Shown here: positions 1 to 64,000 of the stretch, in pieces
Layout of the letters: every line of letters begins with the position of its first letter
How positions within the stretch are numbered: position 1 is the stretch's first letter
DNA from: Squalus acanthias
Taxonomy: Eukaryota
Assembly (NCBI GenBank): GCA_030390025.1
Contig: CM059431.1
Coordinates: 119,290,001-119,354,000 of the forward strand
Direction of reading: 5' to 3'
Length of the DNA: 64,000 nucleotides
Program-made: the position numbers and the translations under genes
The notes under the pieces: model-generated
The model's database searches: none
Seen by the model: the letters and a program-made list of their open reading frames with translations, nothing else
Told to the model about the DNA's origin: nothing

Positions 1-167
1 TCTAAGAAAATTATAGTAATGCAGTGTAATCAGAGATTTAAATATTTTTAATAAGATCTCTCCACTGCAGTTCTCAGAAAGTCATGTAGTCCTCAAGGCA
101 CTGAAGAATGTGCCTTAGCAATAAAGTCTTGGCCAAGGTGTAATAATCCATTCTATTGGAATTATCA

Positions 168-352
168 GGGCCAATCTTAACTTAAGCCGTCTGTCGGGAA
201 ACTGATGGGATCGTGTGCAACGCTGGTTTGACACCCTCACCGATTTTACTCTCTATTGGAGTCAGTGGAGACTGCTATTTGGTGGGGTGCAAAACCGGCA
301 TTCCATCCGATACCGTGGGTTCCCCGGCCAGCGAGTTAGGTTAAAATTGCCC
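168..352. mobile_element. Small PIF/Harbinger-type MITE
   Basis: Imperfect terminal inverted repeats (TIRs) gggccaatcttaac / gttaaaattgccc, flanked by the 3-bp duplication TCA (165-167, 353-355). Confidence 0.65.
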
Positions 353-379
353 TCATGTTGGGCAAGTTTTGGATTGTTA

Positions 380-3013
380 GGGGGCGAAATTCATTATAGC
401 CCAGGAATGGGCGCTAACTTCTGAAAAGTTTGAGATTTAGCGCCAGGCGCTAATGAATCTCGCTGCACACAAAATTCAGTGTCATCGCTCAAAGAAAGGA
501 TGGGAGCGCTGAATCAAGCGCTAATGACCTAGCTCAGTGGCGTTAGACTCGAAGCACTAAACAATTTCAGGTGCAACCTAATCGCTAGTCATCATTGCCA
601 CAGGCTCTTTCCAGTTCTTAAAGGGGAGGTTCAATCATGCTGCAGAACCTCATTCTCAGCATTGCTGCTTCTGCAGCTGTCTCAGCAAGAAGCAGAAGGC
701 CCAGGAGAAGGAACCGGACCACTGAAGGAGGTGTCATTATGGCAGATCAACGGCCCAGGGAGAGAGCTCGCAGATTCTGCGACCAAGCATTGGAGGTGTG
801 GTCTTCGCTGTGGAGAGACGGAGGACGGTGCTGTACCCGGCAAGTGGCAGGTGGCCCTCGCCACAAGTCTTCCGCGCCATGTGGAGGGAGGTAGCCCAGC
901 AGGTCTCGGGCAGCACTGTGGTCCCCAGGACCCACACACAGTGCAGGAAGAAATTAAACAACCTCACTCGGGTGGTCAGGGTGAGTCAATGCTTCAACAA
1001 ATGCTACATACCACCATCTGTACCACAGTCTGCACACACTGCCCAAAGCACCACACCCCCAGCACTGACCCACCAACAATCTCTACCTACCAACACTCAC
1101 ACCGACATCTCACACCTTGCACACAATAACATCTATTCAACTATGGCAGGCACATCTCCCAAACACATTGCTCCACACTCACTTTCCTCTCTCTTGCAGG
1201 CCAAGCTCGCTAACAACAGGAGGGAGCAGGAGCGCACAGGTGGGGGACAAACCGACACCCAACCACTGTCTGATCTGGAGAATAGAGTGTTGCAAATCAT
1301 TGGGCGACAGGTGGCGGGTGCCGTGGCCACCGGCGACATTGACCCCTTTGGGGACAACAACGGTACATTCATCCCTGCTCCTTCTTCTCACAGCCCACTT
1401 CTCTCTCAGCCCACAAGCCTTTCCCACTTTCCAGCTAATCTTGCTGTATTCATGCCTTTCCCACTTTCCAGCTAATCTTGCTGTATTCATGCCTTTCTCC
1501 CTTCCTGCCCCCTCCCCTCCCCTTAACCTGACTCTTGTGCCTTTATCCTTTCAGATAATCAGCAAGCACCTGAGCAGTCTGTCCCTGAGGGCACCGTAGA
1601 GAGCGAGGTGGGAGAAGAGGAGGAGGAAGAACACATCGTGTCACTGCATGTCTCACCTGCAGGCACCAGCTCAGGTACTGGCACTACGCATTCTTTAGAG
1701 GCTAGTATAGTAGTGGGATCTGCACAGGGTGATGTACCGGGGATGAGCGGGCTGCAGCAAGGCCAGGGAGAAAGGGTAGCTCGGGAGTCAGCTCCCCGGA
1801 GGGCGAGTTTGCGTGCTCGTTCTGCTGCATAGGACTCAGATGAGGACCTCGATGAGGAGGTCTTTAGAAGAAGGGTGATGGGCATGTTCACGGAGATGAT
1901 AGGTACAATGGAAAGGGTGCATGGGAGCTTCTTGGCAATGGTAAGGAACGTGGAGGAGTCCACCTCCAACATTGCACAGAGCTCTGCACACACCATGGAG
2001 CCCATCATTTGCAGTCTGCAAAGGATGGTGAGCTCCCAGAGAGACCGTGGCGACCCAGACCTCATGCCACATGTGATGGGCAATGTCGCAGCTTCTATTG
2101 CAGCACAGGCGGAAGCTACACAATGTCTTAATGCTGTAATGCAGTCAGTGGTTGCTGCCATCGATTCTCAGACTGCTCTCATACAGTCTCAGCTTGATGC
2201 CACGCAACTCTGACTGCTACCATCATGGCTGGATCAACCACCGTCCACCAAGGCTTTCATAGTGTTGCAACAGGCCAGCAATCTGTGCTCCAGTAGATTG
2301 GTAGTGATGCTGAGGTGCTGCCCCGGGGGAGTGCCAGTGGGTCAGTGGAGCAGGAAGCTGCTGTCCGCTCTCAGGATGACAGCATTCCTGCTCTCACCAC
2401 TAGCACTCCGCCATTGTCCTTGTCACTGCCTGTCATCCAGCCAGCCCAGACTGCTGCCGCCCATGCTGCGGTGGTGCAGTCTACAGCCGGGCCTTCCAGG
2501 CCCACAGCTGGTCGAGGGCGTCCTGCAAGGCCACCTGAAGTCTCCCGCACGGACACTCAACAGCCTTCCACCAGCCGTGCTGCAGCCATTGGGCCAATAC
2601 TTCGTAGGAGCACTAGAGTAGGCAAAGGCACAGTAACGAGAGGCACTAAGGGATTGCACAAGGGTGAATATCTAATATTGTTGTAGTAAATATGTGTTCA
2701 CAGATTATTGATAAATTTATTAATTGGCTTTGGATGATTTTGTGGTGTCTCTCATTTCAGCTTTGCACTGTGATATGGCCTGCGACAGGGATGGAATGAT
2801 GGGATGTGGTGAGCAACGGGGATCTGGGGTTTAATTTATTGGAACCGCAGTCTGATGAGGCGGGCACAGACTGCCCTTCTGGAAGGCTGCTTGAGTGGCT
2901 GCCTCCTTCCTCGCTCCTGTTGCTCCTCCTCCTCCTCCTCCTCCTCCTCCTCGTCTTCCTTCTCGTCCTGGTCCTCCTCCTCCTCTCCCTTATTTATCCC
3001 GAATTTCTCTCCC
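380..3013 (+). mobile_element. Internally deleted PIF/Harbinger transposon retaining the Myb/SANT gene and only the 3' tip of the transposase
   Basis: TIRs gggggcgaaattc (380-392) and gaatttctctccc (3001-3013), 11/13 match. TSD TTA at 377-379 and 3014-3016. The acidic C-terminal tail of the transposase (EEEEEE...RARLIRLRFQ-like) is on the minus strand at ~2836-2990. Confidence 0.85.
739..2686 (+). pseudogene. Harbinger Myb/SANT-like DNA-binding protein gene, 3 exons, degraded
   Basis: ATG at 739 (MADQRPRERARRF...), then a frameshift to ...MWREVAQQV...RTHTQCRKKLNNL, a Myb/SANT motif. GT-AG introns at about 981-1199 and 1363-1554. Exon 2 reads AKLANNRREQERTGGG. Stops at ~1830 and ~2211. Confidence 0.8.
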
Positions 3014-3954
3014 TTAAAGTTTAACATGCCCACAAAACCCTTACTTGTGCTGGGTAAGTTTGAAAGAAATAAAAAAACTTGCACATAAATAACACCTTTC
3101 ATGTTCTCAGGATATCCCAAAATACTTCAAATCAACGGAATTACTTTTGAAGCCAAGACACTGTTGTTTTGTTGGCAAGAAGTTCACCACTAATCAGCCA
3201 ATTTTCTATTTACTGACCAGAACAATTCTGCTTCTGTTGTGTGTTTCTATTTGTATTTCACTTCTAACATAACCTATAAGAAGAGAATGTTATCAGGCGG
3301 ACCAGACCAGCAGCTGTATGCACCCAGACAAATGTCAAATTACACAGTAGATTAGTTGACCTTCCAAGGTGCTGCTACATGTAGTCTGAGGGCGAGGACA
3401 TGAGTTACCATGGATCCTGGGAACTGTGCTTCAGTTGTTTGGCACCGTTCCTGTGTTCTGGGGTCGGCTTCTTTTCAGATCTACCATGCCATCACCCATG
3501 GGCCCCTAATAACGAAGTTCATATTACAAATTAATAATGAAATACTAATTAATTAATTACTAAATTCAGTGATTTAACGATTACATTCAGCCGCAAGTAA
3601 ATTATTAAATTATGTCCTTAAGTATCACACAGTAAAATTAACCATACAGCGGATGTGCCAAAGCTATATTTCACACATCCAAGTCCTTAATGTCCACCTC
3701 AGCCTTTATTCTTCACATCCCAAGCTTCATAATATTCATATCCATATGCTTTTTTAAGTTTTATGTTCCAAGGTAATACAAGCAGAAGTAACTCTTAAAG
3801 GAACCAACAGCAGAAACAAATTACACTAAAAGGAGGTAGGAGAGAGGAGCTAAGTTAAGCTAAGAGAAAGTAATATTCAATAAAGGTGTCCATTGAGGCA
3901 AGCTGGTATTAAAAATGATTCCAAAGGAAGCAAAAAGTAAACGCAGTAAACAAA

Positions 3955-4335
3955 ACCAACAACTTGTATTTATATAGTGCCTTTAATGTAGTAAAACATC
4001 CCAAGGCGCTTCACAGGCGTGTTATAAAACAAAATTTGACACCGAGCCACATAAGGAGATATTAGGGCAGATGAACAAATGCTTGGTCAAAGAGGTAGGT
4101 TTTAAGGAGCGTCTTAAAGGAGGAAAGAGAGGTCGAGAGGCAGAGAGGTTTAGGAAGGGAATTCTAGAGCTTTGGGCCTAGGCAGCTGAAGGCACGGCCG
4201 CCTATGGTTGAGTGATTAAAATCAGGGATGCTCAAGAGGGCAGAATTAAAGGAGCGCAGAGATCTCGGGGGGTAGTGGGGCTGGAGGAGTTTACAGAGAT
4301 AGGGAGGGGCGAGGCCGTGGAGGGATTTGAAAAAT
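3955..4335 (-). mobile_element. L2-type LINE 3' end
   Basis: Minus-strand ORF2 C-terminus (KSLHGLAPPYL...LRS...GGRAFS...PKL) followed by the L2-type tail (plus strand acttgtatttatatagtgccttt). Confidence 0.8.
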
Positions 4336-4495
4336 TGTAAAATCAAAAAGTGAACACCAGAGATAATAAAATCAAACTAAAGGAGGGCAAACAAGAGAAA
4401 CAAGACTGAAATGGCAACATCTAGGAGAAGTAAAATTAAGATGGAGGCTTTGGGTTATGTTGAGTGTGGAATGTTCGCAAGTGGGAAAACCATAT

Positions 4496-7400
4496 GGGGC
4501 TAGAAATTAATTATAGCCCAGGAATGGGCAGTATTTATAGAAAAGTTTGTGGGAGGGAAATTTGCTACGGCTCTTCGGGGGGGTTTAAACTAATTTGTCA
4601 GGGGGATGGGAAAAAGGGCTGTAGTCCACGAGCCAGAGGTGAGTGTAGGGAGGTACTGAGGAGGGTATCAAGGTCGCAGGAATGTACCGGCAGACAGGAA
4701 GATGGCTTGAAGTGTGTCTACTTCAATGCAAGGAGCATCCGGAATAAGGTAGGAGAACTTGGAGCGTGGATTGGTACTTGGGACTACGATGTGGTGGCCA
4801 TTACGGAGACATGGTTAGAACAGGGACAGGAATGGTTGTTGGAAGTTCCGGGGTATAGATGTTTCAGTAAGAGTAGGGAAGTTGGTAAGAAAGGTGGGGG
4901 AGTAGCATTGTTAATCAAGGATAGTTTAACAGCGGCAGAAAGGCAGTTCGAGGGGGATCTGCCGTCTGAGGTAATATGGGCTGAAGTTAGAAATAGGAAA
5001 GGAGCGGTCACGTTGTTAGGAGTTTTCTACAGGCCCCCAAATAGTAATAAAGATGTGGAGGAAGAAATTGCAAAGCAGATTATGAATAGGTGTCATGGGT
5101 GACTTCAACTTTCCAAATATTGATTGGAACCTTTATAGGTCAAACAGTTCGGATGGGATAGTTTTTGCACAGTGTGTGCAGGAGGGTTTCCTGACACAAT
5201 ATGTGGATAGACCGACAAGAGGTGGGGCCACGTTGGATTTGGTACTGGGTAATGAACCGGGCCAAGTGTTTGATTTGTATGTGGGAGAGCACTTTGGAGA
5301 TAGTGACCACAATTCGGTAACTTTCACTATTGCAATGGAGAGGGATAGGGCCATACGGCAGGGCAGGGTTTATAATTGGGGGAGGGGTAATTATGATGCG
5401 ATTAGGCAAGAATTAGGGAGTATAAGATGGGAACAGAAACTATCAGGGAAAGGCACAAACGAAAAGTGGAGCTTTTTCATGGAGCAATTACTGCGTGTCC
5501 TTGATAGGTATGTCCCTGTCAGGCAGGGAGGAAATGGCCGAGTGAGAGAACCATGGTTCACAAAAGAGGTTGAATGTCTAGTCAAGAGGAAAAAGGAAGC
5601 GTATGTAAGGATGAGAAAACAAGGTTCAGTTGGGTCGATTGAGGGGTACAAGGTAGCAAGGAATGAGCTAAAAAAAAGAGCTTAGGAGAGCTAGGAGGGG
5701 GCATGAGAAGTCCTTGGCGGGTCGGATCAAGAAAAATCCCAAGGCTTTTTACTCTTATGTGAGAAATAAAAGAATGACCAGGGTGAGGGTAGGGCCGGTC
5801 AAGGACAGTAGTGGGAACTTGTGCATGGAGTCAGAAGAGATAGGAGAGGTGATGAATGAATACTTTTCGTCAGTGTTCACCGAGGAGAGGGGCCATGTTC
5901 TTGAGGATGAGAGTGTGATAAAGGTGGATAGGCTGGAGGTGGTAGATGTTCTGAGGGAAGATGTTTTAGCAATTTTGAAGAACCTGAGGGTCGATAAGTC
6001 CCCTGGGCCAGATGGGATATATCCTAGGATTCTTTGGGAGGCAAGGGAGGAGATTGCAGAGCCTTTGGCTTTGATCTTTGGGTCCTCACTGTCCACGGGG
6101 ATGGTGCCAGAGGACTGGAGAGTGGCGAATGTTGTTCCTCTCTTCAAGAAAGGAAATAGGAATGACCCTGGTAATTATAGGCCGGTTAGTCTTACTTCGG
6201 TGGTTGGTAAGATAATGGAAAAGGTCCTGAGGGATAGGATTTATGACCATTTGGAAAGGGGCAACTTAATCAGGGATAGTCAACACGGATTCGTGAAGGG
6301 TAAGTCTTGCCTAACAAATTTGATTGAATTCTTTGAGGAGGTAACTAAGTGTGTAGATGAAGGTAGAGCAGTTGATGTCGTATACATGGATTTTAGTAAG
6401 GCGTTTGATAAGGTTCCCCATGGTCGTCTCATGAAGAAAGTAAGGAGTTGTGGGATAGAGGGAAATTTGGCCGATTGGATAAGTAACTGGCTAACTCATA
6501 GAAGGCAGAGGGTGGTGGTGGATGGAACATTTTCGGACTGGAGACCAGTTACCAGCGGTGTGCCACAGGGGTCGGTGCTGGGTCCTCTGCTGTTTGTGAT
6601 TTTTATCAATGACTTGGAGGAGGGGACTGAAGGGTGGATCAGTAAATTTGCTGATGACACCAAGATTGGTGGAGTAGTGGATGAGGTGGAGGGCAGTTGT
6701 AGGCTGCAAAGAGACATTGATAGGATGCAGAGCTGGGCCGAAAAATGGCAGATGGAATTTAACCCTGATAAGTGCGAGGTGATTCATTTTGGTAGGGCAA
6801 ATTTGAATAAGGATTACAGGGTCAACGGCAGGGTTCTGAGGAATGTGGAGGAGCAGAGGGATCTGGGGGTTCATATCCACAGATCTCTGAAGGTTGCCAC
6901 TCAAGTGGATAGAGCAGTAAAGAAGGCCTATGGTGTGTTAGCGTTTATTAACAGAGGGTTTGAGTTTAAGAACCGTGAGGTTATGCTGCAACTGTACAGG
7001 ACCTTGGTGAGACCACATTTGGAATATTGTGTGCAGTTCTGGTCACCTCACTATAGGAAGGACGTAGAAGCATTGGAAAGAGTGCAAAGGAGATTTACCA
7101 GGATGCTGCCTGGTTTGGGGGGGGAGGTCTTATGAGGAAAGATTGAGGGAGTTGGGGCTTTTCTCTTTAGAGCGGAGGAGGATGAGAGGCGACTTAATAG
7201 AGGTTTATAAGATGATGAGGGGGTTAGATAGAGTGGATGTTCAGAGACTATTTCCTCGGGTAGAGGCAGCTGTTACAAGGGGGCATAACTATAAGGTGCA
7301 TGGGGGGAGATATAGAAGGGATGTCCGAGGTAGATTCTTTACTCAGAGAGTGGTTGGGGTGTGGAATGGACTGCCTGCTGTGATAGTGGAGTCGGACACT

Positions 7401-7972
7401 TTAGGAACTTTCAAGCGGTTATTGGATAAGCACATGGAGCACACCAGAGTGATAGGGAGTGTGATAGCTTGATCTTGGTCTCGGACAATGCTCGGCACAA
7501 CATCGAGGGCCGAAGGGCCTGTACTGTGCTGTACTGTTCTATGTTCTATGTTCTATAATTAGCGTCAGGCGCTAATGCTTTCGACTGCATGCAAAATTCA
7601 TTCTCACTGCTCAGAGAAATGATTGGGGCCTAGCTTAGTGATGTTGCACTCAAAAGGTGGACCAATATCGGGTGCAGTCTAATCTCAGCTCATCATTGCC
7701 ACAGTCTTTTCCTAGTACTTAAAGGGGAGGTTCATTGGTACTGCAGCACCTCATTCTCAGCATTGCTGGCAGTGCACGCTCACTGATGTCATGATCTGCC
7801 TGGAGTTGAAGTCCCCGGCGGTTCCTCGTACCGGCGGCACAATGGGGGGGGGGGGGCGGTATTTGCCGTGAGATGATTAATTCGCCTCGCCCCGGCGCTA
7901 CTGCATCAGCACCCCATTAGCACTCTCTGCAGGTGCTAACAGGAGGCGCTAACCTACCGAATTTTTCTCCCC
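4496..7972. mobile_element. Harbinger-derived non-autonomous element split by a CR1 insertion
   Basis: 4496-4550 and 7556-7770 match the left end of the 380-3013 element (ttatagcccaggaatggg...; ttagcgtcaggcgctaatg...; ttaaaggggaggttca). The right TIR gaatttttctcccc ends at 7972. Confidence 0.7.
4552..7555 (+). mobile_element. CR1 LINE, 5'-truncated, near-complete ORF2 (APE endonuclease + RT) with frameshifts
   Basis: Endonuclease motifs NARS, ITETW, GDFN, SDH. RT motifs [39 protein letters not shown]. Frameshifts at ~5095, ~5680 and ~7120. Tail (gttctat)n. Confidence 0.95.
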
Positions 7973-8830
7973 ATTTACCTAAAAAGCAAAACTGTTCATT
8001 GATCAGTAAGCTTAAAGAAAGGGTTAAGGCCTTGGCTAGCACGGCACAGAGGCAATCAAAAATGGGGGGATTTTTGAGGGTGAGTGGATAGTATTAGACT
8101 CAGTAAGGTGAGAAATTGCAAGTCAATGATATGACCAGGCAAACATGAAATCTTGACAGTGAACTATCAGGGGCTGGAGATCAGTATAACCCAAAAGATA
8201 AGGCTGTGCTAATATAGAGACTAGTGCTGAGAGAAGCCAACTAAATTGGGATATTGAAAAAAAACAGAAAATACTCAGCAGGTCAGGCAGCATCTGTGGA
8301 GAGAAAATCAGAGTTAAAGGACCGAGGCCTAGAAATTCGGGGGTTTAGCGCCACCTGTTACCACCAGATTCGGGGAAAAAAATGGCGGCGGCCACTCTTC
8401 CACCTGTTGCTGGCAGGTGCCACGGCGGCCGCCATTTTCAGATGGCTGGCAGCGCTGCCGATGTCGGCGCTTGCCATAATTATGTAAATGATGCAGATTG
8501 TGACGTCGGTGAGTGTGCACCACTCAATTCAAGCCCGGACTGCGAGTTTGGAGTTCGCAGTATTACTTACCGACATGCCTTAAGTGTGACGAGCTGAGCA
8601 AGTGTTGAGAAGCAGGACGTCGGCTCCAGCAACAGTATTTAAAGGGATCATCAGCAACTACTTGCAGCTGACATGTTTGTTCAGTTTGACTGGCTCTGTG
8701 GAACTCTCTGCAACTCCAGCAGCTTTATTAACTTCTTTCAATGTTCTAAGGTAACAGGGAGTGTTGTTGCAAGTGGAGAACCCCTTCATTCTTATTTAAA
8801 TGCTTCTGCTCACAACACTTGCTCACAGTC

Positions 8831-9989
8831 ATGGGGGCTGTACTGGCAGTCCCCCTCGCGCTCGAGTATTTTAGGGAGTGGGAGCGGAGGCAGCGAAGAA
8901 GATAAGAGGTGCACAGAGGGAGGAGGAGGAGGGCTATGAGGGCTCTCTACAGGTCTTACCCACCTAGGGTCTTCAGAGAACACTTCCCAGTGTATTAGGA
9001 GGCTCCACTTCACCAAGGAGGTGGTCACAGAACTCTGCCACCTCCTGCAGCCTGAGAGCAGGGCGACCACAGGTCTCCCTGTGGCCCCCAAGGTCACATG
9101 GCCCTTAATTTCTTCGTCAATGGATCCTTCCAATCTGCAACAGGAAACAGCTAACATCTCACAGTTCACCATCCATTGCTGCATCCGGGAGTTCACTGAG
9201 GCTCTATACACCAGGAGAAGACACTACATTTTCTTCTCACTGAGCAGAGAGAAGCAGGATGAGCATGCATGTGGCTTTGCCAGGATAGTGGGCTTCCACA
9301 TGGTGCAGGGCGCTATCGACTGCACCCACGTCGCTTTGCGTGCGCTGCATAACAATCCTGAGATCTTCTGTAACCACAAAGGCTACCACTCACTTAATGT
9401 GCAGTTGGTGAGCGACCACGCCCAGCGCTTCCTGATGGTCAATGACCGCTATCCTGGCAGCAGCCATAGTGCCTTCATCCTGCATCAGTCCAGTGTGCCA
9501 GCAATCTTCCAGCCACCACATGAAACTGGAGGGTGGCTGCTCGGAGACAAGGGCTATCCGCTCTGCACTTGGCTCATGACTCCCCTCTGCAACCTCACCA
9601 CTCGTGCCCAGCACTCATATAATGAGAGCCATGCCTCCACCAGGAACATCATCGAGCAGACCGTCACGCAACTGAAGCAACGGTTCCGCTGCCTTGACCA
9701 CTCAGGAGGAGCCCTCCAGTACTCGGTGGAGTGGGTGTCCCATGTCGGGGTGGTCTGCTGCATGCTTCACAACTTGGTCATCATGAGGGCGCAGACCTTG
9801 CCACCAGGGATTGCAGGACTACCTCAGGAGGAGGACGAGGGAGAGGAGGAGGAGGAGGATGAGGAGGAGAAGGAAGAGGAAGATAGGAAGAGGAAGAGAA
9901 TGAGGAGGATGAGAGGAGGCAGGCATCCAATCTCCCTTCTGGATGGGCTGTCCGTGAATGCCTCATCAGACTCCAATTCCAATGAATGA
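8831..9989 (+). pseudogene. Harbinger DDE transposase (HARBI1-like), frameshifted at the 5' end
   Basis: Motifs VQGAIDCTHV, KGYHSLNVQLV, YPGSSH, WLLGDKGYP, RNIIEQ, LKQRFRCL, plus an acidic C-terminal run. Confidence 0.9.
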
Positions 9990-10139
9990 AACACTTAGAT
10001 CCCCATTGTTCACCACATCCCTCTGTCACGGAATATCACAGCATCCTCCTGGGCACACAGCTGAAATGAGAGCCACCACAAAAGATTCCAAATAAAATGA
10101 ATAAATTTAGCAAAAATCAATTTACACATACGATAACAA

Positions 10140-11530
10140 CTAATCACCCTTGTGCAAACCCTTAGTGCCTGTCGTTCGGCTGCCCTTTCCTGCTCTAGTG
10201 CTCCTACGAAGTGCTCCCCCAGTGGCTGCAGTGTGGCTGGTGAGTTACCATGGGGGAGACTTCAGATGGCCTTGCAGGACGACCTCGAGCAGCATGGGCC
10301 TGGAAGGCTCAGCTAAAGACTGCACCGCTTCCACATGGATGGCAGCAGACTGGGCTGGCTGGCTGACAGGCAGCGACAAAGGCAATGGCAGAGTGGCAGT
10401 GGTGGGAACAGGAATGCTGTCATCCTGAGAGAGAACAGCAAGGTCCTGCTCCACTGACCCACTGCCACTCCCCCGGAACGGCGCCTCAACATCCCTACCG
10501 ATCTGCTGGAGCACTGATTGCCGCGCTGCTGCGACACCCTGCAAGTCCCGGTCAACGGTAGTAATCCCAGCCACAATGGCAGCAGTCTGAGCATGGGTGG
10601 CATCAAGTGGAGACTTCATGAGAGCAATCTGTGCTTCCGCTGCAGCACTAAGACGTAGGGTCACTTCCGCCTGTGCTGCAATGGCAGTTGCGACACCGCC
10701 CAACACACACAGCATCATGTCTGTGTCGAGATGGTCTCTTCAGGAGTTTTCCATCATTTCCAGTCTGGAAATCCTGGGCTCCAAGCTCTGCGCAGAGCCC
10801 CGGCCAATGTTACAGGTGGACTCCTCCACGCTCCTTGACATTGCCAAGAGGCTCTCTGCCAGGCTTGCCATTGCACCTAGCATGCCCATCACCCTTCTTC
10901 TGAAGGCCGCCTCATCGAGGTCCTCATCTGAGTCCTGTGCAGCAGAACTCGTGCGTGAACTCGCCCTCCGGGGAGCTGGCCCCCGAGCTACCCTATCCTC
11001 TGGCCTTGCTGCAGTCCACTCGTGCCCGGTGCCTCATCCTGTGCAGATCCCGCTTCTACACTAGCCTCGAAAGTATGTGCAGTGCCGGTTTCTGAGCTGG
11101 TGTCTGCGAGTGACAGATGCAGTGACGTTGTGTCTTCATCTTCTTCTCCACCCTCGCTCTCCTGCATCGCCTCAGGGACAGGCTGGTCTGGTGCTTGGTC
11201 TTGGTTAGCTGAAAGCAGAAAGGCACAAGAGTCAGGTTATGGTGAGTGGAGGGGGCTGGGGTGAAAGCAAGATCTGCATGCATACAATGTCAGCAGCTTG
11301 AGAGTGAGAAGCGATCGTGGGATGAGGGGGAAGTGGGATGTGAGAAGAGGGATTAGGAATGAGCATATCGTTGTTTTCTCCAAGGGCTCCAACCTCACTG
11401 GTTGTCATGGCCTTTATAATCTGCTGCCCGATGATCTCCAGCACTCGCTCCTTCAGCAGACTAAAGTCCTGGATGGCAGCTTGTCCCCGCCTGTCTGTCA
11501 CTGCTCCCTCCTGTTATGCGTGACCTTGGT
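10140..11530 (-). pseudogene. Harbinger Myb/SANT gene, exons 2-3 remnant
   Basis: Homologous to 1200-2686 (KVTHNRREQ, GSGSGSVEQDLAVLSQDDSIP...PLSLPVSQPAQ). Exon 1 is missing. Confidence 0.75.
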
Positions 11531-11747
11531 GTACAAGAGAACGGGAAGTGTGTGTGAGTGTGGTGCAATGTGCTTGGGTGATGTGCCTGCCACAGTTGAA
11601 TAGCTGTCAGTGTGTGCAAGGTGTGAGATGTGGGTGTGAGTATTGCAGCAGTGCTTCCTCTGCCGTCTGCTTCCAGGTGAAGTTGGAACTTGATTGACAA
11701 TGAGGGGCTGTAGCATCAATGCACCTTCCCTTTAAGTGCTGAATAAA

Positions 11748-13367
11748 GAGCTAAAAATTCGGGGGTTTAACGCCACCTGTTACCGGCAAAAAGTTGCATT
11801 TAGAGGGCGGCCGCCACTCTTTTGTCAGCTAGTGGCGGGTCCCATGGTGTCCGCCATTTGGCAAGACCCGGCAGTGCTGCTGGTGACATCCATCGCCCTG
11901 CAAATCTCTCTCTCTCTCTCAAATGGAAATGAAGGAGAGGTGACGTCAGTCGGCGTGCAACAGCGACTTAACGTCACTACGGCAAACTTGGAAACTTGGA
12001 CCTTTGTGCTGAGTTCACACTGGGTCCTAAGCTCGCCATGTAAACCTAGCATTCAGCAGACTGACAGGCGCTGTCAGCACCTCTTAAAGGGACACACACA
12101 TCTTTCAGGTAAGTTTGCATTTAAGCTTTTGGACTGTGTTTTTTTTGATTTTATTGAAATAGTGGCTTGCTCCAATACGTGTTAAACGTTTTTTAAGTGT
12201 GTAGGGAGTGCTGCTGGATGCTTGTAAGGCCTCGGATGGTAAAGGAAGGCTGTGAGAAGACAGAAAATGCTGCAAATACTCAGCAGGTCAGACAACATCC
12301 GTGGAGAGAGAAACAGAGTTCACCTCTTGGGTTAAGATGCTGCCTGACCTGCTGAGTATTTCTAGCCTTTTATGCTGTCATTTCAAATTTATAGCACCCG
12401 CTCGCTGAGGGAAGAGCAAGATGCAGAAGAGTAAGAAGCAGAAGAGGAAGAAGCCAAAGAAGAGGAAACAGAAGAGGAGGAAGCCGAGGAGGAGGAAACA
12501 GAAGAGGAGGAAGTCAAAGAGGAGGAAACAGAAGAGGAGGAAGTCAAAGAGGAGGAAACAGAAGAGGAGGAAGCCGAGGAGGAGGAAACAGAAGAGGAGG
12601 AAGCCAAAGAAGAGGAAACAGAAGAGGAGGAAGCCAAAGAAGAGGAAACAGAAGAGGAGGAAGCAGAAGGATGCAACCACTGCTCTGAGGTCATGAAGTT
12701 TCTTTGGGCACTGAAGCCAGGTCATGGGGGCAACACTGCTGGCAGTGATGGCCTAGGTGATGTGGTCCCACATCATTCTTTCTGAAGGGCCTCCTGGCCC
12801 CTGTGGATAGAGGACTTCTCTACCAGTGTTGACCCCTACACAAAGCTGGAGTGTTGCGTGCGAGACCCTGGGTGCCCCTTCCCTGGCTTGCTGAGCCATT
12901 TATGTTAGTGCTGAGGCACTTTGCCCATTTTTTGAGGTTCAGAAGGGAATTCAGCTTTAAGAGCTGAAGACTCCCATTTGGGACTTCTTTTTAATGTTAT
13001 TTTTTTTTAAAAGGCAGTAAGGGCTGAAAACTGCAATTTTTCACTTCATTTTTATTTTATTAGTTCAGAAGGTATTGCCCTTTTAATGCATTCCCCTTTT
13101 AATTTCCCACAATGCCTAGTGAACTCTATTGCTTAGCTTCCAGAGGCTGTTGGAACATCAAACGTCACTTCTGGATGGCAACTTCGACTCCCATGTCTGC
13201 ACGAACACCACCAGGACGGCATTACATGGTAAGTTAGCACTGGGCTAAAAATCTTTAGGCCTGAGTGCAAATTTTTCTCCTGTAGCGCTTCGTCCATTTT
13301 CAGCAGCCGTTAACCCGAGGCCACGGTGACACCGGCAACTCTCGTGGCAGCCACGAATTTTTAGCCC
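11748..13367. mobile_element. Non-autonomous Harbinger deletion derivative
   Basis: Left end gagctaaaaattcgggggtttaacgccacctgttacc matches 8326 onward. Right TIR gaatttttagccc. Contains a Myb exon-1 remnant on the minus strand at ~12680-12899 (...WLQCPKKLHDLR). Confidence 0.7.
12436..12668. repeat. 30-bp purine-rich tandem repeat (~8 copies)
   Basis: Unit ~agcagaagaggaggaagccaaagaagagga/aac. Reads as poly-Glu in one plus frame, consistent with an expanded acidic tail of the Harbinger transposase. Confidence 0.9.
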
Positions 13368-13401
13368 AAAGCCTGTGCCAAACAGGACTGTGAATTAGTC
13401 T

Positions 13402-14291
13402 GGACCCGATATTGGCCTACCTGCTAAGCGGTAAGCCAATGAGCAGCAGTTCTAGCGCTAAGATCGAAACTATAATCATGTTAATGAGAACTGAGCACGA
13501 ATTTTGCGTGCTACCTAGACCATTTTGACTTGGCACAGCTTAACATCGTTGGGCCTTAACACTGCCCGATTTGTGGCCATATCCAATTTCTCCGCCACAA
13601 TATGCGATGGAGGTTGAAAACAACCGAAGAACCCAGCAAGGCCGGGGTCGCGGAGGTCCTGCCGAATTTAATGGCAGGACCTCATTAACATATTTTTCTT
13701 CCGTTTCCCATTGCCTGGCCAATTGCCGGGTGGGAAAACCAGCAGCAGGAAGCTGGAGCCGAGGGTCTTTGTGTACGGTTTCTGGCAATCAGGAGGTGGG
13801 TAGGTTGGCGTTTGGAGCTGGCGGGGCGGGGGAGATTGGTTGCGATCGGGGCATGGAGAGAGAGTGCCGCGGGGTGGGGGTGAGAGAGAGTCCTCGATCG
13901 GCAGAGGGGAGGCCGAAGGCTTTCTTGAGAAGGTGCGGGAACGCTCCTGCTCCTCCTGGCCCACAAGGAGTGTTGGAAAAGGCACTTACCTTGTGGAGCC
14001 GGCAGTTCCCGCCTCCCTTTCACTGCCGAGTTTCCCAATTCCTGGGACACTCTTGCGGCAATTGTTAAATTGAAATCAGTCTCCCAATTGTATTGTGGGA
14101 GCCTATTTTAACTCTGTTAATGAAGTGTCCCGCTTTTCCACAGTGAGACACTCCCACAGCACGATATCTGCTGCCGTAAAATGGTAACGGTCGCGTACAG
14201 GGCGGGTTGGGGTTGCATTCACCGTTTTTTTCATTTTTAATCCCCCTGACCCTCTCCTGCCCATGGTGGGGAAGGAGTTAATATCGAGGCC
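13402..14291 (-). mobile_element. MITE-like repeat (family with ggncccgatatt ends)
   Basis: Ends ggacccgatatt / aatatcgaggcc. The core (ctcctgctcctcctggcccacaag...ggcacttacctt) is shared in inverted orientation with 18551-22485 and 22870-23613. Confidence 0.55.
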
Positions 14292-14614
14292 AATGCTTCA
14301 AGTTGATGCCCTTTTATCAGAACTGCGAGACAAATGGAAATCCGTCGGAGAGAAGAGCAGAACTTCTTCAAGGTTGGCATTCCCAGAAGAGAAGTGGCAA
14401 TGAATTAGAACTAGGGATATCGGATGGATTAAGGTTGGGACATCTATGCAATTCCAATAACAAAATTCCAGGCATTGTCCAATAATGCAGAAGCTAAAAA
14501 TATCCTGGAAGAAAATGAAATGAGAATAACATATGGGACAGTTTGCAGAAGCCCCTGAGAAATGGTATAAGCAGTTGATCATTAGCGCCCCCAAGAAAAT
14601 TCAACCCCCAGGAA

Positions 14615-15560
14615 AATACATGAATGCTAGAAGTGTTAGAAATAAAATCCTAGAGGCTGTTGTGGCAGTAGAGAACTACAATGTGACAGGCATATTAGAA
14701 ACATGGCTAAATCCAAAGGATGGGAATGAATTTAACTCTCATGGGTGTAGATTTTTCAGAAAAGACATAAAAGGAGGTTGTGTAGGTTTCTGAAGGAAAG
14801 GCATGAACAACATTCCCTCCCCCAAAAAAGAGGATCGAGGTAAATTCTAGGAATTTGATATGCATGAAATGGATGTCCTAGATATCCTTGTGTTTCAGAG
14901 ACAACTGAGAAATTGATCACGTGGGCGGTAGAATAAAAGGATGCAGGGCAGAAATTACAGAACGAGTTAAACAAAATAAGTCAAACAACAGCAGATTTAA
15001 TGCAGATATACATTGGTTGGAATAATCAGTAATATAAATTCTTCACAAAATAGCTAAGGGTGAAGTTGAAAAATACCCAGGAGTAGACTCAACACTTGAC
15101 ATGTGCAACCAATACAGAACAGCAATCAACAAAGCCAAATAGAACACTGAACTACATAGCCAAAACAGTAGCAAACAAGTCAGGTCAAACTGTAGAATGC
15201 TCTGGAGTATTGTATTTAGTTCTGGTTGCTAAGAAACAAAGGAGACATTCAAACATGGGAGCCAATGAAGTGAAGAGCCATGAAGCTAATCCCTAGTGTC
15301 AGGGGTATGAGTGATGAGGAAAGACTGGAGAGACTTGTGCTCACGCTGGAATGGAGGCATTTCAGAAGGCTTCCTATAGAGGTCTATAAGATAGTAAATG
15401 GCATGCGAAAAGTTAATCTGGAATGTGACTTTAAATTAAACCATGGGAGCGAGATAGAATTTAAACTAGTGAAAAGTAATTTTAGAACTGGTATAGGAAG
15501 TTCTTCACGCAGCGAGTAATCAACACTTTAAAAGGACGTCCGGGCAAAGTGGTGGTGGTG
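14615..15560 (+). mobile_element. Old, heavily degraded CR1 fragments
   Basis: Remnant peptides NARSVRNK...ETWL and EERLERL...IEVYKI. Confidence 0.65.
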
Positions 15561-16384
15561 CAAGTGAGTTGTAGCTTACTTGCTAGTTGAGCCTCTTTGT
15601 TTTAATACTTACTTAGTGCTCCATAGAACAACAGGATCCAAGGCCTCATTCAAGGATCCAAGCTCTGGGAATGTAACTGAAGGAAAAGTTAAGCCCCTGA
15701 GAAACAGGAAGCCCATGCAGAGGAACATTGCTGGAAGGTTTAGTAGATGTGATAGGTAGGTTTAGTAATTTTTTAATGAATTATTTGCATTATGAGCTTT
15801 ACATGGCGGGGTGTATGCAGAACTGATGTGGCCGCCCAGAGGACATAATAAAATATAGGGATGTCATTCTTTTTGGATGATTAGATCTTTCCTTGTGAAT
15901 GGCAATGTTATTCTGAGAGATCGCAAAGTGTATTGGGGGAATATTTCCACAGGGTTCCCACGTTCTAATGCTGTAACTTCAGAGGAAATCCTGCAGAAAT
16001 GGTATAAAAGGCCGTTTTTAGCCATTTACATCATTTCCTCGTGAGTTCCGCTGATCATCTGCTGCAGTTGCAGCGTTAGGAAAGTGTTTTTGTTTTAATA
16101 TATAGACAAAGGCTGCAGTCCTGTGCCTGTAGTAATAATGAGTCCAATCACAGAGTCAGAAAGACTCGGTGGTTTATTAAGGGTTAAATGAAAATGCATA
16201 CCCATGGCCAACATAAGGGGCGGCCGCAGAAGAACGCATGCTTACAGCCAGTCGAGCTCAACCTTCCAGATCTATTCCTTCCGTTTCATCTTCCCACATT
16301 ACATTACAATGACCTTGCTTTTCAGCTCAGCTAAAAGGCCGTTACATCACCTCCTCCATGACCTTCACTCTCGGTTTTACATTA

Positions 16385-16935
16385 AGAACATAAGAACATA
16401 AGAAGTAGGAGCAGGAGCAGGCCATTCGGCCCTTCAAGCCTGCTCCGCCATTCAATAAGATCATGGCTGATCTTCTACCTCAGCTCCACCTTCCCGCACT
16501 ATCCTCATATTCCTTGATTCCCTCAGTAGTCAAAAATCTATCGATCTCTGTCTTGAATGTATTCAACTACTGAGCATTCACAGCTCTCTGGGGTAGAGAA
16601 TTCCAAAGATTCACAGCCCTTTGAGTGAAGAAATTTCTCCTCATCTCAGTCCTAATTGGCTGACCCCTTATTCTGAGACTGTGACCTCTAGTTCTCAGCC
16701 AGGGGAAACTTCCTCCCTGCATCTGCCCTGTCAATCCCCTTAAGAATTTTATGATTCAATGAGATCACCTCTCATTCCTCTAAGCTCTAGAGAATATAGG
16801 CCTAAATCTATTCAATCTCACCTCACAGGACAATCCCTTCATCCATAAAATCAGACTAGTAAACCTACGTTGTACCCCCTCTAAGACAAGTATATCCTTC
16901 CTTAGGTAAGGAGACCAAAACTGTACACAGTACTA
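16385..16935 (-). mobile_element. CR1 LINE 3' end
   Basis: (taagaaca)n tail followed by the CR1 3'UTR and ORF2 end in reverse orientation. Confidence 0.85.
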
Positions 16936-17367
16936 TTAGTATTAAGTATTATTAGTTCAACATACAAAGACACAAAAAGGCTCCACAGCGTCCTCTCAAG
17001 ACCTAACATTATCTAGTTACTTGTACAGAAATGAATAAACATATAGATGTATCCATGAGAAGATTAGAACTATCCAAGGCTATTTTATATGATGACAGTT
17101 ACAGCATTATAGATTTGTTGATGCCTGTCAGCTACATCTGCAGGTCTTTTCATTCTAGGATTTTAACTACAGGACTAAAACTGAAAGCAGTATCAATGAT
17201 TCTGCTGCAGAAAATGGATTTCTGAACTATTTCTCAATCTTAACCTACAGCAACAGCCATAGCTCAGTCGAAGCCCCGTGGAAATTGTGTTTGGGTGTTA
17301 CCAAGCATTTTTGACTGGCTCAAATTTCATATTCACTAACATTAACCAATCAGCATACTTCAGAAAG

Positions 17368-17827
17368 AAAGACTTGCATTTATATAGCGCCTTTCATGAC
17401 CACCGGACGTCTCAAAGCGCGTTACAGCCAATGAAGTACTTTTGAAGTGGAGTCACTGTTGAAATGTGGGAAACACGGCAGCCAATTTGCGCACAGCAAG
17501 GTCCCACAAACAGCAATGTGATAATGACCAGATAATCTGTTTTTGTTATGTTGGTTGAGGGATAAATATTGGCCAGGATACCGGGGAGAACCCCCCTACT
17601 CTTCTTCAAAACAGAGCCATGGGATCTTTTACCTCCACCTGAAAGAGTAGACGGGGCCTTGGTTTAACGTCTCATCCGAAAGACAGCACCTCCGACAGTG
17701 CAGCATTCCCTCAGCACTTCCTGGAGTGCCAGCCTAGCTTTATGTGCTCAAGTCCCTGGAGGGGACTTGAACCCACAACCTTCTGACCCCAGAGGTGAGT
17801 GTGCTACCCACTGAGCCACAGCTGACA
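17368..17827 (-). mobile_element. tRNA-derived DeuSINE (SacSINE1-like)
   Basis: Minus-strand tRNA-like head (tggctcagtggg...ggttcaagtcc, boxes A and B), Deu-like core ggatgagacgttaaacc...aaagatcccatgg, and an L2-type tail. Confidence 0.8.
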
Positions 17828-19517
17828 CATCCAACAAACACAACAGGAACGTCTGCACATCATACTAATACTTTGCCAAGCCACACAGGTACCTGTCGGC
17901 TTCAAAACATTTCAATAGATAAAGACTGCTCAGCAATCAACTATTCATAACCCGTGCATGACATGGAAATCCAGTTTTGAAGCCACTGCAGAGAATTCAA
18001 ATGTGACCATTTTTCTGTGCAGGCATGATGGGCCGAATGGCCTCCTTCTATGCTGTATCATTCTATGTATCATTCTGTAATGCTGCTAAAGAGTGCGACT
18101 GATGCACATCAAATTGCTACAGCTATTTTAGCTGGTAAACTGATAATAAAATTCAACTTATATGTAATGTGTGTCCTTTCTGCTTCTTATCCGTGCATTT
18201 GATTTTTTCTTAGGAATTCTTATACTACAGGAACAAATGTCTCTCTTTGACACTATTATTCAGCTTCATTCTATGATAGTAAAAGCAAAGCAGAAACATT
18301 CAATGAATTAACAGCTGTGGGTAAAATTCCTTTTGTGAGTTCTGGTTGTCAGATTTGATCAGGCAAGCAAATTATGATCAAATCATGCAGCGCTGGTGGA
18401 TTTGTATGCTCCCTGTGCAACACATTTTTCCATCGTGCAATACTGGCACAGTATTCTGAAGGGATGAACTCCAAAAAAATCAGTATTGCTTGCAACTTTC
18501 TACATTTTTACATTTCCATTCCGTATGGATATGCCCATCCTAAGATATAATGGGGGTAAGTTTAACCCCCAGGAACAGATGGATTTGTGTTGGGTGAGAA
18601 ACTAAAATTTGAAAAATTTCAAATCCGTCCTCAACCTAACCCCAACCCGCCCACTTCTGATATTAACGGAGACGGGACAGGGGAGCGAGCTACCAATCCG
18701 CTCTCAGGACGTGGGTCGGTCGGTGAAAGCTTTTAAGGAGACTGCGTGTCTCCATTTTAACAAGCTTTTTATTTTTATCTCATCTCAGCTCGGTTTCCCG
18801 GGCCTCGGGAATCCCTGCAGGTAAAAGGAGGCAAGAAGGGCCTGATCCATAAGGTGAGTGCATTTGCAGCACTGCTTGTGGGCCAGGAGGAGCAGGAGTG
18901 CTTCCTCCAGGCCCAACAAGTTTTCCTGCTTCATTCCCCATGATCGGCTGATACCACAACTCCACGCTCTCCAACCCTCCCGATTTCCCTCCCCCTCACT
19001 GACACCCCGTGATCTCTCCCCAGCAATCTCCAACTCCCCCGATCTCCCCCCACCTCCACGCTTCCCCCCCACGATCTCTAGCCCTCAACCACGAGCCCCC
19101 CTCCACAAGATCTATAACCCCCGATCACGATCCCCCCTCCCCACGATCTCTCCCTACCTGCTCTCTGCTCCTCGGCTGTGGCCTTGTGCAGACAGGCAGC
19201 CTGTCAATCAGGCCGGCTGTTGGGCAGGAAACCTGGAGAAAAAATTTAAAAGATGTTGTTGTTGAGGCTGCCGCGAAACACGAATGGAGGCTGAATCCAT
19301 ATGTGGAAAACAAGAAACTTTAATTCAACTGCATGGCACAAAAATGGCTGCACCGAAAGCTCCCAGAATTCTCTGATCAACCTCTGAGGCCCCGCCCACT
19401 TCTGCCTTAAAGGTAAGGTGCCTTAAAGGGAAGGTGCTGGATTTTTGTCCACGGACGGAAGAGTGGATTATGCTCGTTTAGGTGGCGATCCGCCACACAG
19501 CTCCCCCCAGAATCCGC

Positions 19518-20936
19518 TTAGGAGGTGTGGACGAGACGGTGCGGTGGTCTGATGGGCTGGCCGGAGTGGCTCTTGTAGGACGCTGGTGGACGTGGAACGG
19601 CCGGGCGTGGAGCAGCCGGGTGAACCGGCTTGAGGGCAGGTCGGCCGCATGGAGGTGGACGAGCTACAGGGACCTGCTCACCGGGCTCCGCGCGTGCTGG
19701 CTTGAGTCGGTCAACCGACACTTTTTCTGTCCTATCGCCCACTTGCAGGGTGAAAAATTTGTCCCCAGCCTGTAGCACCTTGTAGGGCCCGTCGTACGGG
19801 GGTTGAAGGGGCCCGCGGTGGGCGTCGTGCCGGACGAAAACAAACCGTGCCTGGTGCAGGCTTAGTGGGACATGTGAGGTGGATTCGCCGTGTCGGGCAA
19901 TGGGCACTGGGGCGAACTGCAGCGCCGGTGAGGTGAAGTTGTGGCGTTGCTGGTCGGCTGACCAGGGTGTCATGGTGGTGGGCAGGAACTCACCGGGTAC
20001 GCGCAGCGGCTGACCGTACACGAGCTCTGCTGCCGATGCGTGGAGGTCTTCTTTAACCGCGGTGCGCAGGGCGAGGAGGACCCACGGAAGTCGGTCGGTC
20101 CAGGCGCCGTCCGGGAGGCTGGCTCGAAGAGATGCCTTCAAGGATCTGTGGAACCGCTCACACAGTCCGTTGGCTTGGGGGTGGTACGCTGTGGTGCGGT
20201 GAATGGTCACCCCGAGATTGCGTGCGACGGCGGTCCAGAGTTCAGAGGGAAATTGCGGACCTCTGTCCGACGTCATGACGGAGGGGACGCCGAACCGTTC
20301 GACCCAAGTGCTGACGAAGGCTCTGGCGATGTCGGTGGTGGTGGTAGAGGTCAGTGGAATTGCCTCGGGCCAGCGTGTGGTGCGGTCAACGTAGGTCAGC
20401 AAGTGCGTCTGGCCTTGCGACAGTGGCAGGGGCCCGACGACGTCCACGTCGATGTGGTCGAATCTCCGCGAGGGGACGGTAAACTCCTCGAGGGGTGCTT
20501 TCGTGTGTTGCTGTACCTTGGCCCGTTGGCAGGCTAGGCAGAAGTTGGCCCAAGTGCGCACATCCTTGCGAAGGCCGCGCCAGACGAAGCGGTTGGCTAC
20601 CAATTTGATGGATGCGCAGGCGCCGGGGTGGGAGAGGTTGTGGAGAATGTCGAATACCTGGCGGCGCCAGGACGCTGGGACGACGGGCTGAGGTTGACAT
20701 AGGGATATGTCGCACTTGACCGTGACTGCGGTCGGGCCACAGGCGACGTCGGCCAGGCGTAGCCCTGGTAGGTTGGTGGGTGCGGAGAGCAGATCAGGGT
20801 CGGTGATCTGGTCTGCTGCGAGTTGAGCGTAGTCGACTGACAGGTGTGCGGCGTGGATGGCGGGGCGGGAAAGGCAGTCAGCTACCACATTGTCTCGGCC
20901 GGAGACGTGTTGGATGTCCGTGGTGAACTCGGACAC
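19518..20936 (-). pseudogene. Gypsy integrase (frameshifted from the RT-RH frame at ~20965)
   Basis: HHCC zinc finger (H..LSHPG...CLACQ), DDE core (HIDVDVVGP, SDRGPQF, NGLCERFH) and a GPY motif (PYDGPYKV). Confidence 0.9.
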
Positions 20937-22099
20937 TGCCGCGAGCTGGCGCTGCTGCCTGGCGACCAGGAGTCGGTTGTCTTTGCCATTGCGAATGTCA
21001 GGGGCTTGTGGTCGACAAACGCAGTGAAGGGGTGACCCTCAAGCAAAAACCGGAAATGGCGGACCGCCAGGAACAGCGCGAGGAGTTCGCAGTCGAATGT
21101 GCTGGACTTGACCTCCGGGGGGTGTAGTTGGCGGCTGAAGAAGACAAGTGGTTGCCAGGTGCCATCGACCCACTGCTCATACACGACGCCGACCGCGTGG
21201 TCGGAGGCGTCCGTGGTGAGCGCTACCCTGGCATTGGGCCGTGGGTGCGCGAGCAGGGTGGCGTTGGCGAGCGTGGTCTTGGTGGAGTCGAAGGCGGCGG
21301 ACGCGTCTGCCGTCCATTCGACCGCCATCTTGCCGCTCCTGCCCCAGAGGGCTTCATACAGGGGCCTCATGAGGGACGCCGCTTTGGGGATGAAGCGGTT
21401 ATAGAAATTCACCATCCCGAGGAACTCCTGGAGGCCTTTGATGGTGGTGGGGTGGGGAAATTGTTGGACGTCCTGCACCTTGGTGGGCAGGGGAATGGCC
21501 CCAGCATGGGTGATGTGGTGGCCGAGGAAGTCAATCTTGTCCAGGCCGAACTGGCATTTGGCTGGGCTGAGGATGAGCCCGTGGTCGCTGAGGCGCCCGA
21601 ACAGGATGCGAAGGTGTTCGAGGTGTTCCTGCTTGGAGGAACTGGCTACCAGGATGTCGTCCAGGTAGACGAACAGGAACTTCAGGTCCCGAAGGACCGA
21701 GTCCATGAGCCGTTGGAATGCCTGGGCCGCGTTTTTGAGGCCGAAGGGCATCCGCAGGAACTCAAACAGGCCGAAGGGGGTGATTACGGCCGTCTTGGGG
21801 ACGTCCGCGGGATGGACGGGGACTTGGTGGTAGTTTCGCTGATATGCTGAGGCCGTAAATTTTTTAAGGAGCGCTGTTCTGAGATGTGCGTACTTGTCTT
21901 CCTCTGGTAGGTTCTGCAGCATTGTCCAAACCTTGGAAACTGCGACGCTACCGAGTGATGTGACGAGATAGTCGTACTTCGTCCCATCTGTGGTGATATT
22001 TCGCAGCCGGAAGCGGGATTCAGCTTGGAGAAACCAGGCTTCGGACTGGTTTTCCCAAAACTCCGGCAGTTTCACGGAAACTGCGTTCATGTCCGCCAT
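20882..22099 (-). pseudogene. Gypsy Gag N-terminus fused in frame to partial RT-RNase H
   Basis: VKLPEFW...AWFLQAES (Gag) runs directly into YHQVPV...KTAVITPFGLFEFLRMPFGLKNA...YLDD (RT), then TTDAS, ELLA, DHKPL (RNase H). Confidence 0.9.
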
Positions 22100-22869
22100 T
22101 GCAGTGCTCGGAATACGTTCTGAGCGTCGGGGTCACCAATGTTGAGGCTGCCGCGAAACACGAATGGAGGCTGAATCCATATGTGGAAAACAAAAAACTT
22201 TAATTCAACTGCATGGCACAAAAATGGCTGCACCGAAAGCTCCCAGAATTCAAGGGCAACCTCTGAGGCCCCGCCCGCTCCTGCCTTAAAGGTAAGGTGC
22301 CTTAAAGGGAAGGTGCTGGATTTTTGTCCACGGACGGAAGAGTGGATTATGCTCGTTTAGGTGGCGATCCGCCACACAGTGCAGTTAGTTTCTGCAGGAC
22401 ATCCAGGAAACCAGTGCTTCCGGGTATCCTATCCAAAACTCTTCCCCCCACCGTGCTCCCTCCCCACCCCATAAACATCGGGGCCAATTTGTAGATTTCA
22501 CTTACAACTGGAATTGACATTTAGGGATGGATTTGAACTTTCACTGCCATCAATTGAAATGGATTGTATGACGGGCAGACAATCCGCTGCTGTCAGTTTT
22601 CCAGCCAGCAGTGAAAATTAAAATGTTCCCTTAATCTACATATTTACAGGATTAATAACATTTTAGGAGCGATTTTAACCGTCCCTGCTCAGCAGAAACC
22701 AAATGCGTAGGCAGTTGAAATTGTCCGGATATCTGGATCTCAGCATTTTCCACTTTAACCTGCCCTTCAGAAGATGGTGCACGAGACATTCCTGTTCCCA
22801 TAAAAAGAGGCAGGGATAAGCCATTAAGCCAGCTAACCAGTTAGTCTTACTTCAGTTGTTGTTAAATAC

Positions 22870-23613
22870 ATTGATATTAACCCCAACCACGACCGGTGGG
22901 AGAGGGTTGGTGGGGGGGGAAGTCAAAATTTTTTAAACGGGCAATGCGCCCCAACCCGCTGCTAACGTGCCCATTACCGTTTTTACGGCGGTGGGTTTCG
23001 TATCGTGAGAATGTCCTGCCCGCGAGAGATGGGACACTTCATTTACATACAGTGCAATTGGGACCCTGATTTAAATGTAACAGTTGCCGTGCAAGTTCCC
23101 CAGGGGTCGGGAAACCCAGCAGTGAAAGGGAGGTGGGAGCTGCCGGCTCAAGAAGGTAAGTGCCTTTTCCAGCACTCCTTGTGGGCCAGGAGCTGCAGGA
23201 GTGATCCCCCGACCCCTCAAGGAAGCCTTTGGCCTACCCTCTGCTGATTGTGGCCTCTCCCCTCTGCTGTGATCGAAGACCTTCCCCCCACCCCGCCTCC
23301 CTAGCCACGATCACTCACTGCCTCCCTCCCACAATCGGCATCCTCCCACCCAAGCCCTGATCTCTCGCTCCCTCACTCCATCCCGATTGCCGGAAACTGT
23401 GCCTAAGGGTCCCCGGCTGCGGCTTCCTGCTGCTGGTTTTCCCACCCAGCGGTCGGCCAGGCTTTCAATTTGGCAGCGGAAAATGGAAGAGAAAATGTCA
23501 ATGAGGTCCTGCCATTACATTTGGCAAGGCCTCCGTGAACCCAGCCTTGCTGGGTTCTTTGGCCATTTTCGACCTCCATCATACCCTCCCATCTCCCCGT
23601 AAATATCGGGACC
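22870..23613 (+). mobile_element. MITE-like repeat
   Basis: Inverted homologue of 13402-14291. Right end aaatatcgggacc. Confidence 0.55.
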
Positions 23614-24069
23614 GTTAACTCTGTTTCTCTTGCCACAGATGCTGCCTGACCTGCTGAATGTTTTCCAGCATTTTCTGTTTTTATTTCAATATCCCCATTT
23701 AGTTATCTTCCCTCAGCACTAGTCTCCATATTATCACAGCCCTATCTTAGGTTATACTGGTCTCTGGCCCGAGTCCCTGATAGTTCACTGTCAAGATTTA
23801 ATGTTTGCCTGGTCATATCATTGACATGCAATTGCTCACTTACTGTCTCCATTACTATCCACTCACCCTCAAAAATCTCCCGATTTCAGTTTGCCCTGTG
23901 CCTTGCTAGCCAACGCCATAAACTTTCTTTAAGGAAACGGAAGAAAAAAATTATAATGAGGTCTGGCTGTTAAATTCGGCAGGACCTCCGTGACCTCGGC
24001 CTTACATGGTTTTCCCTGTGCTACCGTGCCCCCCCTGCACCCTCTCCGACACCCCATAAATATCAGGGC

Positions 24070-25200
24070 ACTCGAGTCTATTGGATGGGATGAAATTACT
24101 ATGCTCTCGGAGAAACTGGAGCTAATCAGTGATAGTTTACACAATCCCTGAAAGGCATGATAATGGATAAAGGAAATTCAGTGCATGTGATTCATATGGA
24201 TTTTTAAAAGGAATTTAATAAGTACAGGAAACTCTTTATTAACCGGCACCCAAATATCCGGAAATCTCTCTTAACCGGCAAAATTCTTGAGTAGGTAACC
24301 GGGGTTTTCCTTCATCTCTCGTTTAAAATTAACTTTAAAAAAAACCCCGAGGCGTTTGCCTTGTATCGGAGCGTGTAGATTGGGAGGGGAATGTGCAGCC
24401 CGGGTAGGCAGCGGACACGACAGATGGTCAGCTGGCGGTTCCCGGGGAGACGGAGCTCCGAATGCAGGCGCATGTCAATGTGTACGGGGCTCTCATACGT
24501 TGGGAGATATAACTCTCCATTATCCGGACTTTTTGATTAACCGGCACCACGCCGGTCCCGTCGGTGCCGGTTAATAAAGAGTTTCCTGTACCACCTACGA
24601 GACTTATGGGAAAGATAACGGCACATTGAATTAAGAGGAATGTAGCTACATGGATAGAGAGATTGTTGTCGGGCAGAAAGCAAATGGTAGTTTGTCAGAT
24701 TGGAAAGATGTAGTGAGTGGTGGCACACAAGGGTCTGTGTTGGAGTTCATTTATTTACTGTATACATAAATAATCTGGACATAGAAATTGAGGGCAACTT
24801 GCTGATGACACCAAACTAGGGGGTAGGGGTATGTAAAATTGTGACAAAGATTATGAAAGACTGCAGGAGCACATGGATAAGCTATGAGGGCAGCTGCTTT
24901 TCAATATGAAAAAATGCAAAGTAATACATTCAGGAAGAATAAGGAAAAGAAATAAACCTTTAATGGTAAGATTTTAAATGGAGTAGAGTAGCAAAGCTGC
25001 TCTGGTACGCGGATACACAGGTCATTAAAAGGTGACAGTAATAAGGTTTTAAAAACCAGACAGAATATTGCTTTGTATTTAGAGGCATAGAGCTGAAGTT
25101 GAACTTGTGATAAACCTCAGTTAGGCCGCAGTTGGAGTATTGGTGCTCCATTACAGGAAGGATATAAAAGAAATGGGGAAGGTGCAGTATCGAACCACTA
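24070..25200 (+). mobile_element. Degraded CR1 RT fragment interrupted by a MITE
   Basis: Remnants of [21 protein letters not shown] and RPQLEY. Confidence 0.7.
24225..24588. mobile_element. Tc1/mariner (pogo/Tigger-like) MITE, 364 bp
   Basis: Perfect 26-bp TIR caggaaactctttattaaccggcacc with TA TSD (24223-24224, 24589-24590). Confidence 0.92.
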
Positions 25201-25627
25201 GGAAGTTATCATTGCACTGCCAGCCAAATGTACACCGCCAGCCATCTAATTAACGTTAGATGTGCTGGCGGCAGAAACGCGTGTTGGCAAGATTTGAAGC
25301 CCAGAATAATTTATTCAAATTAGGGTCCTGCACATCTTGCAAGACCTTTTTCCATTTTTGAACAGCCCAGCACGTCCCTCGTGACGTGCTGAACTCACAC
25401 AGCACATCATAGCGCTAACCGGCAAGAAGGCCCCCTCACCAGCGTTATTTAAAGGCATCATACGGTATTTGCAGGTTAGTTGCTGGTTTCTCATTTCTGG
25501 CAGCTGCTTGTCTTCTGAGTGATTTTTGCTGTGCTCTATCACTCACTTTGTCCGCACGGGGAGAGGTTTAGCTGGTCTAGCACTGTTGCTGTTGTTCTTT
25601 GCCACACAAATATTCTGGCTACAGACA

Positions 25628-26750
25628 TGGATGGTCTTATAGGGTTTCCGTCTGGGCTGCAGGATGAGGGGGAGCAGCAGGGAAGACACCACAGAGCAGG
25701 AGCAGCTGCCAGAAGAGGGAGGAGGAGGAGGGCACTGTGTAGGAGGCCGTATCTACAGAGGGTCTTCAGGGAGCACTTCTCCTACTTTAACTTTGCTCAG
25801 GAGCAATGTCTCAGGTGGTGTTGCTTCTCCAAAGAGGCTGTCACCGAGCTATGTCACCTGCTGCAGCTACAACTCGAGTCTCGCACCAAGACATGGACAG
25901 CACTGCCTGCAGCTGTCAAGGCTACCATGGCCCTCAAATTTATGCCACGGGCTGCAACAGGTGACATTAGCCACATCTCACAGTTCGCAGTACATCGATG
26001 TATCAGGGAGGTTACCGAGGCTCTCTAAATCAGGAGGAACACCTACATTTCCTTCCCTATGGACAGAGAGAAATATGACAAGAGATCAATAGGTTTCTCC
26101 AGCATGCAAACTTCCCCAAGTTGTAAGGTGCCATTGACTACACACACTTTGCCTTGTATGCTCCTTATCACCAGCCTGGCATCTTTATCAATCGACAGGG
26201 ATTCCACTCCCTTAATGCACAGCTGGTTTGTGACCACAGGCAGCGCATCATGCAGGTCCTGCCTGTTATCCTGGCAGCTGTCCTGACTCTTTCATCCTGT
26301 GCCAGTCCTCTGTGCCGCCTTTATTCCCCCCATGTTGCCAAGTTACAGGCGGATTATTGGGTGACAAGGGCTATCATCGCTGGAAGTGGCTCACGACTCC
26401 CATCAGGAACTCGCACACAGCTGCAAAGCAAGCCTACAATGAGACCCCTGCTGCCACAAGGAAGATCATCGAGCGCACAATCGGTGTGCTAAAGCAACGT
26501 TTCCGCTGCCTGGACCGTTCTGGAGGAGCTTTACAGTACACCCCTGAGTGGGTATCCGGATCTGTTGTTGTCTGCTGTATATTCCACATCTTCCCCACCG
26601 TAAGCAATGAGCCTTTAGCACCACCTGGGCATGCAACAAGTGCAGGAGGAGGAGCAGAAAGATGAAGAGGAGGATCAGGAGAGGCAGTGACCACCAGTGC
26701 CTAATCTACCCGAGCTCTCAGAGACCAGCTCATCGAGGAGAGCTTCACCT
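25628..26750 (+). pseudogene. Harbinger DDE transposase pseudogene
   Basis: TGDISHISQFAVHRCIREVTEAL*, NRQGFHSLNAQLVCD, LLGDKGY, IIERTIGVLKQRFRCLDRSGG, with a stop and frameshifts. Confidence 0.88.
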
Positions 26751-26949
26751 AAATCGACCCTCCTATCCCCAATACAGCAACAGTCCCACTATCCTTAACA
26801 CTTTCCTTACACCCACCATCCATTGTCTTCCTTCACTCCAGATTTATGGGTCTGTCCCTCAGTTCACTACAAAGATAAACACCAACACCAAATTCAGAAC
26901 AAAAAACAAATTTATCAAACATATTTATCAGCATTGACAAAAAAAATCA

Positions 26950-28690
26950 CAAATTTCCCTTGTGCAGCCCCTGAGTGCCTGTCCTGTGCGCTTGTTTTCT
27001 TATCCTCGTGCTCCTATGAAGTGTTTCCCCAGCAGCTACAGCTTGGGAGGTGGAAGGACGATGAGTTTCAATTGAGGACAATTCAGAGAGCCATGGAGGG
27101 TGACCACGAGCAGGTCTGGGCTTTGAGGGCCTGGCTTCAGGCTGCAGCATCTCGGCGTGGGCCGGGGGTGTGTGGCCCGGCTAGCTGTGTGGCACTAACA
27201 AGGGCACTGGCGGAATGGCTGGCAGGGGAGCACGCTGTCATCCAGCAGGTGCCTCTCCCATGAGCCACGGCTGCTCTCCTGGGACGGCCCCTCAGCACTC
27301 CTGCGGCTTGAGAACCGAGTGCAGGAGTGATGTGACGCTCTGGAAGTCCCTGTCAACAGTGGCCCCCTAAGCCAAAATGGCAGCTGTTTGAGCAGCCATG
27401 GCAGCAGACTGTGCTGCCTTGCAAGTTGTCAGTGCTGTCATAACTGGCTCCATCTTGGTGGGTTTCACTGTAATGTTGATGGATTTTTGGACAGAATGGG
27501 CTCTGAGCTCTGCGCAAAGCCTTGAGACAAATTGCAGCTAGACTGCTCCATCTATGATCCACGACATTGTGCGCAGGCTCGCTGGCATTTTTTGGTAGAT
27601 GCCCATCAGCCTTCTTTGGTAGCCTGGTCCCTCAAAGTCTGCCACTAATTCCTCTACAGCAGAACTAGTATGTGACCTCGCCATCTGGCAACCTGTGGCA
27701 TCCTATCCCCCTGCCTAGCCCCTGCTCACTTGTGCCTGGTGAGTTACCACATGCAGATGGTTCCTCTAACCTAGCCTCTAATGTCTGCATGGTGCCAGTA
27801 TCTGAGCTGGTCAAATCAAGTGATGGTGCATCTTCTGCAAAGCTGGTCATCCACTCTCTCGACTAGAACAGGGGCGTCCACATTCTCAGCTGCTGAAATG
27901 AAGGAGAGTTACAAGGGTTAGACTGTGGTGTAAAGGGAGAGCAGAGATAAAGAAGTGGGTGTTGAAACATTTGCAGCTTGTCAGGCAGAGTGTGTGGGAT
28001 GAGAGAGAAGTCAGAAGGGGCAAAGGGGATTAGGTATAAAGAAACACTGCCCAATGTCTCCCCCAGTGTTGCCAGTCTCCACAGCCTCGACTCTGCCTGT
28101 CCGTGATGGCCAGCATGCTTTCCTCGAGGGAGGAGAGTATCTGCAGGCGGGCTCTTCCTTCTCTGCTGTCAGCCTGCTGACGTGAGTTGTGTGCAACTTT
28201 CTCCTGCAAGAAAGAAGGGAATGTGTTAGTGAGAGTTTGGTGAGCTGTTTGGAAAATGTGGCTGTTATGGTGAGGGTTGTAATAGTGGTGTGTGTAAGTA
28301 TGAGGCAAGGAGGTGGAGTAAAGTGAAGGGCAATGATTGTAGAAAAATGAAGGGGAATTGGGGAGTGGAGTCTTGTGTGTGCTGTCTGTGTTGTAATTAA
28401 TGAGGCTGTAAGTGGTGCAGCTGTGAGCAGAAAGTATGAAAGTCATCTTCTAATGTTAACAACTCCAGTTAGATCATTCAATTCCTTGCGGCATTGCAGC
28501 CATGCCCTGGGTGCAATTCTCCTGGCATTCACATGCTCTGCAAGTTCTTCCCACTGTCAGCAAAGTAGTTACCTGGAGGGCTTCCTGCCCCCTGGGGGGA
28601 AGAGGATGTCCCTCCTCCTGTCCACTGCCTGCACCAGAGCCTCCAAGGCAGAAACAGAGAACCTTATTGCCCACTCACTACTTCCTTCAG
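26950..28690 (-). pseudogene. Harbinger Myb/SANT gene remnant
   Basis: Exon-1 remnant at ~28460-28690 (..WLQCRKELNDL), exon 2 LQEKVAHNS, and the C-terminal part similar to the other copies. Confidence 0.65.
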
Positions 28691-29104
28691 CCTTTTCTTC
28701 AACAGAAGTTCTTCCCTGGTGTCTTCAGCCAGAATGCGCCTCCCCTTTAAGAGGTGCTGGCTGCCTTTAAGTGGTGATATAGATGTTCAATATCCAGCCC
28801 CAGCCTCTGTCCGCCCCCCCGCCACCCCGCGCCCCCGATAGGTGTGAAGCCAATGAGTAGCAGGTTTAGCGTTGGCTGCACACCTGCCTTATTATAATCA
28901 GCAGGCACCACAAATATTGCATGCTGCTCGAGTCAACACGAACAGGCATGTGCAGTGCACACTCCACCCTATGTATGCCTGGTTCCAGGCGTGATCAGAT
29001 TTCTAGGCCCAAATCTCAGACCTTCCAAAATTAAATCTGAACTCAACATCTAAATTAAACTGAATGCACATGTCAAAGAGAAATGAGCTACACTGTCTAT
29101 CTCC

Positions 29105-29497
29105 TTACATAAGAACATAAGAACATAAGAAATAGAAGCAGGAGTAGGCCAATTGGCCCCTCGAGCCTGCTCCGCCATTCAATAAGATCATGGCTGATCT
29201 GATCCTAACTGCCAATCTACTATCACAGAACCATCTCCTAAACCTAACAGAATTGGACATACGAGATAGGAGCAGGATCAGGCTACACGGCCCCTGGGCC
29301 CGCTATGCTACCCACAGGGCCATGACCGATCCGAACCTAGACTCATGTCCAAATTCCTGCCCGCTCCCCGTAACCCTTAATTCCCTTTACTTCTAGGAAA
29401 CTGTCTATTTCTGTTTTAAATTTATGTAATGATGTAGCTTCTACAGCTTTTTCGGGCAGCATATTCCATGGACCTACCACCCTCTGAGTGAAGAAGT
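29105..29497 (-). mobile_element. Short CR1 3'-end fragments
   Basis: (cataagaa)n tail and FFTQRVV..WN.LP...GIKGYG on the minus strand. Confidence 0.8.
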
Positions 29498-31630
29498 GAA
29501 GGGGTTGACGGTGGATAGGCAATGGCAAACATTCAAAGACTGCATGGATGAACTACAGAATTTGTTCATCCCAGTGTGGCATAAGAATAAAACAAAAAGG
29601 GTGACTCAACCGTGGCTAACAAGGGAAATTAGGGATAGCATAAGATCCAAAGAGAGGGCATATAAATTGGCCAGAAAAAGCGGTAGCCCTGAGGATTGGG
29701 AGCAGATAAAGATTCAACAAAGGAGGACAAAGGGATTAATTAAGAAGGGGAAAATAGAATATGAAACTAAGCTTGCTGGGAACATAAAAACTGACTGTAA
29801 GAGCTTTTATAGATATGTGAAGAGAAAAAGATTAGTGAAATCAAGTGTAGGTCCCTTGCAGTCAGAAGCGGGGGAAGTTATAATGGGGAACAAAGAAATG
29901 GCAGACCAATTAAATGCATATTTTGGTTCTGTCTTCACAAAGGAGGACACAAATAACCTCCCAGAGATGTTGGAGAACATACGATCTGATGAAAGGGAGG
30001 AACTGAAAGAAATCAGTATTTGCAGGGAAATGGTGTTAGGGAAATTGACGGGATTGAAGGCCGATAAATCCCCAGGGCCTGATAATCTACATCCTAGGGT
30101 ACTTAAGGAAGTGGCCCTAGAAATAATAGATGCATTGCTGATCATCTTCCAACATTCGATGGAATCTGGAACTGTACCCATGGATTGGAGGGTAGCCAAT
30201 GTTACCCCACTATTCAAAAAGGGTAGTAGAGAGAAAGCCTGACATTGGGGAAAATGCTAGAGTTCATTATAAAGGATGTAATAGCTGAGCACTTGAAAAA
30301 CAGTGACAGGATCGGACAAAGTCAACATGGATTTACAAAAGGTAAATCGTGCTTGACTAATCTACTGGAATTTTTTGAGGATGTAACTGGGAAAATAGAT
30401 AAGGGAGAACCAGTAGATGTGGTGTATTTGGACTTTCAAAAGGCTTTCGATAAGGTCCCGCATAAGAGATTAGCGTGTAAAGTTAAGGCGCATGGGATTG
30501 GGGGCAAGGTATTGACTTGGATAGAGAACTGGTTGGCAGACAGAAAGCAGAGAGTAGGAATTAATGGGTCTTTTTCCGAGTGGCAAACAGTGACTAGTGG
30601 GGTACCGCAGGGATCGGTCCTTGGACCCCAGCTATTCATAATATACATTAATGATCTAGATAAGGGAACTAAATGTAATATCTCCAAGTTTGCAGATGAC
30701 ACAAAGCTGGGTGGGAGTGTGTGCTGCGAGGAGGATACCGAGAAACTCCAGGATGATTTGGACAGGTTGGGTGAGTGGGCAGAAGCGTTGCAGATGCAAT
30801 ATAACGTGGATAAGTGCGAGGTCATCCACTTTGGTGGCAAAAACAGAAAGGCAGACTATTATCTGAATGGCAATAGATTGGGAGAAGGGGAAGTGCAACG
30901 AGACCGAGGTGTCCTTGTGCACCAGTCGTTGAAAGTAAGCATGCAGGTGCAGCAGGCGGTGAAGAAGGCAAATGGTATGTTGGCCTTCATAGCGAAAGGG
31001 TTTGAGTATAGGAACAGGGATGTCCTGCTGCAGTTGTACAGGGCCTTGGTGAGACCACACCTTGAGTACTGTGTGCAGTTTTGGTCGCCTTATCTGAGGA
31101 AGGATGTTCTTGCCATGGAAGGAGTTCAGCGAAGATTCACAAGGCTGATACCTGGGATGGCAGGAATGACATATGAGGAGAAATTGGGTCGATTGGGCTT
31201 ATCCTCACTGGAGTATAGAAGAATGAGAGGGGATCTCATCGAAACATATAAAATTCTGACAGGTCTGGACAAACTAGATGCAGGAAGAATGTTCCTGATG
31301 GTCGGAGAGTCCAGAACCAGGGGTCATAATCTAAGGATAACGGGTAAACCATTTCGGACAGAAATGAGGAAGAATTTCTTCACCCAGAGAGTGGTGAACC
31401 TGTGGAATTCTCTACCACAGAAGGTAGTTGAGGCCAAGCCATTAAATATATTCAAGAATGAGTTAGATATATTTCTTAAAGCTAAAGGTATCAAGGGATA
31501 TGGGGAGAAGGCAGGTACAGGGTACTGCGTTTGGATGATCAGCCATGATCTCATCGAATGGCGGAGCAGGCTCGAGGGGCCGAATGGCCTACTCCTGCTC
31601 CTATCTCCTATGCTTCTATGTTTCTATGTT
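29497..31630 (+). mobile_element. CR1 LINE, 5'-truncated ORF2 (RT), small deletion at ~30240
   Basis: [35 protein letters not shown]. Tail (tatgtttc)n. Confidence 0.95.
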
Positions 31631-32045
31631 TCTCATCTCAGTTTTGAAAGAGCAGCCCCTTATTCTAAGAATATGCCCCCTAGTTCTAGTTTTGCCCATC
31701 ATCGGGAACATCCTCCCCGCATCCACCCGATCCAACCCCTTCACAATCTTATATGTTTCAATAAGATCGCCTCTCATTCTTCTGAACTCCAATGAGTAGA
31801 GTCCCAATCTACCCAACCTCTCCTCATATGTCCATCCCCTCATCCCCGGGATTAACCGAGTGAACCTTCTTTGTACTGACTCGAGAGCAAGTATGTATTT
31901 TCTTAAGTATGGACACCAAAACTGTATGCAGTATTCCAGGTGCAGTCTCACCAATACCTTGTACAACTGAAGCAATACATCCCTATTTTTATATTCTATC
32001 CCCCTAGCAATGAAAGCCAACATTCCATTGGCCTTCTTTATCACT
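31631..32045 (-). mobile_element. CR1 ORF2 fragment, tail-to-tail with the preceding copy
   Basis: KKANGMLAFI...LEYC.QFW.P...RRMRGDLIETYKI. Confidence 0.9.
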
Positions 32046-32698
32046 ACCAGTTAGCATAAATTCTCACCTATTACTTGCTACTACCTCAGACCCTGGTGTA
32101 ATCTGGGCTGTTTGTTTCTATTACATTGAACAGCTTTGCAAGGTCGATCTAGTTTAGTTTGAGGTTTCATTTTGTTATTGCACTCCACAAATTGTGTTTG
32201 TTGGTGTTCAATATCTCCATCAGGCATATAAAAGTCCTCAGAATAATTAGTTACAATGAAAAAGAATTGTTTATTGTGAGTAGACAAACACTTAAGAGAT
32301 TCTTATTTTAGATAAAGGTCCATTCTGGGCGAATCTCAGCTTTCAAATTTCATTGTGCTGCATCAAATCACATATCTTCATGCTCACCATTTCCTTTTAA
32401 ACTGTTTGATGTGTGTAGTGTTTAGTGTCAGTAGCAGAGATACTTGCTGGTTGGAAAAAAATAAATCTGTGAAGCACTGTAGAAAGCAAAATTCCAAATT
32501 GCCCACAATAGTTTGCTTTCACTAGCTGGGGAGTAGTGACTGCAAAGTGCAATTAAACGGAAACATCCAACACATCAATGTCCCAATGGATGTAGCATAG
32601 CCCAACCTACACAGAATATCCCTAACAGATCTCACCATGGATCCGTAATAGGATGGAATCCTTTGTTTATAATCTAATGCTCACAAGATGCACACTAC

Positions 32699-32778
32699 GG
32701 GGCCTGATTTTAACTCCCAGCTGGGGGTGTTACACTCCTGCAGCTTAAGGCCCAGGCGGACAGGGTTAAAATCGGCCC
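32699..32778. mobile_element. ~80-bp minimal MITE-like inverted repeat
   Basis: Ends ggggcctgattttaac / gttaaaatcggccc, similar to the TIRs of 168-352. Confidence 0.5.
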
Positions 32779-33109
32779 TCACCTTTTTGGGCAACATCCT
32801 TAAAATGACTCTCCTCCACTAAGTTGCCAGGGGATTGGACATATAGACATGCACACAAGGCACTAGACTACCAAGAGCTGAAACAAAGTGTACTCACCAT
32901 AAGCCCGACTACTCCCGCTCATCTGCTAAGAAACAAATAGAGTCTACTCACCGCAAGTTGACACATTCCTCCTCTGCTTCACCACAAAGGATTGAGCTTT
33001 AGAGAAAGTCTCCACTTTTTTAAGGGTTTGGTTGGTTATTATGCCAGTGCATTGTATCCCAGCAGAAAACATATTTTGTTTATTTATTAAAAATGTAACT
33101 TCAATGTAT

Positions 33110-34763
33110 TGTAAGGGTCCCGTGTCTCAGACGGTGCCGGTGCGAGGTTAGGCCTTCGTTGCCTAATACTATTGCTTGCTCTGGTCTCCGACCAGCCTTT
33201 TTGTAATAAGCACCTGTGAGTGGTTTGACCCACTCGCCCTTACGGTTCTAACACTGGACTTAGGTGCAGGGAGCAGTAATGCAGAGAAAACTCAAATAGA
33301 CCCGGTTGAATAGTACGAATTGGAAATCTTTATTGCATAGCGTCCAAAATCACGAAGTACATGTCATAGGTGCAAATTAACGAGAGTACAAGTATACATA
33401 CATTCATAAAGCTTGGTCTATGGAAATGAAGAACGCACGGCACATCGTAAAAAGGGGAACACATTATACTTTAACCTTAATAAAACCACCCTCCCTTAAC
33501 AATACCTACACTACGTCTAGATTTGTAGGATCGTAAAACATGCTCACCACTCGTGTTACTTCGGAGAATTTTAAAGTGAGGCACTCAGCTCGTTTCGCTG
33601 CAGCGCCTGACTGTCACGTGTTTGGAAGGGTCTCTGTACCCCACTTGTTTATTTTCGCTGCTGCGACAAGCAGGCCAGACTCCCTGTTGTCATGAAGAAC
33701 TCGACGGACCTCGGACACAGTTCAAAGAAGAGTCTTCCTGTGCTCGACACCGGTTGTCGGTAGATTTCAATGAAGAGTTCTTTATTATATTTTCGGGCGC
33801 GGTCGGGGTTTACTGACCGTGGCGGCACGTGAATTCTTCTTCTTTTCTTGTCGTCTCGTCTCGTCTCTTCGGGCCTCCGGGTCCAGACACCGTTTACCGA
33901 CACTCGGGATGGTGTACCCTGTTACTTGCCCTTGTCGGGGCGGCTCGTTCCGATTGAGCTCCACCCAACATTCGAATAACCGACCAGTACGGCTAAAAGT
34001 CAAGAGTCAACAAAGTCCAGAGAAACACAGAAGGCTGCTCGTCCAGCAGAGCGATGCTCGAGGTTAAGAATAAGAGAATAAGAGTTCAGCAGTCAGCAGC
34101 GAGATAAGAGAGTCAAGAGACCGATGGACATTTGTTCACTATAGTTATAGTGCTGTGTCTGCTTATCTCCCACCAAAATCTTAATGTTTGTCTTTTGTGT
34201 AATATTGGCGCTCAAAACTCCCAGCATGGGGCGATTCTTCTCTTTAACGGGTTTCGGTAGCACCTCAAACTGGCCAACTACCAGTTAATGTTTTCCCCAT
34301 TGTTGACCCAGCCAGGATTGTATGAATCGTCTCCCTGACTGGTTTTGGGGGCCCCCGAATACTTGCTTAATCACCCGTCGATGTCTCTCTCATTGTAGAG
34401 CCGGGGGGGTATTTGTGTATTGATGTGTCTGGATGGGCCTTCGATTGCCCAGTACAATGGTCCTTACTTGTGCATGGAAAACGATTCCAGCACTTATATC
34501 TTTGCTATTGTTCCAAATGCAAACGGGTTGCATCCTGTCTTTATCAGTGTTTATCGAGTATGATCCAATCTTATATTGAATGTTTATTCGACGACATCTT
34601 GTCTGCCCACTGTATTTCTGGAAGCTTCTGCCACGATGCGCAGCGGCCATTTTACAGGCTTCTGCGTCCTGTATATCATGACAGCATTTTGTTTAATAAA
34701 ACTGATCAAACAAATCTGCTTCTCTCTAGTTATTTCGAATCGCGATAATAGCGAAACTTTACA
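33110..34763 (-). repeat. 3' LTR of the pol-less element
   Basis: Plus strand tgtaagggtcc...aaactttaca. Roughly 97-98% identical by eye to 40624-42270. Candidate minus-strand CCAAT at ~34204-34208, TATAA at ~34145-34149 and AATAAA at 33329-33334. Confidence 0.95.
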
Positions 34764-34775
34764 GTCCCTCCTGTT
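34764..34775 (-). promoter_or_regulatory. Polypurine tract
   Basis: Minus strand AACAGGAGGGAC immediately precedes the TG of the 3' LTR. Confidence 0.7.
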
Positions 34776-35159
34776 GATGCGAATAACTCCGCTTATCGTA
34801 ACAATTAAAAATGGTGGTGAGCAAAATTATCCCGATTCTCCACATCCAAACACTCCCGGTACTGAAACTATCTATGGCCTCCATGCAGTCCTAATTTCCC
34901 AGGGAAATTACATTGTCTAAACTTGGACAAATCGTAGGCAGCATTGACTTTAAACTTACACTGCGTATACGCCTTCCAGGTGCAAAAGGCCGATGCCTCT
35001 CGCACCACCTGCATATGCATGTTTTATTATAAAAGGAAAAATAATCAAAACAACCATTTTTAAAAAAATACAAAGTTCCAAACTTAGTTACACATACTCA
35101 TAACTAATAACAATTACAAAAACACACATGGTAAAATGGAGCGGCGTCATCCTGGCCGT

Positions 35160-37508
35160 TTACGCGGTACTTTCCTCGTTCACGTGCACGTAACGTTCTC
35201 TCCACTCCCCTGTGTTCTCCTGCTTTGTGAGGCGTTTGCCTCTTTTGCAGTGTACGACCAATAGGTACACTACAATCACGACTTGACACACTACCAAAAT
35301 GTGGGAGGCTATCCTGATCCATGACGGAACTTCAATATTAGTGAACAGGTCCCACCACGGTGGGTCTACTATGTCTAGTATCTCTGTCCCTATCTCTACA
35401 GTATTTTGTTCCAGGGTGTAAAAAATTTTTGTGATACCATGACGGCTTTTAAAATCTTGGTGAGGTGTTCAAGGAGAGGGGGAATGATGTATCCGAAATG
35501 CGACGAATCGCTGCAAGTCTGTGAAATTCTCTTTTACTGTGAGGTGAACAGTGGATGGTTCAGGGATCGGGACAATTCGCTGTTGTGCCACTTGAACTTC
35601 AGCCCTGGGTTTAAAACAGAAACTGCTGTCACTCACCGGACACCGGCTGTGCTGTCCATGCTGGTAGTGTTGCGCTGCAGTGGTAACGCAATACATTCCA
35701 CCCCCTATGTATGCCACCTGTGGGGGCACATGATCTTGTGTCATTGCTTCCATGGTGCAATTCATGGGCTTCGCGCCAGCCGTTCTGAACCCGCATTGTG
35801 GTGTTAAAAAGGCATTCAAGTGCTGGGGACACAGTATGATGTGTGCTCCCCGGCCACAACAACCCGATAGGTCGGTACCTGTCATTGTTTGCTACCAGCG
35901 GATGATGTAAGGTGGGACCGCTGCGTAGCGAATGTGGGCTCCCCCCTGAATGACACCAATGTTCTCCACCCGATACACCGGGGCGGGCTTTGCTGTGTCG
36001 CCCAACACCGGCATACGTAGTACTATACCCATGATGGTATGGTTTGACTGTCCGCAGTCCATGGGGACTGGGTATGCCTCTGAGGCTAGCCTGAGCTGGC
36101 ACGGGCTTAATGCGTTCTGAAAAGGGTGGAGCGCCTGCAGGTGTTTGTTACTTATCCAGGACGGGACCAAACCTTGTTTTAAATCCTCCAAATTACTGCG
36201 GCCCTCGCCCAGTAACCACGCCCCGTATAGTACGCACACCTCGTTCTGTGCAGCTTGATCGGATGCATTCCGATCTTCCCTGATCAGGGCATTTACCGTT
36301 CTCGCATGCTTCTCCAGCTCTGCTATAATCTCTTTTAAGTGTAGTGTCATGGCCTGATCCTCATGTAACTCAGACCCTACTACCTTGTTTTCGCTTGTGA
36401 GGATGCTTTTTAACTGTGTTTTTAAACCGTTGATCTGGGTCTGCAGCTCCACGTTGTCTAGAGCGTTGACCACAGATGTTCCCGTATTAAAAGCAGTGAA
36501 CACATCATTCACAACACCCCTTCTTTGTCTCCCCACCTGACCCAAAACTTCGTGTGGTGCGGTGTACAAGCTTGTTTTGTCAATCTCTGCAAAATCAAAC
36601 TCGTAGAATTGTCTGAACATGTTTGTTAACAGGACCTGGTACAATTGTTCCGTTTCTTTGGGACACCACTCTGGTAAACGCACCTCGGTGAGATTTAGAA
36701 TCACTGAGGCCACCGCGTAATGTACCCCTTGATATAGTATCTGGTCTGTTGGCACCAGTACCAGACCATTCCCGGGCCCCTTAGTGGTTTTAGGGCACCC
36801 TTCTTCCTGAGCCAAAGCCACCGGAATCGTGGGCGGAGACTTGCGTGGGCGTGTGATGAGTTCAGTGGCGTTTACCGGGATCGGGGAGAATGGAGCTCCG
36901 CACCCCTTTGTGCTGACATCCCACCTCATCCCTTTCCCGTTATCCTGCCACTGGTGTACGAAAAATATGGATATACCCTTGTGGCAAACGTACTTCGATC
37001 CCCACATACAAACATATATTCCCTCATCCGGTTCCCACCATTTGTCCCAACAGACTTTCAATTGTCCGTTAGTCCCCGTAATTGTCCGATGGGTATTGTT
37101 ACCCAATCGCTCCCACTCGACCGAGGAATTTCTCATAGTCTTGCTTAACTTCCGTAACCACCACCATCGGCTCAATGGGACCTTCCCATTGCATGTCAAA
37201 CAAATCCTTTTGCCGACGGTGACGCTGATTCTGGGTGCAATGATCCTCACTCTGGGGCACAGCAAAGAAGTCTCTTTGTAGGCAAATCCGGATGCTCTGG
37301 AGTATTCCGTCGAATTCGTTCCCAGCCATCCCAGCCACCTTCCCTTATGGAAATAAGTGGCGGTTTCCTCAGCCTCTTGCTCCCCGGTCCCATCCGTCGC
37401 GATGGGGCCCGTGTCCCCGGAGCAACCGAACACAACGACATCCTTGGTGAGGCCCCGATAGGCCAATCCATATCCGATCGTTGCGAGCACTATCAGAATC
37501 CTTTCCAT
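35160..37508 (-). pseudogene. env: Envelope glycoprotein (~782 codons): signal peptide, Ig domain, class I fusion (F-like) ectodomain, TM, cytoplasmic tail; disrupted
   Basis: Hydrophobic N-terminus MERILIVLATIGYGLA; Ig motif C106...W117...DEGIYVC167; furin site RQRR|GVVNDVFTAF followed by a heptad helix. In-frame TAG at 35892-35894, then a Cys-rich region and a second lesion at ~35420-35500. The frame continues to ...WIRIASHILVVCQVVIVVYLLVVHCKRGKR...STA with TAA at 35160-35162. Confidence 0.85.
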
Positions 37509-37520
37509 CTTTCCTGGTTC

Positions 37521-37545
37521 CTGTGATCAGATAAAATGATGTAGC
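37521..37545 (-). promoter_or_regulatory. Putative env splice acceptor
   Basis: Minus strand ...catcattttatctgatcacAG|gaaccaggaaagATG. The AG is 12 nt upstream of the env ATG. Confidence 0.6.
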
Positions 37546-37779
37546 CAGCCTCCCAAGAGTCTCTGGCTTTTTGTGAAGGGTGAGCGGGTCCCTTGACCTT
37601 GTCTCACGTATAACGACATGTATGCTGGATAGACTTTAACTATTCCTATCACTAACTCCCATCACTTTACCATTTACTTTAAAAATTAAACTACAATCTT
37701 ACCAAACTAAAAAAAACTATAAACTTAAACTTATCCTAAACTTAACTGTACAGCGCCGCCCGTTCCCAGGGCGGCCTAC

Positions 37780-38796
37780 CTAAATTCTGCGAAGGCTGCC
37801 ACGTGCTTTTCCCAGTGGCGGGGGGGCACTGACCCCTTCCTTTGATCTGCCGCAGCCTGTCGTCGCTGCGCTGGGACTGGGATCTCCCTGGGCTGCCTTG
37901 AACTTACGCCTGGGGGTGTACGAGGGATTTGACCACAACTTCCTGGGCTGGGGTGTCCGACTTGACCTACGGAGGGCTACCTTGGGCAAGATTTCCAGGA
38001 CCGACGGACCGGGAACCGAGACTTCCACCGTCACGGCCTGTGGTCCCACCACAGCTGCCGGCTCTGTCTCCCCTGGCTCCGCCCCCCTGGGCTCGGGATC
38101 TGCGGTTTCCGACTCCACCTTACTTGCTTCCCCAGTAAGTGGAACTCCACTCGCAATCCCTATCTCCCCTATGCTTGGGTCGAGGGCGGAACCTCCGTCC
38201 TCCGACCCCACCACCTCTCCGACCGGGTCACTACCTTGGTTGAGCTCTCCGAGCTCTTCCTCATCTGAATCCCATGACCAAGAAAAGATCCTACACTTTT
38301 CCAAAATGTCTTCTCCCCTCACGCAAGCTGCTTTACCGGCCTGTGTGCCCTGCGGTTCTACCCGGGGCTGAGAGTCCCCACTCGCAGGTCTGGCCCCTCC
38401 CCTAATACAGGCCACCGCCCCTGCTTGTGCATTCTGTGTAATCTCGCCTGCTGGAGGCTGAAGATTTCTATTCTGTTTTAGTTTGGGCAACTCTGCTACC
38501 ATGGCTTGCAACTGCGGGGTGGTGAATTCCCCCGGGGTTGTTGAGCAAACCATCCCTCTGGCTTTGGATAGGGCTTGGGTCAGACCTTTTATCCTTTCCT
38601 CACAGGGCCCATGGTTTAAAACCTCATACTCCCTGCTCCTGGCTACCATGTAGGCTGCCTTTATGTCTCTAAACTGCCCTTCTAGCCCATCTACTTTCCC
38701 CATTAAACGGGCGTTCTCCTCCCGCAAGGCCTGCTCTTTTAACCTGGCCTCCTTACAGGAGGCCCCCTCCTGTGTGTGTCTTTCAAGGGGACACAT
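37780..38796 (-). CDS. ORF2 (338 aa): truncated Gag paralog (coiled coil + first capsid-like helix) with an acidic/Pro-rich then basic tail; in frame with gag
   Basis: aa16-84 align without gaps to Gag aa122-190 (24/69 identical). QLQAMVAELPKL resembles Gag QLRAMINHVRKL. The ORF is uninterrupted. Confidence 0.75.
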   Translation of the reverse strand: MCPLERHTQEGASCKEARLKEQALREENARLMGKVDGLEGQFRDIKAAYMVARSREYEVLNHGPCEERIKGLTQALSKARGMVCSTTPGEFTTPQLQAMVAELPKLKQNRNLQPPAGEITQNAQAGAVACIRGGARPASGDSQPRVEPQGTQAGKAACVRGEDILEKCRIFSWSWDSDEEELGELNQGSDPVGEVVGSEDGGSALDPSIGEIGIASGVPLTGEASKVESETADPEPRGAEPGETEPAAVVGPQAVTVEVSVPGPSVLEILPKVALRRSSRTPQPRKLWSNPSYTPRRKFKAAQGDPSPSAATTGCGRSKEGVSAPPPLGKARGSLRRI

Positions 38797-38820
38797 GTAG
38801 GCAGGCTGCGCTAGTTCCAG

Positions 38821-40551
38821 TCAGAAGTCTGGGTTGTATGGGGCTGTTGCTACCTTCCCGTGTGAGGTCATAAGAGACCGCATGGCTCCTAACATCGACT
38901 CGATCGCGTCGGGATGGATAGGCACACCAGCTCCTCTCTCAGAGACAGGCGTTTGGGCTCGGACTGTGCGAGCTTTGTCCCTGGAGTCCTTCCAGGGATT
39001 CCTGTAGTTTTTACGCCAGTGACCTGTCTTCCCACACCCGTAACAAACACCACTGGTTTGTGGGGCGCGATTTCCCTCCTGATGCCACTCTTTCTGAGCC
39101 GGAGCTGCAGGCTTTGCTTCATGCACCTTTCCCTTAAGGGGACGCGCTCCCGTGCTCCTAGTGTTCCGATACCCTATGGTGAGTCGATTTAGGACAGACT
39201 CCTCCGTTGTGGCGGCGTTAGTGGGATCAAACCATGCTCTGGCCTGCTCCCTGATGGCTGGCAAGCTGTTGGCTACTAGACACCTGAGCCAATGAGCTTT
39301 CCCGGCGCCGTTAAGATAGGCGCGCGCTGGCGCACCTGGGCAGCTACGCTGGTAGACTGGCCACAGCCCGTCGGCGAAAACCTTCGGGGGTTCTCCCTCC
39401 ATCTTTATGGTTTGACTCAATCTGACGAACGGACCTTCGTCATCCGCCCCTAAAACTTCTAGGACCTCGTCCCGTAACTCCTCATAGGTTTTATTTCCCT
39501 TCTTGCTCTCGTCTGAGAGACACTGAAGGATCGAGCTATCTAACGAGAACAGCAACATTTTGGTCTTTTCCTCATCGTCGCAGCCATTAATTGCTGCGGT
39601 CTGTTCTACTTCCCTAAAATGTACGGAAGGGTCGTCTGACTCGGACAGTTTCCGTACATGGTTAATCATTGCTCTCAGCTGGTGTGAGCTGTGGGGCAAT
39701 ACAAGCTGGTTCAGGACATCCCCGTCATCCCCATTGGCTGCATTCGGGCCTCTCTTGTGACCTCGGAGCGGACACATCGGTCCCGGTCCCGACTCTACCT
39801 CCAGGGACTGTCCTACCTGGGGCACCTCCTTCTCTATTTCCACCACTTCCTCCCTTACCCAGGTTGCCGAATAGCTGGGTGGCGCGGAGGGCACAGTGGC
39901 AAATACCTCTTCTGCTTTGTCTGGTAGGGATTTTGGGAATTCCCTACCCACCTGTGGCTGGTTTGCTGACGGGCTGATGAGGCACACCAAGCCGTTTGCC
40001 TTATTCAGGGCCTCTCTTAGGTTCCCTATCTCCTTCTGGCAAACACTGTGGTCGGCTCCCTCATGCCTATCCTCGAGGGCCATCTTGTATGTCGCCCTAA
40101 CTCCCTTCAAGCTTTCTTCCTGGGCTTTTATCTGGTTAGCAAGGCGGACACACCGTTCTCTAATCCTACCCTCGTTTAATTTCGCTTCCGTGACCTGACA
40201 TTCTAAGTAATCAATTTTAGCCTCATGGTGGTTGGCTACTATTTGGCGTTCCTGATGTAATGCATTAAATGATACAATGAGTTTTTGTCCTCCCGTGATC
40301 TTTTCCTCCATCTCAACTTCCAGTTCCCTGATCTGAGCTGCCTGTGCCACAATGACCTGGTCCGAAAGTTGGACTTGCTTCTTGTAGCACATCAGCCAGT
40401 CCGCTTTCTCTACCGACTTCTTATGCTCTTTACTGCCTGTCCATTTGATGGCGGCGTCTAGCGGACGCTTATCCATCAGTAGGTCACTTATCCACCTTTT
40501 GGTTAAGTTAACCTTCCCAAACACATCGTCAGCTACCCTCTGATCCATCAC
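38821..40551 (-). CDS. gag: Gag-like protein (576 aa)
   Basis: First ORF after the PBS. N-terminal coiled coil, PSAPPSY late domain, helical capsid-like region (DPSVHFREVEQTAAINGC.., EGEPPKVFADGL), and zinc knuckle CYGCGKTGHWRKNY with the last C replaced by Y (TAC). Confidence 0.88.
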   Translation of the reverse strand: MMDQRVADDVFGKVNLTKRWISDLLMDKRPLDAAIKWTGSKEHKKSVEKADWLMCYKKQVQLSDQVIVAQAAQIRELEVEMEEKITGGQKLIVSFNALHQERQIVANHHEAKIDYLECQVTEAKLNEGRIRERCVRLANQIKAQEESLKGVRATYKMALEDRHEGADHSVCQKEIGNLREALNKANGLVCLISPSANQPQVGREFPKSLPDKAEEVFATVPSAPPSYSATWVREEVVEIEKEVPQVGQSLEVESGPGPMCPLRGHKRGPNAANGDDGDVLNQLVLPHSSHQLRAMINHVRKLSESDDPSVHFREVEQTAAINGCDDEEKTKMLLFSLDSSILQCLSDESKKGNKTYEELRDEVLEVLGADDEGPFVRLSQTIKMEGEPPKVFADGLWPVYQRSCPGAPARAYLNGAGKAHWLRCLVANSLPAIREQARAWFDPTNAATTEESVLNRLTIGYRNTRSTGARPLKGKVHEAKPAAPAQKEWHQEGNRAPQTSGVCYGCGKTGHWRKNYRNPWKDSRDKARTVRAQTPVSERGAGVPIHPDAIESMLGAMRSLMTSHGKVATAPYNPDF

Positions 40552-40600
40552 ATTTCGCCTATTGAAACCAGGTCTAAAACATTACTCTCCTGCTGCCAAT

Positions 40601-40618
40601 GTCCTGCTGCGGTCGCCA
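40601..40618 (-). promoter_or_regulatory. Primer-binding site, tRNA-Arg
   Basis: Minus strand TGGCGACCGCAGCAGGAC, 5 nt after the 5' LTR. From memory it matches 17/18 the complement of the vertebrate tRNA-Arg(TCG) 3' end (TGGCGACCGCGGCAGGAC). Confidence 0.8.
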
Positions 40619-40623
40619 TTTTC

Positions 40624-42270
40624 TGTAAGGGTCCCGTGTCTCAGACGGTGCCGGTGCGAGGTTAGGCCTTCGTTGCCTAATACTATTGCTTGCTCTGGTC
40701 TCCGACCAGCCTTTTTGCAATAAGCACCTGTGAGTGGTTCGACCACTCGCCCTTACGGTTCTAACACTGGACTTCGGTGCAGGGAGCAGTAATGCAGAGA
40801 AAACTCAAATAGACCCGGTTGAATAGTACGAATTGGAAATCTTTATTGCATAGCATCCAAGATCATGAGTACATGTCATAGGCGCAAATTAACGAGAGTA
40901 CAAGTATACATACATTCATAAAGCTTGGTCTATGGAAATGAAGAACGCACGGCACATTGTAAAAAGGGGAACACATTATACTTTAACCTTAATAAAACCA
41001 CCCTCCCTTAACAATACCTACACTACATCTAGATTTGTAGGATTCGAAAACATGCTCACCACTCGTGTTACTTCGGAGAATTTTAAAGTGAGGCACTCAG
41101 CTCGTTTCGCTGCAGCGCCTGACTGTCACGTGTTTGGAAGGGTCTCTGTACCCCACTTGTTTATTTTCGCTGCTGCGACAAGCAGGCCAGACTCCCTGTT
41201 GTCATGAAGAACTCGACGGACCTCGGACACAGTTCAAAGAAGAGTCTTCCTGTGCTCGACACCGGTTGTCGGTAGATTTCAATGAAGAGTTCTTTATTAT
41301 ATTTTCGGGCGCGGTCGGGGTTTACTGACTGTGGCGGCACGTGAATTCTTCTTCTTTTCTTGTCGTCTCGTCTCGTCTCTTCGGGCCTCCGGGTCCAGAC
41401 ACCGTTTACCGACACTCGGGATGGTGCACCCGGTCACTTGCCCTTGTCGGGGCGGCTCGTTCCGATTGAGCTCCACCCAACATTCGAATAACCGACCAGT
41501 ACGGCTAAAAGTCAAGAGTCAACAAAGTCCAGAGAAACACAGAAGGCTGCTCGTCCAGCAGAGCGATGCTCGAGGTTAAGAATAAGAGTTCAGCAGTTAG
41601 CAGCGAGATAAGAGAGTCAAGAGACCAATGGACATTTGCTCACTATAGTTATAGTGCTGTGTCCGCTTATCTCCCACCCAAATCTTAATGTTTGTCTTTT
41701 GTGTAATATTGGCGCTCAAAACTCCCAGCATGGGGCGATTCTTCTCTTTAACGGGTTTCGGTAGCACCTCAAACTGGCCAACTACCAGTTAATGTTTTCC
41801 CCATTGTTGACCCAGCCAGGATTGTATGAATCGTCTCCCTGACTGGTTTTGGGGGCCCCCGAATACTTGCTTAATCACCCGTCAATGTCTCTCTCATTGT
41901 AAAGCCGGGGGGGGGCATTTGTGTATTGATGTGTCTGGATGGGCCTTCGATTGCCCAGTACAATGGTCCTTACTTGTGCATGGAAAACGATTCCAGCACT
42001 TATATCTTTGCTATTGTTCCAAATGCAAATGGGTTGCATCCTGTCTTTATCAGTGTTTATCGAGTATGATCCAATCTTATATTGAATGTTTATTCGACGA
42101 CATCTTGTCTGCCCACTGTATTTCTGGAAGCTTCTGCCACGATGCGCGGCAGCCATTTTACAGGCTTCTGCGTCCTTTATAATCATGACAGCATTTCGTT
42201 TAATAAAACTGATCAAACAAATCTGCTTCTCTCTAGTTATTTCGAATCGCGATAATTGCGAAACTTTACG
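40624..42270 (-). repeat. 5' LTR of the pol-less element
   Basis: Plus strand tgtaagggtccc...aaactttacg (terminal CA mutated to CG), followed by the TSD GTAT. Confidence 0.95.
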
Positions 42271-43599
42271 GTATTGCAATGACTTTAATAACACTGCCAA
42301 ATCACTCATGTACTGCCCCATTTGCCATGGAGCAGACAACAGGGTTGGGAAAATGGCAGGACAAACATCCTGTTATCCTGTTTGTTGGCACCCTCTGCTG
42401 TTTAGATTATCGAGACTGATGAAAATAGGCTTATTTGGCTAACTGGATGAATTCAGATCTGCAACTTCTAAATTGCTCATTTCTGGTGTACTGTGAATCA
42501 CACAGTTAGAGGGGGAGGGTGGGGGTGTGGAGATTTCCATTGATCACTATGTGTAACAAAAACTGTGAACCTATTTTCTCTAAAGAGGTTTATAATTTTG
42601 TTACCAGTAATGCGCAGAGGAAATGTTTCCCCAATGTTGGGATGCTGTTACCTTGGTAACTGCATATATTATTCCAGATTGATATCATGCTTGTTCTAAA
42701 CCCAGCAACTTTATGAAGTGTGACAGCCCTTAAAGTAAATAACTTACAGTTAACTATAATGTAGGTTTCTGCGTTATGACGAATAGCTACTGGTACCTTT
42801 TTGTGAGTCCGTTCATATTTGTTTGTGCTGTATATTCAAAACTCATTACTAAAAACTCATGACGACGGATATATATATTTTTTTAAATGGATTAAGTGGT
42901 TCTAATCAGCGTTGCATCTTATTGATGTGTGAGATTCCCTGTTGACTATTATGCAGCTTCAGGCAAGAGTAGAAAAGTAATTAGATATAATATGTACTGA
43001 CAGTAGGGAGATATGTCTACGCTTGCCAGATCCTTTCCCTTATTACCACACATAAGCTAGATAGAGGCAGCCTGAGAACAGATCTTTAATGCAGAGTTCT
43101 TCCTGTTCTGGCATCATAAAGTTATGCTCCAATGATATTTTGAGTGGGAACAGAAGATGATTTCTCATTAATGATGCTGGAGCTAAATTCAATTTCATAT
43201 TGGTCATTAAATGCATTCAAATGGTGTTGTGTAGTGAAAATCTAAACTACAGTATCTGCATTGTAATGCATTCTACTAGAGCAATGGCATATCCTTTGTA
43301 CTGGAGATCCTTTATCTTTATGTTTTGCTACATAACTAAAGAATACAAAATTGAGCAATGGTGGGATATAACGCTTATTCTATGAGTGAGGAATACCTTC
43401 TCCACGTTTGTCAGTTACCAACGTTAAAGATTATTTTTTCAACAATTGGTACAACTTAACCTGTTAAAGCTAAAATTTTAACACGCTCAAGAAAAAAATA
43501 AAAAGCAAAATATCACTGCAACCTCAGACTACCATGAAATCAGAAAAAATACTTTAAAGGGTAAACTTTGCTTCTGGTATGGAGACTGGCTTGATGGAA

Positions 43600-45950
43600 A
43601 CACAGCATTACCATCGCCGAATCCCCCACCATCAACATCCTGGGGCTCACCATTGACCAGAAACTTAACTGGACCAGCCACATAAATACTGTGGCAACAA
43701 GAGCAGGTCAGAGGCTAGGTATTCTGCGGCGAGTGTCTCACCTCCTGACTCCCCAAAGCCTTTCTACCATCTACAAGGCACAAGTAAGGAGTGTGATGGA
43801 ATACTCTCCACTTGCCTGGATGAGTGTAGCTCCAACAACACTCAAGAAGCTCGACACCATCCAGGACAAAGCAGCCCGCTTGATTGGTGTAAGGGGGACG
43901 TGTCTCAGACGGTGCTGGTGCGAGGTTAGGCCTTCGTTGCCTATACTATTGCTTGCTCTGGTCTCCGGCCAGCCTTTTTGCAATAAGCACCTGTGAGTGG
44001 TTCGACCCACTCGCCCTTACGGTTCTAACACCTGGACTTAGATGCAAGGGTAAGTAATGCAGAGAAAACTCAAATAGACCCGGTTGAATAGCACGAAATG
44101 AAAATCTTTATTGCATGGCGTCTAAAATCATGAAATACATGTAATAGACGCAAATCAAAGAGAGTACAAGTATACACACGTTCATAAAGCTTGGTCTATG
44201 GAAATGGAGAACACACGGCACATCGTAAAAAGTGGAACACATTATACCTTAACCTTATAAAAAACCACCCTCCCTTAACAATACCTAAACTACATCTGGA
44301 TTTGTAGGATCGGAAATCATGCTCACCACTCGGCTTACTTCGGAGATTTTAAAGTGAGGCACTCAGCTCGTTTCGCTGCAGCGCCTGACTGTCACGTGTT
44401 TGGAAGGGTTTCTGCACCCCACTTGTTTACTTTCGCTGCTGCGACAAGCAGGCCAGACTCCCTGTTGTCATGAAGCAGTCGATGGACTCAAGCCATCTTA
44501 GAATTCAAAGAAGGATCTTCCTGTGTTGCAGTACATGTAGAAGTCGGTAGAACTCAAAGGAAAGTTCTTTTAGTTATATTTTCGGGCAGTGGTCGGGGTT
44601 TACTGACCGTGGCGGCACGTGGAATTTCTTCTCGTCTTCTTCTCTTCTCGTCTCCTCGGGCCTCCGGGTCCAGATACCGTTTACCGACACTCGGGATGGT
44701 GTGCCCTGTTACTTGCCCTTGTCGAGGCGGCTCGTTCCGATTGAGCTCCACCCAACACTCGAATAACCGACCAGTACGGCTAAAAGTCAAGAGTCAACAG
44801 AGTCCAGAGAATCAAATGACCAAAAGTCCAGCCCCAAGGAACAGCTTCAGCAAGGGTCACCAGAGAGATAAGAGTTCAGCAAGTGAATAAGAGAGTGATG
44901 GACATTTGTCCTCTATAGCTATACTGTTGTGTCCGCTTTATCTCCCGCTCAAATCTAAATGTTTATCCTTTGTGTGATTTTGGCGCTTAAAACTCCCAGC
45001 ATGGGGCGATTATCTTCTTAACGGGTTTTGGTAGCACTTGAAACTGGCCAACTATCTGTTAATGTTTTCCCCATTGTAGAGCCAGCCAGGATGTGTATGA
45101 ATCGTCTCCTCGACTGGTTTTGGGGCCCCCCGAATACTGGCTTAATCACCCGCCAATGTCTCTCTCATTGTTGAGCCGGGGGGGTATTTGTGTATTGATG
45201 TGTCTGGATGGGCCTTCGATTGCCCAGTTCAATGATCCTTACTGTGCATAGGAAAACGATTCCAGCACTTATATCATTGCTATTGTTTAGAATGCAAACG
45301 GGTTGCATCCTGTCTTTATCAATGTGTACCGAGTATGATCCAATCTCATACTGAATGTATATTCGACGCCATCTTGTCTGCCCACTGTATCTCTGGAAGC
45401 TTCTGCCACGATGCGCGGCGGCCATTTGGCAGTCTTCTGTGTCCTTTAATATTAGAACAGCATTTCGTTTAATAAAAATGATCAATTGAATCTGCTTCTC
45501 TCATGTTATTTTGAATCGCGATAATTGCGAAACTCTACAGTAGCACCCCCTCTACCACCTTAAACATTCACTCACTCCACCACCGGTGTAACGTGGCTGC
45601 AGTGTGTACCATCTATAAAATGCACTGCAGCAACTTGCCAAGGCTTCTTCGGCAGCACCTCCTAAACCCGCGACCTCTTCCATCTAGAAGGACAAGGGCA
45701 GCAGACTTATGGGAACACCACCACCTCCAAGTTCCCCTCCAAGTCACACATCATTCTGACTTAGAAGTATATCGCTGATCCTTCATCGTCGCTGGGTCCA
45801 AATCCTGGAACTCCCTCCCTAACAGCACTGTGGAAATACCTTCACCACACAGACTGCAGCGGTTCAAGAAGGCGGCTCACCACCACCTTCTCAAGGGCAA
45901 TTAGGGATGGGCAATAAAGGCTGGCCTTGCCAGCGATGCTCACATCCCAT
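43600..45950 (+). mobile_element. Non-LTR LINE 3' fragment (CR1/L2 group) split by the solo LTR
   Basis: ORF2 C-terminus (AGQRLGILRR...IYKAQVRSVMEYSPLAW...IQDKAARLIG) stops at 43887 and resumes at ~45544 (TPSTTLNIHSLHHR...) into the 3'UTR. Confidence 0.85.
43888..45539 (-). mobile_element. Solo LTR of the same family as 33110-42270, older subfamily
   Basis: tgtaagggggacgtgtctcag...aaactctaca, colinear with the proviral LTRs but visibly more diverged. The 4-bp flanks TTGG / GTAG look like a decayed TSD. Confidence 0.92.
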
Positions 45951-47228
45951 AAAAACAAATTTAAAGAAAGATTGGAGAACTGAGTGCTCAGATCAGAACG
46001 TCTGATTATCTAATGGTTTATCAGTAGTGGAGCCTTGCAAAATATACCCTTTAATCATAGAATCAGTAGAATCTTACAACACAGAAGGAGGCCATTCGGC
46101 CCATCATGCCTATGCCGGTTATTTGAAAGAGCTGCCCAATTTAATCCCACACCCCAGCTTTTTCCTCATAACACTGCAAATTAGTCCTCTTCAAGCACAT
46201 GTTCCTTTCTGTTACTTCAATGGATAAGAAAATCAGGCAGGGTGTATAACGGGCCAACCTGCTCTTGGCAGTTTACCATCGAACGATAAAAGTTAAAATC
46301 CACACCAGGAAATAAACGTTTCAAGGGAAGGGTCCACACCCATAATATCAACTCTCTCCACAGGTGCTGACTGACCTGCTGCATATTTCCAGCTTTTCTG
46401 TTTCAGGTTTCTGGTATTTTGATTTTCACTTGCTTTATTTATATCCTTTAATGTTGCTGTGTGATTGAAAAAACTGCAAAGCTGCAGGTTTTCTGATATA
46501 AAGTGAGATGATTGCCATGTAGTAGCTTATTTCATGTTTTATTTAAAGTTTGGCTGACTAAATTAAGCACGTGAAAAGATTTTAGTATTGATAAAACTAG
46601 TATTGAGTTTTTAATAATGCATTGCACTCCTTTCATTTTCTTCTTAGCAATGAACAAGAGGAGCGTTATGGGAAAATACAAAGGTTAACTCGGAGTCAAT
46701 AAATGTCATTTAAGCCAATTATTTTTTAGCACTTTTTCATATCTTCATATGAATGTTTTATTTTGGAAGCTTAAATTCAGGGTCAACCTGTAATCATTGA
46801 ATAAATTCAGAAATACAAAACTGGTAAAGTATCAGCCCTTGTAATGAGACACTTCCTCATGAGTGCTAAATCTGTGTCCGAACTTTGTACACCCGATAAT
46901 GTATTTTAACTTCTTCTACATGCGTTTGCACCCAGACCTCTCAACTGCATTTAATTTCCAATACTTTAAGCCATTCTTGTGGCCTTCCTGAATGATCCTG
47001 TCAATTGGATACAAATTAATGCTGTATTATTGGCAGTTCGGCATTGCTGACTTGTGCCTGTTATATCGACTCTTACAGCCATCAGACAGAGAAGATTTGC
47101 ATCTCATCAGTCTGAGCTGGTCCCAGAAGTGCTTAGTCAATGTTCCACAAACCTGCATCGAGTCTCCCTTCAAATGTTTGTTGGTGATAACTAAAGCTCA
47201 ACTGGTCATTATTAAAATAAAAATCTTA

Positions 47229-50200
47229 CCTATACGTCATTCCTCTCACTATGAAGGCCAACATACCATTTGCCTTCTTAACCGTCTGCTGCACCTGCAT
47301 GCTTACCTTCAGCGACTGGTGCACAAGGACACCCAGGTCTCGTTGCACTTCCCCTTTTCCCAATCTATTGCCGTTCAGATAATAATCTGTCTTCCTGTTT
47401 TTGCCACCAAAGTGGATAACCTCGCATTTATCCACATTATACTGCATCTGCCATGCATCTGCCCAATCACCCAACCTGTCCAAATCATACTGGAGTTTCT
47501 CTGCATCCTCCTAACATGCGCACACGCCCACCCAGCTTTGTGTCGTCTGCAAACTTGGAGAAATTACATCTAGTTCCCTCGTCTAGATCATTGATATATA
47601 TTGTGAATAACTGGGGTCCTAGCACCGATCCCTGTGGTACCCCACTAGTCACTGCCTGCCACGCGGAAAAAGACCCGTTTATTCCAACTCTTTGCTTCCT
47701 GTCTGCCAACCAGTTCTCTATCCAAGTCAATACCTTACCCCCAATCCCATGTGCTTTAACTTTGCACACTAATCTCTTATGTGGGACCTTATCGAAAGCC
47801 TTCTGAAAGTCCAAATACACCACATCCACTGGTTCTCCCTTATCTATTCTACCAGTTACATCCTCAAAAAATTCCAGTAGATTAGTCAAGCATGATTTAC
47901 CTTTTGTAAATCCATTTTGACTTTGTCCGATCCTGTCACTGTTTTCCAAGTGCTCTGCTATTGCATCTTTTATAATGGACTCTAGCATTTTCCCCACTAC
48001 CGATGTCAGGCTTACCGGTCTATAATTCCCTGTTTTCTCTCTACCACCTTTTTTAAATCGTGGGGTTACATTAGCTACCCTCCAATCCATGGGAACTGTT
48101 CCAGAGTCTATAGAATTTTGGAAGATGACCAGCAATGCATCTACTATTTCTAGGGCCACTTCCTTAAGTACCCTAGGATGTAGATTATCAGGCCCTGGGG
48201 ATTTATCGGCCTTCAATCCCGTCAGTTTCCCGAACACCATTTCCCTACAAATACTGATTTCATTCAGTTCCTCCCTCTCATTGGACCCTATGTTCCCCAA
48301 CATCTCTGGGAAGTAATTTGTGTCCTCCTTTGTGAAGACAGAACCAAAGTATGTATTTCATTGGTCTGCCATTTCTTTGTTCACCATTATAAATTCCCCT
48401 GATTCTGACTGCAAGGGACCTACGCTTGACTTCACCAATCTTTTTCTCTTTATATATCGATAGAAGCTTTTACAGTCAGTTTTTATGTTCCCTGAAAGCT
48501 TACTCTCATACTCTATTTTCCCCTTCTTAATTAATCCCTTTGTCCTCCTTTGCTGAATCCTAAACTTGTCCCAATCCTCAGGTTTGCTGCTTTTTCTGGC
48601 CAATTTATATCTCCTCTCCTTGGATCTTATGCTATCCCTAATTTCCCTTGTTAGCCACGGTTGAGTCACTTTTTTTGTTTTATTTTTATGCCAAACAGGG
48701 ATGAACAAATTCTGTAGTTCTTCCATGCGATCTTTAAATGTTTGCCATTGCCTATCCACCGTCTTCCCTTTAAGTAACATTTCCCAATCCATCCTAGCCT
48801 ACTCGCGCCTCATACCATCGTAGTTTCCTTTATTTAAATTCAGGACCCTAGTCTCTGAGTCAACTACTTCACTCTCCATCTTAATGAAGAATTCTATCAT
48901 ATTATGATCGCTCCTCCCCAAGGGGCCTCGCACAACAAGATTGCTAATTAATCCTTTCTCATTACATAATACCCAGTCGAAGATGGCCTGATCTGTAGTT
49001 GGTTCCTTTATATATTGGTCCAGGAAACCATCCCGTATACACTCCAGGAATTCCTCCTCCACAGTATTGTTACTAATTTGGTTAGCCCAATCTATATGTA
49101 GATTAAAGTCACCCATGATAACTGCAGTGCCCTTATTGCACGCATCTCTAATTTCCCGTTTAATGCCATCCCCAACCTCAGCATTACTGTTTGGGGGTCT
49201 GTATACAACTCCCACTAATTTTTTCTGCCCCTTGGTATTTCTCAGCTCTACCTATACAGATTCCACATCATCAGAGCTAATATCCTTCCTTACTATTGTG
49301 TTAATCTCCTCTTTGACCAGCAATGCTACCCCACCTCTTTTTCCTTTTTGCCTGTCCTTCCTGAATATTGAATACCCCTGGATGTTGAATTCCCAGCCTT
49401 GGTCACCCTGGAGCCATGTCTCCGCAATCCCAATTATATCATATCCGTTTACATCTATTTGCGCAGCTAATTCATCCACCTTATTATGAATGCTCCTTGC
49501 ATTAAGACACAAGCCTTAAGGCTTGTTTTTTTAATACTCTTAGACATTTTAAAATTATTGTTTACTGTGGCCATGTTTGATTTACACCCTTGATTTCTCT
49601 GACTTCCACTTTTGCTTTTCTCCTTCCTGTCTTTTGCTTCTATCCTTGCTTCCCTTTCCTCTGTCTCCCTGCACAGGTTCCTAACCCCCTGCCATTTTAG
49701 TTTAAACCCTCCCCAACAGCACTAGCAAACACTCCCCCTAGGATATCGGTCCCGGTCCTGCCCAGGTGCAAACCATCCAGTTTTTACTGGACCCTCCTCC
49801 CCCAGAACCGGTTCCAATGTCCCAGGAATTTGAATCCCTTCCCCTTGCACCATTCCTCGAGCCACGTATTCATCTGAAATATCCTTCTATTTCTACTCTG
49901 ACTAGCACGTGGCACTGGTAGCAATCCTGAGATTACTACCTTTGAGGTCCTATTTTTTAATTTACCTCCTAACTCCCTATATTCAGCTTTTAGGACCTCA
50001 TCCCGTTCTTTACCTATATCGTTGGTACCTATATGCACCATGACAACTGGCTGTTCACCCTCCCCCTCCAGAATGCCCTGCAGCCGCTCCGAGACATCCT
50101 TGACCCTTGCACCAGGGAGGCAACATACCATCTTGGAGTCTCGTTTGCGGCCCCAGAAACGCCTATCTATTCCCCTTACAATAGAATCCCCTATCACTAT

Positions 50201-50985
50201 AGCTCTCCCGCTTTTTTTCCTCCCGTCCTGTGCAGCAGAACCACCCATGGTGCCAGAAGTTGGCTGCTGCCTTCCCCCGATAAGCCATCTCCCTCAACAA
50301 TATCCAAAGCAGTATATCTGTTTGAGAGGGGGATGGCCACAGGGGACCCCTGCACTACCTGCCTGCACCTACTACTCTGCCTGGCGGTCAACGATTCCCT
50401 TCCTGCCTGTGCAGCCTTTACCTGCGGTGTGACCAACTCATTAAATATGCTATCAACGACGTCCTCAGCATTGAGAATGCTCCAGTATGTATCCATTTGC
50501 AGCTCCAGCTGGATACACTTCCCGCACACATGGTCGTCAGGGACACAGGAAGTGTCCCTGATTTCCCACATAGTGCAGGAGGAGCATGCCACAGGGCCGA
50601 GCTGTGCTGCCATGACTTACCCTTTAATTAATTTAAATTAAATTAGATCAAATCAATACCACTAATTACACTACAATTAAATGATATACGCAAGGGCCCT
50701 TGTTTACTAGCACGCCCCGCTACACAACAGAGACCTTCGAAACTATAACCACAAAATTAAGACCTTCTAAACTTTGTAAACTATTAACCTTAACTGTCAA
50801 ACTATAGAGTAGTATAAATACTCACCTGGCCGTACTCACCCAATCAGCTGCTTCCTCTTGCCCGCGTTACTTTTTGAATCATGACGTGGCTCTGGAACGC
50901 TGCCACCGGTCTGCGAGATTGGTAAGCCTCTGAAAAAAAGCCCATGAAAGTGAGTTTAAGTACTCACTGTACCGCCGCTCTCTGT
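47229..50985 (-). mobile_element. CR1 LINE with 5'UTR, ORF1 and 3'-truncated ORF2
   Basis: ORF1 remnants: Cys motif CSSCTMW...CGKC and SGNH-esterase motifs GDSIVR, LPGARV, HIGTND (49784-50613). ORF2 endonuclease + RT at 49512-47229 with stops and frameshifts. Confidence 0.93.
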
Positions 50986-51559
50986 ACAGCCAGGGAAACA
51001 ACCTCTCAGCGTCTACCCTGTCAAGCCCTCTCAGAGTCTTATATCTCTAATATTAGGCTCTATTGCTAAAGTACAGTGAGACTAAATTAATTTGTGACAC
51101 TAGGTTCTAACACTGCAAAGTTACTCAGTTTATATCCTACAACTTTTTTTTCTCCACAGATACTGACTGACCTGCTGAGTGATTCCAACAATTTCTGTTT
51201 TTGTTTCAGATTTCCAGCATCTGTATTTTCTTTGTTTCACGTACTCCCAGGGCTTGTATATTACCTATTAGATCCATGATAGGTTTCTCTATTTTGAGAT
51301 AGCGAAGTGTTTTGACCCCAATCTCATACTACAGATCTTCTATTGCCTCCACAGCCTCTCCCTGTGGTCTCTCTGGATGAAGCTGTCAATTCAGTGTGAA
51401 ATTATGGATGGTTATGCGCTGTGAACTCAGGTCACTTTATTTTACATACAGACCTTGCAGCGGGCATAAACAGGAAAAGACTTATATTAGTCCGAGCTTG
51501 ATTGAAGCTAAGATCCCAGAAATGATAGACCAGTCTGCCAATCTATTGTGCCAAACAAT

Positions 51560-52030
51560 CAACCTTGTTTATAGGGGTCATCAGATCGAGGTTCATAAGA
51601 TGCTGAATGAAATAGATAGTATTTGAGTTGACAGTTTGTTCCAATTAAATAGTTAAGGGAGGATCAGGGATTTCAATTTTAAGGTATACAAGGCCAGATC
51701 TAGGTTAGGTGTTAGGAGGTGGTTCTTTTCCCAGAGAAGGGTGGAACTCTAGAACAGGCTGCTGCCTCATGTGGTGGGCACCGATTCGCTGAATTCCTTC
51801 AAGGGAGAGCTGGACCTGTTCCTGGCTGGGGTGGAGATCACCTCCTACAAAAGGTAGTTACTGCATAGAATTATCAGGGCCACAGTGATCTCCCGGACTA
51901 GTTTCAATCGCATAAGGGGGTCGGAGAGAAACTTTCCAATTTTTTTCCCACCAAATTGGCCTGGGTTTTTACCTGGTTTTCCTCCTCTTCCCAAGAGACG
52001 AAATGGTTTCATACAGAGAAATATATACAG
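51560..52030 (+). mobile_element. CR1-type LINE 3' end
   Basis: RG.QIEV.K...FFSQR..W...LNSFK.ELD.FL remnant followed by a 3'UTR. Confidence 0.65.
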
Positions 52031-52691
52031 GGAAGTTGCAACATGGTAACAGGCCATTCCGCCCAACCAGTCCATGTCAGAGTTTAGCCCTTCACTTCCC
52101 GTTACATGAGATCACCGGTCACGACTTCACCTTCCATTGTAGTTGAACAGCGGGGGGATTTTTTCGAGCTGAAAGGATGGATTCATCGAGGCTCGGCTCC
52201 GCTCCCTTCGTCCATTCCTGACGGTACTTTTCATTTTCCTCTCCCTAAGGGTTGGTGAGCTCGGGGGGAGGTGGTGGGGGTGGGGGGGCAGTGAGGGTGG
52301 ATCCGGGTTCCACAGGCATCGGGCTCTCTCTGTACCGCACCTGAGAGACCACTCTTCACAAGCCCGGAGAGTGAGTGCTATTCAACTGTGAGGGGATGCA
52401 GCTGAGCCCAATCCTGCCCGAACCCGAGATGCACACTTGCCAGCGGGGTGGTGAAATGGTTCGTTCACTGGATGGTGATCAGGAACTGGAATCCGAGGGG
52501 TTTATTTCCCAGCCTCCCCTTGCCCATAGTTTGAAATGCTCAGTGCCGTCAAGCGGAGACTAGACTGGGTGACGGTGAGGCTTGACTGGATCCAATTGGT
52601 GTTCATGCCTTGACCCATGGAGGCAACAAAATATGTCAATGCTCCTGATCCCAATTCAAAGACTCCCTCACCTGCTATAACACAAGGGTTA

Positions 52692-53060
52692 GAACATCAG
52701 AACATAAAAAGTAGGAGCGGGAATAGGCCATTCGGCCCCTCGAACCTGCTCCGCTATTCAATAAGATCATGGCTGATCTTTGACATCAACTCCACTTTCC
52801 CGCCTGATCGCCATATCACTTGATTCCCTTAGTGCCCAAAAAATCTATCAATCTCGGCCTTGAATATACCCATTGACTGAACATCCACAGCCCTTTGGGT
52901 AGAATTCCAAAGATTCACAACCCTCTGAGTGAAGAAATTCTTCCTCATCTCAGTCTTAAATGGCCGACCCCTTATCCTGAGACTATGGCCCCTAGCTCTA
53001 GACACTCCAGCCAGGGGAAACAACCTCTCAGCATCCACCCTGTCAAGCCCCCTCAAAGTC
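52692..53060 (-). mobile_element. CR1 3' end
   Basis: RGLDRVDAERLFP...KNFFTQRVVNLWNS on the minus strand, plus tail. Confidence 0.85.
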
Positions 53061-54844
53061 TTATATCTCTAATATTAGGCTCTACTGCGATGCTGCCACA
53101 GTCCAATAGCCAGGCAACACTCACTGCCTAGGCTGGCAGATGAAGACTTGGTGAAGTAAAGGAAAGGGTGCTGGAGTATGCGGAATTGTCCCCTGGCAAG
53201 AAGGCAGGACAGGAGAGGTGGGAGAGAGAGAGGACAGAAAAATGTTTTTAAAAAACATGCAAAAGTTTGTATTCAGCTTTCTGAAGGTGACCTTGGGTTA
53301 AAACAAGAACCTGTCAATCCTGCTATGTTCAACTGAAGGGATAATTACTAGTCCTAGCCCCTTTAGGACTACCCCAGATCAGGCATATTCCCCAGATGTT
53401 CACTTTCAACTAAAGTTTGAGGTAGCCAAATCCTAAAGACGCTTAATTGGGTCTAAAGGTCCAGACTATCTCTCTCTAAAGGAAAGGAACAACCTGAAGA
53501 TGTTACAGTCCTCCAGATAGCACTTTTAATAAGTTTAGCTCGACTGTCATGTTCCGGATATTATGAGAGTCCGGAAAACTCCCTCAGAATTCTGCAACTC
53601 CTCACCAAAGAGCATACAGAGATTGAGTTTGCGAGTTTGATACCGAAGTATTATGAGAGACAATTCCAAAAATATATAGATTTATTAAAGAACCGACATG
53701 TAATTTACAGTTAGTGATTCAATCGCAACATTAACAGTTCCAAAAACAGAAATCTTACAATTCTTATTATCAGAGATCCGTATTCTCAAATTTTAACTTC
53801 ATTACATTTTTACAGTTCTTAGTCTTTATTCCAGGATATCCACCAAAATCAAATACAGTACAATACCTTGATCCCCGAGGTACAAAAAGTTGTAGACTTA
53901 CAGAGCTTGCCTCTGAAGCCTGAGAATCGCTTTGCCCCTTTACAGCGAGACTATCATCCCATTTGAAAGTTCAATATTTATATCCTTTCTCAGTGGTATG
54001 TCCTTTGAAGTTTTCTGCTGATGTAAGTTAATTATCTCTAGTCATTTTTCTGCTGACCCCTGCTATTCTTACTGCTAGCTGGTAGCATTAAGAATCGTGT
54101 CTCTACCTTTAGGTGTTCGAAACTTATCATAAAAATGGTGTGACAGCAGATGCATCTATTTGATGTCATTCTTACCAAGGTCTTCTGTTTGTGTCCTTTT
54201 ACGATGTATAAATTAAAAACACCTCAATCGGGTGCACCATTGTCTTCTTAGTTACCTCAGCTGTTTGCAACACAGAATTGTGTCTCCTGTGTTTCATTTG
54301 ATGTCATTTTTACGAAGGCATATTTTTCTTAATTTTCTGTGTTTCTTTCCAAAGTGTAATTTAGGACACCTTAACAGGGTGTACCATTGTGTTCTTTCCA
54401 AGGCATCAAACTATCAGGAACCTCCAACCTCCTGTTTCAATAAGGTTATTGATTCAGTGTCAACAACTTATCTTATCTCAATAGCCTGAATGCTGTTAAC
54501 AATACAGCTTTTCCTAGCCAGGTTTCTAGATTTCCGGACCTAGTTTGTCATGTTTTAATAAGGCCAGAATTATTTCATAGAATGGTGTATTTTTTCTGAA
54601 TATGGCTTATTCCTTCACACATCCAGCGCTGTTTTGTGTTTTTTTTAAATAATTTATTCTCAAATGTATATGAATTAATTTATGATGATGGTTAAATGCC
54701 CTTTCATTTAATTGCTGAAATGGTCCATACTCACTGACAATGCTCGATGGACTAAAATGTCTCTGACAATCAAAAGGCAGAGGTATTTCTCTATAATACA
54801 TTTCTCTGCTTCTAAGACATGGGGTCACAGATTACATCACATCG

Positions 54845-56500
54845 GGGAGATATCTATGCACGGACTGGTGTCTCTCAGTCCCCTCACGCTCAGGGAGGAA
54901 TCTGTACACTAACTGGTGTCTCTCAGTCTCCTCTCCCTCATGAAAATATCTATATATTGACTGGTGTCCCTCAGTCCCCCTCTCTCCGGGAGATATCTAT
55001 ACATTGATTGACGTCTCTCAGTCCCTCTCTCTCTGGGAGATATCTGTACACTGACTGGTGTCTCTCAGTCCCCTCTCTTTCAGAGAGATAACTATACACT
55101 GACTGGTGTCTCTCAGTCCCTCTCTCAATGAGATATATGTACACTGACTGGTGTCTCTCATTCCCCTCTCCCTCATGGAAATGTCTATACATTGACTGGT
55201 GTCTCTCAGTCCCTCTGTCTCCTGGAGATATCTGTACACTGACTGGTGTCCCTCAGTCCCCTCTCCATCAAGGAAATATCGCTACACTGACCTGTGTCTC
55301 TCAATCCCTCTCTCTTTGGGAGATATCTGTACACTAACTTGTGTCTCTCAGTTCCCTCTCTCTCTTTCAGGGAGATATCTGTAAGCTGATTGGTGTCTCT
55401 CAGTCCCCTCTCCCTCAGGGAGGTATCTGTACTCTGACTGATGTCTCTCAGTCCCTTCTCCCTCAAGGAGATATCTATACATTGACTGATGTCTCTCTGT
55501 CCCCTCTCTTTCAGGGAGATATCTATACAATGACTGGTGTCTCTCAGTCCCCCCTCCCTCAGACAGATATCTGTACACTGACTGGTGTCTCTCAGTCCCC
55601 CCTCCCTCAGACACATATCTGTACACTGACTGGTGTCGCTCAGTCCTCTCTCCCTCAGGGAGATACTTGTACACAGACTGATGTCCCTCAGCCCCCTCTC
55701 CCTCAGGGAGATATCTGTACACTGACTGGTGTCTCTCAGTCCCTCTCTCTCCGGGAGATATCTGTAAGCTGACTGGTGTCTCTCAGTCCCTCTCTCCCTG
55801 GGAGATATCTGCAAGCGGACTGGTGACTCTCAGTCCCTCTCTCTTTGGTAGATAGCTGTACACTGAATTGTTGTCTCTCTGTCCCCTCTCCATCAGGGAG
55901 ATACCTGCACACTGACCGGTGTCTCTCAGTCCCTCTCTCTCTGAGAGATATCTGTACACTGACTGGTGTCTTTCAGACCCCTCGCTCTCTCAGGGAGATA
56001 TCTGTCAGCTGACTGGTGTCTGCCAGTCACTCTCCTTCTGGTAGATATCTGTACACTGACTGGTGTCCCTCAGTACCCTCTCCATCAGGGAGATATCTGT
56101 ACACTGACCGGTGTCTCTCAGTCCCTCTCTCTCTGGGAGATATCTGTACACTAACTGGTGTCTCTCAGTTCCCTCTCTCTCTCTCAGGGAGATATCTGTA
56201 CACTGGCTGGTGTCTCTTAGTCACTCTCCCTCAGGGAGATATCTGTAAGCTGACTGGTGTCTCTCAGTCCCCTCTCCCTCAGGGAGATATCTGTACACTG
56301 GCTGGTGTCTCTCAGTCACTCTCCCTCAGGGAGATATCTGTAAGCTGACTGGTGTCTCTCAGTCCCCTCTCCCTCAGGGAGATATCTGTACACTGACTGG
56401 TGTCTCTCAGTCCCCTCTCCGTCAGGGAGGTATCTGTACTCTGACTGATGTCTCTCAGTCCCTCTCTGTCAGGGAGATATCTGTACACTGAATGGTGTCC
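54845..56500. repeat. ~45-48-bp minisatellite (~35 copies)
   Basis: Unit ~gggagatatctgtacactgactggtgtctctcagtcccctctccctca. Confidence 0.95.
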
Positions 56501-56745
56501 TCTTTGAGCGAGAGGGACTGAAGTATTTAAGATGGTCGCACACACACAAACACGGAGTCTATTGGATTGCATTTGGAGAATGGCTCTTGTCCTCAGTATA
56601 TATTAGATGATTTCTTTGCTATTTCCAATTGAGAACAATTAGTTAAATATTGTATAATTACATATGATGTGTACATAAGGTGATAGAAGTGTTATAAATA
56701 CTGCTTAAGCTCCTAGAAGCTGGCTTTTTGATTTTAACAGACTGA

Positions 56746-57633
56746 GGGGGAAAAATTCGGTTGCTTTGCGCCTCCCGTTAGCGCCCTAAGAGGGCGCTAA
56801 TGGGGCGCAAAGTAACTAGCCACCGGGCGCGGCGATGTTTGCGCCGCTCGCGAAATTGACCAGACATTTTGTAGCGATGCTAAACACTACCGCCACGATC
56901 TCCTGCACCTGCAGATCGTGACGTCAGTTGAGCGTGCAACGCCCCGGTAGCGCCCTGGACCGGATATTGCGTGGCGCCCCCTGTCTTACCGCCTGCTGCT
57001 AGCAACGACAGGTTGAGGGGAACGTTTTGCAGTCGGGAAGGGACTGGGGAAGCACTATTTGAAGGCGACCGCTTCCAGACTTATTTTGTCAGCGACATTT
57101 TTGCACCACGCATTCTGAGAGAGAGAGACTTCTGGAGAGACTCAATGCTGTGTGAAGGATTTTTGGGTACTGAGCTGCACTTTGCAGGTTCATTTTGTTT
57201 TGACCTTCCTTGCATCGATTTAGAAGAGTCTATGGGGGTTGCACTCTGAGCTCTTTTCCTGGGCCTTTCCATTGTTCTTTCCAGCAGGATTGATGTACAG
57301 GTCTCTCCAGGCCGAGATTCAAGGCTGCAATGAGCAGGGTGTGGATGGAGAGCAAGATCGGCCCTCCCCTTTAAGAACTGGCCGGCGCCAGTGTATCTGT
57401 GTTCCATTGCTGACTGACATCACATGAGCTTCGCCAGCGCTCTGAGTTAACGCCTCGCTCCTCGGCGTTAGCGCCTTAAGAGAGGTGTGTAGCACCTGAT
57501 TTAGCGCTCCAATCACCTCCGGGGACGATAGAAGCCAAGTTTGCAGTCGGAGTCGATAATTAGCGCCAGGCACTAAAGTTTGCGCCCGGCCGATAATTGC
57601 ACCCCAAACGGGGCGATACCAAATTTCTCCCCC
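56746..57633. mobile_element. Harbinger-type MITE
   Basis: TIRs gggggaaaaattcgg / ccaaatttctccccc, flanks TGA / TTA, and internal ttagcgcc motifs as in the other Harbinger ends. Confidence 0.7.
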
Positions 57634-57869
57634 TTAATGTTCTTCTAACTTCCAAAAAATTGTTGAGGCTTGTAATCAAATTGTTTATTTTTGATTTTTC
57701 AGATTGATCTATAAAGTGCTGAACCCTTTTTGCAGTTTTTGAAATAAAACTATTCTCTCTGTCATGCAACATTATGGCTGGTTGACCCAGGACCATCCAA
57801 TTATAAGGCCAGTTGCTATGAGAAACTGTCCCAGCAGCGGCTGCAGTGAGGCTCGTTGCCATGGGATGT

Positions 57870-58275
57870 CGGCCTACATTGAGGCCTGTTGCTATGGTAA
57901 GCTAACCAGGGCCTACATTGAGGCCTGTTCCTATGATAAGCTAACCAGGGCCTACATTGAGGCCTGTTTCTATGATAAGCTAACCAGGGCCTACATTGAA
58001 GCCTGTTGCTATGATAAGCTAACCAGGGCCTACATTGAGCCCTGTTGCTATGGTAAGCTAACCAGGGCCTACATTGAGGCCTGTTTCTATGATAAGCTAA
58101 CCAGGGCCTACATTGAAGCCTGTTGCTATGATAAGCTAACCAGGGCCTACATTGAGGCCTGTTGCTATGGTAAGCTAACCAGGGCCTACATTGAAATCTG
58201 TTGCTATTGTAAGCTAACCAGGGCCTACATTGAGGCCTTTTGCTATGGTAAACAAACCAGGTCCTACATTGAGGC
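57870..58275. repeat. 39-bp minisatellite (~10.5 copies)
   Basis: Unit ggcctacattgaggcctgttgctatggtaagctaaccag. Confidence 0.95.
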
Positions 58276-58615
58276 TCATGACTCTCCTTTCCATGTTTTG
58301 TCATGTGGAAATGTTTTTCCTCCAGTCAGAACCTCAGATATCAATAAGATCGAAAACTTCCCATATGAGGGAAAGCCATTCAACCAAATTGGCATTTTAA
58401 CTACCTGGAATAGTGGCAATGGGCACAAACACCCTGCTTTCCAATTTAAAGATGGATTGTTCCTGAATGGCTGATGACAGCAGTACTAACAGGCCCAATG
58501 GCATCCCACGATGGAGGTCTAGGAGCTCTGATTTTATGTCTTGTTAAAATGTCTCTCAATCAAGCAGAACCCATCCAAATTTATTATCAGAGCAAACAAG
58601 GCCACATCGAGAGAT

Positions 58616-59267
58616 TGGTAAAAATTGGGTAGCGCCCTACATTCGCCAGGAAGTTAGTGCCCCCCCCCCCCTTCGCCGGGAAGTTAGCGCCCCCACGGCC
58701 GATTTTCCCAGGTAGCGCCCCGAGATGGAGGAGGGGCACTACTGGAAGCAGCCCGCGTCCCTATTGGGGCACTGCGGCATGTTGCGCCGCGGTACAGCAG
58801 GCCTTCTTCCCCTTATTAAAGGGGAGGGACCTGGCGCAGCACATCCCGGCGCCCAGCTGGGCCACCAGGGATTGGGCGTGCCTGCAAACGAACCTGACAC
58901 CCAAGAGGAGTGCCGGGCTCACGGAGAGCAGCCGGCACCCCACGGGGGGGCTTCACGGGGGTCGGGGACAGCAACGGGGGCAGGTGCTGGCAGGCGGCCA
59001 GCAACAAAAATGGCCGCCCACCACCTCCCCTTTAACAAGCGCCGCCCCGGCCGCAGGTAGGCCCCCCCTGACCCCGGCGGACATAGCATCGGCAGTAAGT
59101 CGGGGGGAACCACCCAATATTACAGCCAGGGCGCGAGCGGGGCGTGAGCGGGGCGTGAGCGGGGCGCTTCGCATGCTGAATTTCGCGGGAGGCGTTAGCG
59201 GCGCCACGCCCAGTCGCTAGTTGATTTGTGCTAACAGGAGGCACAAATCAACCAAATTTAGCCCCCC
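58616..59267. mobile_element. GC-rich Harbinger-type MITE
   Basis: Ends ggtaaaaattggg / ccaaatttagccccc, with tagcgcc motifs. Confidence 0.55.
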
Positions 59268-59704
59268 TTTGTTTCCTTTCAAATCTTCCTTTGGCATAGG
59301 CACAGGAGGAGGCCATTCAGACCCTTCAGCCTGTTCCACCATTCAATTAGATCTGTATCTTAACTACATCTTACCTGGCACTCAAGAGATTAGTCTGATC
59401 AGACAGACCGATGCTTATCTTATAGAATTGTTATTCAAAATAGCCTAGTGTACATGAAGCGATGTGTGAAATTTATGAATGAATTTTTGAATCGATCGAG
59501 AAATGATTCAACTCTGTACAGCTGTCCAGAGTTTGAAATAAAATAACCATTTGTTCTATAACTTCAAGTGGAGTCTTTCTGTTCAATGTTCAGTCTGGGG
59601 TTAGCTTGGCGAGAGCGGGTGAGTTCTGACGGGGGCGGTGTTGTGTTGGTACAATTCATGATGGTGCTGATCACGTCAGCTTTGGCCTCCTTAAATAAGG
59701 AGAT

Positions 59705-60900
59705 GTTGTTTATATAGATATCCATAAGACATTTGATAAAGTCCCACATAAGAGTCTGTTAACTAAGGTAGAAGCCCATGGAATTGAAGGCAAATTATTG
59801 GCCTGGTTCAGAAATTGGCTGAGCAGCAGGAGACAGAGAGTAGGGATAATGGGCAGGTACTCTAATTGGCAGGATATAAATAGTGATGTCCCGTAGGGAT
59901 CTGTGTTGAGGCCTCAACTATTTGCCCTATTTATTAACGACTTAGATGATGGTATAGAAAGTCATATATCCAAATTTGCCGATGACACAAAGATAGCTGG
60001 CATTGTAGGCAGTGTAGATGGAAGCATAAAATTACAAAGAGATATTGATAGATTAAGTGAATGGGCAAAACTGTGGCAAATGAATTTCAATGTAGGTAAA
60101 TGTGAGGTCATCCAATATGGACCTAAAATGGATAGAACAGGGTACTTTATAAATGGTGAAAAGCTAAAAACAGTGGAGGTCCAAAGAGACTTGGGGGGTC
60201 CAGGTACATAGATCATTAAAATGTCATCAAGAGGTACAGAAAATAATCAAAAAGGCTAATGGAATGCTGGCCTTTATATCTAGAGGACTAGAATACAAGT
60301 GGGTAGTAGAAGTTATGCTTCAGCCACACAAAGTCCTGGTTAGACTCCACCTGGAGCATTGTGAGCAGTTCTGGGCACCACACCTTATATTGGCCCTGGA
60401 GGTTCAGCGTAGGTTTACCAGAATGATACCTGGACTCCAAGGGTTAAATTACGAGGAGAGATTACACAAATTAGGCTTGTATTTCCTGGAATTTAGAAGG
60501 TTAAGGGGTGATCTGATCGAAGTTTTCAAGATATTAAGGGGAACAGATAGGGTAGATAGAGAGAAACTATTTCCGCTGCTTGGGGAGTCTAGGACTAGGG
60601 GGCATAGTCTTAAAATAAGAGCCAGATCTTTCAGAAGTGAAATTAGGAAACACTTCTACACACAAAGGGTGGTAGAAGTTTATAACTCTCTTCCACAAAC
60701 GGCAATTGATGCTAGATCAATTGTTAATTTTAAATCTGCGATTGATAGATTTCTGTTAACCAAAGGTATTAAGGGATATGGGCCAAAGGCAGGTATATGG
60801 AGTTAGGTCGCTCCGGCTGGGGTGGGGATTGTACATATTGTGATGCACAAGGTATCACAAGTGTGTGGGACAGACTGAATGGACGAGAGCGTCTTTTCCT
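59705..60900 (+). mobile_element. CR1 3' part (RT C-terminal half), degraded
   Basis: [47 protein letters not shown]. Confidence 0.9.
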
Positions 60901-61654
60901 ATCATTGAACGTATGTTCGTATATCACGTATGAAAGTTCCAAAAGAAAAACTACAGGAGTGAATTTCCTTGGACCGCTCACACCGTAACTTCACGAGAAA
61001 TGCACCCTATTTACACACATAGGCAGAGTTTATGGTGCACTACTGGCAAAATTACGGTGGTGGAGGGCACAATGCCCTAAGGAAATTCTGGCTTTTGTTT
61101 CCCCTTCCAGTGTTGTGCTGTGACATTGACATATTATGAGCACTTGTCTCATAAAAAGAGTTCCATTATTACTCTTCTTCAAAGATGTACAAAGTAAGTA
61201 CACAAGATAATTGTGAAGAGGAAGGCCATTTGACCCATTATCGTTAGCCAACCTGAAAAACCCCAAAGACCCCTCCACCCCCACTGCAGCAATAAATTGG
61301 TTCTTAAATAATTCCAGGGCTTTCATCTGGACTGATCACTCTGTGTGTGAAGAAGAACTTTATAATATCAGTCCTAACTTTGCTTTTGTCTAGTTTTAAC
61401 CTGTGCCTGCTCATTCCATTCTCCCAATTTAACAACGTAATTTTTTTTTCAGATTTACATTTTCCATGCCATTTACTATCTGATATATTTCTAGAAAATT
61501 ATCTCTCATAGGCCTCCTGTGAAAGCTGAAAAACCCAAGCTTCTCCAGTCATTCTTCATAACTGAGACCTCTAAAACTAGCAATTAATTTCATGGGTCTT
61601 CACGACACTGCCTCCAACACTTGACTATCTCCCTTGTATTTCGGTGACCATGAC

Positions 61655-62840
61655 TACATAGGATTACATAGGATATACGGCATAGAAACAGGCCATTCGG
61701 CCCAACCACTCCATGCCGGCATTTATGCTCCACATGAGCCTCCTCCCGTCTTTCGTCATCTAAATCTATCAGCATAACCCTCTATTCCCTTTTCTCTCAC
61801 ATGCTTGGCTAGCCTCCCCTTAAATGCATCTATACTATTCACTTCAACCACTCCCTGTGGTAGCGAGTTCCACATTCTCACCACTCTTTGGGTAAAGAAG
61901 TTTCTTCTAAATTCCCTATTGGCTTTCTTGGTGACTATCTTAAATTGATGGCCTCTAGTTATGCTTTCCCCACAAGTGGAAACATTCTCTCTGTATCCAC
62001 TTTATCAAAATTTTTCATAATTTTAAAGACCTCTATTAGGTCACCCCTCAGCCTTCTTTTTTCAAGAGAAAAGAGACCCAGTCTGTTCATCTTTTCCTGA
62101 TATGTATATCCTCGCATTTCTGGTATCATCCTTGTAAATCTTCTCTCCACCCTCTCCAGTGTCTCTATATCCTTTTTATAATATGGCGACCAGAACGGTA
62201 TGCAGTACTTCAAGTGTGGTCTAACCAAGGTTCGATACAGGTTTAGCATAACTTCCCTACTTTTCAATTCTATCCCTCTAGAAATCAACCTGAGTACTTG
62301 GTTTGCTTTTTTATGGCCTTGCTAACCTGTGTTGCAACTTTTAGTGATTTGTGTATTTGGACTCCGAGATCCCTTTGTTCCTCTACCCCACCTAGACTCG
62401 CTCCCTCCAAGTGATAAGTGACCTCCCTATTCTTCCTACCAAAATGTAATACCTCACATTTATCTGTGTTGAACTTCATTTGCCAATTATATGCCCATTC
62501 TGCAAGTTTATTAATGTCCTCCTGTAACTTGTTGCAGTCCTCCTCAGTATTGACTATCCCCCCCAATTTGGTGTCATCCGCAAATTTAGAAATTGTGTTT
62601 ATGATTCCTAAATCTAAATCGTTAATGTAAATTGTGAACAGCAGTTGTCCCAGCACTGATCCTTGTGGAACACCACTACCCACCTTCTGCCACAGTGAAT
62701 AGCTACCCTTTACTCTGACTCTCTGCTTTCTGTCCTGAACCCAGCCAGCAATCCATTCTGCTACTTGTCCCCTGACTCCGCATTATCTGACCTTGTTCAT
62801 CAGTCTATTATGGGGTACCTCATTGAAGGCCTTTTGAAAA
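61655..62840 (-). mobile_element. CR1 3' part
   Basis: [30 protein letters not shown] on the minus strand; tail (tacatagga)n. Confidence 0.9.
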
Positions 62841-62847
62841 GACACAG

Positions 62848-63167
62848 TATCACAGAATCACAGAATCCTCACAGTGCAGATAGAGGCCATTTCGGCCCAT
62901 CGAGCCTGCACCGACACATATCCCACCCTATCCCTGTAACCCCACGTATTTAATCCCGCTAACACTAAGGGTCAATTTATCATAGCCAAATCAACCTAAC
63001 CCACACATCTTTGGACTGTGGGAGGAAACCGGAGCACCCGGAGGAAACCCACGCAGACATGGGGAGAATGTGCAAACTCCACACAGACAGTCACCCTAGG
63101 CCGGATTTGAACCCGGGTCCCTGGCGCTGTGAGGTAACAGTGCTAACCACTATGCCACCGTGTTGCC
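62848..63167 (-). mobile_element. V-SINE (HE1-like, cartilaginous fish)
   Basis: Minus-strand tRNA head and the V-domain gtctgtgtggagtttgcacattctcccc...ggtttcctccgggtgctccggtttcctcccaca, with a CR1-like tail. Confidence 0.85.
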
Positions 63168-64000
63168 CACAAAGCACTGAAGATATGGTCAGAATGCAGC
63201 ACTATACAGTTTGGTAGTGCCTTCCTGTCACTTGTATTCTACTGCTCTGGCCCTATAATTTAGCCTTCTATTAACTTTATTGGTTGCTGCTGTGCATTGA
63301 TTGAACTTTTTGCGCATCAAGTTTACTAAGGCTCCTAAGTATCTCAACATCATTGCTGGCTATTTCAACATGTAGATCATGAACTGGAAATCCAGCAGAT
63401 TGGTGGTTTCATGGCATGGTTGTACATTCGCCCACCCATATCAACCCACCAGAAACCCACAGCATTTTCCTGGAGACAGCTTCCTTCCAGAGGGGATCGA
63501 TTACCGTTCTGAAAATGGCCATTTCCTCCCATTTTTGTTCAGCCTTTCCTAGGCCTCGGTATCTGCCATCAAAGCAGCATGGCGCTGCCTCAAATTTCCC
63601 GCTGGCAGTTGGGGTGGGACCTCGGATATACCTTTCCAAGTGTGGCCCGCCAGCCTCAATGGTGATAATCACCCTGTCCCCACGATTTAGGTTGGGGGGT
63701 CTGTGTCACTGACCATGAGTAGGCCGAAGTCTTGCGTCTGTCAGTGGAGCAAGTACTTAAAAAAAAAAAATCCTTTCAGTAAGTGGAGACCGCCCATTGA
63801 TGTTAAGTTCCTGTATGATATTATCCTGGCGACCAAGCTGGTTAAAGCAGTGAGTAACTGAGCTACCTTCACACCAGAGGCAGGTGCCATCAGGGTCATG
63901 CAACCCATGCAATTAGATGGGTCCCAGAGCAGATGGATTATCTGTAACCGGCTGCCGCTGGCATCATTGGTTCATCCAGGCAGACTGAGATCTCAGTCTA

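Follow-up and report, generated by a model that had tools for sequence, protein, structure and literature searches.

A very probably non-autonomous, pol-deleted branch of a high-copy endogenous retrovirus family in Squalus acanthias, seen through one decayed copy

The stretch of DNA analysed here, which we call the window, comprises 64,000 nt of the Squalus acanthias genome (assembly GCA_030390025.1, contig CM059431.1, positions 119,290,001 to 119,354,000). Its minus strand carries a long terminal repeat (LTR) element that is complete at both ends and lacks pol (Table 1). The marks of a provirus, two LTRs, a short target-site duplication, a primer binding site (PBS) and a polypurine tract (PPT), are all present, and a pol gene is not. 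A preliminary description of this DNA had listed the same anatomy, consisting of LTRs, a GTAT duplication, an Arg PBS, a PPT, gag, ORF2 and env with no pol, and we confirm each of these features. The two LTRs of the window copy have diverged by 1.63% (27 mismatches and 7 gap openings over 1657 aligned bases); TG...CA ends are found in its 3′ LTR and in the other copies, and the CG start belongs to its 5′ LTR. The PBS is complementary at 18 of 18 bases to the 3′ end of a genomic tRNA-Arg(TCG) gene plus CCA, and the PPT is unchanged in all 16 copies in which that boundary was located.

Table 1. Features of the pol-less element, with positions counted from the first base of the window
Feature	Position	Strand	Remarks
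Whole element	33110-42270	-	complete LTR element without pol; genome length 9.1 kb
Target-site duplication, upstream copy	42271..42274	-	ATAC on element strand, GTAT on plus strand
5′ LTR	40624..42270	-	1647 bp; starts CG, ends CA
PBS	40601..40618	-	TGGCGACCGCAGCAGGAC
gag	38821..40548	-	coding 40548..38824 plus TGA; 575 aa
Pol codons 1-12, start of ORF2	38785..38820	-	in frame with gag past a single stop
Pol-less-specific insert	38398..38784	-	129 codons; missing from pol-bearing siblings
Pol C-terminal tail, rest of ORF2	37780..38397	-	post-integrase region in siblings; ends TAG
env	35160..37508	-	ATG 37508, coding to 35163; 782 codons plus stop; broken in window copy
F-like part of env (predicted)	35366..36776 (approximate)	-	residues 245-715 of intact sibling Env
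Furin-type site RQRR	36519..36530	-	precedes hydrophobic stretch
env nonsense codon, window copy	35892-35894	-
env 2-base deletion, window copy	after 35503	-
env 1-base deletion, window copy	after 35425	-	stop within shifted stretch
Predicted membrane anchor of Env	35253..35312	-	hydrophobic stretch judged by eye
PPT	34764..34775	-	AACAGGAGGGAC; adjoins 3′ LTR
3′ LTR	33110..34763	-	1654 bp; TG...CA
Target-site duplication, downstream copy	33106..33109	-	ATAC on element strand, GTAT on plus strand

The Gag of the window element has a coiled-coil-like N-terminal part and a CCHC zinc knuckle, the last Cys of which is replaced by Tyr in the window copy alone (1 of 17 copies). A word-based search returned a single Gag homologue, from skate, at 59% identity, and the ESM Atlas placed Gag with retrotransposon Gag and zinc-knuckle clusters at 0.92, a lead only. 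Taken by itself, the window copy is an unremarkable insertion, decayed and dead, its Env-coding sequence being interrupted by one stop and two frameshifts. This breakage had been missed in the preliminary description.

In Env, the RQRR motif, which we take to be a furin site, is kept in 15 of 16 copies, the remaining copy having RRRR. Foldseek matched residues 245–715 of an intact sibling Env to the F protein of hPIV3 (E 4.8e-12), and a VIA fold search with Env gave Z scores of 13.5–9.5, with F proteins making up all 50 entries listed. From these models, Env is predicted to fold like the F proteins of paramyxoviruses and pneumoviruses, and the match is one of fold only: the Pfam F0 family (PF00523) gave no match to Env at E values up to 10, a profile of 18 Env homologues found nothing below E 0.2 among PDB sequences, and Pfam as a whole returned nothing significant on Env, apart from a weak Baculo_F match (E 0.0011) for a single partial homologue. 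The envelope had initially been read as an Ig-like domain joined to an F-like one. The F part of that reading is borne out by both fold searches, and for the Ig part there are weak hints. A C...W...DxGxYxC pattern, which we read as Ig-like, is visible by eye in the N-terminal part; Pfam Ig_3 matches there (residues ~90–170) are weak, at E 0.23–0.46, and among 14 relatives one reaches E 0.0085; a separate model of the N-terminal domain is all-beta but has a pLDDT of 39. One shark homologue carries the name ‘Ig-like domain-containing’ from its source.

Searches for pol in the window element returned little. The 1224-aa Pol of related copies matched it by tblastn over the first 12 codons only (E 0.17), their pol DNA gave no match by blastn, and Pfam detected no protease (PR), reverse transcriptase (RT), RNase H or integrase (IN) in its gag, ORF2 and env. 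Pol-bearing relatives with the same LTR and Arg PBS are nevertheless numerous in this genome. At six of six loci lying upstream of env-only matches, the same 5′ LTR and gag are followed by a 3.7-kb segment encoding RVP, RVT_1, RT_RNaseH_2, RNase_H, Integrase_H2C2 and rve. These siblings, ~12.2–12.6 kb long, are laid out as LTR, PBS(Arg), gag, TGA, a pol that continues the gag frame (PR, RT, tether, RNase H, IN, then an extended tail), F-like env and LTR, and they match the pol-less form in LTR, PBS, PPT, gag and env. A perfect 4-bp duplication flanks each of three pol-bearing copies, and gag, pol and env are all open in none of the three complete pol-bearing copies examined. The genome thus holds an autonomous-type relative with matching cis signals and of like age, LTR–LTR divergence being 0.9–1.8% in 3 pol-bearing copies versus 0.7–2.8% in 13 pol-less ones.

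Comparison with the siblings resolves ORF2, which lies downstream of gag in the gag frame (346 codons from stop to stop, 338 aa from the ATG). ORF2 consists of the first 12 codons of Pol, an insert and the Pol tail, all in the Pol frame, with the insert of ~390 bases standing in place of the 3.7-kb pol. Within the insert, a 73-aa stretch resembles residues 121–193 of the element's own gag (34% identity, E 8e-12), and BLASTP finds the same region of skate Gag at 34% identity (E 2e-9), no closer than the element's own gag. The donor of the insert was not found: a search of this genome with it returned pol-less copies only, and the ESM Atlas offered unnamed clusters only, at 0.90–0.92. Only the window copy has an ATG at the start of ORF2, CTG standing there in the other 13 pol-less copies, and 8 of the 14 keep the frame open. 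In the insert, nonsynonymous to synonymous counts (N/S) are 5/4 among shared variants and 31/11 among singletons; the corresponding counts in the tail are 43/15 and 56/28, and both regions are near wrong-frame controls. ORF2 is therefore a pol remnant in the gag frame without sign of constraint, and the view of it as an independent gene occupying the pol slot does not hold. Folding of the 89 nt after the gag stop gave no RNA-structure signal (z −1.3 in the pol-less form and +1.0 in the pol-bearing form), so it is the reading frame alone that points to read-through from Gag into ORF2.

The pol-less layout recurs across the genome. Both of its junction sequences are common to 14 of 14 pol-less copies examined, which span 8 contigs. 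A 26-mer that marks the pol-less form has 295 matches in the genome and a pol 26-mer has 443 (each allowing up to 2 mismatches; reversed 26-mers, used as controls, have 0); by these single markers, one per form, on which the copy counts rest, pol-less and pol-bearing copies stand at about two to three, with roughly 300 of the former. Perfect 4-bp duplications at different sites flank 9 of the 11 pol-less copies with both ends located, and the 3′ end was unlocated in two more. Because the junctions are shared, the marker lies at ~295 places and the duplications are separate, the pol-less form integrated as such, very probably using enzymes from elsewhere, as had been proposed at the outset. It is an amplified and very probably helper-dependent derivative. 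Among 9 sequencing runs listed, none is recorded as RNA, and 8 bear an RNA label by guess only. Contigs from 4 runs contained no leader-to-env joint that we could see; they cover the interior including the insert and have no bearing on expression.

Two other histories can be weighed. In one, a full-length provirus at this locus lost pol by deletion after integration. The absence of pol here, and nothing further, speaks for it; the same junctions and insert in 13 other copies, together with the marker at 295 places, refute it, and its probability is next to nil. In the other, pol-less copies multiplied mainly through segmental or tandem duplication of host DNA, without reverse transcription and integration. 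Nine pol-less marker matches do lie on the minus strand of contig C6 within 4.6 Mb (55.18–59.81 Mb), a cluster from which it follows that part of the pol-less count may be segmental duplication, and a matching 4-bp duplication is missing in 2 of the 11 copies (L008 and L011). As the main route it is nonetheless highly unlikely: 9 of 11 copies have unrelated flanks as well as a perfect duplication of their own, the copies are dispersed over several contigs, and the LTR pairs within copies are closer to each other than the copies are among themselves (gag divergence 2.7–13.7%).

Whether the pol-less copies stand on their own is a further question, on which selection and phylogeny bear. When the pol-less copies are pooled, dN/dS comes to 0.31 in gag and 0.24 in env, with shifted-frame controls at 0.96–1.28; within a clade whose sampled members are all pol-less, the values are 0.32 and 0.29. 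In gag, N/S is 0.89 for variants shared between copies versus 1.82 for singletons (Fisher p 0.0007). These values show purifying selection on gag and env; the variants of ORF2, which the preliminary description had set beside them as a third gene, show none. In both the gag and the env trees, pol-bearing copies, 3 to 6 of which were sampled, nest among pol-less ones; both genes recombine with their counterparts in the pol-bearing siblings, and because they do, the purifying selection cannot be ascribed solely to the pol-less lineage. A ‘satellite’ retroelement family evolving in its own right, with ORF2 as a functional gag paralogue filling the pol slot, would accord with the open ORF2 in more than half of the pol-less copies, with the resemblance of its insert to gag and to skate Gag, and with one clade of 6 copies in which all the elements sampled are pol-less. 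We consider it unlikely, since ORF2 is assembled from Pol codons and an insert, its variants look neutral in insert and tail, its ATG is private to one copy, and the LTRs, gag and env are those of the PR–RT–RNase H–IN-bearing siblings, with which the pol-less copies intermix in trees. The separate family first envisaged is thus not upheld.

We therefore regard the window element, with high probability, as one degraded member of a recombinant subfamily, non-autonomous and deleted for pol, within an abundant endogenous retrovirus (ERV) family. In a single ancestor, about 3.7 kb of pol would have been lost and ~390 bases of distantly related gag-like sequence put in its place, most likely by template switching during reverse transcription, with the LTRs, PBS, PPT, gag and env retained. 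The resulting genome could presumably still be transcribed and still encode Gag and Env, and ORF2 would be made as a read-through fusion to Gag. Because such a genome encodes neither protease nor RT nor integrase, it could integrate only with the enzymes of a pol-bearing sibling in the same cell; the anatomy and the pattern of copies suggest that Pol was supplied in trans by such a sibling, and co-packaging in shared particles would account for recombination between the two forms. Borrowing of sibling enzymes is the most likely way in which the pol-less form spread to hundreds of places.

Among deleted ERV subfamilies, multiplication through trans-complementation is familiar from ETn, which depends on MusD, and from deleted forms of HERV-H. 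Like these and like helper-dependent defective retroviruses, the derivative described here keeps its LTR, PBS and PPT and would use the enzymes of a relative. To our knowledge, the well-known high-copy non-autonomous ERVs usually lack env or all coding capacity; the pol-less form, by contrast, has lost pol alone and keeps gag and env with signs of purifying selection. Our search of the literature, with Repbase and Dfam outside its scope, found no description of a pol-less ERV subfamily with gag plus env, nor of an ERV with an F-type env in cartilaginous fish. The report on zebrafish BHIKHARI (Bik-1 and Bik-2; bioRxiv 10.1101/2024.03.25.586437) describes long-LTR, non-autonomous, pol-less elements in many copies, as here, and in both a coiled coil at the N terminus of Gag precedes a capsid part, the Gags being compared by description. 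According to the same report, BHIKHARI encodes gag alone and is related to lokiretroviruses, whereas the window element also has a full-length env and a remnant of pol that holds the captured gag-like piece, and the RT lineage of its siblings falls outside the one lokiretrovirus-like sequence in our tree.

A derivative from which pol alone was lost has reached ~300 copies, with purifying selection still visible on its gag and env, and it offers a natural case in which to ask which retroviral functions are required in cis and whether a germ line can sustain a defective genome that parasitizes its helper. The family also adds an F-fold envelope to an RT lineage that lies, on a limited tree, outside the lokiretroviruses, which bears on the origin of retroviral envelopes. 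Two linked and bolder readings, possible and in our judgement rather improbable, go beyond this: that the pol-less form is a true satellite retrovirus, and that the family is an undescribed deep retroviral lineage. Were the former correct, its capsid and envelope genes would have been kept by selection because it spreads by infecting new cells as well as by re-inserting within a cell, and it would live on at the expense of the helper, trading gag and env with it by recombination. Were the latter correct, the lineage would be one found in sharks, rays, frogs and coelacanth that is distinct from lokiretroviruses and foamy viruses alike, and its F-type Env would carry an extra N-terminal, possibly Ig-like, domain; with F-type Envs in three basal retroviral groups, such an envelope would then be favoured as the ancestral retroviral one.

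In an RT–RNase H tree with a single loki representative, from which foamy, class II and class III references were left out, the loki-like Pol P0074 (so called by eye, from its near-identity to the printed loki consensus) splits off before the clade of the window family (SH-aLRT 97), which is sister to class-I-like ERVs (SH-aLRT 93). On this limited tree, the RT of the family appears to lie outside the one lokiretrovirus-like representative. The sibling RT motifs are LPQGFHNSP and QYVDDLLL, those of the printed loki consensus PFGY[AS]NSP and IYVDDI (Wang and Han, Mol Biol Evol 2020, PMC7947760); the former occur 0 times in the part of that supplement available to us. By tree and motifs, a placement of the family with lokiretroviruses is not supported. 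According to PMC7947760, lokiretroviruses resemble the window family in having an LTR–gag–pol–env layout with a tether and RNase H and an Env like paramyxovirus and pneumovirus F, and relatives of both groups occur in frogs and coelacanth; the window family differs in RT motifs, in tree position and in having an Env without a PF00523 match. The one chondrichthyan order that we found in the table of that paper, Orectolobiformes, has lokiretroviruses in 0 of 3 genomes.

Foamy viruses offer the other comparison. Their Pfam Gag and Env families have no match in the window family, and foamy Env chains are absent among the fold matches listed and may be present further down. The PBS also differs, being Arg here and, according to PMC5210030, usually Lys for class III and foamy-like ERVs, as does the RT site, YVDDLLL here as opposed to the YIDD(I/V)F reported for foamy-like fish ERVs; moreover, unlike in foamy viruses, pol in the window family lies in frame behind gag. 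On the side of likeness, the F-like fold predicted for Env has a counterpart in the F-like fusion subunit of foamy Env, as one study reports (Sci Adv 2024, PMC11468914). The PR–RT of a foamy virus is the second-best RT match of the siblings (E 2.6e-63), and the best match of their integrase among solved structures is the PFV integrase (E 6e-17).

The element arose by deletion and recombination from a pol-bearing endogenous retrovirus (ERV) family present in the same genome. Pfam detects no pol domain in the window element, and the Pol of its pol-bearing siblings, same-genome copies with the same LTRs, gag and env, matches it solely over the first 12 Pol codons; together with the anatomy collected in the table below, these results show that the pol-less layout reported in the preliminary description was correctly observed. 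The LTR pair differs by 1.63% (27 mismatches and 7 gap openings over 1,657 aligned bases). The primer-binding site (PBS) matches the 3′ end of tRNA-Arg(TCG) plus CCA at 18/18 positions, and its complement has two genomic matches, one of them at the 3′ end of an ARAGORN-predicted tRNA-Arg(TCG) gene. Among the 12 copies whose PBS was visible, 11 read ...CCGCGGC... there, a single letter off the window copy; their primer may have been a different Arg isodecoder, or the window copy may have back-mutated.

Features of the pol-less provirus and neighbouring sequence, in window positions
Feature	Position	Strand	Detail
Whole element	33110-42270	minus	9161 bp
5′ LTR	40624-42270	minus	1647 bp
3′ LTR	33110-34763	minus	1654 bp
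Target-site duplication			ATAC at either side of the element
PBS	40601-40618	minus	TGGCGACCGCAGCAGGAC; 5 bases past the 5′ LTR
Polypurine tract			AACAGGAGGGAC; adjoins the 3′ LTR; same in 16/16 copies with the boundary located
gag			575 aa, TGA stop; first in the interior
ORF2			same frame, after gag; 346 codons stop to stop
env			782 codons; after ORF2 and a 250-base gap
Further LTR of the same family	43888-45541	minus	86-87% identical to the element LTRs
ORF	31616-32023	minus	135 aa

Searching the 3.7-Gb genome with the interior of the element gave seven other full-length collinear matches, at 92–96% identity, and many matches beginning only within ORF2. DNA fetched upstream of six of these partial matches held, in all six, the same 5′ LTR and gag followed by ~3.7 kb missing from the window copy. 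This stretch forms a single open frame behind the gag stop, with RVP, RVT_1, RT_RNaseH_2, RNase_H, Integrase_H2C2 and rve domains, and runs past integrase (without an intervening stop in 5/6 copies) into a ~270-aa low-complexity tail that corresponds to the C-terminal two thirds of window ORF2. The three pol-bearing proviruses followed over their full length span 12.2–12.6 kb, each with a perfect 4-bp duplication. The sibling Pol tail (9496–10299 of the fetched copy L005 and the same region in other pol-bearing loci) is acidic and proline-rich, carries an extra tandem duplication of ~190 bases relative to pol-less copies and shows no detectable constraint (dN/dS 0.64).

These siblings overturn the earlier view of ORF2 as an intact, different ORF rather than a deletion scar. 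Pol-less copies run parallel to sibling sequence across the gag stop and the first 12 codons of Pol, although already diverged over that part, continue with 129 codons not present in pol-bearing copies, and re-enter sibling sequence at AGGGGCCA.ACCTGCGAG within the Pol tail. A 73-aa stretch of the insert resembles gag residues 121–193 (34% identity, E = 8 × 10−12). The stretch is equally far from a skate Gag (E = 2 × 10−9), so it derives from a gag of distant relationship and is no recent copy of the element's own. ORF2 is therefore what is left of pol, with the captured gag piece inside it: the scar of the deletion. As it lies in the frame of Pol, any expression would be as a fusion to Gag produced by read-through; no RNA structure signal was found after the gag stop.

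The pol-less form is a subfamily, not an accident confined to the window. The 14 pol-less copies examined, 13 of them fetched in addition to the window copy, have both junctions in common. Thirteen have two LTR regions, and 9 of the 11 with both ends located have perfect 4-bp duplications at differing sites; CTCC is the duplicated tetramer in two of the fetched copies, L018 and L022, but their flanks differ, and two others, L008 and L011, have no matching duplication. Counted with one marker 26-mer per form (up to two mismatches), an invariant insert sequence has 295 genomic matches and an invariant pol sequence 443, and reversed 26-mers have none. Nine of the insert matches cluster on the minus strand of a single contig, inside a 4.6-Mb stretch (C6, 55.18–59.81 Mb), which may reflect segmental or tandem duplication of DNA that includes a copy. 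LTR–LTR divergence is 0.7–2.8% in pol-less and 0.9–1.8% in pol-bearing copies. For the window copy, t = d/2u with d = 1.63% dates insertion to ~4 My at the mammalian rate and ~37 My at an assumed ten-fold lower elephant shark rate (PMC4422223), neither of which need be that of the host.

Gag and env trees nest pol-bearing copies among pol-less ones: for instance, the sister of one pol-less copy is pol-bearing (support 0.94), and the window copy clusters with four pol-bearing ones (0.92). A separate clade (support 1.0) contains six pol-less copies and nothing else; dN/dS within it is 0.32 in gag and 0.29 in env. Repeated, independent deletion of pol could produce such mixing, but the identical junctions rule it out and indicate recombination between the two forms. 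Mean diversity is 2.8% in the insert versus 6.9% in gag, and few variants are shared in the insert, a pattern compatible with a single, fairly recent origin and a subsequent burst.

During the replication of these lineages, gag and env evolved under constraint. Among pol-less copies, pooled dN/dS is 0.31 for gag (91 pairs) and 0.24 for env (78 pairs), compared with 0.96–1.28 in shifted-frame controls; the insert (0.56) and tail (0.69) have controls of 0.72–1.00. Splitting variable sites into those shared by at least two copies, which predate the insertions, and singletons gives nonsynonymous/synonymous counts of 79/89 and 149/82 for gag (p = 0.0007) and 52/65 and 120/104 for env (p = 0.11), far under the wrong-frame ratios of 2.6–5.0. 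The corresponding counts for the insert (5/4 and 31/11) and tail (43/15 and 56/28) resemble wrong-frame controls, so neither measure detects constraint on ORF2 among pol-less copies. Open frames remain for gag in 6, ORF2 in 8 and env in 2 of the 14 copies, with all three in one, approximately as expected from length alone. The window copy itself is dead. Relative to four copies with an open env frame, its env has a nonsense codon (35892–35894) and deletions of two bases after 35503 and one base after 35425, between which the shifted frame contains a stop. The last Cys of its gag CCHC knuckle is Tyr, as in none of 16 other copies, and the ATG of ORF2 occurs in the window copy alone.

The proposed dependence on helper enzymes is well supported. 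Non-autonomous ERVs copied in trans are already known; a high-copy derivative lacking pol only and retaining constrained gag and F-type env is unusual among them.

The intact 783-aa Env of a sibling has no significant Pfam match, and its homologues, 46 proteins at E ≤ 0.001 among 1.84 billion representatives searched, are confined to sharks, a skate and frogs. An AlphaFold model built from 18 sequences has an overall pLDDT of 55, rising to 70–88 over most of residues 236–650. With this model, Foldseek ranks the F proteins of paramyxoviruses and pneumoviruses highest (hPIV3 F, E = 4.8 × 10−12, TM 0.54 on the target), and F proteins make up all 50 entries among the VIA-align matches listed for residues 245–715 (Z 13.5–9.5; for example, Z 13.1, rmsd 5.8 over 333 residues, and Z 11.9, rmsd 5.2 over 292 of 323). 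An RQRR site is conserved ahead of a hydrophobic stretch. The F part of the Ig–F envelope first proposed is thus borne out by fold; the putative Ig part is suggested by low-scoring Pfam matches and by a motif recognised by eye, and the first 235 residues have no resolved fold in the model. Several shark gene models containing pieces of this Env family (proteins P0003, P0004, P0011 and P0034) carry host-protein annotations (Niban-like, zinc-finger, cadherin, F-box) and are most likely chimeras with ERV insertions.

Against solved structures, sibling RT–RNase H is closest to XMRV/MLV (E = 5 × 10−70), followed by foamy PR–RT (2.6 × 10−63) and Ty3 (3.9 × 10−56), and integrase is closest to PFV (6 × 10−17). 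The foamy Env is likewise F-like (PMC11468914). Beyond cartilaginous fish, the nearest proteins are in frogs and coelacanth (43–45% identity), followed by class-I-like ERVs and Gypsy elements (~30%). In a quick maximum-likelihood RT–RNase H tree of 35 rows picked from the 120 hits listed, with eight Gypsy rows as root and foamy, class II and class III references absent, the family and its frog and coelacanth relatives (support 93) are sister to a class-I-like ERV clade (99; jointly 97). One lokiretroviral row, identified by near-identity to a consensus in the PMC7947760 supplement, branches before them. The RT motifs also differ: those of the family are absent from the supplement text searched, where lokiretroviral motifs occur 12 to 15 times. 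A table in that supplement, its columns interpreted through the figure legend, gives no positives among three Orectolobiformes (Chondrichthyes) genomes screened. Judged by these sequences, the family is unlikely to belong to the lokiretroviruses, and the same comparisons do not show a foamy-like affiliation; it may represent a lineage that has yet to be described.

The further LTR in the window lies 1.6 kb from the element and has no adjoining internal sequence. Its flanks, CTAC and CCAA, do not form a clean duplication, and it probably represents an older solo LTR. By eye, the 135-aa ORF looks like the C-terminal portion of a LINE reverse transcriptase.

Follow-up and report, generated by a model that had tools for sequence, protein, structure and literature searches.

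Lokiretroviruses (Wang and Han 2020, PMC7947760) are described in the founding paper as LTR elements with gag, pol and env genes, a polymerase in which an RT_RNaseH 'tether' is accompanied by another RNase H and by an integrase, and an Env that has a signal peptide and membrane anchor, coiled coils, a fusion peptide and an R-x-K/R-R site. The same features recur in the endogenous retrovirus (ERV) examined here in Squalus acanthias, those of Pol in sister copies. Lokiretroviral hosts, according to the same paper, include frogs, coelacanth and eel, and these are also hosts of relatives of the Squalus acanthias Env. The likeness is one of gene content, and the lokiretroviral Env matched PF00523 at 2.2e-7 (PMC7947760), whereas the Squalus acanthias Env has no match to this family. 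The text of that paper makes no mention of 'shark', 'cartilaginous' or 'immunoglobulin'.

The Env also resembles the F proteins of paramyxoviruses and pneumoviruses and those of baculoviruses and errantiviruses (PF00523, PF12259, PF07253) in its F2-cleavage-F1 organization and in the large Cys-rich body between its heptad regions; it differs from them in lacking a Pfam match to these families. Paramyxoviruses carry a separate attachment protein, a second component on which F of the paramyxovirus type normally relies. Domain II of paramyxovirus F contains an Ig-like fold, according to PMC4848605, whereas the Ig-like module of the shark Env is an extra N-terminal head ahead of F2. In gamma-type Env, the surface subunit (SU) is reported in PMC9967133 to begin with a receptor-binding domain of β-strands whose variable parts point toward the receptor and to continue into a poorly conserved proline-rich hinge. 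The Squalus acanthias Env has the same order of head and Pro-rich hinge, but no sequence relation to gamma-type SU was found, its fusion subunit is far larger than a retroviral TM, and no CX6CC motif was noticed in that subunit on reading by eye. Given the precedents in PMC4848605 and PMC9967133, the premise of a preliminary description of this locus, that Ig domains are foreign to retroviral Env and F proteins, was overstated. Ig-like domains also occur in proteins of herpes-, pox-, irido- and adenoviruses, and such proteins are the best named matches in a viral structure library (E of at least 5.5e-3); in these large DNA viruses, however, they act as accessory proteins in their own right, whereas here the domain is part of a retroelement fusion glycoprotein. 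The unusual feature of this Env is the extra N-terminal module bearing a canonical Ig-superfamily sequence signature, and searches of the open-access literature found no account of an Env from lokiretroviruses or other F-type retroelements that carries an Ig-like module.

The provirus and its env gene

The window, the 64,000-nucleotide stretch of Squalus acanthias DNA that was analyzed, carries the provirus on its minus strand, as it does all features given below. The 5′ LTR (40624..42272) and 3′ LTR (33110..34765) were recognized from direct repeat families D3-D12 and from their alignment to each other, which spans 1657 nt at 97.5% identity with 27 mismatches and 7 gap openings. Between them lies a gag-like ORF of 586 aa, stop to stop (38821..40581), whose C-terminal region includes a weak CCHC knuckle (Pfam zf-CCHC E=0.029, under the cut-off). 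It is followed by a chimeric ORF2 (37780..38820), an in-frame fusion of a gag-like coiled-coil piece, 34% identical to aa 132-204 of the gag of the same element (E 8e-12), to a C-terminal Pol tail that is 70% identical to aa 736-997 of the Pol encoded by a full-length sister copy. About 3.7 kb with RT, RNase H and integrase, found in sister copies L032, L033 and L035, is missing from the window copy; the Pfam domains of L032 (RVT_1, RT_RNaseH, RNase_H, Integrase_H2C2 and rve) include a dual RNase H. The ORF2 fusion is the site of the pol deletion, and the window element is a pol-deleted, env-broken member of a high-copy ERV.

The env gene (35160..37508) encodes 783 aa in intact sister copies and is broken here. 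The window copy is 96.5% identical at the nucleotide level to the open copy in L002 and contains an in-frame TAG at codon 539 (35892..35894), which is the first break, as well as deletions of 2 nt near 35502 and of 1 nt near 35424. The env ORF, P0001, runs from 37508 down to 35895 (538 aa), with residue n of Env starting at window coordinate 37508-3(n-1). A putative signal peptide (aa 1-19; 37452..37508), judged from the hydrophobic N-terminal sequence MERILIVLATIGYGLAYRG, precedes a segment conserved among relatives (aa 20-84; 37257..37451) that contains C29, C84 and an N65 sequon and is β-rich but of low confidence in an AlphaFold model of aa 1-260. The Ig-like domain, recognized by motifs, conservation and predicted fold, follows at aa 85-184, which correspond exactly to 36957..37256. 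Beyond it, a segment ending in C203 (aa 185-203; 36900..36956) forms a low-confidence tail of the domain model described below and leads into the Pro-rich linker that the preliminary description had placed between the Ig-like segment and the fusion core. This linker is indeed present (aa 204-232; 36813..36899), with seven Pro among 29 residues and an N213 sequon; it has the lowest conservation between subfamilies (41-45% aa identity) and a pLDDT below 50 in the aa 1-260 model.

An F2-like core (aa 233-330; 36519..36812) starts with the conserved C238-P...P-x-x-G-L-V and ends in RQRR, a cleavage motif of the R-x-K/R-R type (aa 327-330; 36519..36530). The F1-like part up to the first break (35895..36518) has a fusion-peptide-like hydrophobic start (G331...) and a heptad region, and a transmembrane anchor followed by a short tail was located by hydropathy (maximum 2.6 over 19 residues) and read-through translation (aa 734-755 of the open sister copy; 35247..35312). 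By sequence, this order of signal peptide, F2, RQRR, hydrophobic start, heptads, globular body and transmembrane segment is that of the F-type plan. Among 11 relatives from sharks, frogs, coelacanth and eel, C238, P239, P245 and G248 vary little or not at all, and, as a lead, the ESM features of aa 236-783 have Gypsy, Baculo_F and Fusion_gly as their nearest clusters (0.94-0.95, 205-213 shared features). PF00523 gave no match to P0002 at E<=10 and is absent from the 25 families listed of the 55 found in a scan of 51 relatives; it had no match in the whole genome and was also silent in 14 of 14 control genomes. One relative matched Baculo_F at E 0.0011, under the cut-off, and in a profile search of solved structures with an alignment of the 11 relatives (A1) the sole matches, to influenza HA2 (E>=0.097), lay in the heptad region. 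On its architecture and language-model features, then, the Env core looks F-type.

Signature and predicted fold of the Ig-like segment

Every motif that the preliminary description named in aa 85-184 is present. The stretch ISVTVGKRICLTC holds C103 and C106 and contains the B-strand pattern G-x-x-I-x-L-x-C106; RWWWLRK provides the C-strand Trp (W115-117), with W116 and W117 inside the usual 10-15 residues after the first Cys; GQLKVCW is an E-strand stretch; and the F-strand motif EPDEGIYVC supplies D161, G163, Y165 and C167. The spacing from C106 to C167 is 61 residues, within the ~55-75 of V/I-set domains, and the domain has N-glycan sequons at N127 and N137. By chance, [DE]xGx[YF]xC by itself is expected 0.009 times per 783-aa protein of the same composition, and if this F motif must be preceded 50-70 aa upstream by G..[VIL].[VIL].C in the B strand and also have a suitably placed Trp, the joint expectation is ~3e-6.

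The signature is also conserved across 44 genomic copies, comprising 30 of the window family and 10 and 4 of two diverged subfamilies (53-64% identity). C84, C103, C106, W116, C153 and G163 are kept in all 44, W117, Y165, C167 and C175 in 43, and residue 161 is D or E in 43 of the 44. Between subfamilies, the Ig region shows dN of 0.25-0.27 with saturated dS and an identity of 62-63%, as against 80-82% for F1. Column entropy is lower in the predicted strands (0.49) than in the loops (0.90; Mann-Whitney p=0.008, seven representative rows), and the C-C′ and F-G loops are the most variable parts of the domain.

Profile searches of this segment return Ig_3 at one recurring place, profile positions 2-74 of 78, with E-values of 0.0027 for P0070, 0.0085 for P0011, 0.047 for the L041 copy, 0.22 for P0002, 0.46 for the window copy and 0.58 for P0005. 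No Pfam Ig model exceeds its cut-off, the best match having 18.6 bits (E 0.0027) against a required 30 and the window copy 11.5 bits; Ig_3 matched at E<=1 in 4 of 51 family members scanned, and the Pfam search of the close relative P0003 gave zero Ig matches. Searches of solved structures produced a single chance match for the full Env sequence (E 1.7), two chance matches and no Ig protein for an N-terminal alignment (A2; E 1.6-1.8), and, in the PDB, no match at E<=10 for an alignment of the Ig region (A3). These sub-threshold Pfam matches and Ig-free profile searches are what might be seen if the segment were not a real Ig-superfamily domain at all, and instead a viral Cys/Trp-rich β module with an Ig-like motif that the predictors followed, a reading that we consider unlikely. 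One argument against it is the very small joint chance expectation of the motif. ESM features of aa 78-200 have as their top cluster a FLT3 fragment labeled 'ig', at a score of 0.90 that 4-10% of shuffled proteins also attain, the 152 shared features being fewer than the 170 typical for a same-family hit. Among the clusters listed, seven more are V-set, I-set, Ig_3, C1-set or Ig_6; ranks 2 and 3 (also 0.90) are without a common family, and the ten best family-bearing hits belong to one clan.

Structure prediction bears on the same choice. A first AlphaFold model of aa 1-260 (9 rows) had a mean pLDDT of 37.5 and was excluded from the fold search. The domain model, made from a 13-row alignment, has a pTM of 0.53 and a mean pLDDT of 57.6, with block means of 59-79 over Env residues 100-169 and values below 50 in the A and G strand regions. 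A middling model without confident A and G strands would suit a non-Ig β module, as would the extra conserved C103 and C153, for which a plain Ig domain has no need; yet six strands are modeled at the positions expected for B, C, C′, D, E and F, in agreement with the motif, and an additional C103-C153 bond is geometrically plausible from Ig topology, because the B and E strands adjoin in the Ig sheet. Foldseek found three matches in the PDB at E<=0.001, and its top rows listed (E 7e-4 to 2.4e-3, probability 1.00, TM 0.44-0.54) bear the titles of antibody light-chain, VNAR, VHH or VpreB-type chains. When 48,161 chains were compared with VIA-align, the highest Z was 8.0 (rmsd 2.6 Å over 86 residues), where a best Z of 7-8 is typical for models without a clear match; among its rows are V domains of Fab and TCR, CD79b, Ig domains of obscurin, titin and NCAM2, a skate VNAR and basigin. 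Most of the top structural matches are Ig domains, at identities of 10-21%, with no competing fold among the rows listed, which likewise speaks against a non-Ig module.

The observation in the preliminary description holds, in that the segment carries the Ig signature. As to the fold, Ig_3 recurs but always below the Pfam cut-off, and Ig-type structures lead the matches of a model that is itself of middling quality. The lines of support are not independent, because all stem from one sequence signal; they are consistent, and together moderate in weight. Overall, aa 85-184 is likely to adopt an Ig-like fold.

Env relatives and the origin of the head

The Env search returned 51 proteins at E<=0.001 among 1.84 billion representatives. 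The module varies in its presence among related env genes, a point raised in the preliminary description: distant shark, frog, coelacanth and eel relatives have only the core in common, and alignments to distant full-length relatives begin only at aa 221-237. The coelacanth and eel relatives have no N-terminal module of this kind, and the Ig-like segment is therefore an add-on. Other relatives carry N-terminal parts with Ig-like traits of their own, including a bamboo shark protein with another Ig-like pattern (UniRef name 'Ig-like domain-containing protein'), P0037 with V-set at E=0.045, and two frog proteins with Ig-like patterns seen by eye. By hhalign, the Ig-family alignment shows no significant match to distant N-terminal modules (P=0.036 over 24 columns for P0014, 0.023 over 7 columns for P0013/P0024, 0.19 for the frog pair and 0.2 for P0037). 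Since the N-terminal modules of distant relatives differ or are missing, the head is modular. A word-indexed protein search added only one N-terminal relative, P0070, and a viral-contig search with a single Env protein found no relatives.

The Ig-like module itself occurs at 44-78% identity in env relatives recorded from skate and whale shark, as well as in three subfamilies here, and is therefore older than their split. This age bears directly on the host origin suggested in the preliminary description. The Ig-superfamily signature is one typical of cell-surface proteins in animals, and the structural neighbors of the domain include shark and skate V domains, both of which count toward a recent capture from a cartilaginous-fish host gene. 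Such a capture is nonetheless very improbable: the module predates the divergence of the skate, whale shark and local subfamily env lineages, its identity to the structural neighbors is low, and the protein search yielded no host donor, since each of the eight proteins, out of the 51, whose alignments extend into aa 1-230 is either an env relative or a gene model with such a relative fused to it, and none is a cellular Ig-superfamily protein. What holds of the captured-Ig reading is that the segment is conserved, integral to env, marked by Ig hallmarks and predicted to fold in an Ig-like way; capture from the host, for which no donor was found, is unsupported.

A candidate receptor-binding head

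We propose that aa 85-184 would form an Ig-like β-sandwich at the outer head of the F2-equivalent surface subunit in the F-type class I Env that this retrovirus-like element encodes. The surface subunit would consist of signal peptide, 65-residue N-terminal piece, Ig-like domain, Pro-rich hinge and conserved F2 core up to the RQRR cleavage site, after which would come the fusion peptide, a heptad repeat, the Cys-rich body, a second heptad region and the membrane anchor. The Ig-like head would contact a cell-surface receptor via its variable loops, and the hinge would relay this contact to the fusion core, which would then refold. The head is proposed as the receptor binder because the genome encodes no separate attachment protein, and its placement N-terminal to the Pro-rich linker and fusion core is the one to expect of a head that binds a receptor. 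We infer both receptor binding and triggering of fusion by the head. The explanation as a whole, an Ig-like receptor-binding head on an F-type Env, has in our estimate slightly better than an even chance of being correct, and receptor binding as the main role of the head stands at about even.

The domain could instead serve in immune modulation, as a decoy or as a shield, with receptor contact made elsewhere in Env. The two sequons at N127 and N137 would fit such a role, as would the top named hits in a library of predicted viral structures, all of them Ig-family proteins of large DNA viruses: vIgFam15 of elephant herpesvirus, an Ig-like protein of an iridovirus and a CD200-like protein of a poxvirus; these matches are weak, however (best E 5.5e-3, none at E<=0.001). 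Because the domain is fused behind a hinge to the fusion protein's membrane-distal end, rather than being a separate secreted or membrane protein, and Env shows no further module that could be a candidate for attachment, we regard an immune role as distinctly unlikely.

How F-type retroelement envelopes find their receptors is not addressed in the literature examined. A conserved Ig-like head behind a hinge is a concrete candidate receptor binder for such an Env and exemplifies the modular exchange of heads on a single fusion core. A broader and more tentative possibility is that vertebrate F-type retroviral envelopes have exchangeable heads, of which one shark/skate lineage has a true V/I-type Ig receptor binder of ultimately cellular origin. 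If this is true, the Env of that lineage would be a self-sufficient 'F plus attachment' protein, and the invariant CxxC in its B strand might, by analogy with the CXXC of gamma-type Env, provide a redox-controlled link to the fusion subunit. The envelope class is now placed in cartilaginous fishes, hosts that the founding lokiretrovirus paper (PMC7947760) leaves unlisted. The ERV family in the Squalus acanthias genome is very young and very abundant and has many open env frames, so that studies of structure and binding can draw on natural copies.

Position and predicted fold of the N-terminal domain

The 538-aa Env ORF of the window copy (P0001) runs on the minus strand from 37508 down to 35895, residue n beginning at 37508-3(n-1), and its Ig-like segment at 36957-37256 (minus strand) corresponds exactly to Env aa 85-184. 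Every motif quoted in the preliminary description, which proposed an N-terminal Ig domain, is present in this ORF. The minus-strand sequence reads G99-K-R-I-C103-L-T-C106 as the B-strand motif, R-W115-W-W-L-R-K around the Trp, Q-L-K-V-C153-W, and E-P-D161-E-G163-I-Y165-V-C167 as the F-strand motif, with 61 residues separating C106 from C167. As read from the sequence, V152, W154, and W157, counting back from C167, fit the hydrophobic positions of the I-set pattern, L-x-I-x-x-V-x-x-x-D-x-G-x-Y-x-C. The F-strand motif alone has a chance expectation of 0.009 per protein of the length and composition of Env; for the B-strand, Trp, and F-strand elements combined, it is about 3e-6. Downstream of the domain lies a Pro-rich linker (aa 204-232; 7 prolines in 29 residues).

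Within the B strand, a C-x-x-C motif (CLTC; Env aa 103-106, window 37191-37202, minus strand) is invariant, being kept in 44/44 genomic copies. The motif recurs in distant shark relatives (CTCNG, CFTC, CVQC) and is absent from the frog proteins. Pairing of C103 with C153 in the adjacent E strand is one possibility; alternatively, CLTC may be a redox motif resembling the CXXC of gamma-type Env.

No Pfam Ig model exceeds its cut-off for any Env relative scanned. Sub-threshold Ig_3 matches nevertheless recur at the same residues and the same profile positions across relatives, with E-values of 0.0027 and 0.0085 in the public proteins P0070 and P0011, 0.047 in the second-subfamily copy L041, 0.22 in the open sister copy P0002, 0.46 in the window copy, and 0.58 in the public protein P0005; another, P0003, gives no match. 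Ig_3 is matched at E<=1 by 4 of the 51 proteins in a scan of the family. The top language-model cluster for aa 78-200 is the Ig family ('ig'), at a score of 0.90 that is only lead level on the tool's scale, its 152 shared features being fewer than in a typical same-family match. Seven more Ig-family clusters occur among the neighbors displayed; ranks 2 and 3, also at 0.90, have no common family.

An AlphaFold model of the first 260 residues is poor (mean pLDDT 37.5). Modeling of aa 80-200 alone, with 13 natural rows, gives a mean pLDDT of 57.6 and a pTM of 0.53, with block means of 59-79 over residues 100-169 and values below 50 in both tails. Its strands (102-107, 115-120, 132-135, 141-146, 149-154, and 165-169) occupy the positions expected for B, C, C', D, E, and F. 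In a Foldseek search of the PDB, three matches reach E<=0.001. Judged by their titles, the highest-ranked entries (E 7e-4 to 2.4e-3, probability 1.00, TM 0.44-0.54) are antibodies, VNARs, VHHs, or surrogate light chains, and most of the target chains span about 100-115 residues. The proposed structural check yields mostly Ig domains as top matches, at middling model confidence. Against 48,161 representative chains, VIA-align gives a best Z of 8.0 (rmsd 2.6 Å, 86 residues) and Z>=5 for 344 chains, a Z of 7-8 being common for models without a clear match; its rows include Fab and TCR V domains, CD79b, a skate VNAR, and Ig domains of obscurin, titin, NCAM2, neuroplastin, and basigin. A viral structure library contains no match to this model at E<=0.001. 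These lines, individually not strong, all draw on one sequence signal; they point consistently to a single fold, and a predicted Ig-like sandwich at aa 85-184 is the likely structure.

Relatives of Env and their N-terminal heads

When 1.84 billion representatives are searched in full with HMMER, 51 proteins reach E<=0.001, none of them a cellular Ig-family protein, a result that does not favor the earlier proposal of capture from a host gene. Eight of the 51 reach aa 1-230 (three from skate, two from whale shark, two metagenome records, and one zinc-finger fusion), each an env relative or a gene model fusing an env piece to a host gene. In shark and other annotations, the gene models P0008, P0009, P0012, and P0038 join env pieces to a C2H2 zinc-finger protein, a cadherin, an F-box protein, or a 'Niban 1-like' protein; such fused models are probably annotation artefacts.

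Distant full-length relatives, from smooth-hound, bamboo shark, two frogs, and one further record, align only from aa 221-237; the common core opens with a nearly invariant C-P...P-x-x-G-L-V, and the N-termini differ. The bamboo shark relative bears the UniRef name 'Ig-like domain-containing protein' and a C-T-C-N-G B-strand motif common to the window Env, the public protein P0037 matches V-set weakly (E 0.045), and the frog relatives display a Cys...Trp...Cys pattern by eye. Smooth-hound and sawshark proteins carry a different Cys-rich module retaining a CxxC. Presence of the module in related env genes is mixed: skate and whale shark relatives keep the hallmarks, whereas coelacanth and eel proteins pass from signal peptide directly to core. 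Profile comparison of the distant heads with the window-family head is not significant and so does not distinguish single from multiple origin. In the frog relatives P0020 and P0050, an R-x-K-R motif (REKR, RNKR) lies upstream of their own Ig-like-looking module, an arrangement that would imply either a second cleavage or a long leader for the lineage.

The architecture of Env, as read from its sequence, is that of an F protein. PF00523 does not match the core (P0002, E<=10), the nearest language-model clusters to the core are Gypsy/Baculo_F and Fusion_gly (0.94-0.95, 205-213 shared features), and a weak match to Baculo_F occurs in one relative. Among described groups, the lokiretroviruses, with an Env similar to paramyxovirus F (PMC7947760; PMC9040795), come closest; the texts of these papers refer neither to cartilaginous fishes nor to any immunoglobulin domain. 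Ig folds are not foreign to F proteins, as had been supposed, because domain II of F contains one (PMC4848605); this domain is internal to F1, whereas the Ig-like head of the window Env is N-terminal. Searches of the open-access literature found no account of such an Env bearing an N-terminal head with an Ig signature, the sole prior flag noticed being the automatic UniRef name on one shark homologue.

The provirus and its copies

The minus-strand element is bounded by LTRs at 33110-34765 and 40624-42272 (1.65 kb each, 97.5% identical), between which lie a gag-like ORF, a 346-aa ORF2, and env, all on the minus strand; pol is absent between the two LTRs. ORF2 (37780-38820, minus strand) is chimeric: a gag-like coiled-coil piece with 34% identity to aa 132-204 of the element's own gag is fused in frame to the C-terminal tail of Pol. 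DNA upstream of env was retrieved for six sister copies and compared with the window copy. Three loci (L032, L033, and L035) contain an additional 3.7-4.2 kb at a site where the window copy has none, encoding in L032 RVT_1, RT_RNaseH, RNase_H, and integrase domains; L034 matches at its end only. L031 and L036 share the pol-less layout, so the deleted form has itself been copied.

The window env is broken by a TAG at codon 539 and by 2-nt and 1-nt deletions that shift about 27 codons out of frame. Env copies are very numerous in the 3.7-Gb genome (9764 candidates at first look). The best 80 scored of the window's family are each 95-100% identical over aa 1-538, and by our own count of the table 35 of these have open frames of at least 789 aa that are free of stops throughout the match. 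These open frames, taken with the 2.5% divergence between the LTRs of the window copy, point to very recent activity. The genome contains at least two additional env subfamilies, in which the Ig region is 53-58% and 62-64% identical to that of the window copy.

About 1.6 kb past the 5' LTR, at 43887-45541, lies a third LTR copy whose segments match the provirus LTRs at 62-95% identity; it probably represents a solo LTR or what is left of an older insertion by a related element. LINE-type elements lie at 47485-50293 (minus strand), with ORF pieces encoding RVT_1, endonuclease/exonuclease/phosphatase, and GDSL-lipase/OSK-like domains, and at 29544-31795 (plus strand), where the ORFs appear to resemble LINE reverse transcriptase. 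A tandem-repeat array occupies 54850-55990, its copies recurring at intervals that are multiples of about 47-48 bases.

Constraint on the head and its proposed function

Across three subfamilies, 43-44 of 44 copies retain the Ig hallmark residues, as do relatives, at 44-78% identity, that come from other cartilaginous fishes. When the window's family is compared with the third subfamily, synonymous sites prove saturated; the Ig region has a dN of 0.25-0.27 and an amino-acid identity of 62-63%, against 0.11-0.12 and 80-82% for F1. Hallmark conservation and dN, read against the saturated synonymous sites, therefore indicate a head kept by selection and evolving about twice as fast as the fusion core. 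Across seven representative rows, hand-picked from alignments, entropy is 0.90 in predicted loops vs 0.49 in strands (p=0.008), and the C-C' (1.39) and F-G (1.06) loops are the most variable parts of the domain.

The layout would place a membrane-distal head before a Pro-rich hinge and a cleaved fusion core, paralleling gamma-type retroviral SU with its receptor-binding domain and proline-rich region (PMC9967133). The element contains no separate attachment gene. On the basis of the SU-like layout and the lack of such a gene, we infer by analogy that the Ig-like domain is the putative receptor-binding head of a self-sufficient F-type Env.

Follow-up and report, generated by a model that had tools for sequence, protein, structure and literature searches.

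ORF2, a 338-residue open frame in the pol position of a Squalus acanthias provirus, is by its sequence what is left of the pol frame in a non-autonomous endogenous retrovirus with an internal deletion. The provirus lies in the window, by which we mean the whole 64,000-nucleotide stretch of DNA that was analysed. We favour, with a probability of roughly 0.55, a reading in which the Gag-Pol slot of this provirus is taken by a chain of Gag, pol leader, coiled-coil hairpin and Pol tail, with enzymes coming from full-length relatives and the hairpin kept for engaging Gag or for a role in cis. The original prediction had described the frame as a diverged, truncated second copy of Gag; a diverged Gag segment does stand in the pol position, but ORF2 is not a free-standing Gag copy.

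Anatomy of the provirus

We located a complete provirus at 42269..33110 on the minus strand, with the order LTR-gag-X-env-LTR. Its two LTRs are 97.5% identical (blastn; 1657 columns, 27 mismatches and 7 gap openings) and the 4-bp repeat ATAC is present on both flanks, giving an LTR-bounded insertion with a target-site repeat. The features of the provirus are listed below, where L009 is a full-length element used for comparison.

40624..42269, minus strand: 5' LTR, 1.65 kb, with TG..CA ends
33110..34762, minus strand: 3' LTR, placed by blastn against the 5' LTR
40601..40618, minus strand: primer-binding-site-like 18-mer starting with TGG, 5 nt past the end of the 5' LTR, read from the sequence
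38821..40548, minus strand: gag, 575 aa from an internal ATG start, from the ORF list and its translation; the TGA is at 38823..38821
39970..40212, minus strand: Gag aa 113-193, covering the last part of the long helix, the loop and the return helix, and homologous to the ORF2 insert by BLASTP
38785..38820, minus strand: Pol leader, 12 codons directly 3' of the gag TGA (LELAQPAYMCPL), from alignment with full-length Pol
38796..38794, minus strand: ATG of ORF2, inside the Pol leader and peculiar to the window copy
38473..38784, minus strand: Gag-like insert, ORF2 aa 5-108, from homology and the AF2 model, with no blastn match in the full-length element
38398..38472, minus strand: B-type Pol tail start, ORF2 aa 109-133, aligning to Pol B 'EDRNLRPAAGEISQNAQAGAVACLRGG'
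37783..38397, minus strand: A-type Pol C-terminal tail, ORF2 aa 134-338, 197/205 identical to the L009 Pol C-terminus
37780..38796, minus strand: ORF2, 338 aa, with the stop TAG at 37782..37780
35469..37508, minus strand: env-like frame, 538 aa, with an in-frame stop at 35894..35892 after which the same frame resumes

The env-like frame was compared with the env frames of loci L014 and L017, and a search with the N-terminal 538-618 aa of these env-like frames returned no Pfam match and no PDB sequence match at E <= 1. The window copy carries two defects, the in-frame stop in env and a CCHY zinc knuckle, and because of these the window's own copy of the provirus is dead.

ORF2 is a mosaic

Using a search of the same genome we found that ORF2 aa 130-338 recurs, with 93-95% identity, within open frames of 1437 aa. 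In L009, gag ends at 1703 with a single TGA and is followed in the same frame, from 1704, by such a Pol of 1437 aa, ordered as protease, RT, dual RNase H, integrase and a long C-terminal tail. The Pfam domains RVP, RVT_1, RNase_H and rve are all present in this 1437-aa Pol, whereas none of them is present in ORF2. Comparison of the window with L009 by blastn showed that gag is 94.6% identical up to 27 nt before its stop and that the match resumes, at 96.6%, in the Pol tail, with 450 nt of the window standing in place of the 3746 nt of PR-RT-RH-IN in L009.

Protein alignments fixed four segments within ORF2, namely the leader, the Gag-like insert, the B-type tail start and the A-type tail. The leader covers codons -8 to 4 relative to the window ATG and aligns over all 12 residues with the Pol heads of families A, B and C (L[KVE][PA]AQPVYLCxL), while the insert is ~104 codons long and is made up of an antiparallel coiled-coil hairpin and the first capsid helix, with the linker omitted. 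Approximately 60% of ORF2 (aa 134-338) is therefore post-integrase Pol tail and the first 12 codons of the frame are pol leader, which does not agree with ORF2 being a second Gag. The tetrapeptide GASC, common to ORF2 and the DTGAS motif of the protease, was considered as a breakpoint and rejected, as B-type copies read ETSC at this place; the true breakpoint is after leader codon 12.

The insert is homologous to the N-terminal hairpin of Gag

When Gag (575 aa) was compared with ORF2 using BLASTP, Gag 121-193 aligned without gaps to ORF2 16-88, with 25/73 residues identical, 41/73 positive and an E value of 8e-12, which confirms over a slightly longer span the 24/69 identities counted earlier. 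The alignment also withstood a shuffle test, as the observed Smith-Waterman score of 129 was reached by none of 1000 shuffles of ORF2 1-133 (34.6 +/- 5.3; top shuffle 69), and when only the coiled-coil stretches of both sides were used the score was 128 versus 28.0 +/- 5.4 for shuffled sequences, with 0/1000 again reaching the observed value. Of the 11 columns that are invariant in the eight Gag sequences compared, 10 are retained in ORF2, including H62, C65, I69, L72, L76, G81 and P88. Likeness to Gag is confined to ORF2 aa 5-108.

The QLQAMVAELPKL segment had been proposed to match the start of the capsid-like region, and this was borne out: the best local match of ORF2 89-110 was the homologous site, in the first helix of the capsid-like domain, in 6/6 Gag proteins of at least 400 aa, and the observed score was equalled by 59, 1, 3, 0, 0 and 0 of 2000 shuffles in these six proteins. 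Likewise, ORF2 does skip the late-domain segment, with the omitted Gag stretch (~aa 194-287) carrying PPSY at aa 223. A Pfam search of ORF2 found no match to a capsid two-lobe domain or a CCHC knuckle, and the AF2 model contains three helices only.

AF2 modelling of the 346-aa frame predicted helices at ORF2 aa 3-54, 63-85 and 94-100 (pLDDT 67-78), with the remainder disordered (pLDDT < 50). In the AF2 model of Gag a 120-residue helix (40-159) is followed by a loop, a return helix (168-191), a disordered linker and the capsid-like domain, and the two models are predicted to share the same helix-loop-helix at homologous positions. Using VIA-align, Gag 113-196 matched antiparallel coiled-coil hairpins, with the seryl-tRNA synthetase arm at Z 7.1 and Kif21A at Z 7.0, and for Gag 289-370 (from 254 in some alignments) the top 13 rows were all retroelement capsids with Z of 7.1-8.8, among them the PEG10 CTD (Z 8.8; rmsd 4.3, 83 aligned), dArc1 (8.2), Copia (8.1), Ty1 (8.0) and the MLV CA-CTD (7.5). 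These Z values are moderate, and a Foldseek search with the Gag model returned nothing at E <= 0.001. The zf-CCHC match of Gag in Pfam (E 0.029) falls short of the Pfam cut-off; the knuckle of the window reads C-X2-C-X4-H-X4-Y, and L009 keeps the final C. Prediction of a complex between Gag 45-200 and ORF2 frame residues 9-118 gave a score of 0.00 which, run without controls, weighs neither way on binding.

Origin of the insert

We compared the insert with the Gag coils of the three families and observed 34% identity to family A (the window Gag), ~45% to family B and ~38% to family C. In a tree of 14 segments it forms a separate long branch (0.7 changes per site) lying outside A, B and C. Only five relatives were found among 1.84 billion representative proteins scanned, the best with 44% identity, and two of the five are a catshark hypothetical protein and a whale shark predicted protein. 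Related Gag fragments in shark records are annotated only as hypothetical proteins.

Comparison of ORF2 1-133 with proteins of 185-592 aa yielded 0/190 candidates at E <= 0.001, and no closer donor gag was found by scoring within the genome (best 150 of 7104 and best 40 of 1389 candidates), which was swamped by the family's own copies. As the insert forms a separate long branch and is only 34-45% identical to the Gags found, capture from a distinct, unsampled relative appears more likely than a recent duplication. The earlier proposal had been an old duplication, or a capture from a related element, that was then kept; capture is favoured, together with an open frame and a modest signal of purifying selection, but a recent duplication is not.

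The frame is most likely reached by readthrough

We next consider how the frame may be expressed, using a panel of 53 copies composed of the window and L002-L008, L012-L016 and L020-L059, which leaves out L001 (the window itself) and six full-length loci. At the position of the window's ATG the codon was ATG in 2/53 copies, CTG in 45/53 and TTG in 6/53, and contigs of four public runs also had CTG at 38796 (the run type was guessed, and these contigs have no bearing on expression). A TGA was found exactly 8 codons upstream of this position in 48/53 copies, in phase with a gag ending in ...APYNPDF, while the stop was lost in 3/53, giving a continuous gag-X frame, and the upstream part was broken in 2/53. 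Gag and pol share a frame in the full-length elements too, where the one TGA between them has CTG or CTA as the next codon.

In retroviruses with gag and pol sharing a frame, pol is read through occasional readthrough of the stop codon. As this family's frame lacks its own start codon and follows the gag TGA immediately and in phase, it is most likely translated in the way of Gag-Pol, by occasional readthrough, with a Gag-X fusion in the place of Gag-Pol in particles. The TGA-CTG/CTA context is conserved, and the MFE folds of full-length elements are unlike those of the derivative. Only 36 nt 3' of the TGA are common to both kinds of element, so that any readthrough-stimulating RNA structure further downstream would be lost in the derivative. 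This family also carries a caution for annotation, in that the ATG-defined 'ORF2' of a single copy can misrepresent the readthrough frame of a whole family.

The cassette is multicopy and is found on two backbones

A 20-mer spanning the leader-insert junction had 346 matches in the genome (<=1 mismatch) and its reversed-pattern control had 0, while the intact leader-protease junction of family A had 2172 matches, making the derivative junction ~six times rarer (346 vs 2172). This rarity gives no sign of a spreading advantage, and hundreds of copies with one deletion junction indicate that amplification came after the deletion. List-based genome searches gave lower bounds, with at least 165 matches (best 119 of 9780 candidates) and at least 182 matches (best 150 of 7104). 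The same genome holds full-length relatives as a source of the enzymes: stop-free Pol frames of 1437-1496 aa are common in it, and 131/131 scored Pol-head matches were 95-100% identical.

We also identified a family B derivative that has the same leader and insert, and in which the join of the insert to the B tail is exactly as in Pol B. The window keeps 25 B-type tail codons ahead of its A tail, and together the B-type join and this B-type remnant show that the cassette (gag end, TGA, leader, insert and B-tail start) originated on a B backbone, from which recombination later carried it into an A backbone. Among 32 A-tail copies the mean pairwise divergence was 1.2-4.9% in the cassette, 8-18% in gag and 4.5-11% in the tail. 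The lower divergence of the cassette can be explained by a recent single origin without selection, and it points to a common origin younger than that of its flanks, which have evidently undergone exchange with helpers of various kinds. Frames of ~160 aa were considered as a tail-less subfamily and rejected, as they reflect independent frameshifts or stops at differing positions in the tail.

Proposed mechanism

The alignments show that, in the ancestor of the subfamily, ~104 codons from the gag of a distinct relative took the place of the protease, RT, RNase H and integrase, with the 12-codon pol leader on one side of this in-frame insert and the disordered C-terminal tail of Pol on the other. 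The cassette formed on a B-type backbone and then recombined into the A-type backbone of the window. Readthrough of the gag TGA would produce a Gag-X fusion occupying the place of Gag-Pol in particles, and full-length relatives would supply the enzymes.

The contribution of the hairpin to this scheme is more tentative. It is possible, although on balance doubtful, that selection has kept the hairpin for pairing with the long N-terminal helix of Gag, or for aiding the action of Gag-X in cis in some other way, as for the IAP 1-delta-1 fusion. If it does bind Gag, it would be an example of a retrovirus parasite evolving its own assembly handle. A bolder and rather unlikely version is that the Gag-coil cassette is portable and converts the Gag-Pol slot of a defective provirus into a Gag-binding passenger protein, the cassette being moved by recombination between at least two lineages and selected to exploit the particles of intact relatives; were this true, it would represent a hyperparasite module in a vertebrate ERV swarm.

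Selection on the insert and alternative explanations

The explanation that competes most directly with our preferred reading is a recombination scar, where the insert would be template-switch filler between co-packaged RNAs without protein function, the element would spread via its cis sequences and gag, and the frame would be open from youth. We regard this as a credible minority view, and assessed it alongside selection in copies with the canonical TGA (n=48, after dropping L012, L013, L016, L020 and L027). In these 48 copies, which were drawn from lists favouring open frames, the pairwise dN/dS of the insert was 0.50 versus 0.70 and 1.03 in shifted frames, while that of the Pol tail was 0.77 versus 0.74 and 0.84, reflecting no frame-specific constraint on the tail, as would be expected of a scar.

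Distinct single-step variants were then counted against the window's own sequence, with those present in >=2 of the 48 copies taken as shared. Shared variants of the insert numbered 16 synonymous and 23 non-synonymous (39 variants, a small count), with an omega of ~0.41 (p 0.006), while private variants numbered 16 and 55, respectively, with an omega of ~0.97, and the difference between shared and private variants gave a Fisher p of 0.035. In shifted frames the omega of the insert was 0.82-0.84 and not significant. The control, gag, had omegas of 0.34 for shared variants, 0.63 for private variants and ~1 in shifted frames. On the dN/dS check across copies that accompanied the original prediction, the shared insert variants are constrained, private variants are close to 1 and the tail shows no frame-specific constraint. 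The shared variants, with their low omega in the true frame versus shifted frames, speak against a scar, the private variants speak for it, and as a whole we read these values as a modest signal that the insert may be under purifying selection.

Further characterisation of the cassette gave evidence on both sides. Three shared indels, of +69, -24 and -138 nt, are all in frame, and the +69 nt change is a tandem duplication that makes helix 1 longer by exactly 23 residues; such a run of multiples of three is not what a scar would predict. However, the -138 nt deletion variant, seen in contigs of four runs, removes helix 2, which is thus dispensable for at least one lineage, and the persistence of this variant agrees with a scar. 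A cross-reading of the lists showed a complete open frame in ~26/40 copies ranked by DNA identity; as young neutral copies of an intact source would show a similar open fraction, openness alone proves little and is compatible with a scar. The same applies to the low divergence of the cassette, which fits a recent single origin, and to the derivative being rarer than the full-length form. A scar accounts less well for the retention of 10/11 Gag-invariant positions despite an overall identity of 34-45%, and for the transfer of the cassette to a second backbone on which it is also in frame.

It is improbable that the cassette has been kept as a cis-acting RNA, as a readthrough stimulator, packaging or dimerisation element, and not for its protein. 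In the middle of the cassette nucleotide divergence is very low (1.2-2.2%), dS is 0.063 in the cassette versus 0.114 in the flanks, and there is a perfect 7-bp hairpin ~57 nt 3' of the TGA in the derivative only. However, a recent single origin would itself lead to a low dS, and the frame-specific shortage of non-synonymous shared variants points to constraint at the protein level.

Finally, the role given to ORF2 in the original prediction, that of an independently translated, truncated Gag co-assembling as an adaptor or dominant-negative interference factor, has very little left in its favour, for although the homology is real and significant, the window copy does carry an ATG and assembly-interfering Gag fragments are known elsewhere (such as Ty1 p22, which is among the structural matches of the Gag model), this start codon is present in only 2/53 copies and is CTG in the contigs of four runs, 60% of the protein is Pol tail, ORF2 is without a capsid domain or zinc knuckle, and the element exists as at least 346 LTR-bounded copies and not as a single host locus.

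Comparison with known elements

It is well established that defective proviruses can live off intact relatives. To our knowledge, in nearly all of those described the deletion only removes coding sequence or fuses gag to pol. Here, a segment from the gag of another virus has taken the place of the enzymes in the readthrough frame, and the resulting cassette then moved onto a second backbone. A literature search, mostly at abstract level, found no description of this element or layout.

In replication-defective transducing retroviruses, pol is replaced by a captured sequence through recombination between co-packaged RNAs, which generates a Gag-X fusion and makes the virus helper-dependent. The element described here is alike in having a captured sequence in the gag frame in place of pol, in its proposed dependence on helpers and in a probable origin by recombination of co-packaged RNAs. 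However, the captured piece is viral (the coil of a relative's gag) and not a cellular gene, it sits after a stop that is probably leaky instead of being fused directly, and hundreds of copies of it have become fixed in the germ line. Ty1 p22, Fv1 and enJS56A1 act via a capsid domain and are mostly single host loci or internally initiated products. Our insert shares with them that it is a Gag fragment which could engage full-length Gag, but it is an N-terminal coiled-coil hairpin with only the first capsid helix, and it is carried in a mobile element.

Of the described elements, the closest comparison we draw is with mouse IAP 1-delta-1, in which a 1.9-kb deletion creates a gag-pol fusion ORF; the fusion is reported as cis-acting, with the other proteins provided in trans (PMC6466679). 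Both elements have an internal deletion, a novel in-frame fusion ORF and many copies with one junction; IAP 1-delta-1 needs Gag and Pol from full-length relatives, and the dogfish element would likewise need such relatives. They differ in that gag is fused directly to pol in IAP 1-delta-1, while in the dogfish element gag and its stop are intact and readthrough would be required, all four enzymes have been lost, a foreign Gag-like segment has been inserted and env is retained. The dogfish cassette also differs in having moved between lineages, and the derivative in being the minority form (346 vs 2172). ETn/MusD is likewise described as a defective family mobilised by coding-competent relatives, with ETn itself lacking coding capacity (PMC6466679); in this it is unlike the present family, which keeps gag, X and env frames.

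We also compared the element with the lokiretroviruses, a group from lower vertebrates described as having gag-pol-env and a dual RNase H, to which some members add an smc-like gene of coiled-coil type (PMC7947760). No cartilaginous fishes are listed for them in PMC7947760, and the extra segment found here differs in being Gag-derived and in standing in place of pol. Searching the N-terminal 538-618 aa of the env frames for PF00523 (paramyxovirus-type F0) gave no match at E <= 1 for the window env or at E <= 0.01 for the L017 env, and by this one feature compared, membership of the lokiretroviruses is not supported by the sequences. The host belongs to a poorly studied vertebrate group and carries thousands of young copies. 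Sequence matches of its Pol in the PDB were to Ty3, XMRV/MLV RT, foamy PR-RT and PFV integrase.

The gag zinc knuckle and start codon

In and upstream of gag, the window copy carries the following features:

39004-39045, minus strand: nucleocapsid zinc knuckle, Gag aa 502-515, reading C-X2-C-X4-H-X4-Y
40548-40619, minus strand: upstream ATG opening 'MATAAG...', overlapping a primer-binding-like site

The final cysteine of the knuckle is present in L009, a full-length element in the same genome, and is Y in the window copy, which further indicates that the window's own copy is dead. As other copies have the 'MATAAG...' ATG in the gag reading frame, the family's true Gag start may lie upstream of the one listed; in the window this ATG is out of the gag frame, and the frame it opens terminates after 23 codons.

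A hairpin and length variants in the derivative cassette

The segment common to the non-autonomous copies, which runs from the gag end through the Gag-like insert to the start of the B-tail, includes the following element:

38746-38764, minus strand: perfect 7-bp hairpin (GGCCTCC TGTAA GGAGGCC), ~57 nt 3' of the gag TGA

This hairpin is confined to the derivative cassette and is therefore a possible readthrough or RNA element. Contigs from four public runs (X1, X2, X3 and X9) showed a 138-nt in-frame deletion at window 38477-38614, which takes out ORF2 aa ~62-106, comprising helix 2 and the capsid-helix piece, and a 69-nt duplication variant was likewise observed in these runs.

The env-like frame and a related derivative in another shark

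The env-like frame of the window copy is interrupted once and then resumes in phase, running to 35469:

35892-35894, minus strand: in-frame stop

At this position the frame is uninterrupted in the copies at two other genomic loci, L014 and L017. In the env-like protein an RQRR site precedes a hydrophobic stretch and heptad-like helices, and Pfam and PDB sequence searches with this protein returned no match. In P0005, a predicted protein of the whale shark, a Gag-coil fragment is joined directly to an Env-like N-terminus; it appears to represent a distinct gag-to-env deletion derivative, belonging to a related virus of that shark.

Neighbouring retroelement sequence, tandem repeats and base composition

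Outside the provirus, the window contains the following:

43888-45542: third LTR copy, 1.6 kb upstream of the 5' LTR, with 87% identity to the provirus LTRs
54845-56499: tandem array, 48-nt unit, 34.6 copies
57871-58275: tandem array, 39-nt unit, 10.4 copies
12411-12669: tandem array, purine-rich 15/30-nt unit

The additional LTR copy is a solo LTR or the remnant of a related element, and a LINE-like RT fragment lies between it and the provirus 5' LTR. Strong GC skew (0.45 and 0.30) was also seen at 4-8 kb of the window (4001-8000).

Follow-up and report, generated by a model that had tools for sequence, protein, structure and literature searches.

The window analysed here, 64,000 nucleotides of Squalus acanthias contig CM059431.1 (assembly GCA_030390025.1, positions 119,290,001 to 119,354,000), carries on its minus strand an LTR retroelement with a gag gene, a second open reading frame directly behind it (ORF2) and an env-like frame (Table 1). 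No pol was found within the 9.16-kb provirus. The two LTRs, each 1.65 kb long, are identical at 1617 of 1646 aligned positions (97-98%; 29 differ), and the element is flanked by a 4-bp target-site duplication, ATAC, at 42274-42271 and 33109-33106. Named homologs of its proteins come from Rhinoraja, Scyliorhinus, Rhincodon and Heptranchias. We consider it most likely that the element is a pol-less, helper-dependent derivative of a parental virus. Overlapping the primer-binding-site-like stretch, an ATG opens a frame of 23 codons (40619-40548, minus strand) that resembles the N-terminus of the related protein P0001; in the provirus copy this frame is out of register with gag, and its closing TGA overlaps the start codon of gag.

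Table 1. Features of the element, in positions of the window
Feature	Position	Strand	Description
LTR element	42270-33110	minus	9.16 kb; order LTR-gag-ORF2-env-LTR, without pol
5' LTR	40624..42270	minus	begins CG, ends CA
Primer-binding-site-like stretch	40601..40618	minus	starts TGG, 5 nt past the LTR; read from sequence
gag	38821..40548	minus	575 aa; coiled coil at the N-terminus, then capsid and a single degenerate zinc knuckle; ends in TGA
Pre-capsid motif MCPLR, Gag 258-262	39763..39777	minus	likely capsid N-terminal x/P site
gag stop and 3' context TGA CTG GAA	38815..38823	minus	candidate readthrough site
ORF2 segment A, aa 1-23	38752..38820	minus	post-stop segment
ORF2 segment B, aa 24-97	38530..38751	minus	Gag-type coiled coil
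ORF2 segment C, aa 99-116	38473..38526	minus	first helix of Gag capsid
ORF2 segment D, aa 117-141	38399..38472	minus	linker partly repeating a tail motif (by eye in translation)
ORF2 segment E, aa 142-346	37780..38398	minus	post-integrase Pol tail; TAG stop
env-like frame	35160..37508	minus	RQRR site and fusion-peptide-like stretch
3' LTR	33110..34763	minus	TG...CA; purine-rich tract ahead of it

The Gag protein is predicted to fold into a long coiled coil and a capsid-like domain. Its best structural match is the C-terminal capsid domain (CA-CTD) of MLV, to which residues 377-462 align with Z 8.7 and rmsd 2.6 over 78 positions, a Z that is moderate for a helical domain and comes from a model with a pLDDT of 51. 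The model suggests a retroviral/Ty3-type capsid with an N-terminal coiled coil, as is often seen in lokiretrovirus Gags. Foldseek returned no match to Gag at E <= 0.001, and a search of viral and metagenome contigs for related loci found nothing. Seven related Gags have a normal C-terminus. All of them stop 8-17 residues past the same G(K/Q)(V/I)A motif, where the provirus Gag also ends, and none is a fusion; the five of them that were aligned show 37-61% identity. An eighth, P0002, is truncated earlier. The zinc knuckle at Gag residues 502-515 is degenerate in the provirus copy (Pfam E 0.029, against 3.4e-6 in P0001).

The env-like frame is broken by two in-frame stops (35894-35892 and 35471-35469) and found no significant match among Pfam or PDB sequences. 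A possible resemblance to the paramyxo/pneumovirus F-type Env of lokiretroviruses was judged by eye; the single-sequence model of the frame has a pLDDT of 32. Env aa 92-167 give a weak Ig-like signal, with E 0.46 in Pfam and E 0.6-1.5 against antibody light chains.

Reading along the minus strand, gag closes with TTC TGA (38823-38821) and is followed by CTG GAA CTA GCG CAG CCT GCC TAC and an ATG at 38796. Beyond the TGA this frame remains open for 346 codons with no intervening stop, and the two other frames are closed at the junction; such a long in-frame continuation exceeds chance. The predicted fusion across the stop would measure 575 aa of Gag, one residue at the stop and 346 aa of ORF2, or 922 aa in all. 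The letters from which an earlier note on this DNA had argued for stop-codon readthrough were all borne out: the TGA, the eight sense codons, the ATG at 38796 and the tetrapeptide MCPL occurring twice.

What lies behind the stop is, judging from its sequence matches, an in-frame mosaic of a Gag coiled coil, a capsid piece and a post-integrase Pol tail. Segment B is 34% identical to the element's own Gag (E 8e-12) and 35-46% identical to the Gag-like proteins P0001 and P0006-P0010, and segment C shares 10 of 14 residues with P0008 (325-338; E 0.014). Residues 142-345 of segment E are 42% identical over 208 aa to P0005 (E 2e-35). P0005 itself begins with an integrase C-terminal domain, and its residues 1-50 share 78% identity with the end of the RNase H-integrase protein P0012. 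Other copies were followed in contigs from four of 20 runs, X1, X6, X8 and X11 (346, 206, 158 and 30 contigs), which represent organisms A, B and D and were compared over 38330-38960; contigs lose rare variants, and their summed depth does not equal copy number. Contigs from all three organisms run across the joins of the mosaic. Among the 24 of 78 loose contig ends listed, those at 38752 carry on by eye as Gag, those at 38527 and 38473 as capsid sequence, and those at 38398 (in X1, X6 and X8) as the end of integrase.

All Gag-derived and Pol-derived pieces of ORF2 stand in their native frames. Built of Gag and Pol pieces, this in-frame mosaic thus occupies the slot of pol, and the junction is most likely the old gag-pol junction; segment A would be the native start of the parental pol. 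Reverse transcriptase was found neither in the provirus copy nor among the relatives recovered, of which P0012 comprises RNase H and integrase only (best PDB match foamy-virus integrase, E 8e-34). No full Pol stood among five HMMER matches over 1.84 billion representatives, none of 7998 candidates was a longer ORF2 relative (607-2000 aa), which is weak evidence, and atlas searches with ORF2 and Env gave nothing usable.

The junction is also kept in other copies. Neither a change within 38814-38823 nor an indel within 38702-38960 is found among the 40 of 44 variants listed for the four runs and three organisms, and the expectation of the earlier note that stop and frame would be conserved is upheld: the variants listed include no sense codon at the stop and no indel in the spacer. 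One X6 contig (record 21) spans the TGA with more than 31 nt on either side, and two further records reach across it with shorter flanks. In three contigs (one from X1 and two from X11, with loose ends at 38823) the TGA is joined to a divergent gag tail. As these match through the TGA and differ in the tail, the stop is either common to diverged subfamilies or a point of recombination.

The ATG at 38796, by contrast with its place in the provirus copy, is a minority allele lost in most copies: the letter that gives CTG accounts for 14643/14643 of the depth in X1, 283/283 in X6, 139/139 in X8 and 100/113 in X11. Coverage of the junction by X11 was not counted as expression, since it is only a guess that this run is RNA. 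Of the first three in-frame Met codons in ORF2, that at aa 9 is altered in 89-100% of depth, that at aa 40 in 37-51% and that at aa 58 in 100%. Since the ATG is a minority allele, both the spacing of eight codons before an ATG and the reading MCPL apply to the provirus copy and not to the family. The length variants listed in ORF2 all keep the frame, measuring 3, 69 or 138 nt apart from a single cluster that adds 6 nt net. Its listed substitutions, 22 non-synonymous and 12 synonymous, are near neutral, and none of the 34 makes a stop, with about 1-2 expected, a difference that is not significant. Contig depth at 38682-38747 rises to 207,000 in X1, against roughly 13,000-20,000 at the junction, which fits a coiled-coil piece common to the gag of a more abundant sister family.

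An instructive comparison is offered by the lokiretroviruses, as described in the parts of PMC7947760 and its supplement available to us. Like them, the element has a coiled coil ahead of capsid, an Env with a basic cleavage site and a fusion-peptide-like stretch, and a gag whose closing TGA stands directly before CT, the frame behind it being in register; the integrase C-terminus of P0005 is also similar, by eye, to that of Loki-Pma. It differs from them in its Gag zinc knuckle, its longer Env N-terminus and its lack of pol. In the supplement, gag and pol are fused in 10 of 24 consensus sequences and pol is separate in 14. Junctions were counted in 10 of the 24: seven of these readable junctions have TGA-CTA (Bsp, Ofa, Dcl, Lro, Cne, Pyo and Sau), Tfu has TGN-CTA, the fused Pfl and Str have CGA-CTA and GGA-CTA, and CTA is kept throughout. 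By eye, pol is in frame at six of the seven TGA-CTA junctions, Bsp shifting by 1 nt further downstream. A TGACTAG at the start of pol in Loki-Lch was not counted, being out of frame with the annotated pol. The TGA-CTG-G of the window is one base away from the TGA-CTA-G of these viruses, none of which was reported among the six chondrichthyan genomes screened in that study. Our searches for related proteins and loci showed no pol-bearing relative across the gag-ORF2 junction, which is therefore tied to the junctions of lokiretroviruses by analogy.

Among four-base stop contexts, UGA-C is the leakiest. Gamma- and epsilonretroviruses, which the earlier note had named as precedents, share with the element an in-frame stop after the zinc knuckle (as in MoMLV and WDSV) with a pol-derived frame in register. 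The precedent holds to that extent, but the stop of MoMLV and WDSV is UAG, epsilonretroviral readthrough is without experimental verification, and MoMLV adds an 8-nt spacer and an H-type pseudoknot (PMC13517186, as far as available to us). The gammaretroviral type III signal (UAG, purine-rich spacer, H-type pseudoknot) thus differs from what the window holds, a UGA with no pseudoknot found, and the predicted product is enzyme-less, unlike theirs. A closer precedent is type II readthrough at UGACGG or UGACUA, as described in the available parts of the same review, which also place UGACUG at the readthrough site of an alphavirus, Trocara virus. The window's UGACUG falls within the broader alphavirus set, UGACUD or UGACGV, but outside the core UGACUA/UGACGG, having CUG rather than the better-documented CUA(G). 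With alphaviruses and the cellular genes that carry UGACUAG it shares the UGA-CU context, and sense-codon variants are known there as in two lokiretroviruses; it differs in its retroviral setting and in showing no conserved stem-loop downstream (PMC13517186, in part). UGA is also used by SSSV, ZFERV and a frog ERV according to the same parts of the review, and XtERV-S has an in-frame TGA (PMC8278194).

Folding the RNA behind the stop, which the earlier note had put forward as a check, brought no support from a stimulatory structure. The 124 nt after the stop gave z -0.83, and values over lengths of 40-150 nt ran from +1.0 to -2.8 with none standing out; the lowest, for 150 nt, was rejected as evidence as the best of five lengths tried. 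Sliding windows across gag-ORF2 reach z <= -2 in 10 of 67 cases, the post-stop window not among them, and no H-type pseudoknot was found downstream of the TGA under the search criteria used. A hairpin window at 38780-38701 (z -3.6) was rejected as a conserved signal, with seven variants falling at 38754-38767. Frameshifting was rejected as well, since ORF2 shares the frame of gag and a shift at the only slippery-like heptamer, at 38957, would end in closed frames. With no structure after the stop, any readthrough that occurs probably depends on the local context and would be low.

We therefore favour, with a probability of roughly two in three, inherited UGA readthrough that yields a Gag-ORF2 fusion of about 922 aa at low level. 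The parental virus would have recoded gag-pol at this junction, and the site would survive in a derivative without pol. Gag would be translated from full-length RNA, most ribosomes stopping at the UGA and a small fraction inserting a residue and reading on, so that the fusion takes the place of Gag-Pol. The signal is probably a local, type II-like UGA-CU context that works without a pseudoknot. Having no enzyme, ORF2 would add to Gag another coiled coil of the same type, one capsid helix and the disordered tail that follows integrase, and the fusion may be co-assembled or otherwise useful and cut by a helper protease. The low-level product of about 920 aa envisaged by the earlier note thus retains the conserved stop and frame, the pol-derived ORF2 and the lokiretrovirus TGA-CTA in its favour, and loses the gammaretroviral precedent and the ATG.

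Of the competing explanations, the one that survives best is that the junction is a silent relic, in which the TGA context and the open frame descend from one founder of a young family and ORF2 is not meaningfully translated. We consider this unlikely. It would suit the small number of LTR differences, the near-neutral substitution ratio of ORF2, the missing stimulatory structure and the CUG in place of CUA. Against it, all three joins that inform on frame preserve the native one, for which we estimate a chance of about 4%, every length variant listed keeps the frame, and the joins recur in contigs of three organisms.

Less likely still is that ORF2 is made as a protein of its own. Its message might be spliced or re-initiated, or translation might begin at a CUG close to the stop, at Met90 or at Met107. 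The latter two (38553 and 38502) have strong Kozak contexts and show no variant among the 40 of 44 listed, and the ATG at 38796 does exist in the provirus copy and in a minority of X11 depth. That ATG, however, is rare and in a weak context, no pyrimidine-rich YAG acceptor was found in 39000-38600, the contig joints listed include no splice-like joint, and translation from Met90 would not account for the open coiled-coil segment ahead of it. The idea that the stop is a private nonsense change, for instance by CpG decay, in a normally fused frame is very improbable and largely refuted: sense codons do occupy the like position in two lokiretrovirus consensus sequences and the variants listed are 40 of 44, but these include no sense allele in four runs, diverged gag tails share the same TGA, and 7/7 related Gags end there.

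Returning to inherited readthrough, a further question is how such a fusion might be processed. Orthoretroviral capsids characteristically have N-terminal cleavage sites of the x/P type. The earlier note had pointed to MCPL both ahead of the capsid and after the stop as a repeated protease-site-like motif, and the two occurrences fared differently. The internal Gag motif is likely a capsid N-terminal x/P cleavage site, a reading backed by conservation in all seven Gags compared: a motif [MV][CY]P[LV][RL] stands just ahead of the capsid in the window Gag and in 6/6 homologs, with the proline invariant. The repeat itself is present in the provirus copy, where a search for MCP[LI] in all six frames of the window found two places, 39777 (Gag) and 38796, but its identity is at chance level and its M comes from the minority allele. 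When Gag was shuffled 20,000 times, 9.6% of the shuffles had a 4-mer in common with the first 15 residues after the stop, and ORF2 and Gag share six 4-mers. The post-stop segment also matches residues 269-280 of P0001 loosely (6/12 identical, E 4.7). It could be a protease-releasing site of the parental Gag-Pol, a Gag-derived piece or chance; cleavage at this putative site seems to us doubtful.

Other elements offer partial parallels. The mouse IAP 1-delta-1 is likewise a non-autonomous ERV whose internal deletion created a gag-pol fusion ORF, and it needs helpers, its fusion being reported to act in cis (PMC6466679, available to us in part). There, gag is partly deleted and fused constitutively, whereas the window Gag is whole and its fusion would be a low-level readthrough product with a second, Gag-derived coiled coil. 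The zebrafish BHIKHARI elements Bik-1 and Bik-2 are pol-less lokiretrovirus relatives with a coiled-coil and capsid Gag; according to the available parts of their description, they have a single gag ORF, with no second in-frame ORF and no env (10.1101/2024.03.25.586437).

In-frame gag-pol readthrough is itself textbook. What may be new is, to judge from the junctions compared, a type II UGA-CU context across the sister lineage of known retroviruses and, in the window, an enzyme-less parasite that seemingly retains a site for recoding followed by a mosaic frame that is still open. If this retention is real, the element is a natural system for learning what the product of readthrough does when it carries no enzymes. 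The word "readthrough" is absent from the available main text of PMC7947760, as is "lokiretro" from the available parts of the 2026 review PMC13517186, and the parts of PMC12440569 and PMC9040795 at hand held nothing further on the junction. We found no paper joining lokiretroviruses and readthrough in a search outside whose scope lay most subscription journals and Repbase notes, and the connection may be known elsewhere. A bolder extension, tentative and in our view more probably wrong than right, is that lokiretroviruses and their cartilaginous-fish relatives make Pol clade-wide by alphavirus-type UGA-CU(A/G) readthrough, and that selection has preserved the signal in the pol-less satellite lineage as a means of dosing a Gag fusion that lacks enzymes; the second coiled coil and the integrase tail of this fusion would help capture helper particles or integration machinery in cis.

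The window also contains other repeats. A solo LTR of a related subfamily lies at 43888-45539, is 87% identical and has no clear target-site duplication. On the minus strand, a GC-rich Gypsy-like element with short terminal repeats that are 98% identical occupies 19378-22379; its Gag-like start is joined straight to reverse transcriptase, with no protease seen, and an integrase frame follows. Two LINE reverse-transcriptase fragments (29433-31795 and 47226-48771) are about 90% alike and stand in opposite orientation, and tandem arrays are found at 12381-12710 (period 15 nt), 54850-56556 (about 47/95) and 57793-58338 (39).
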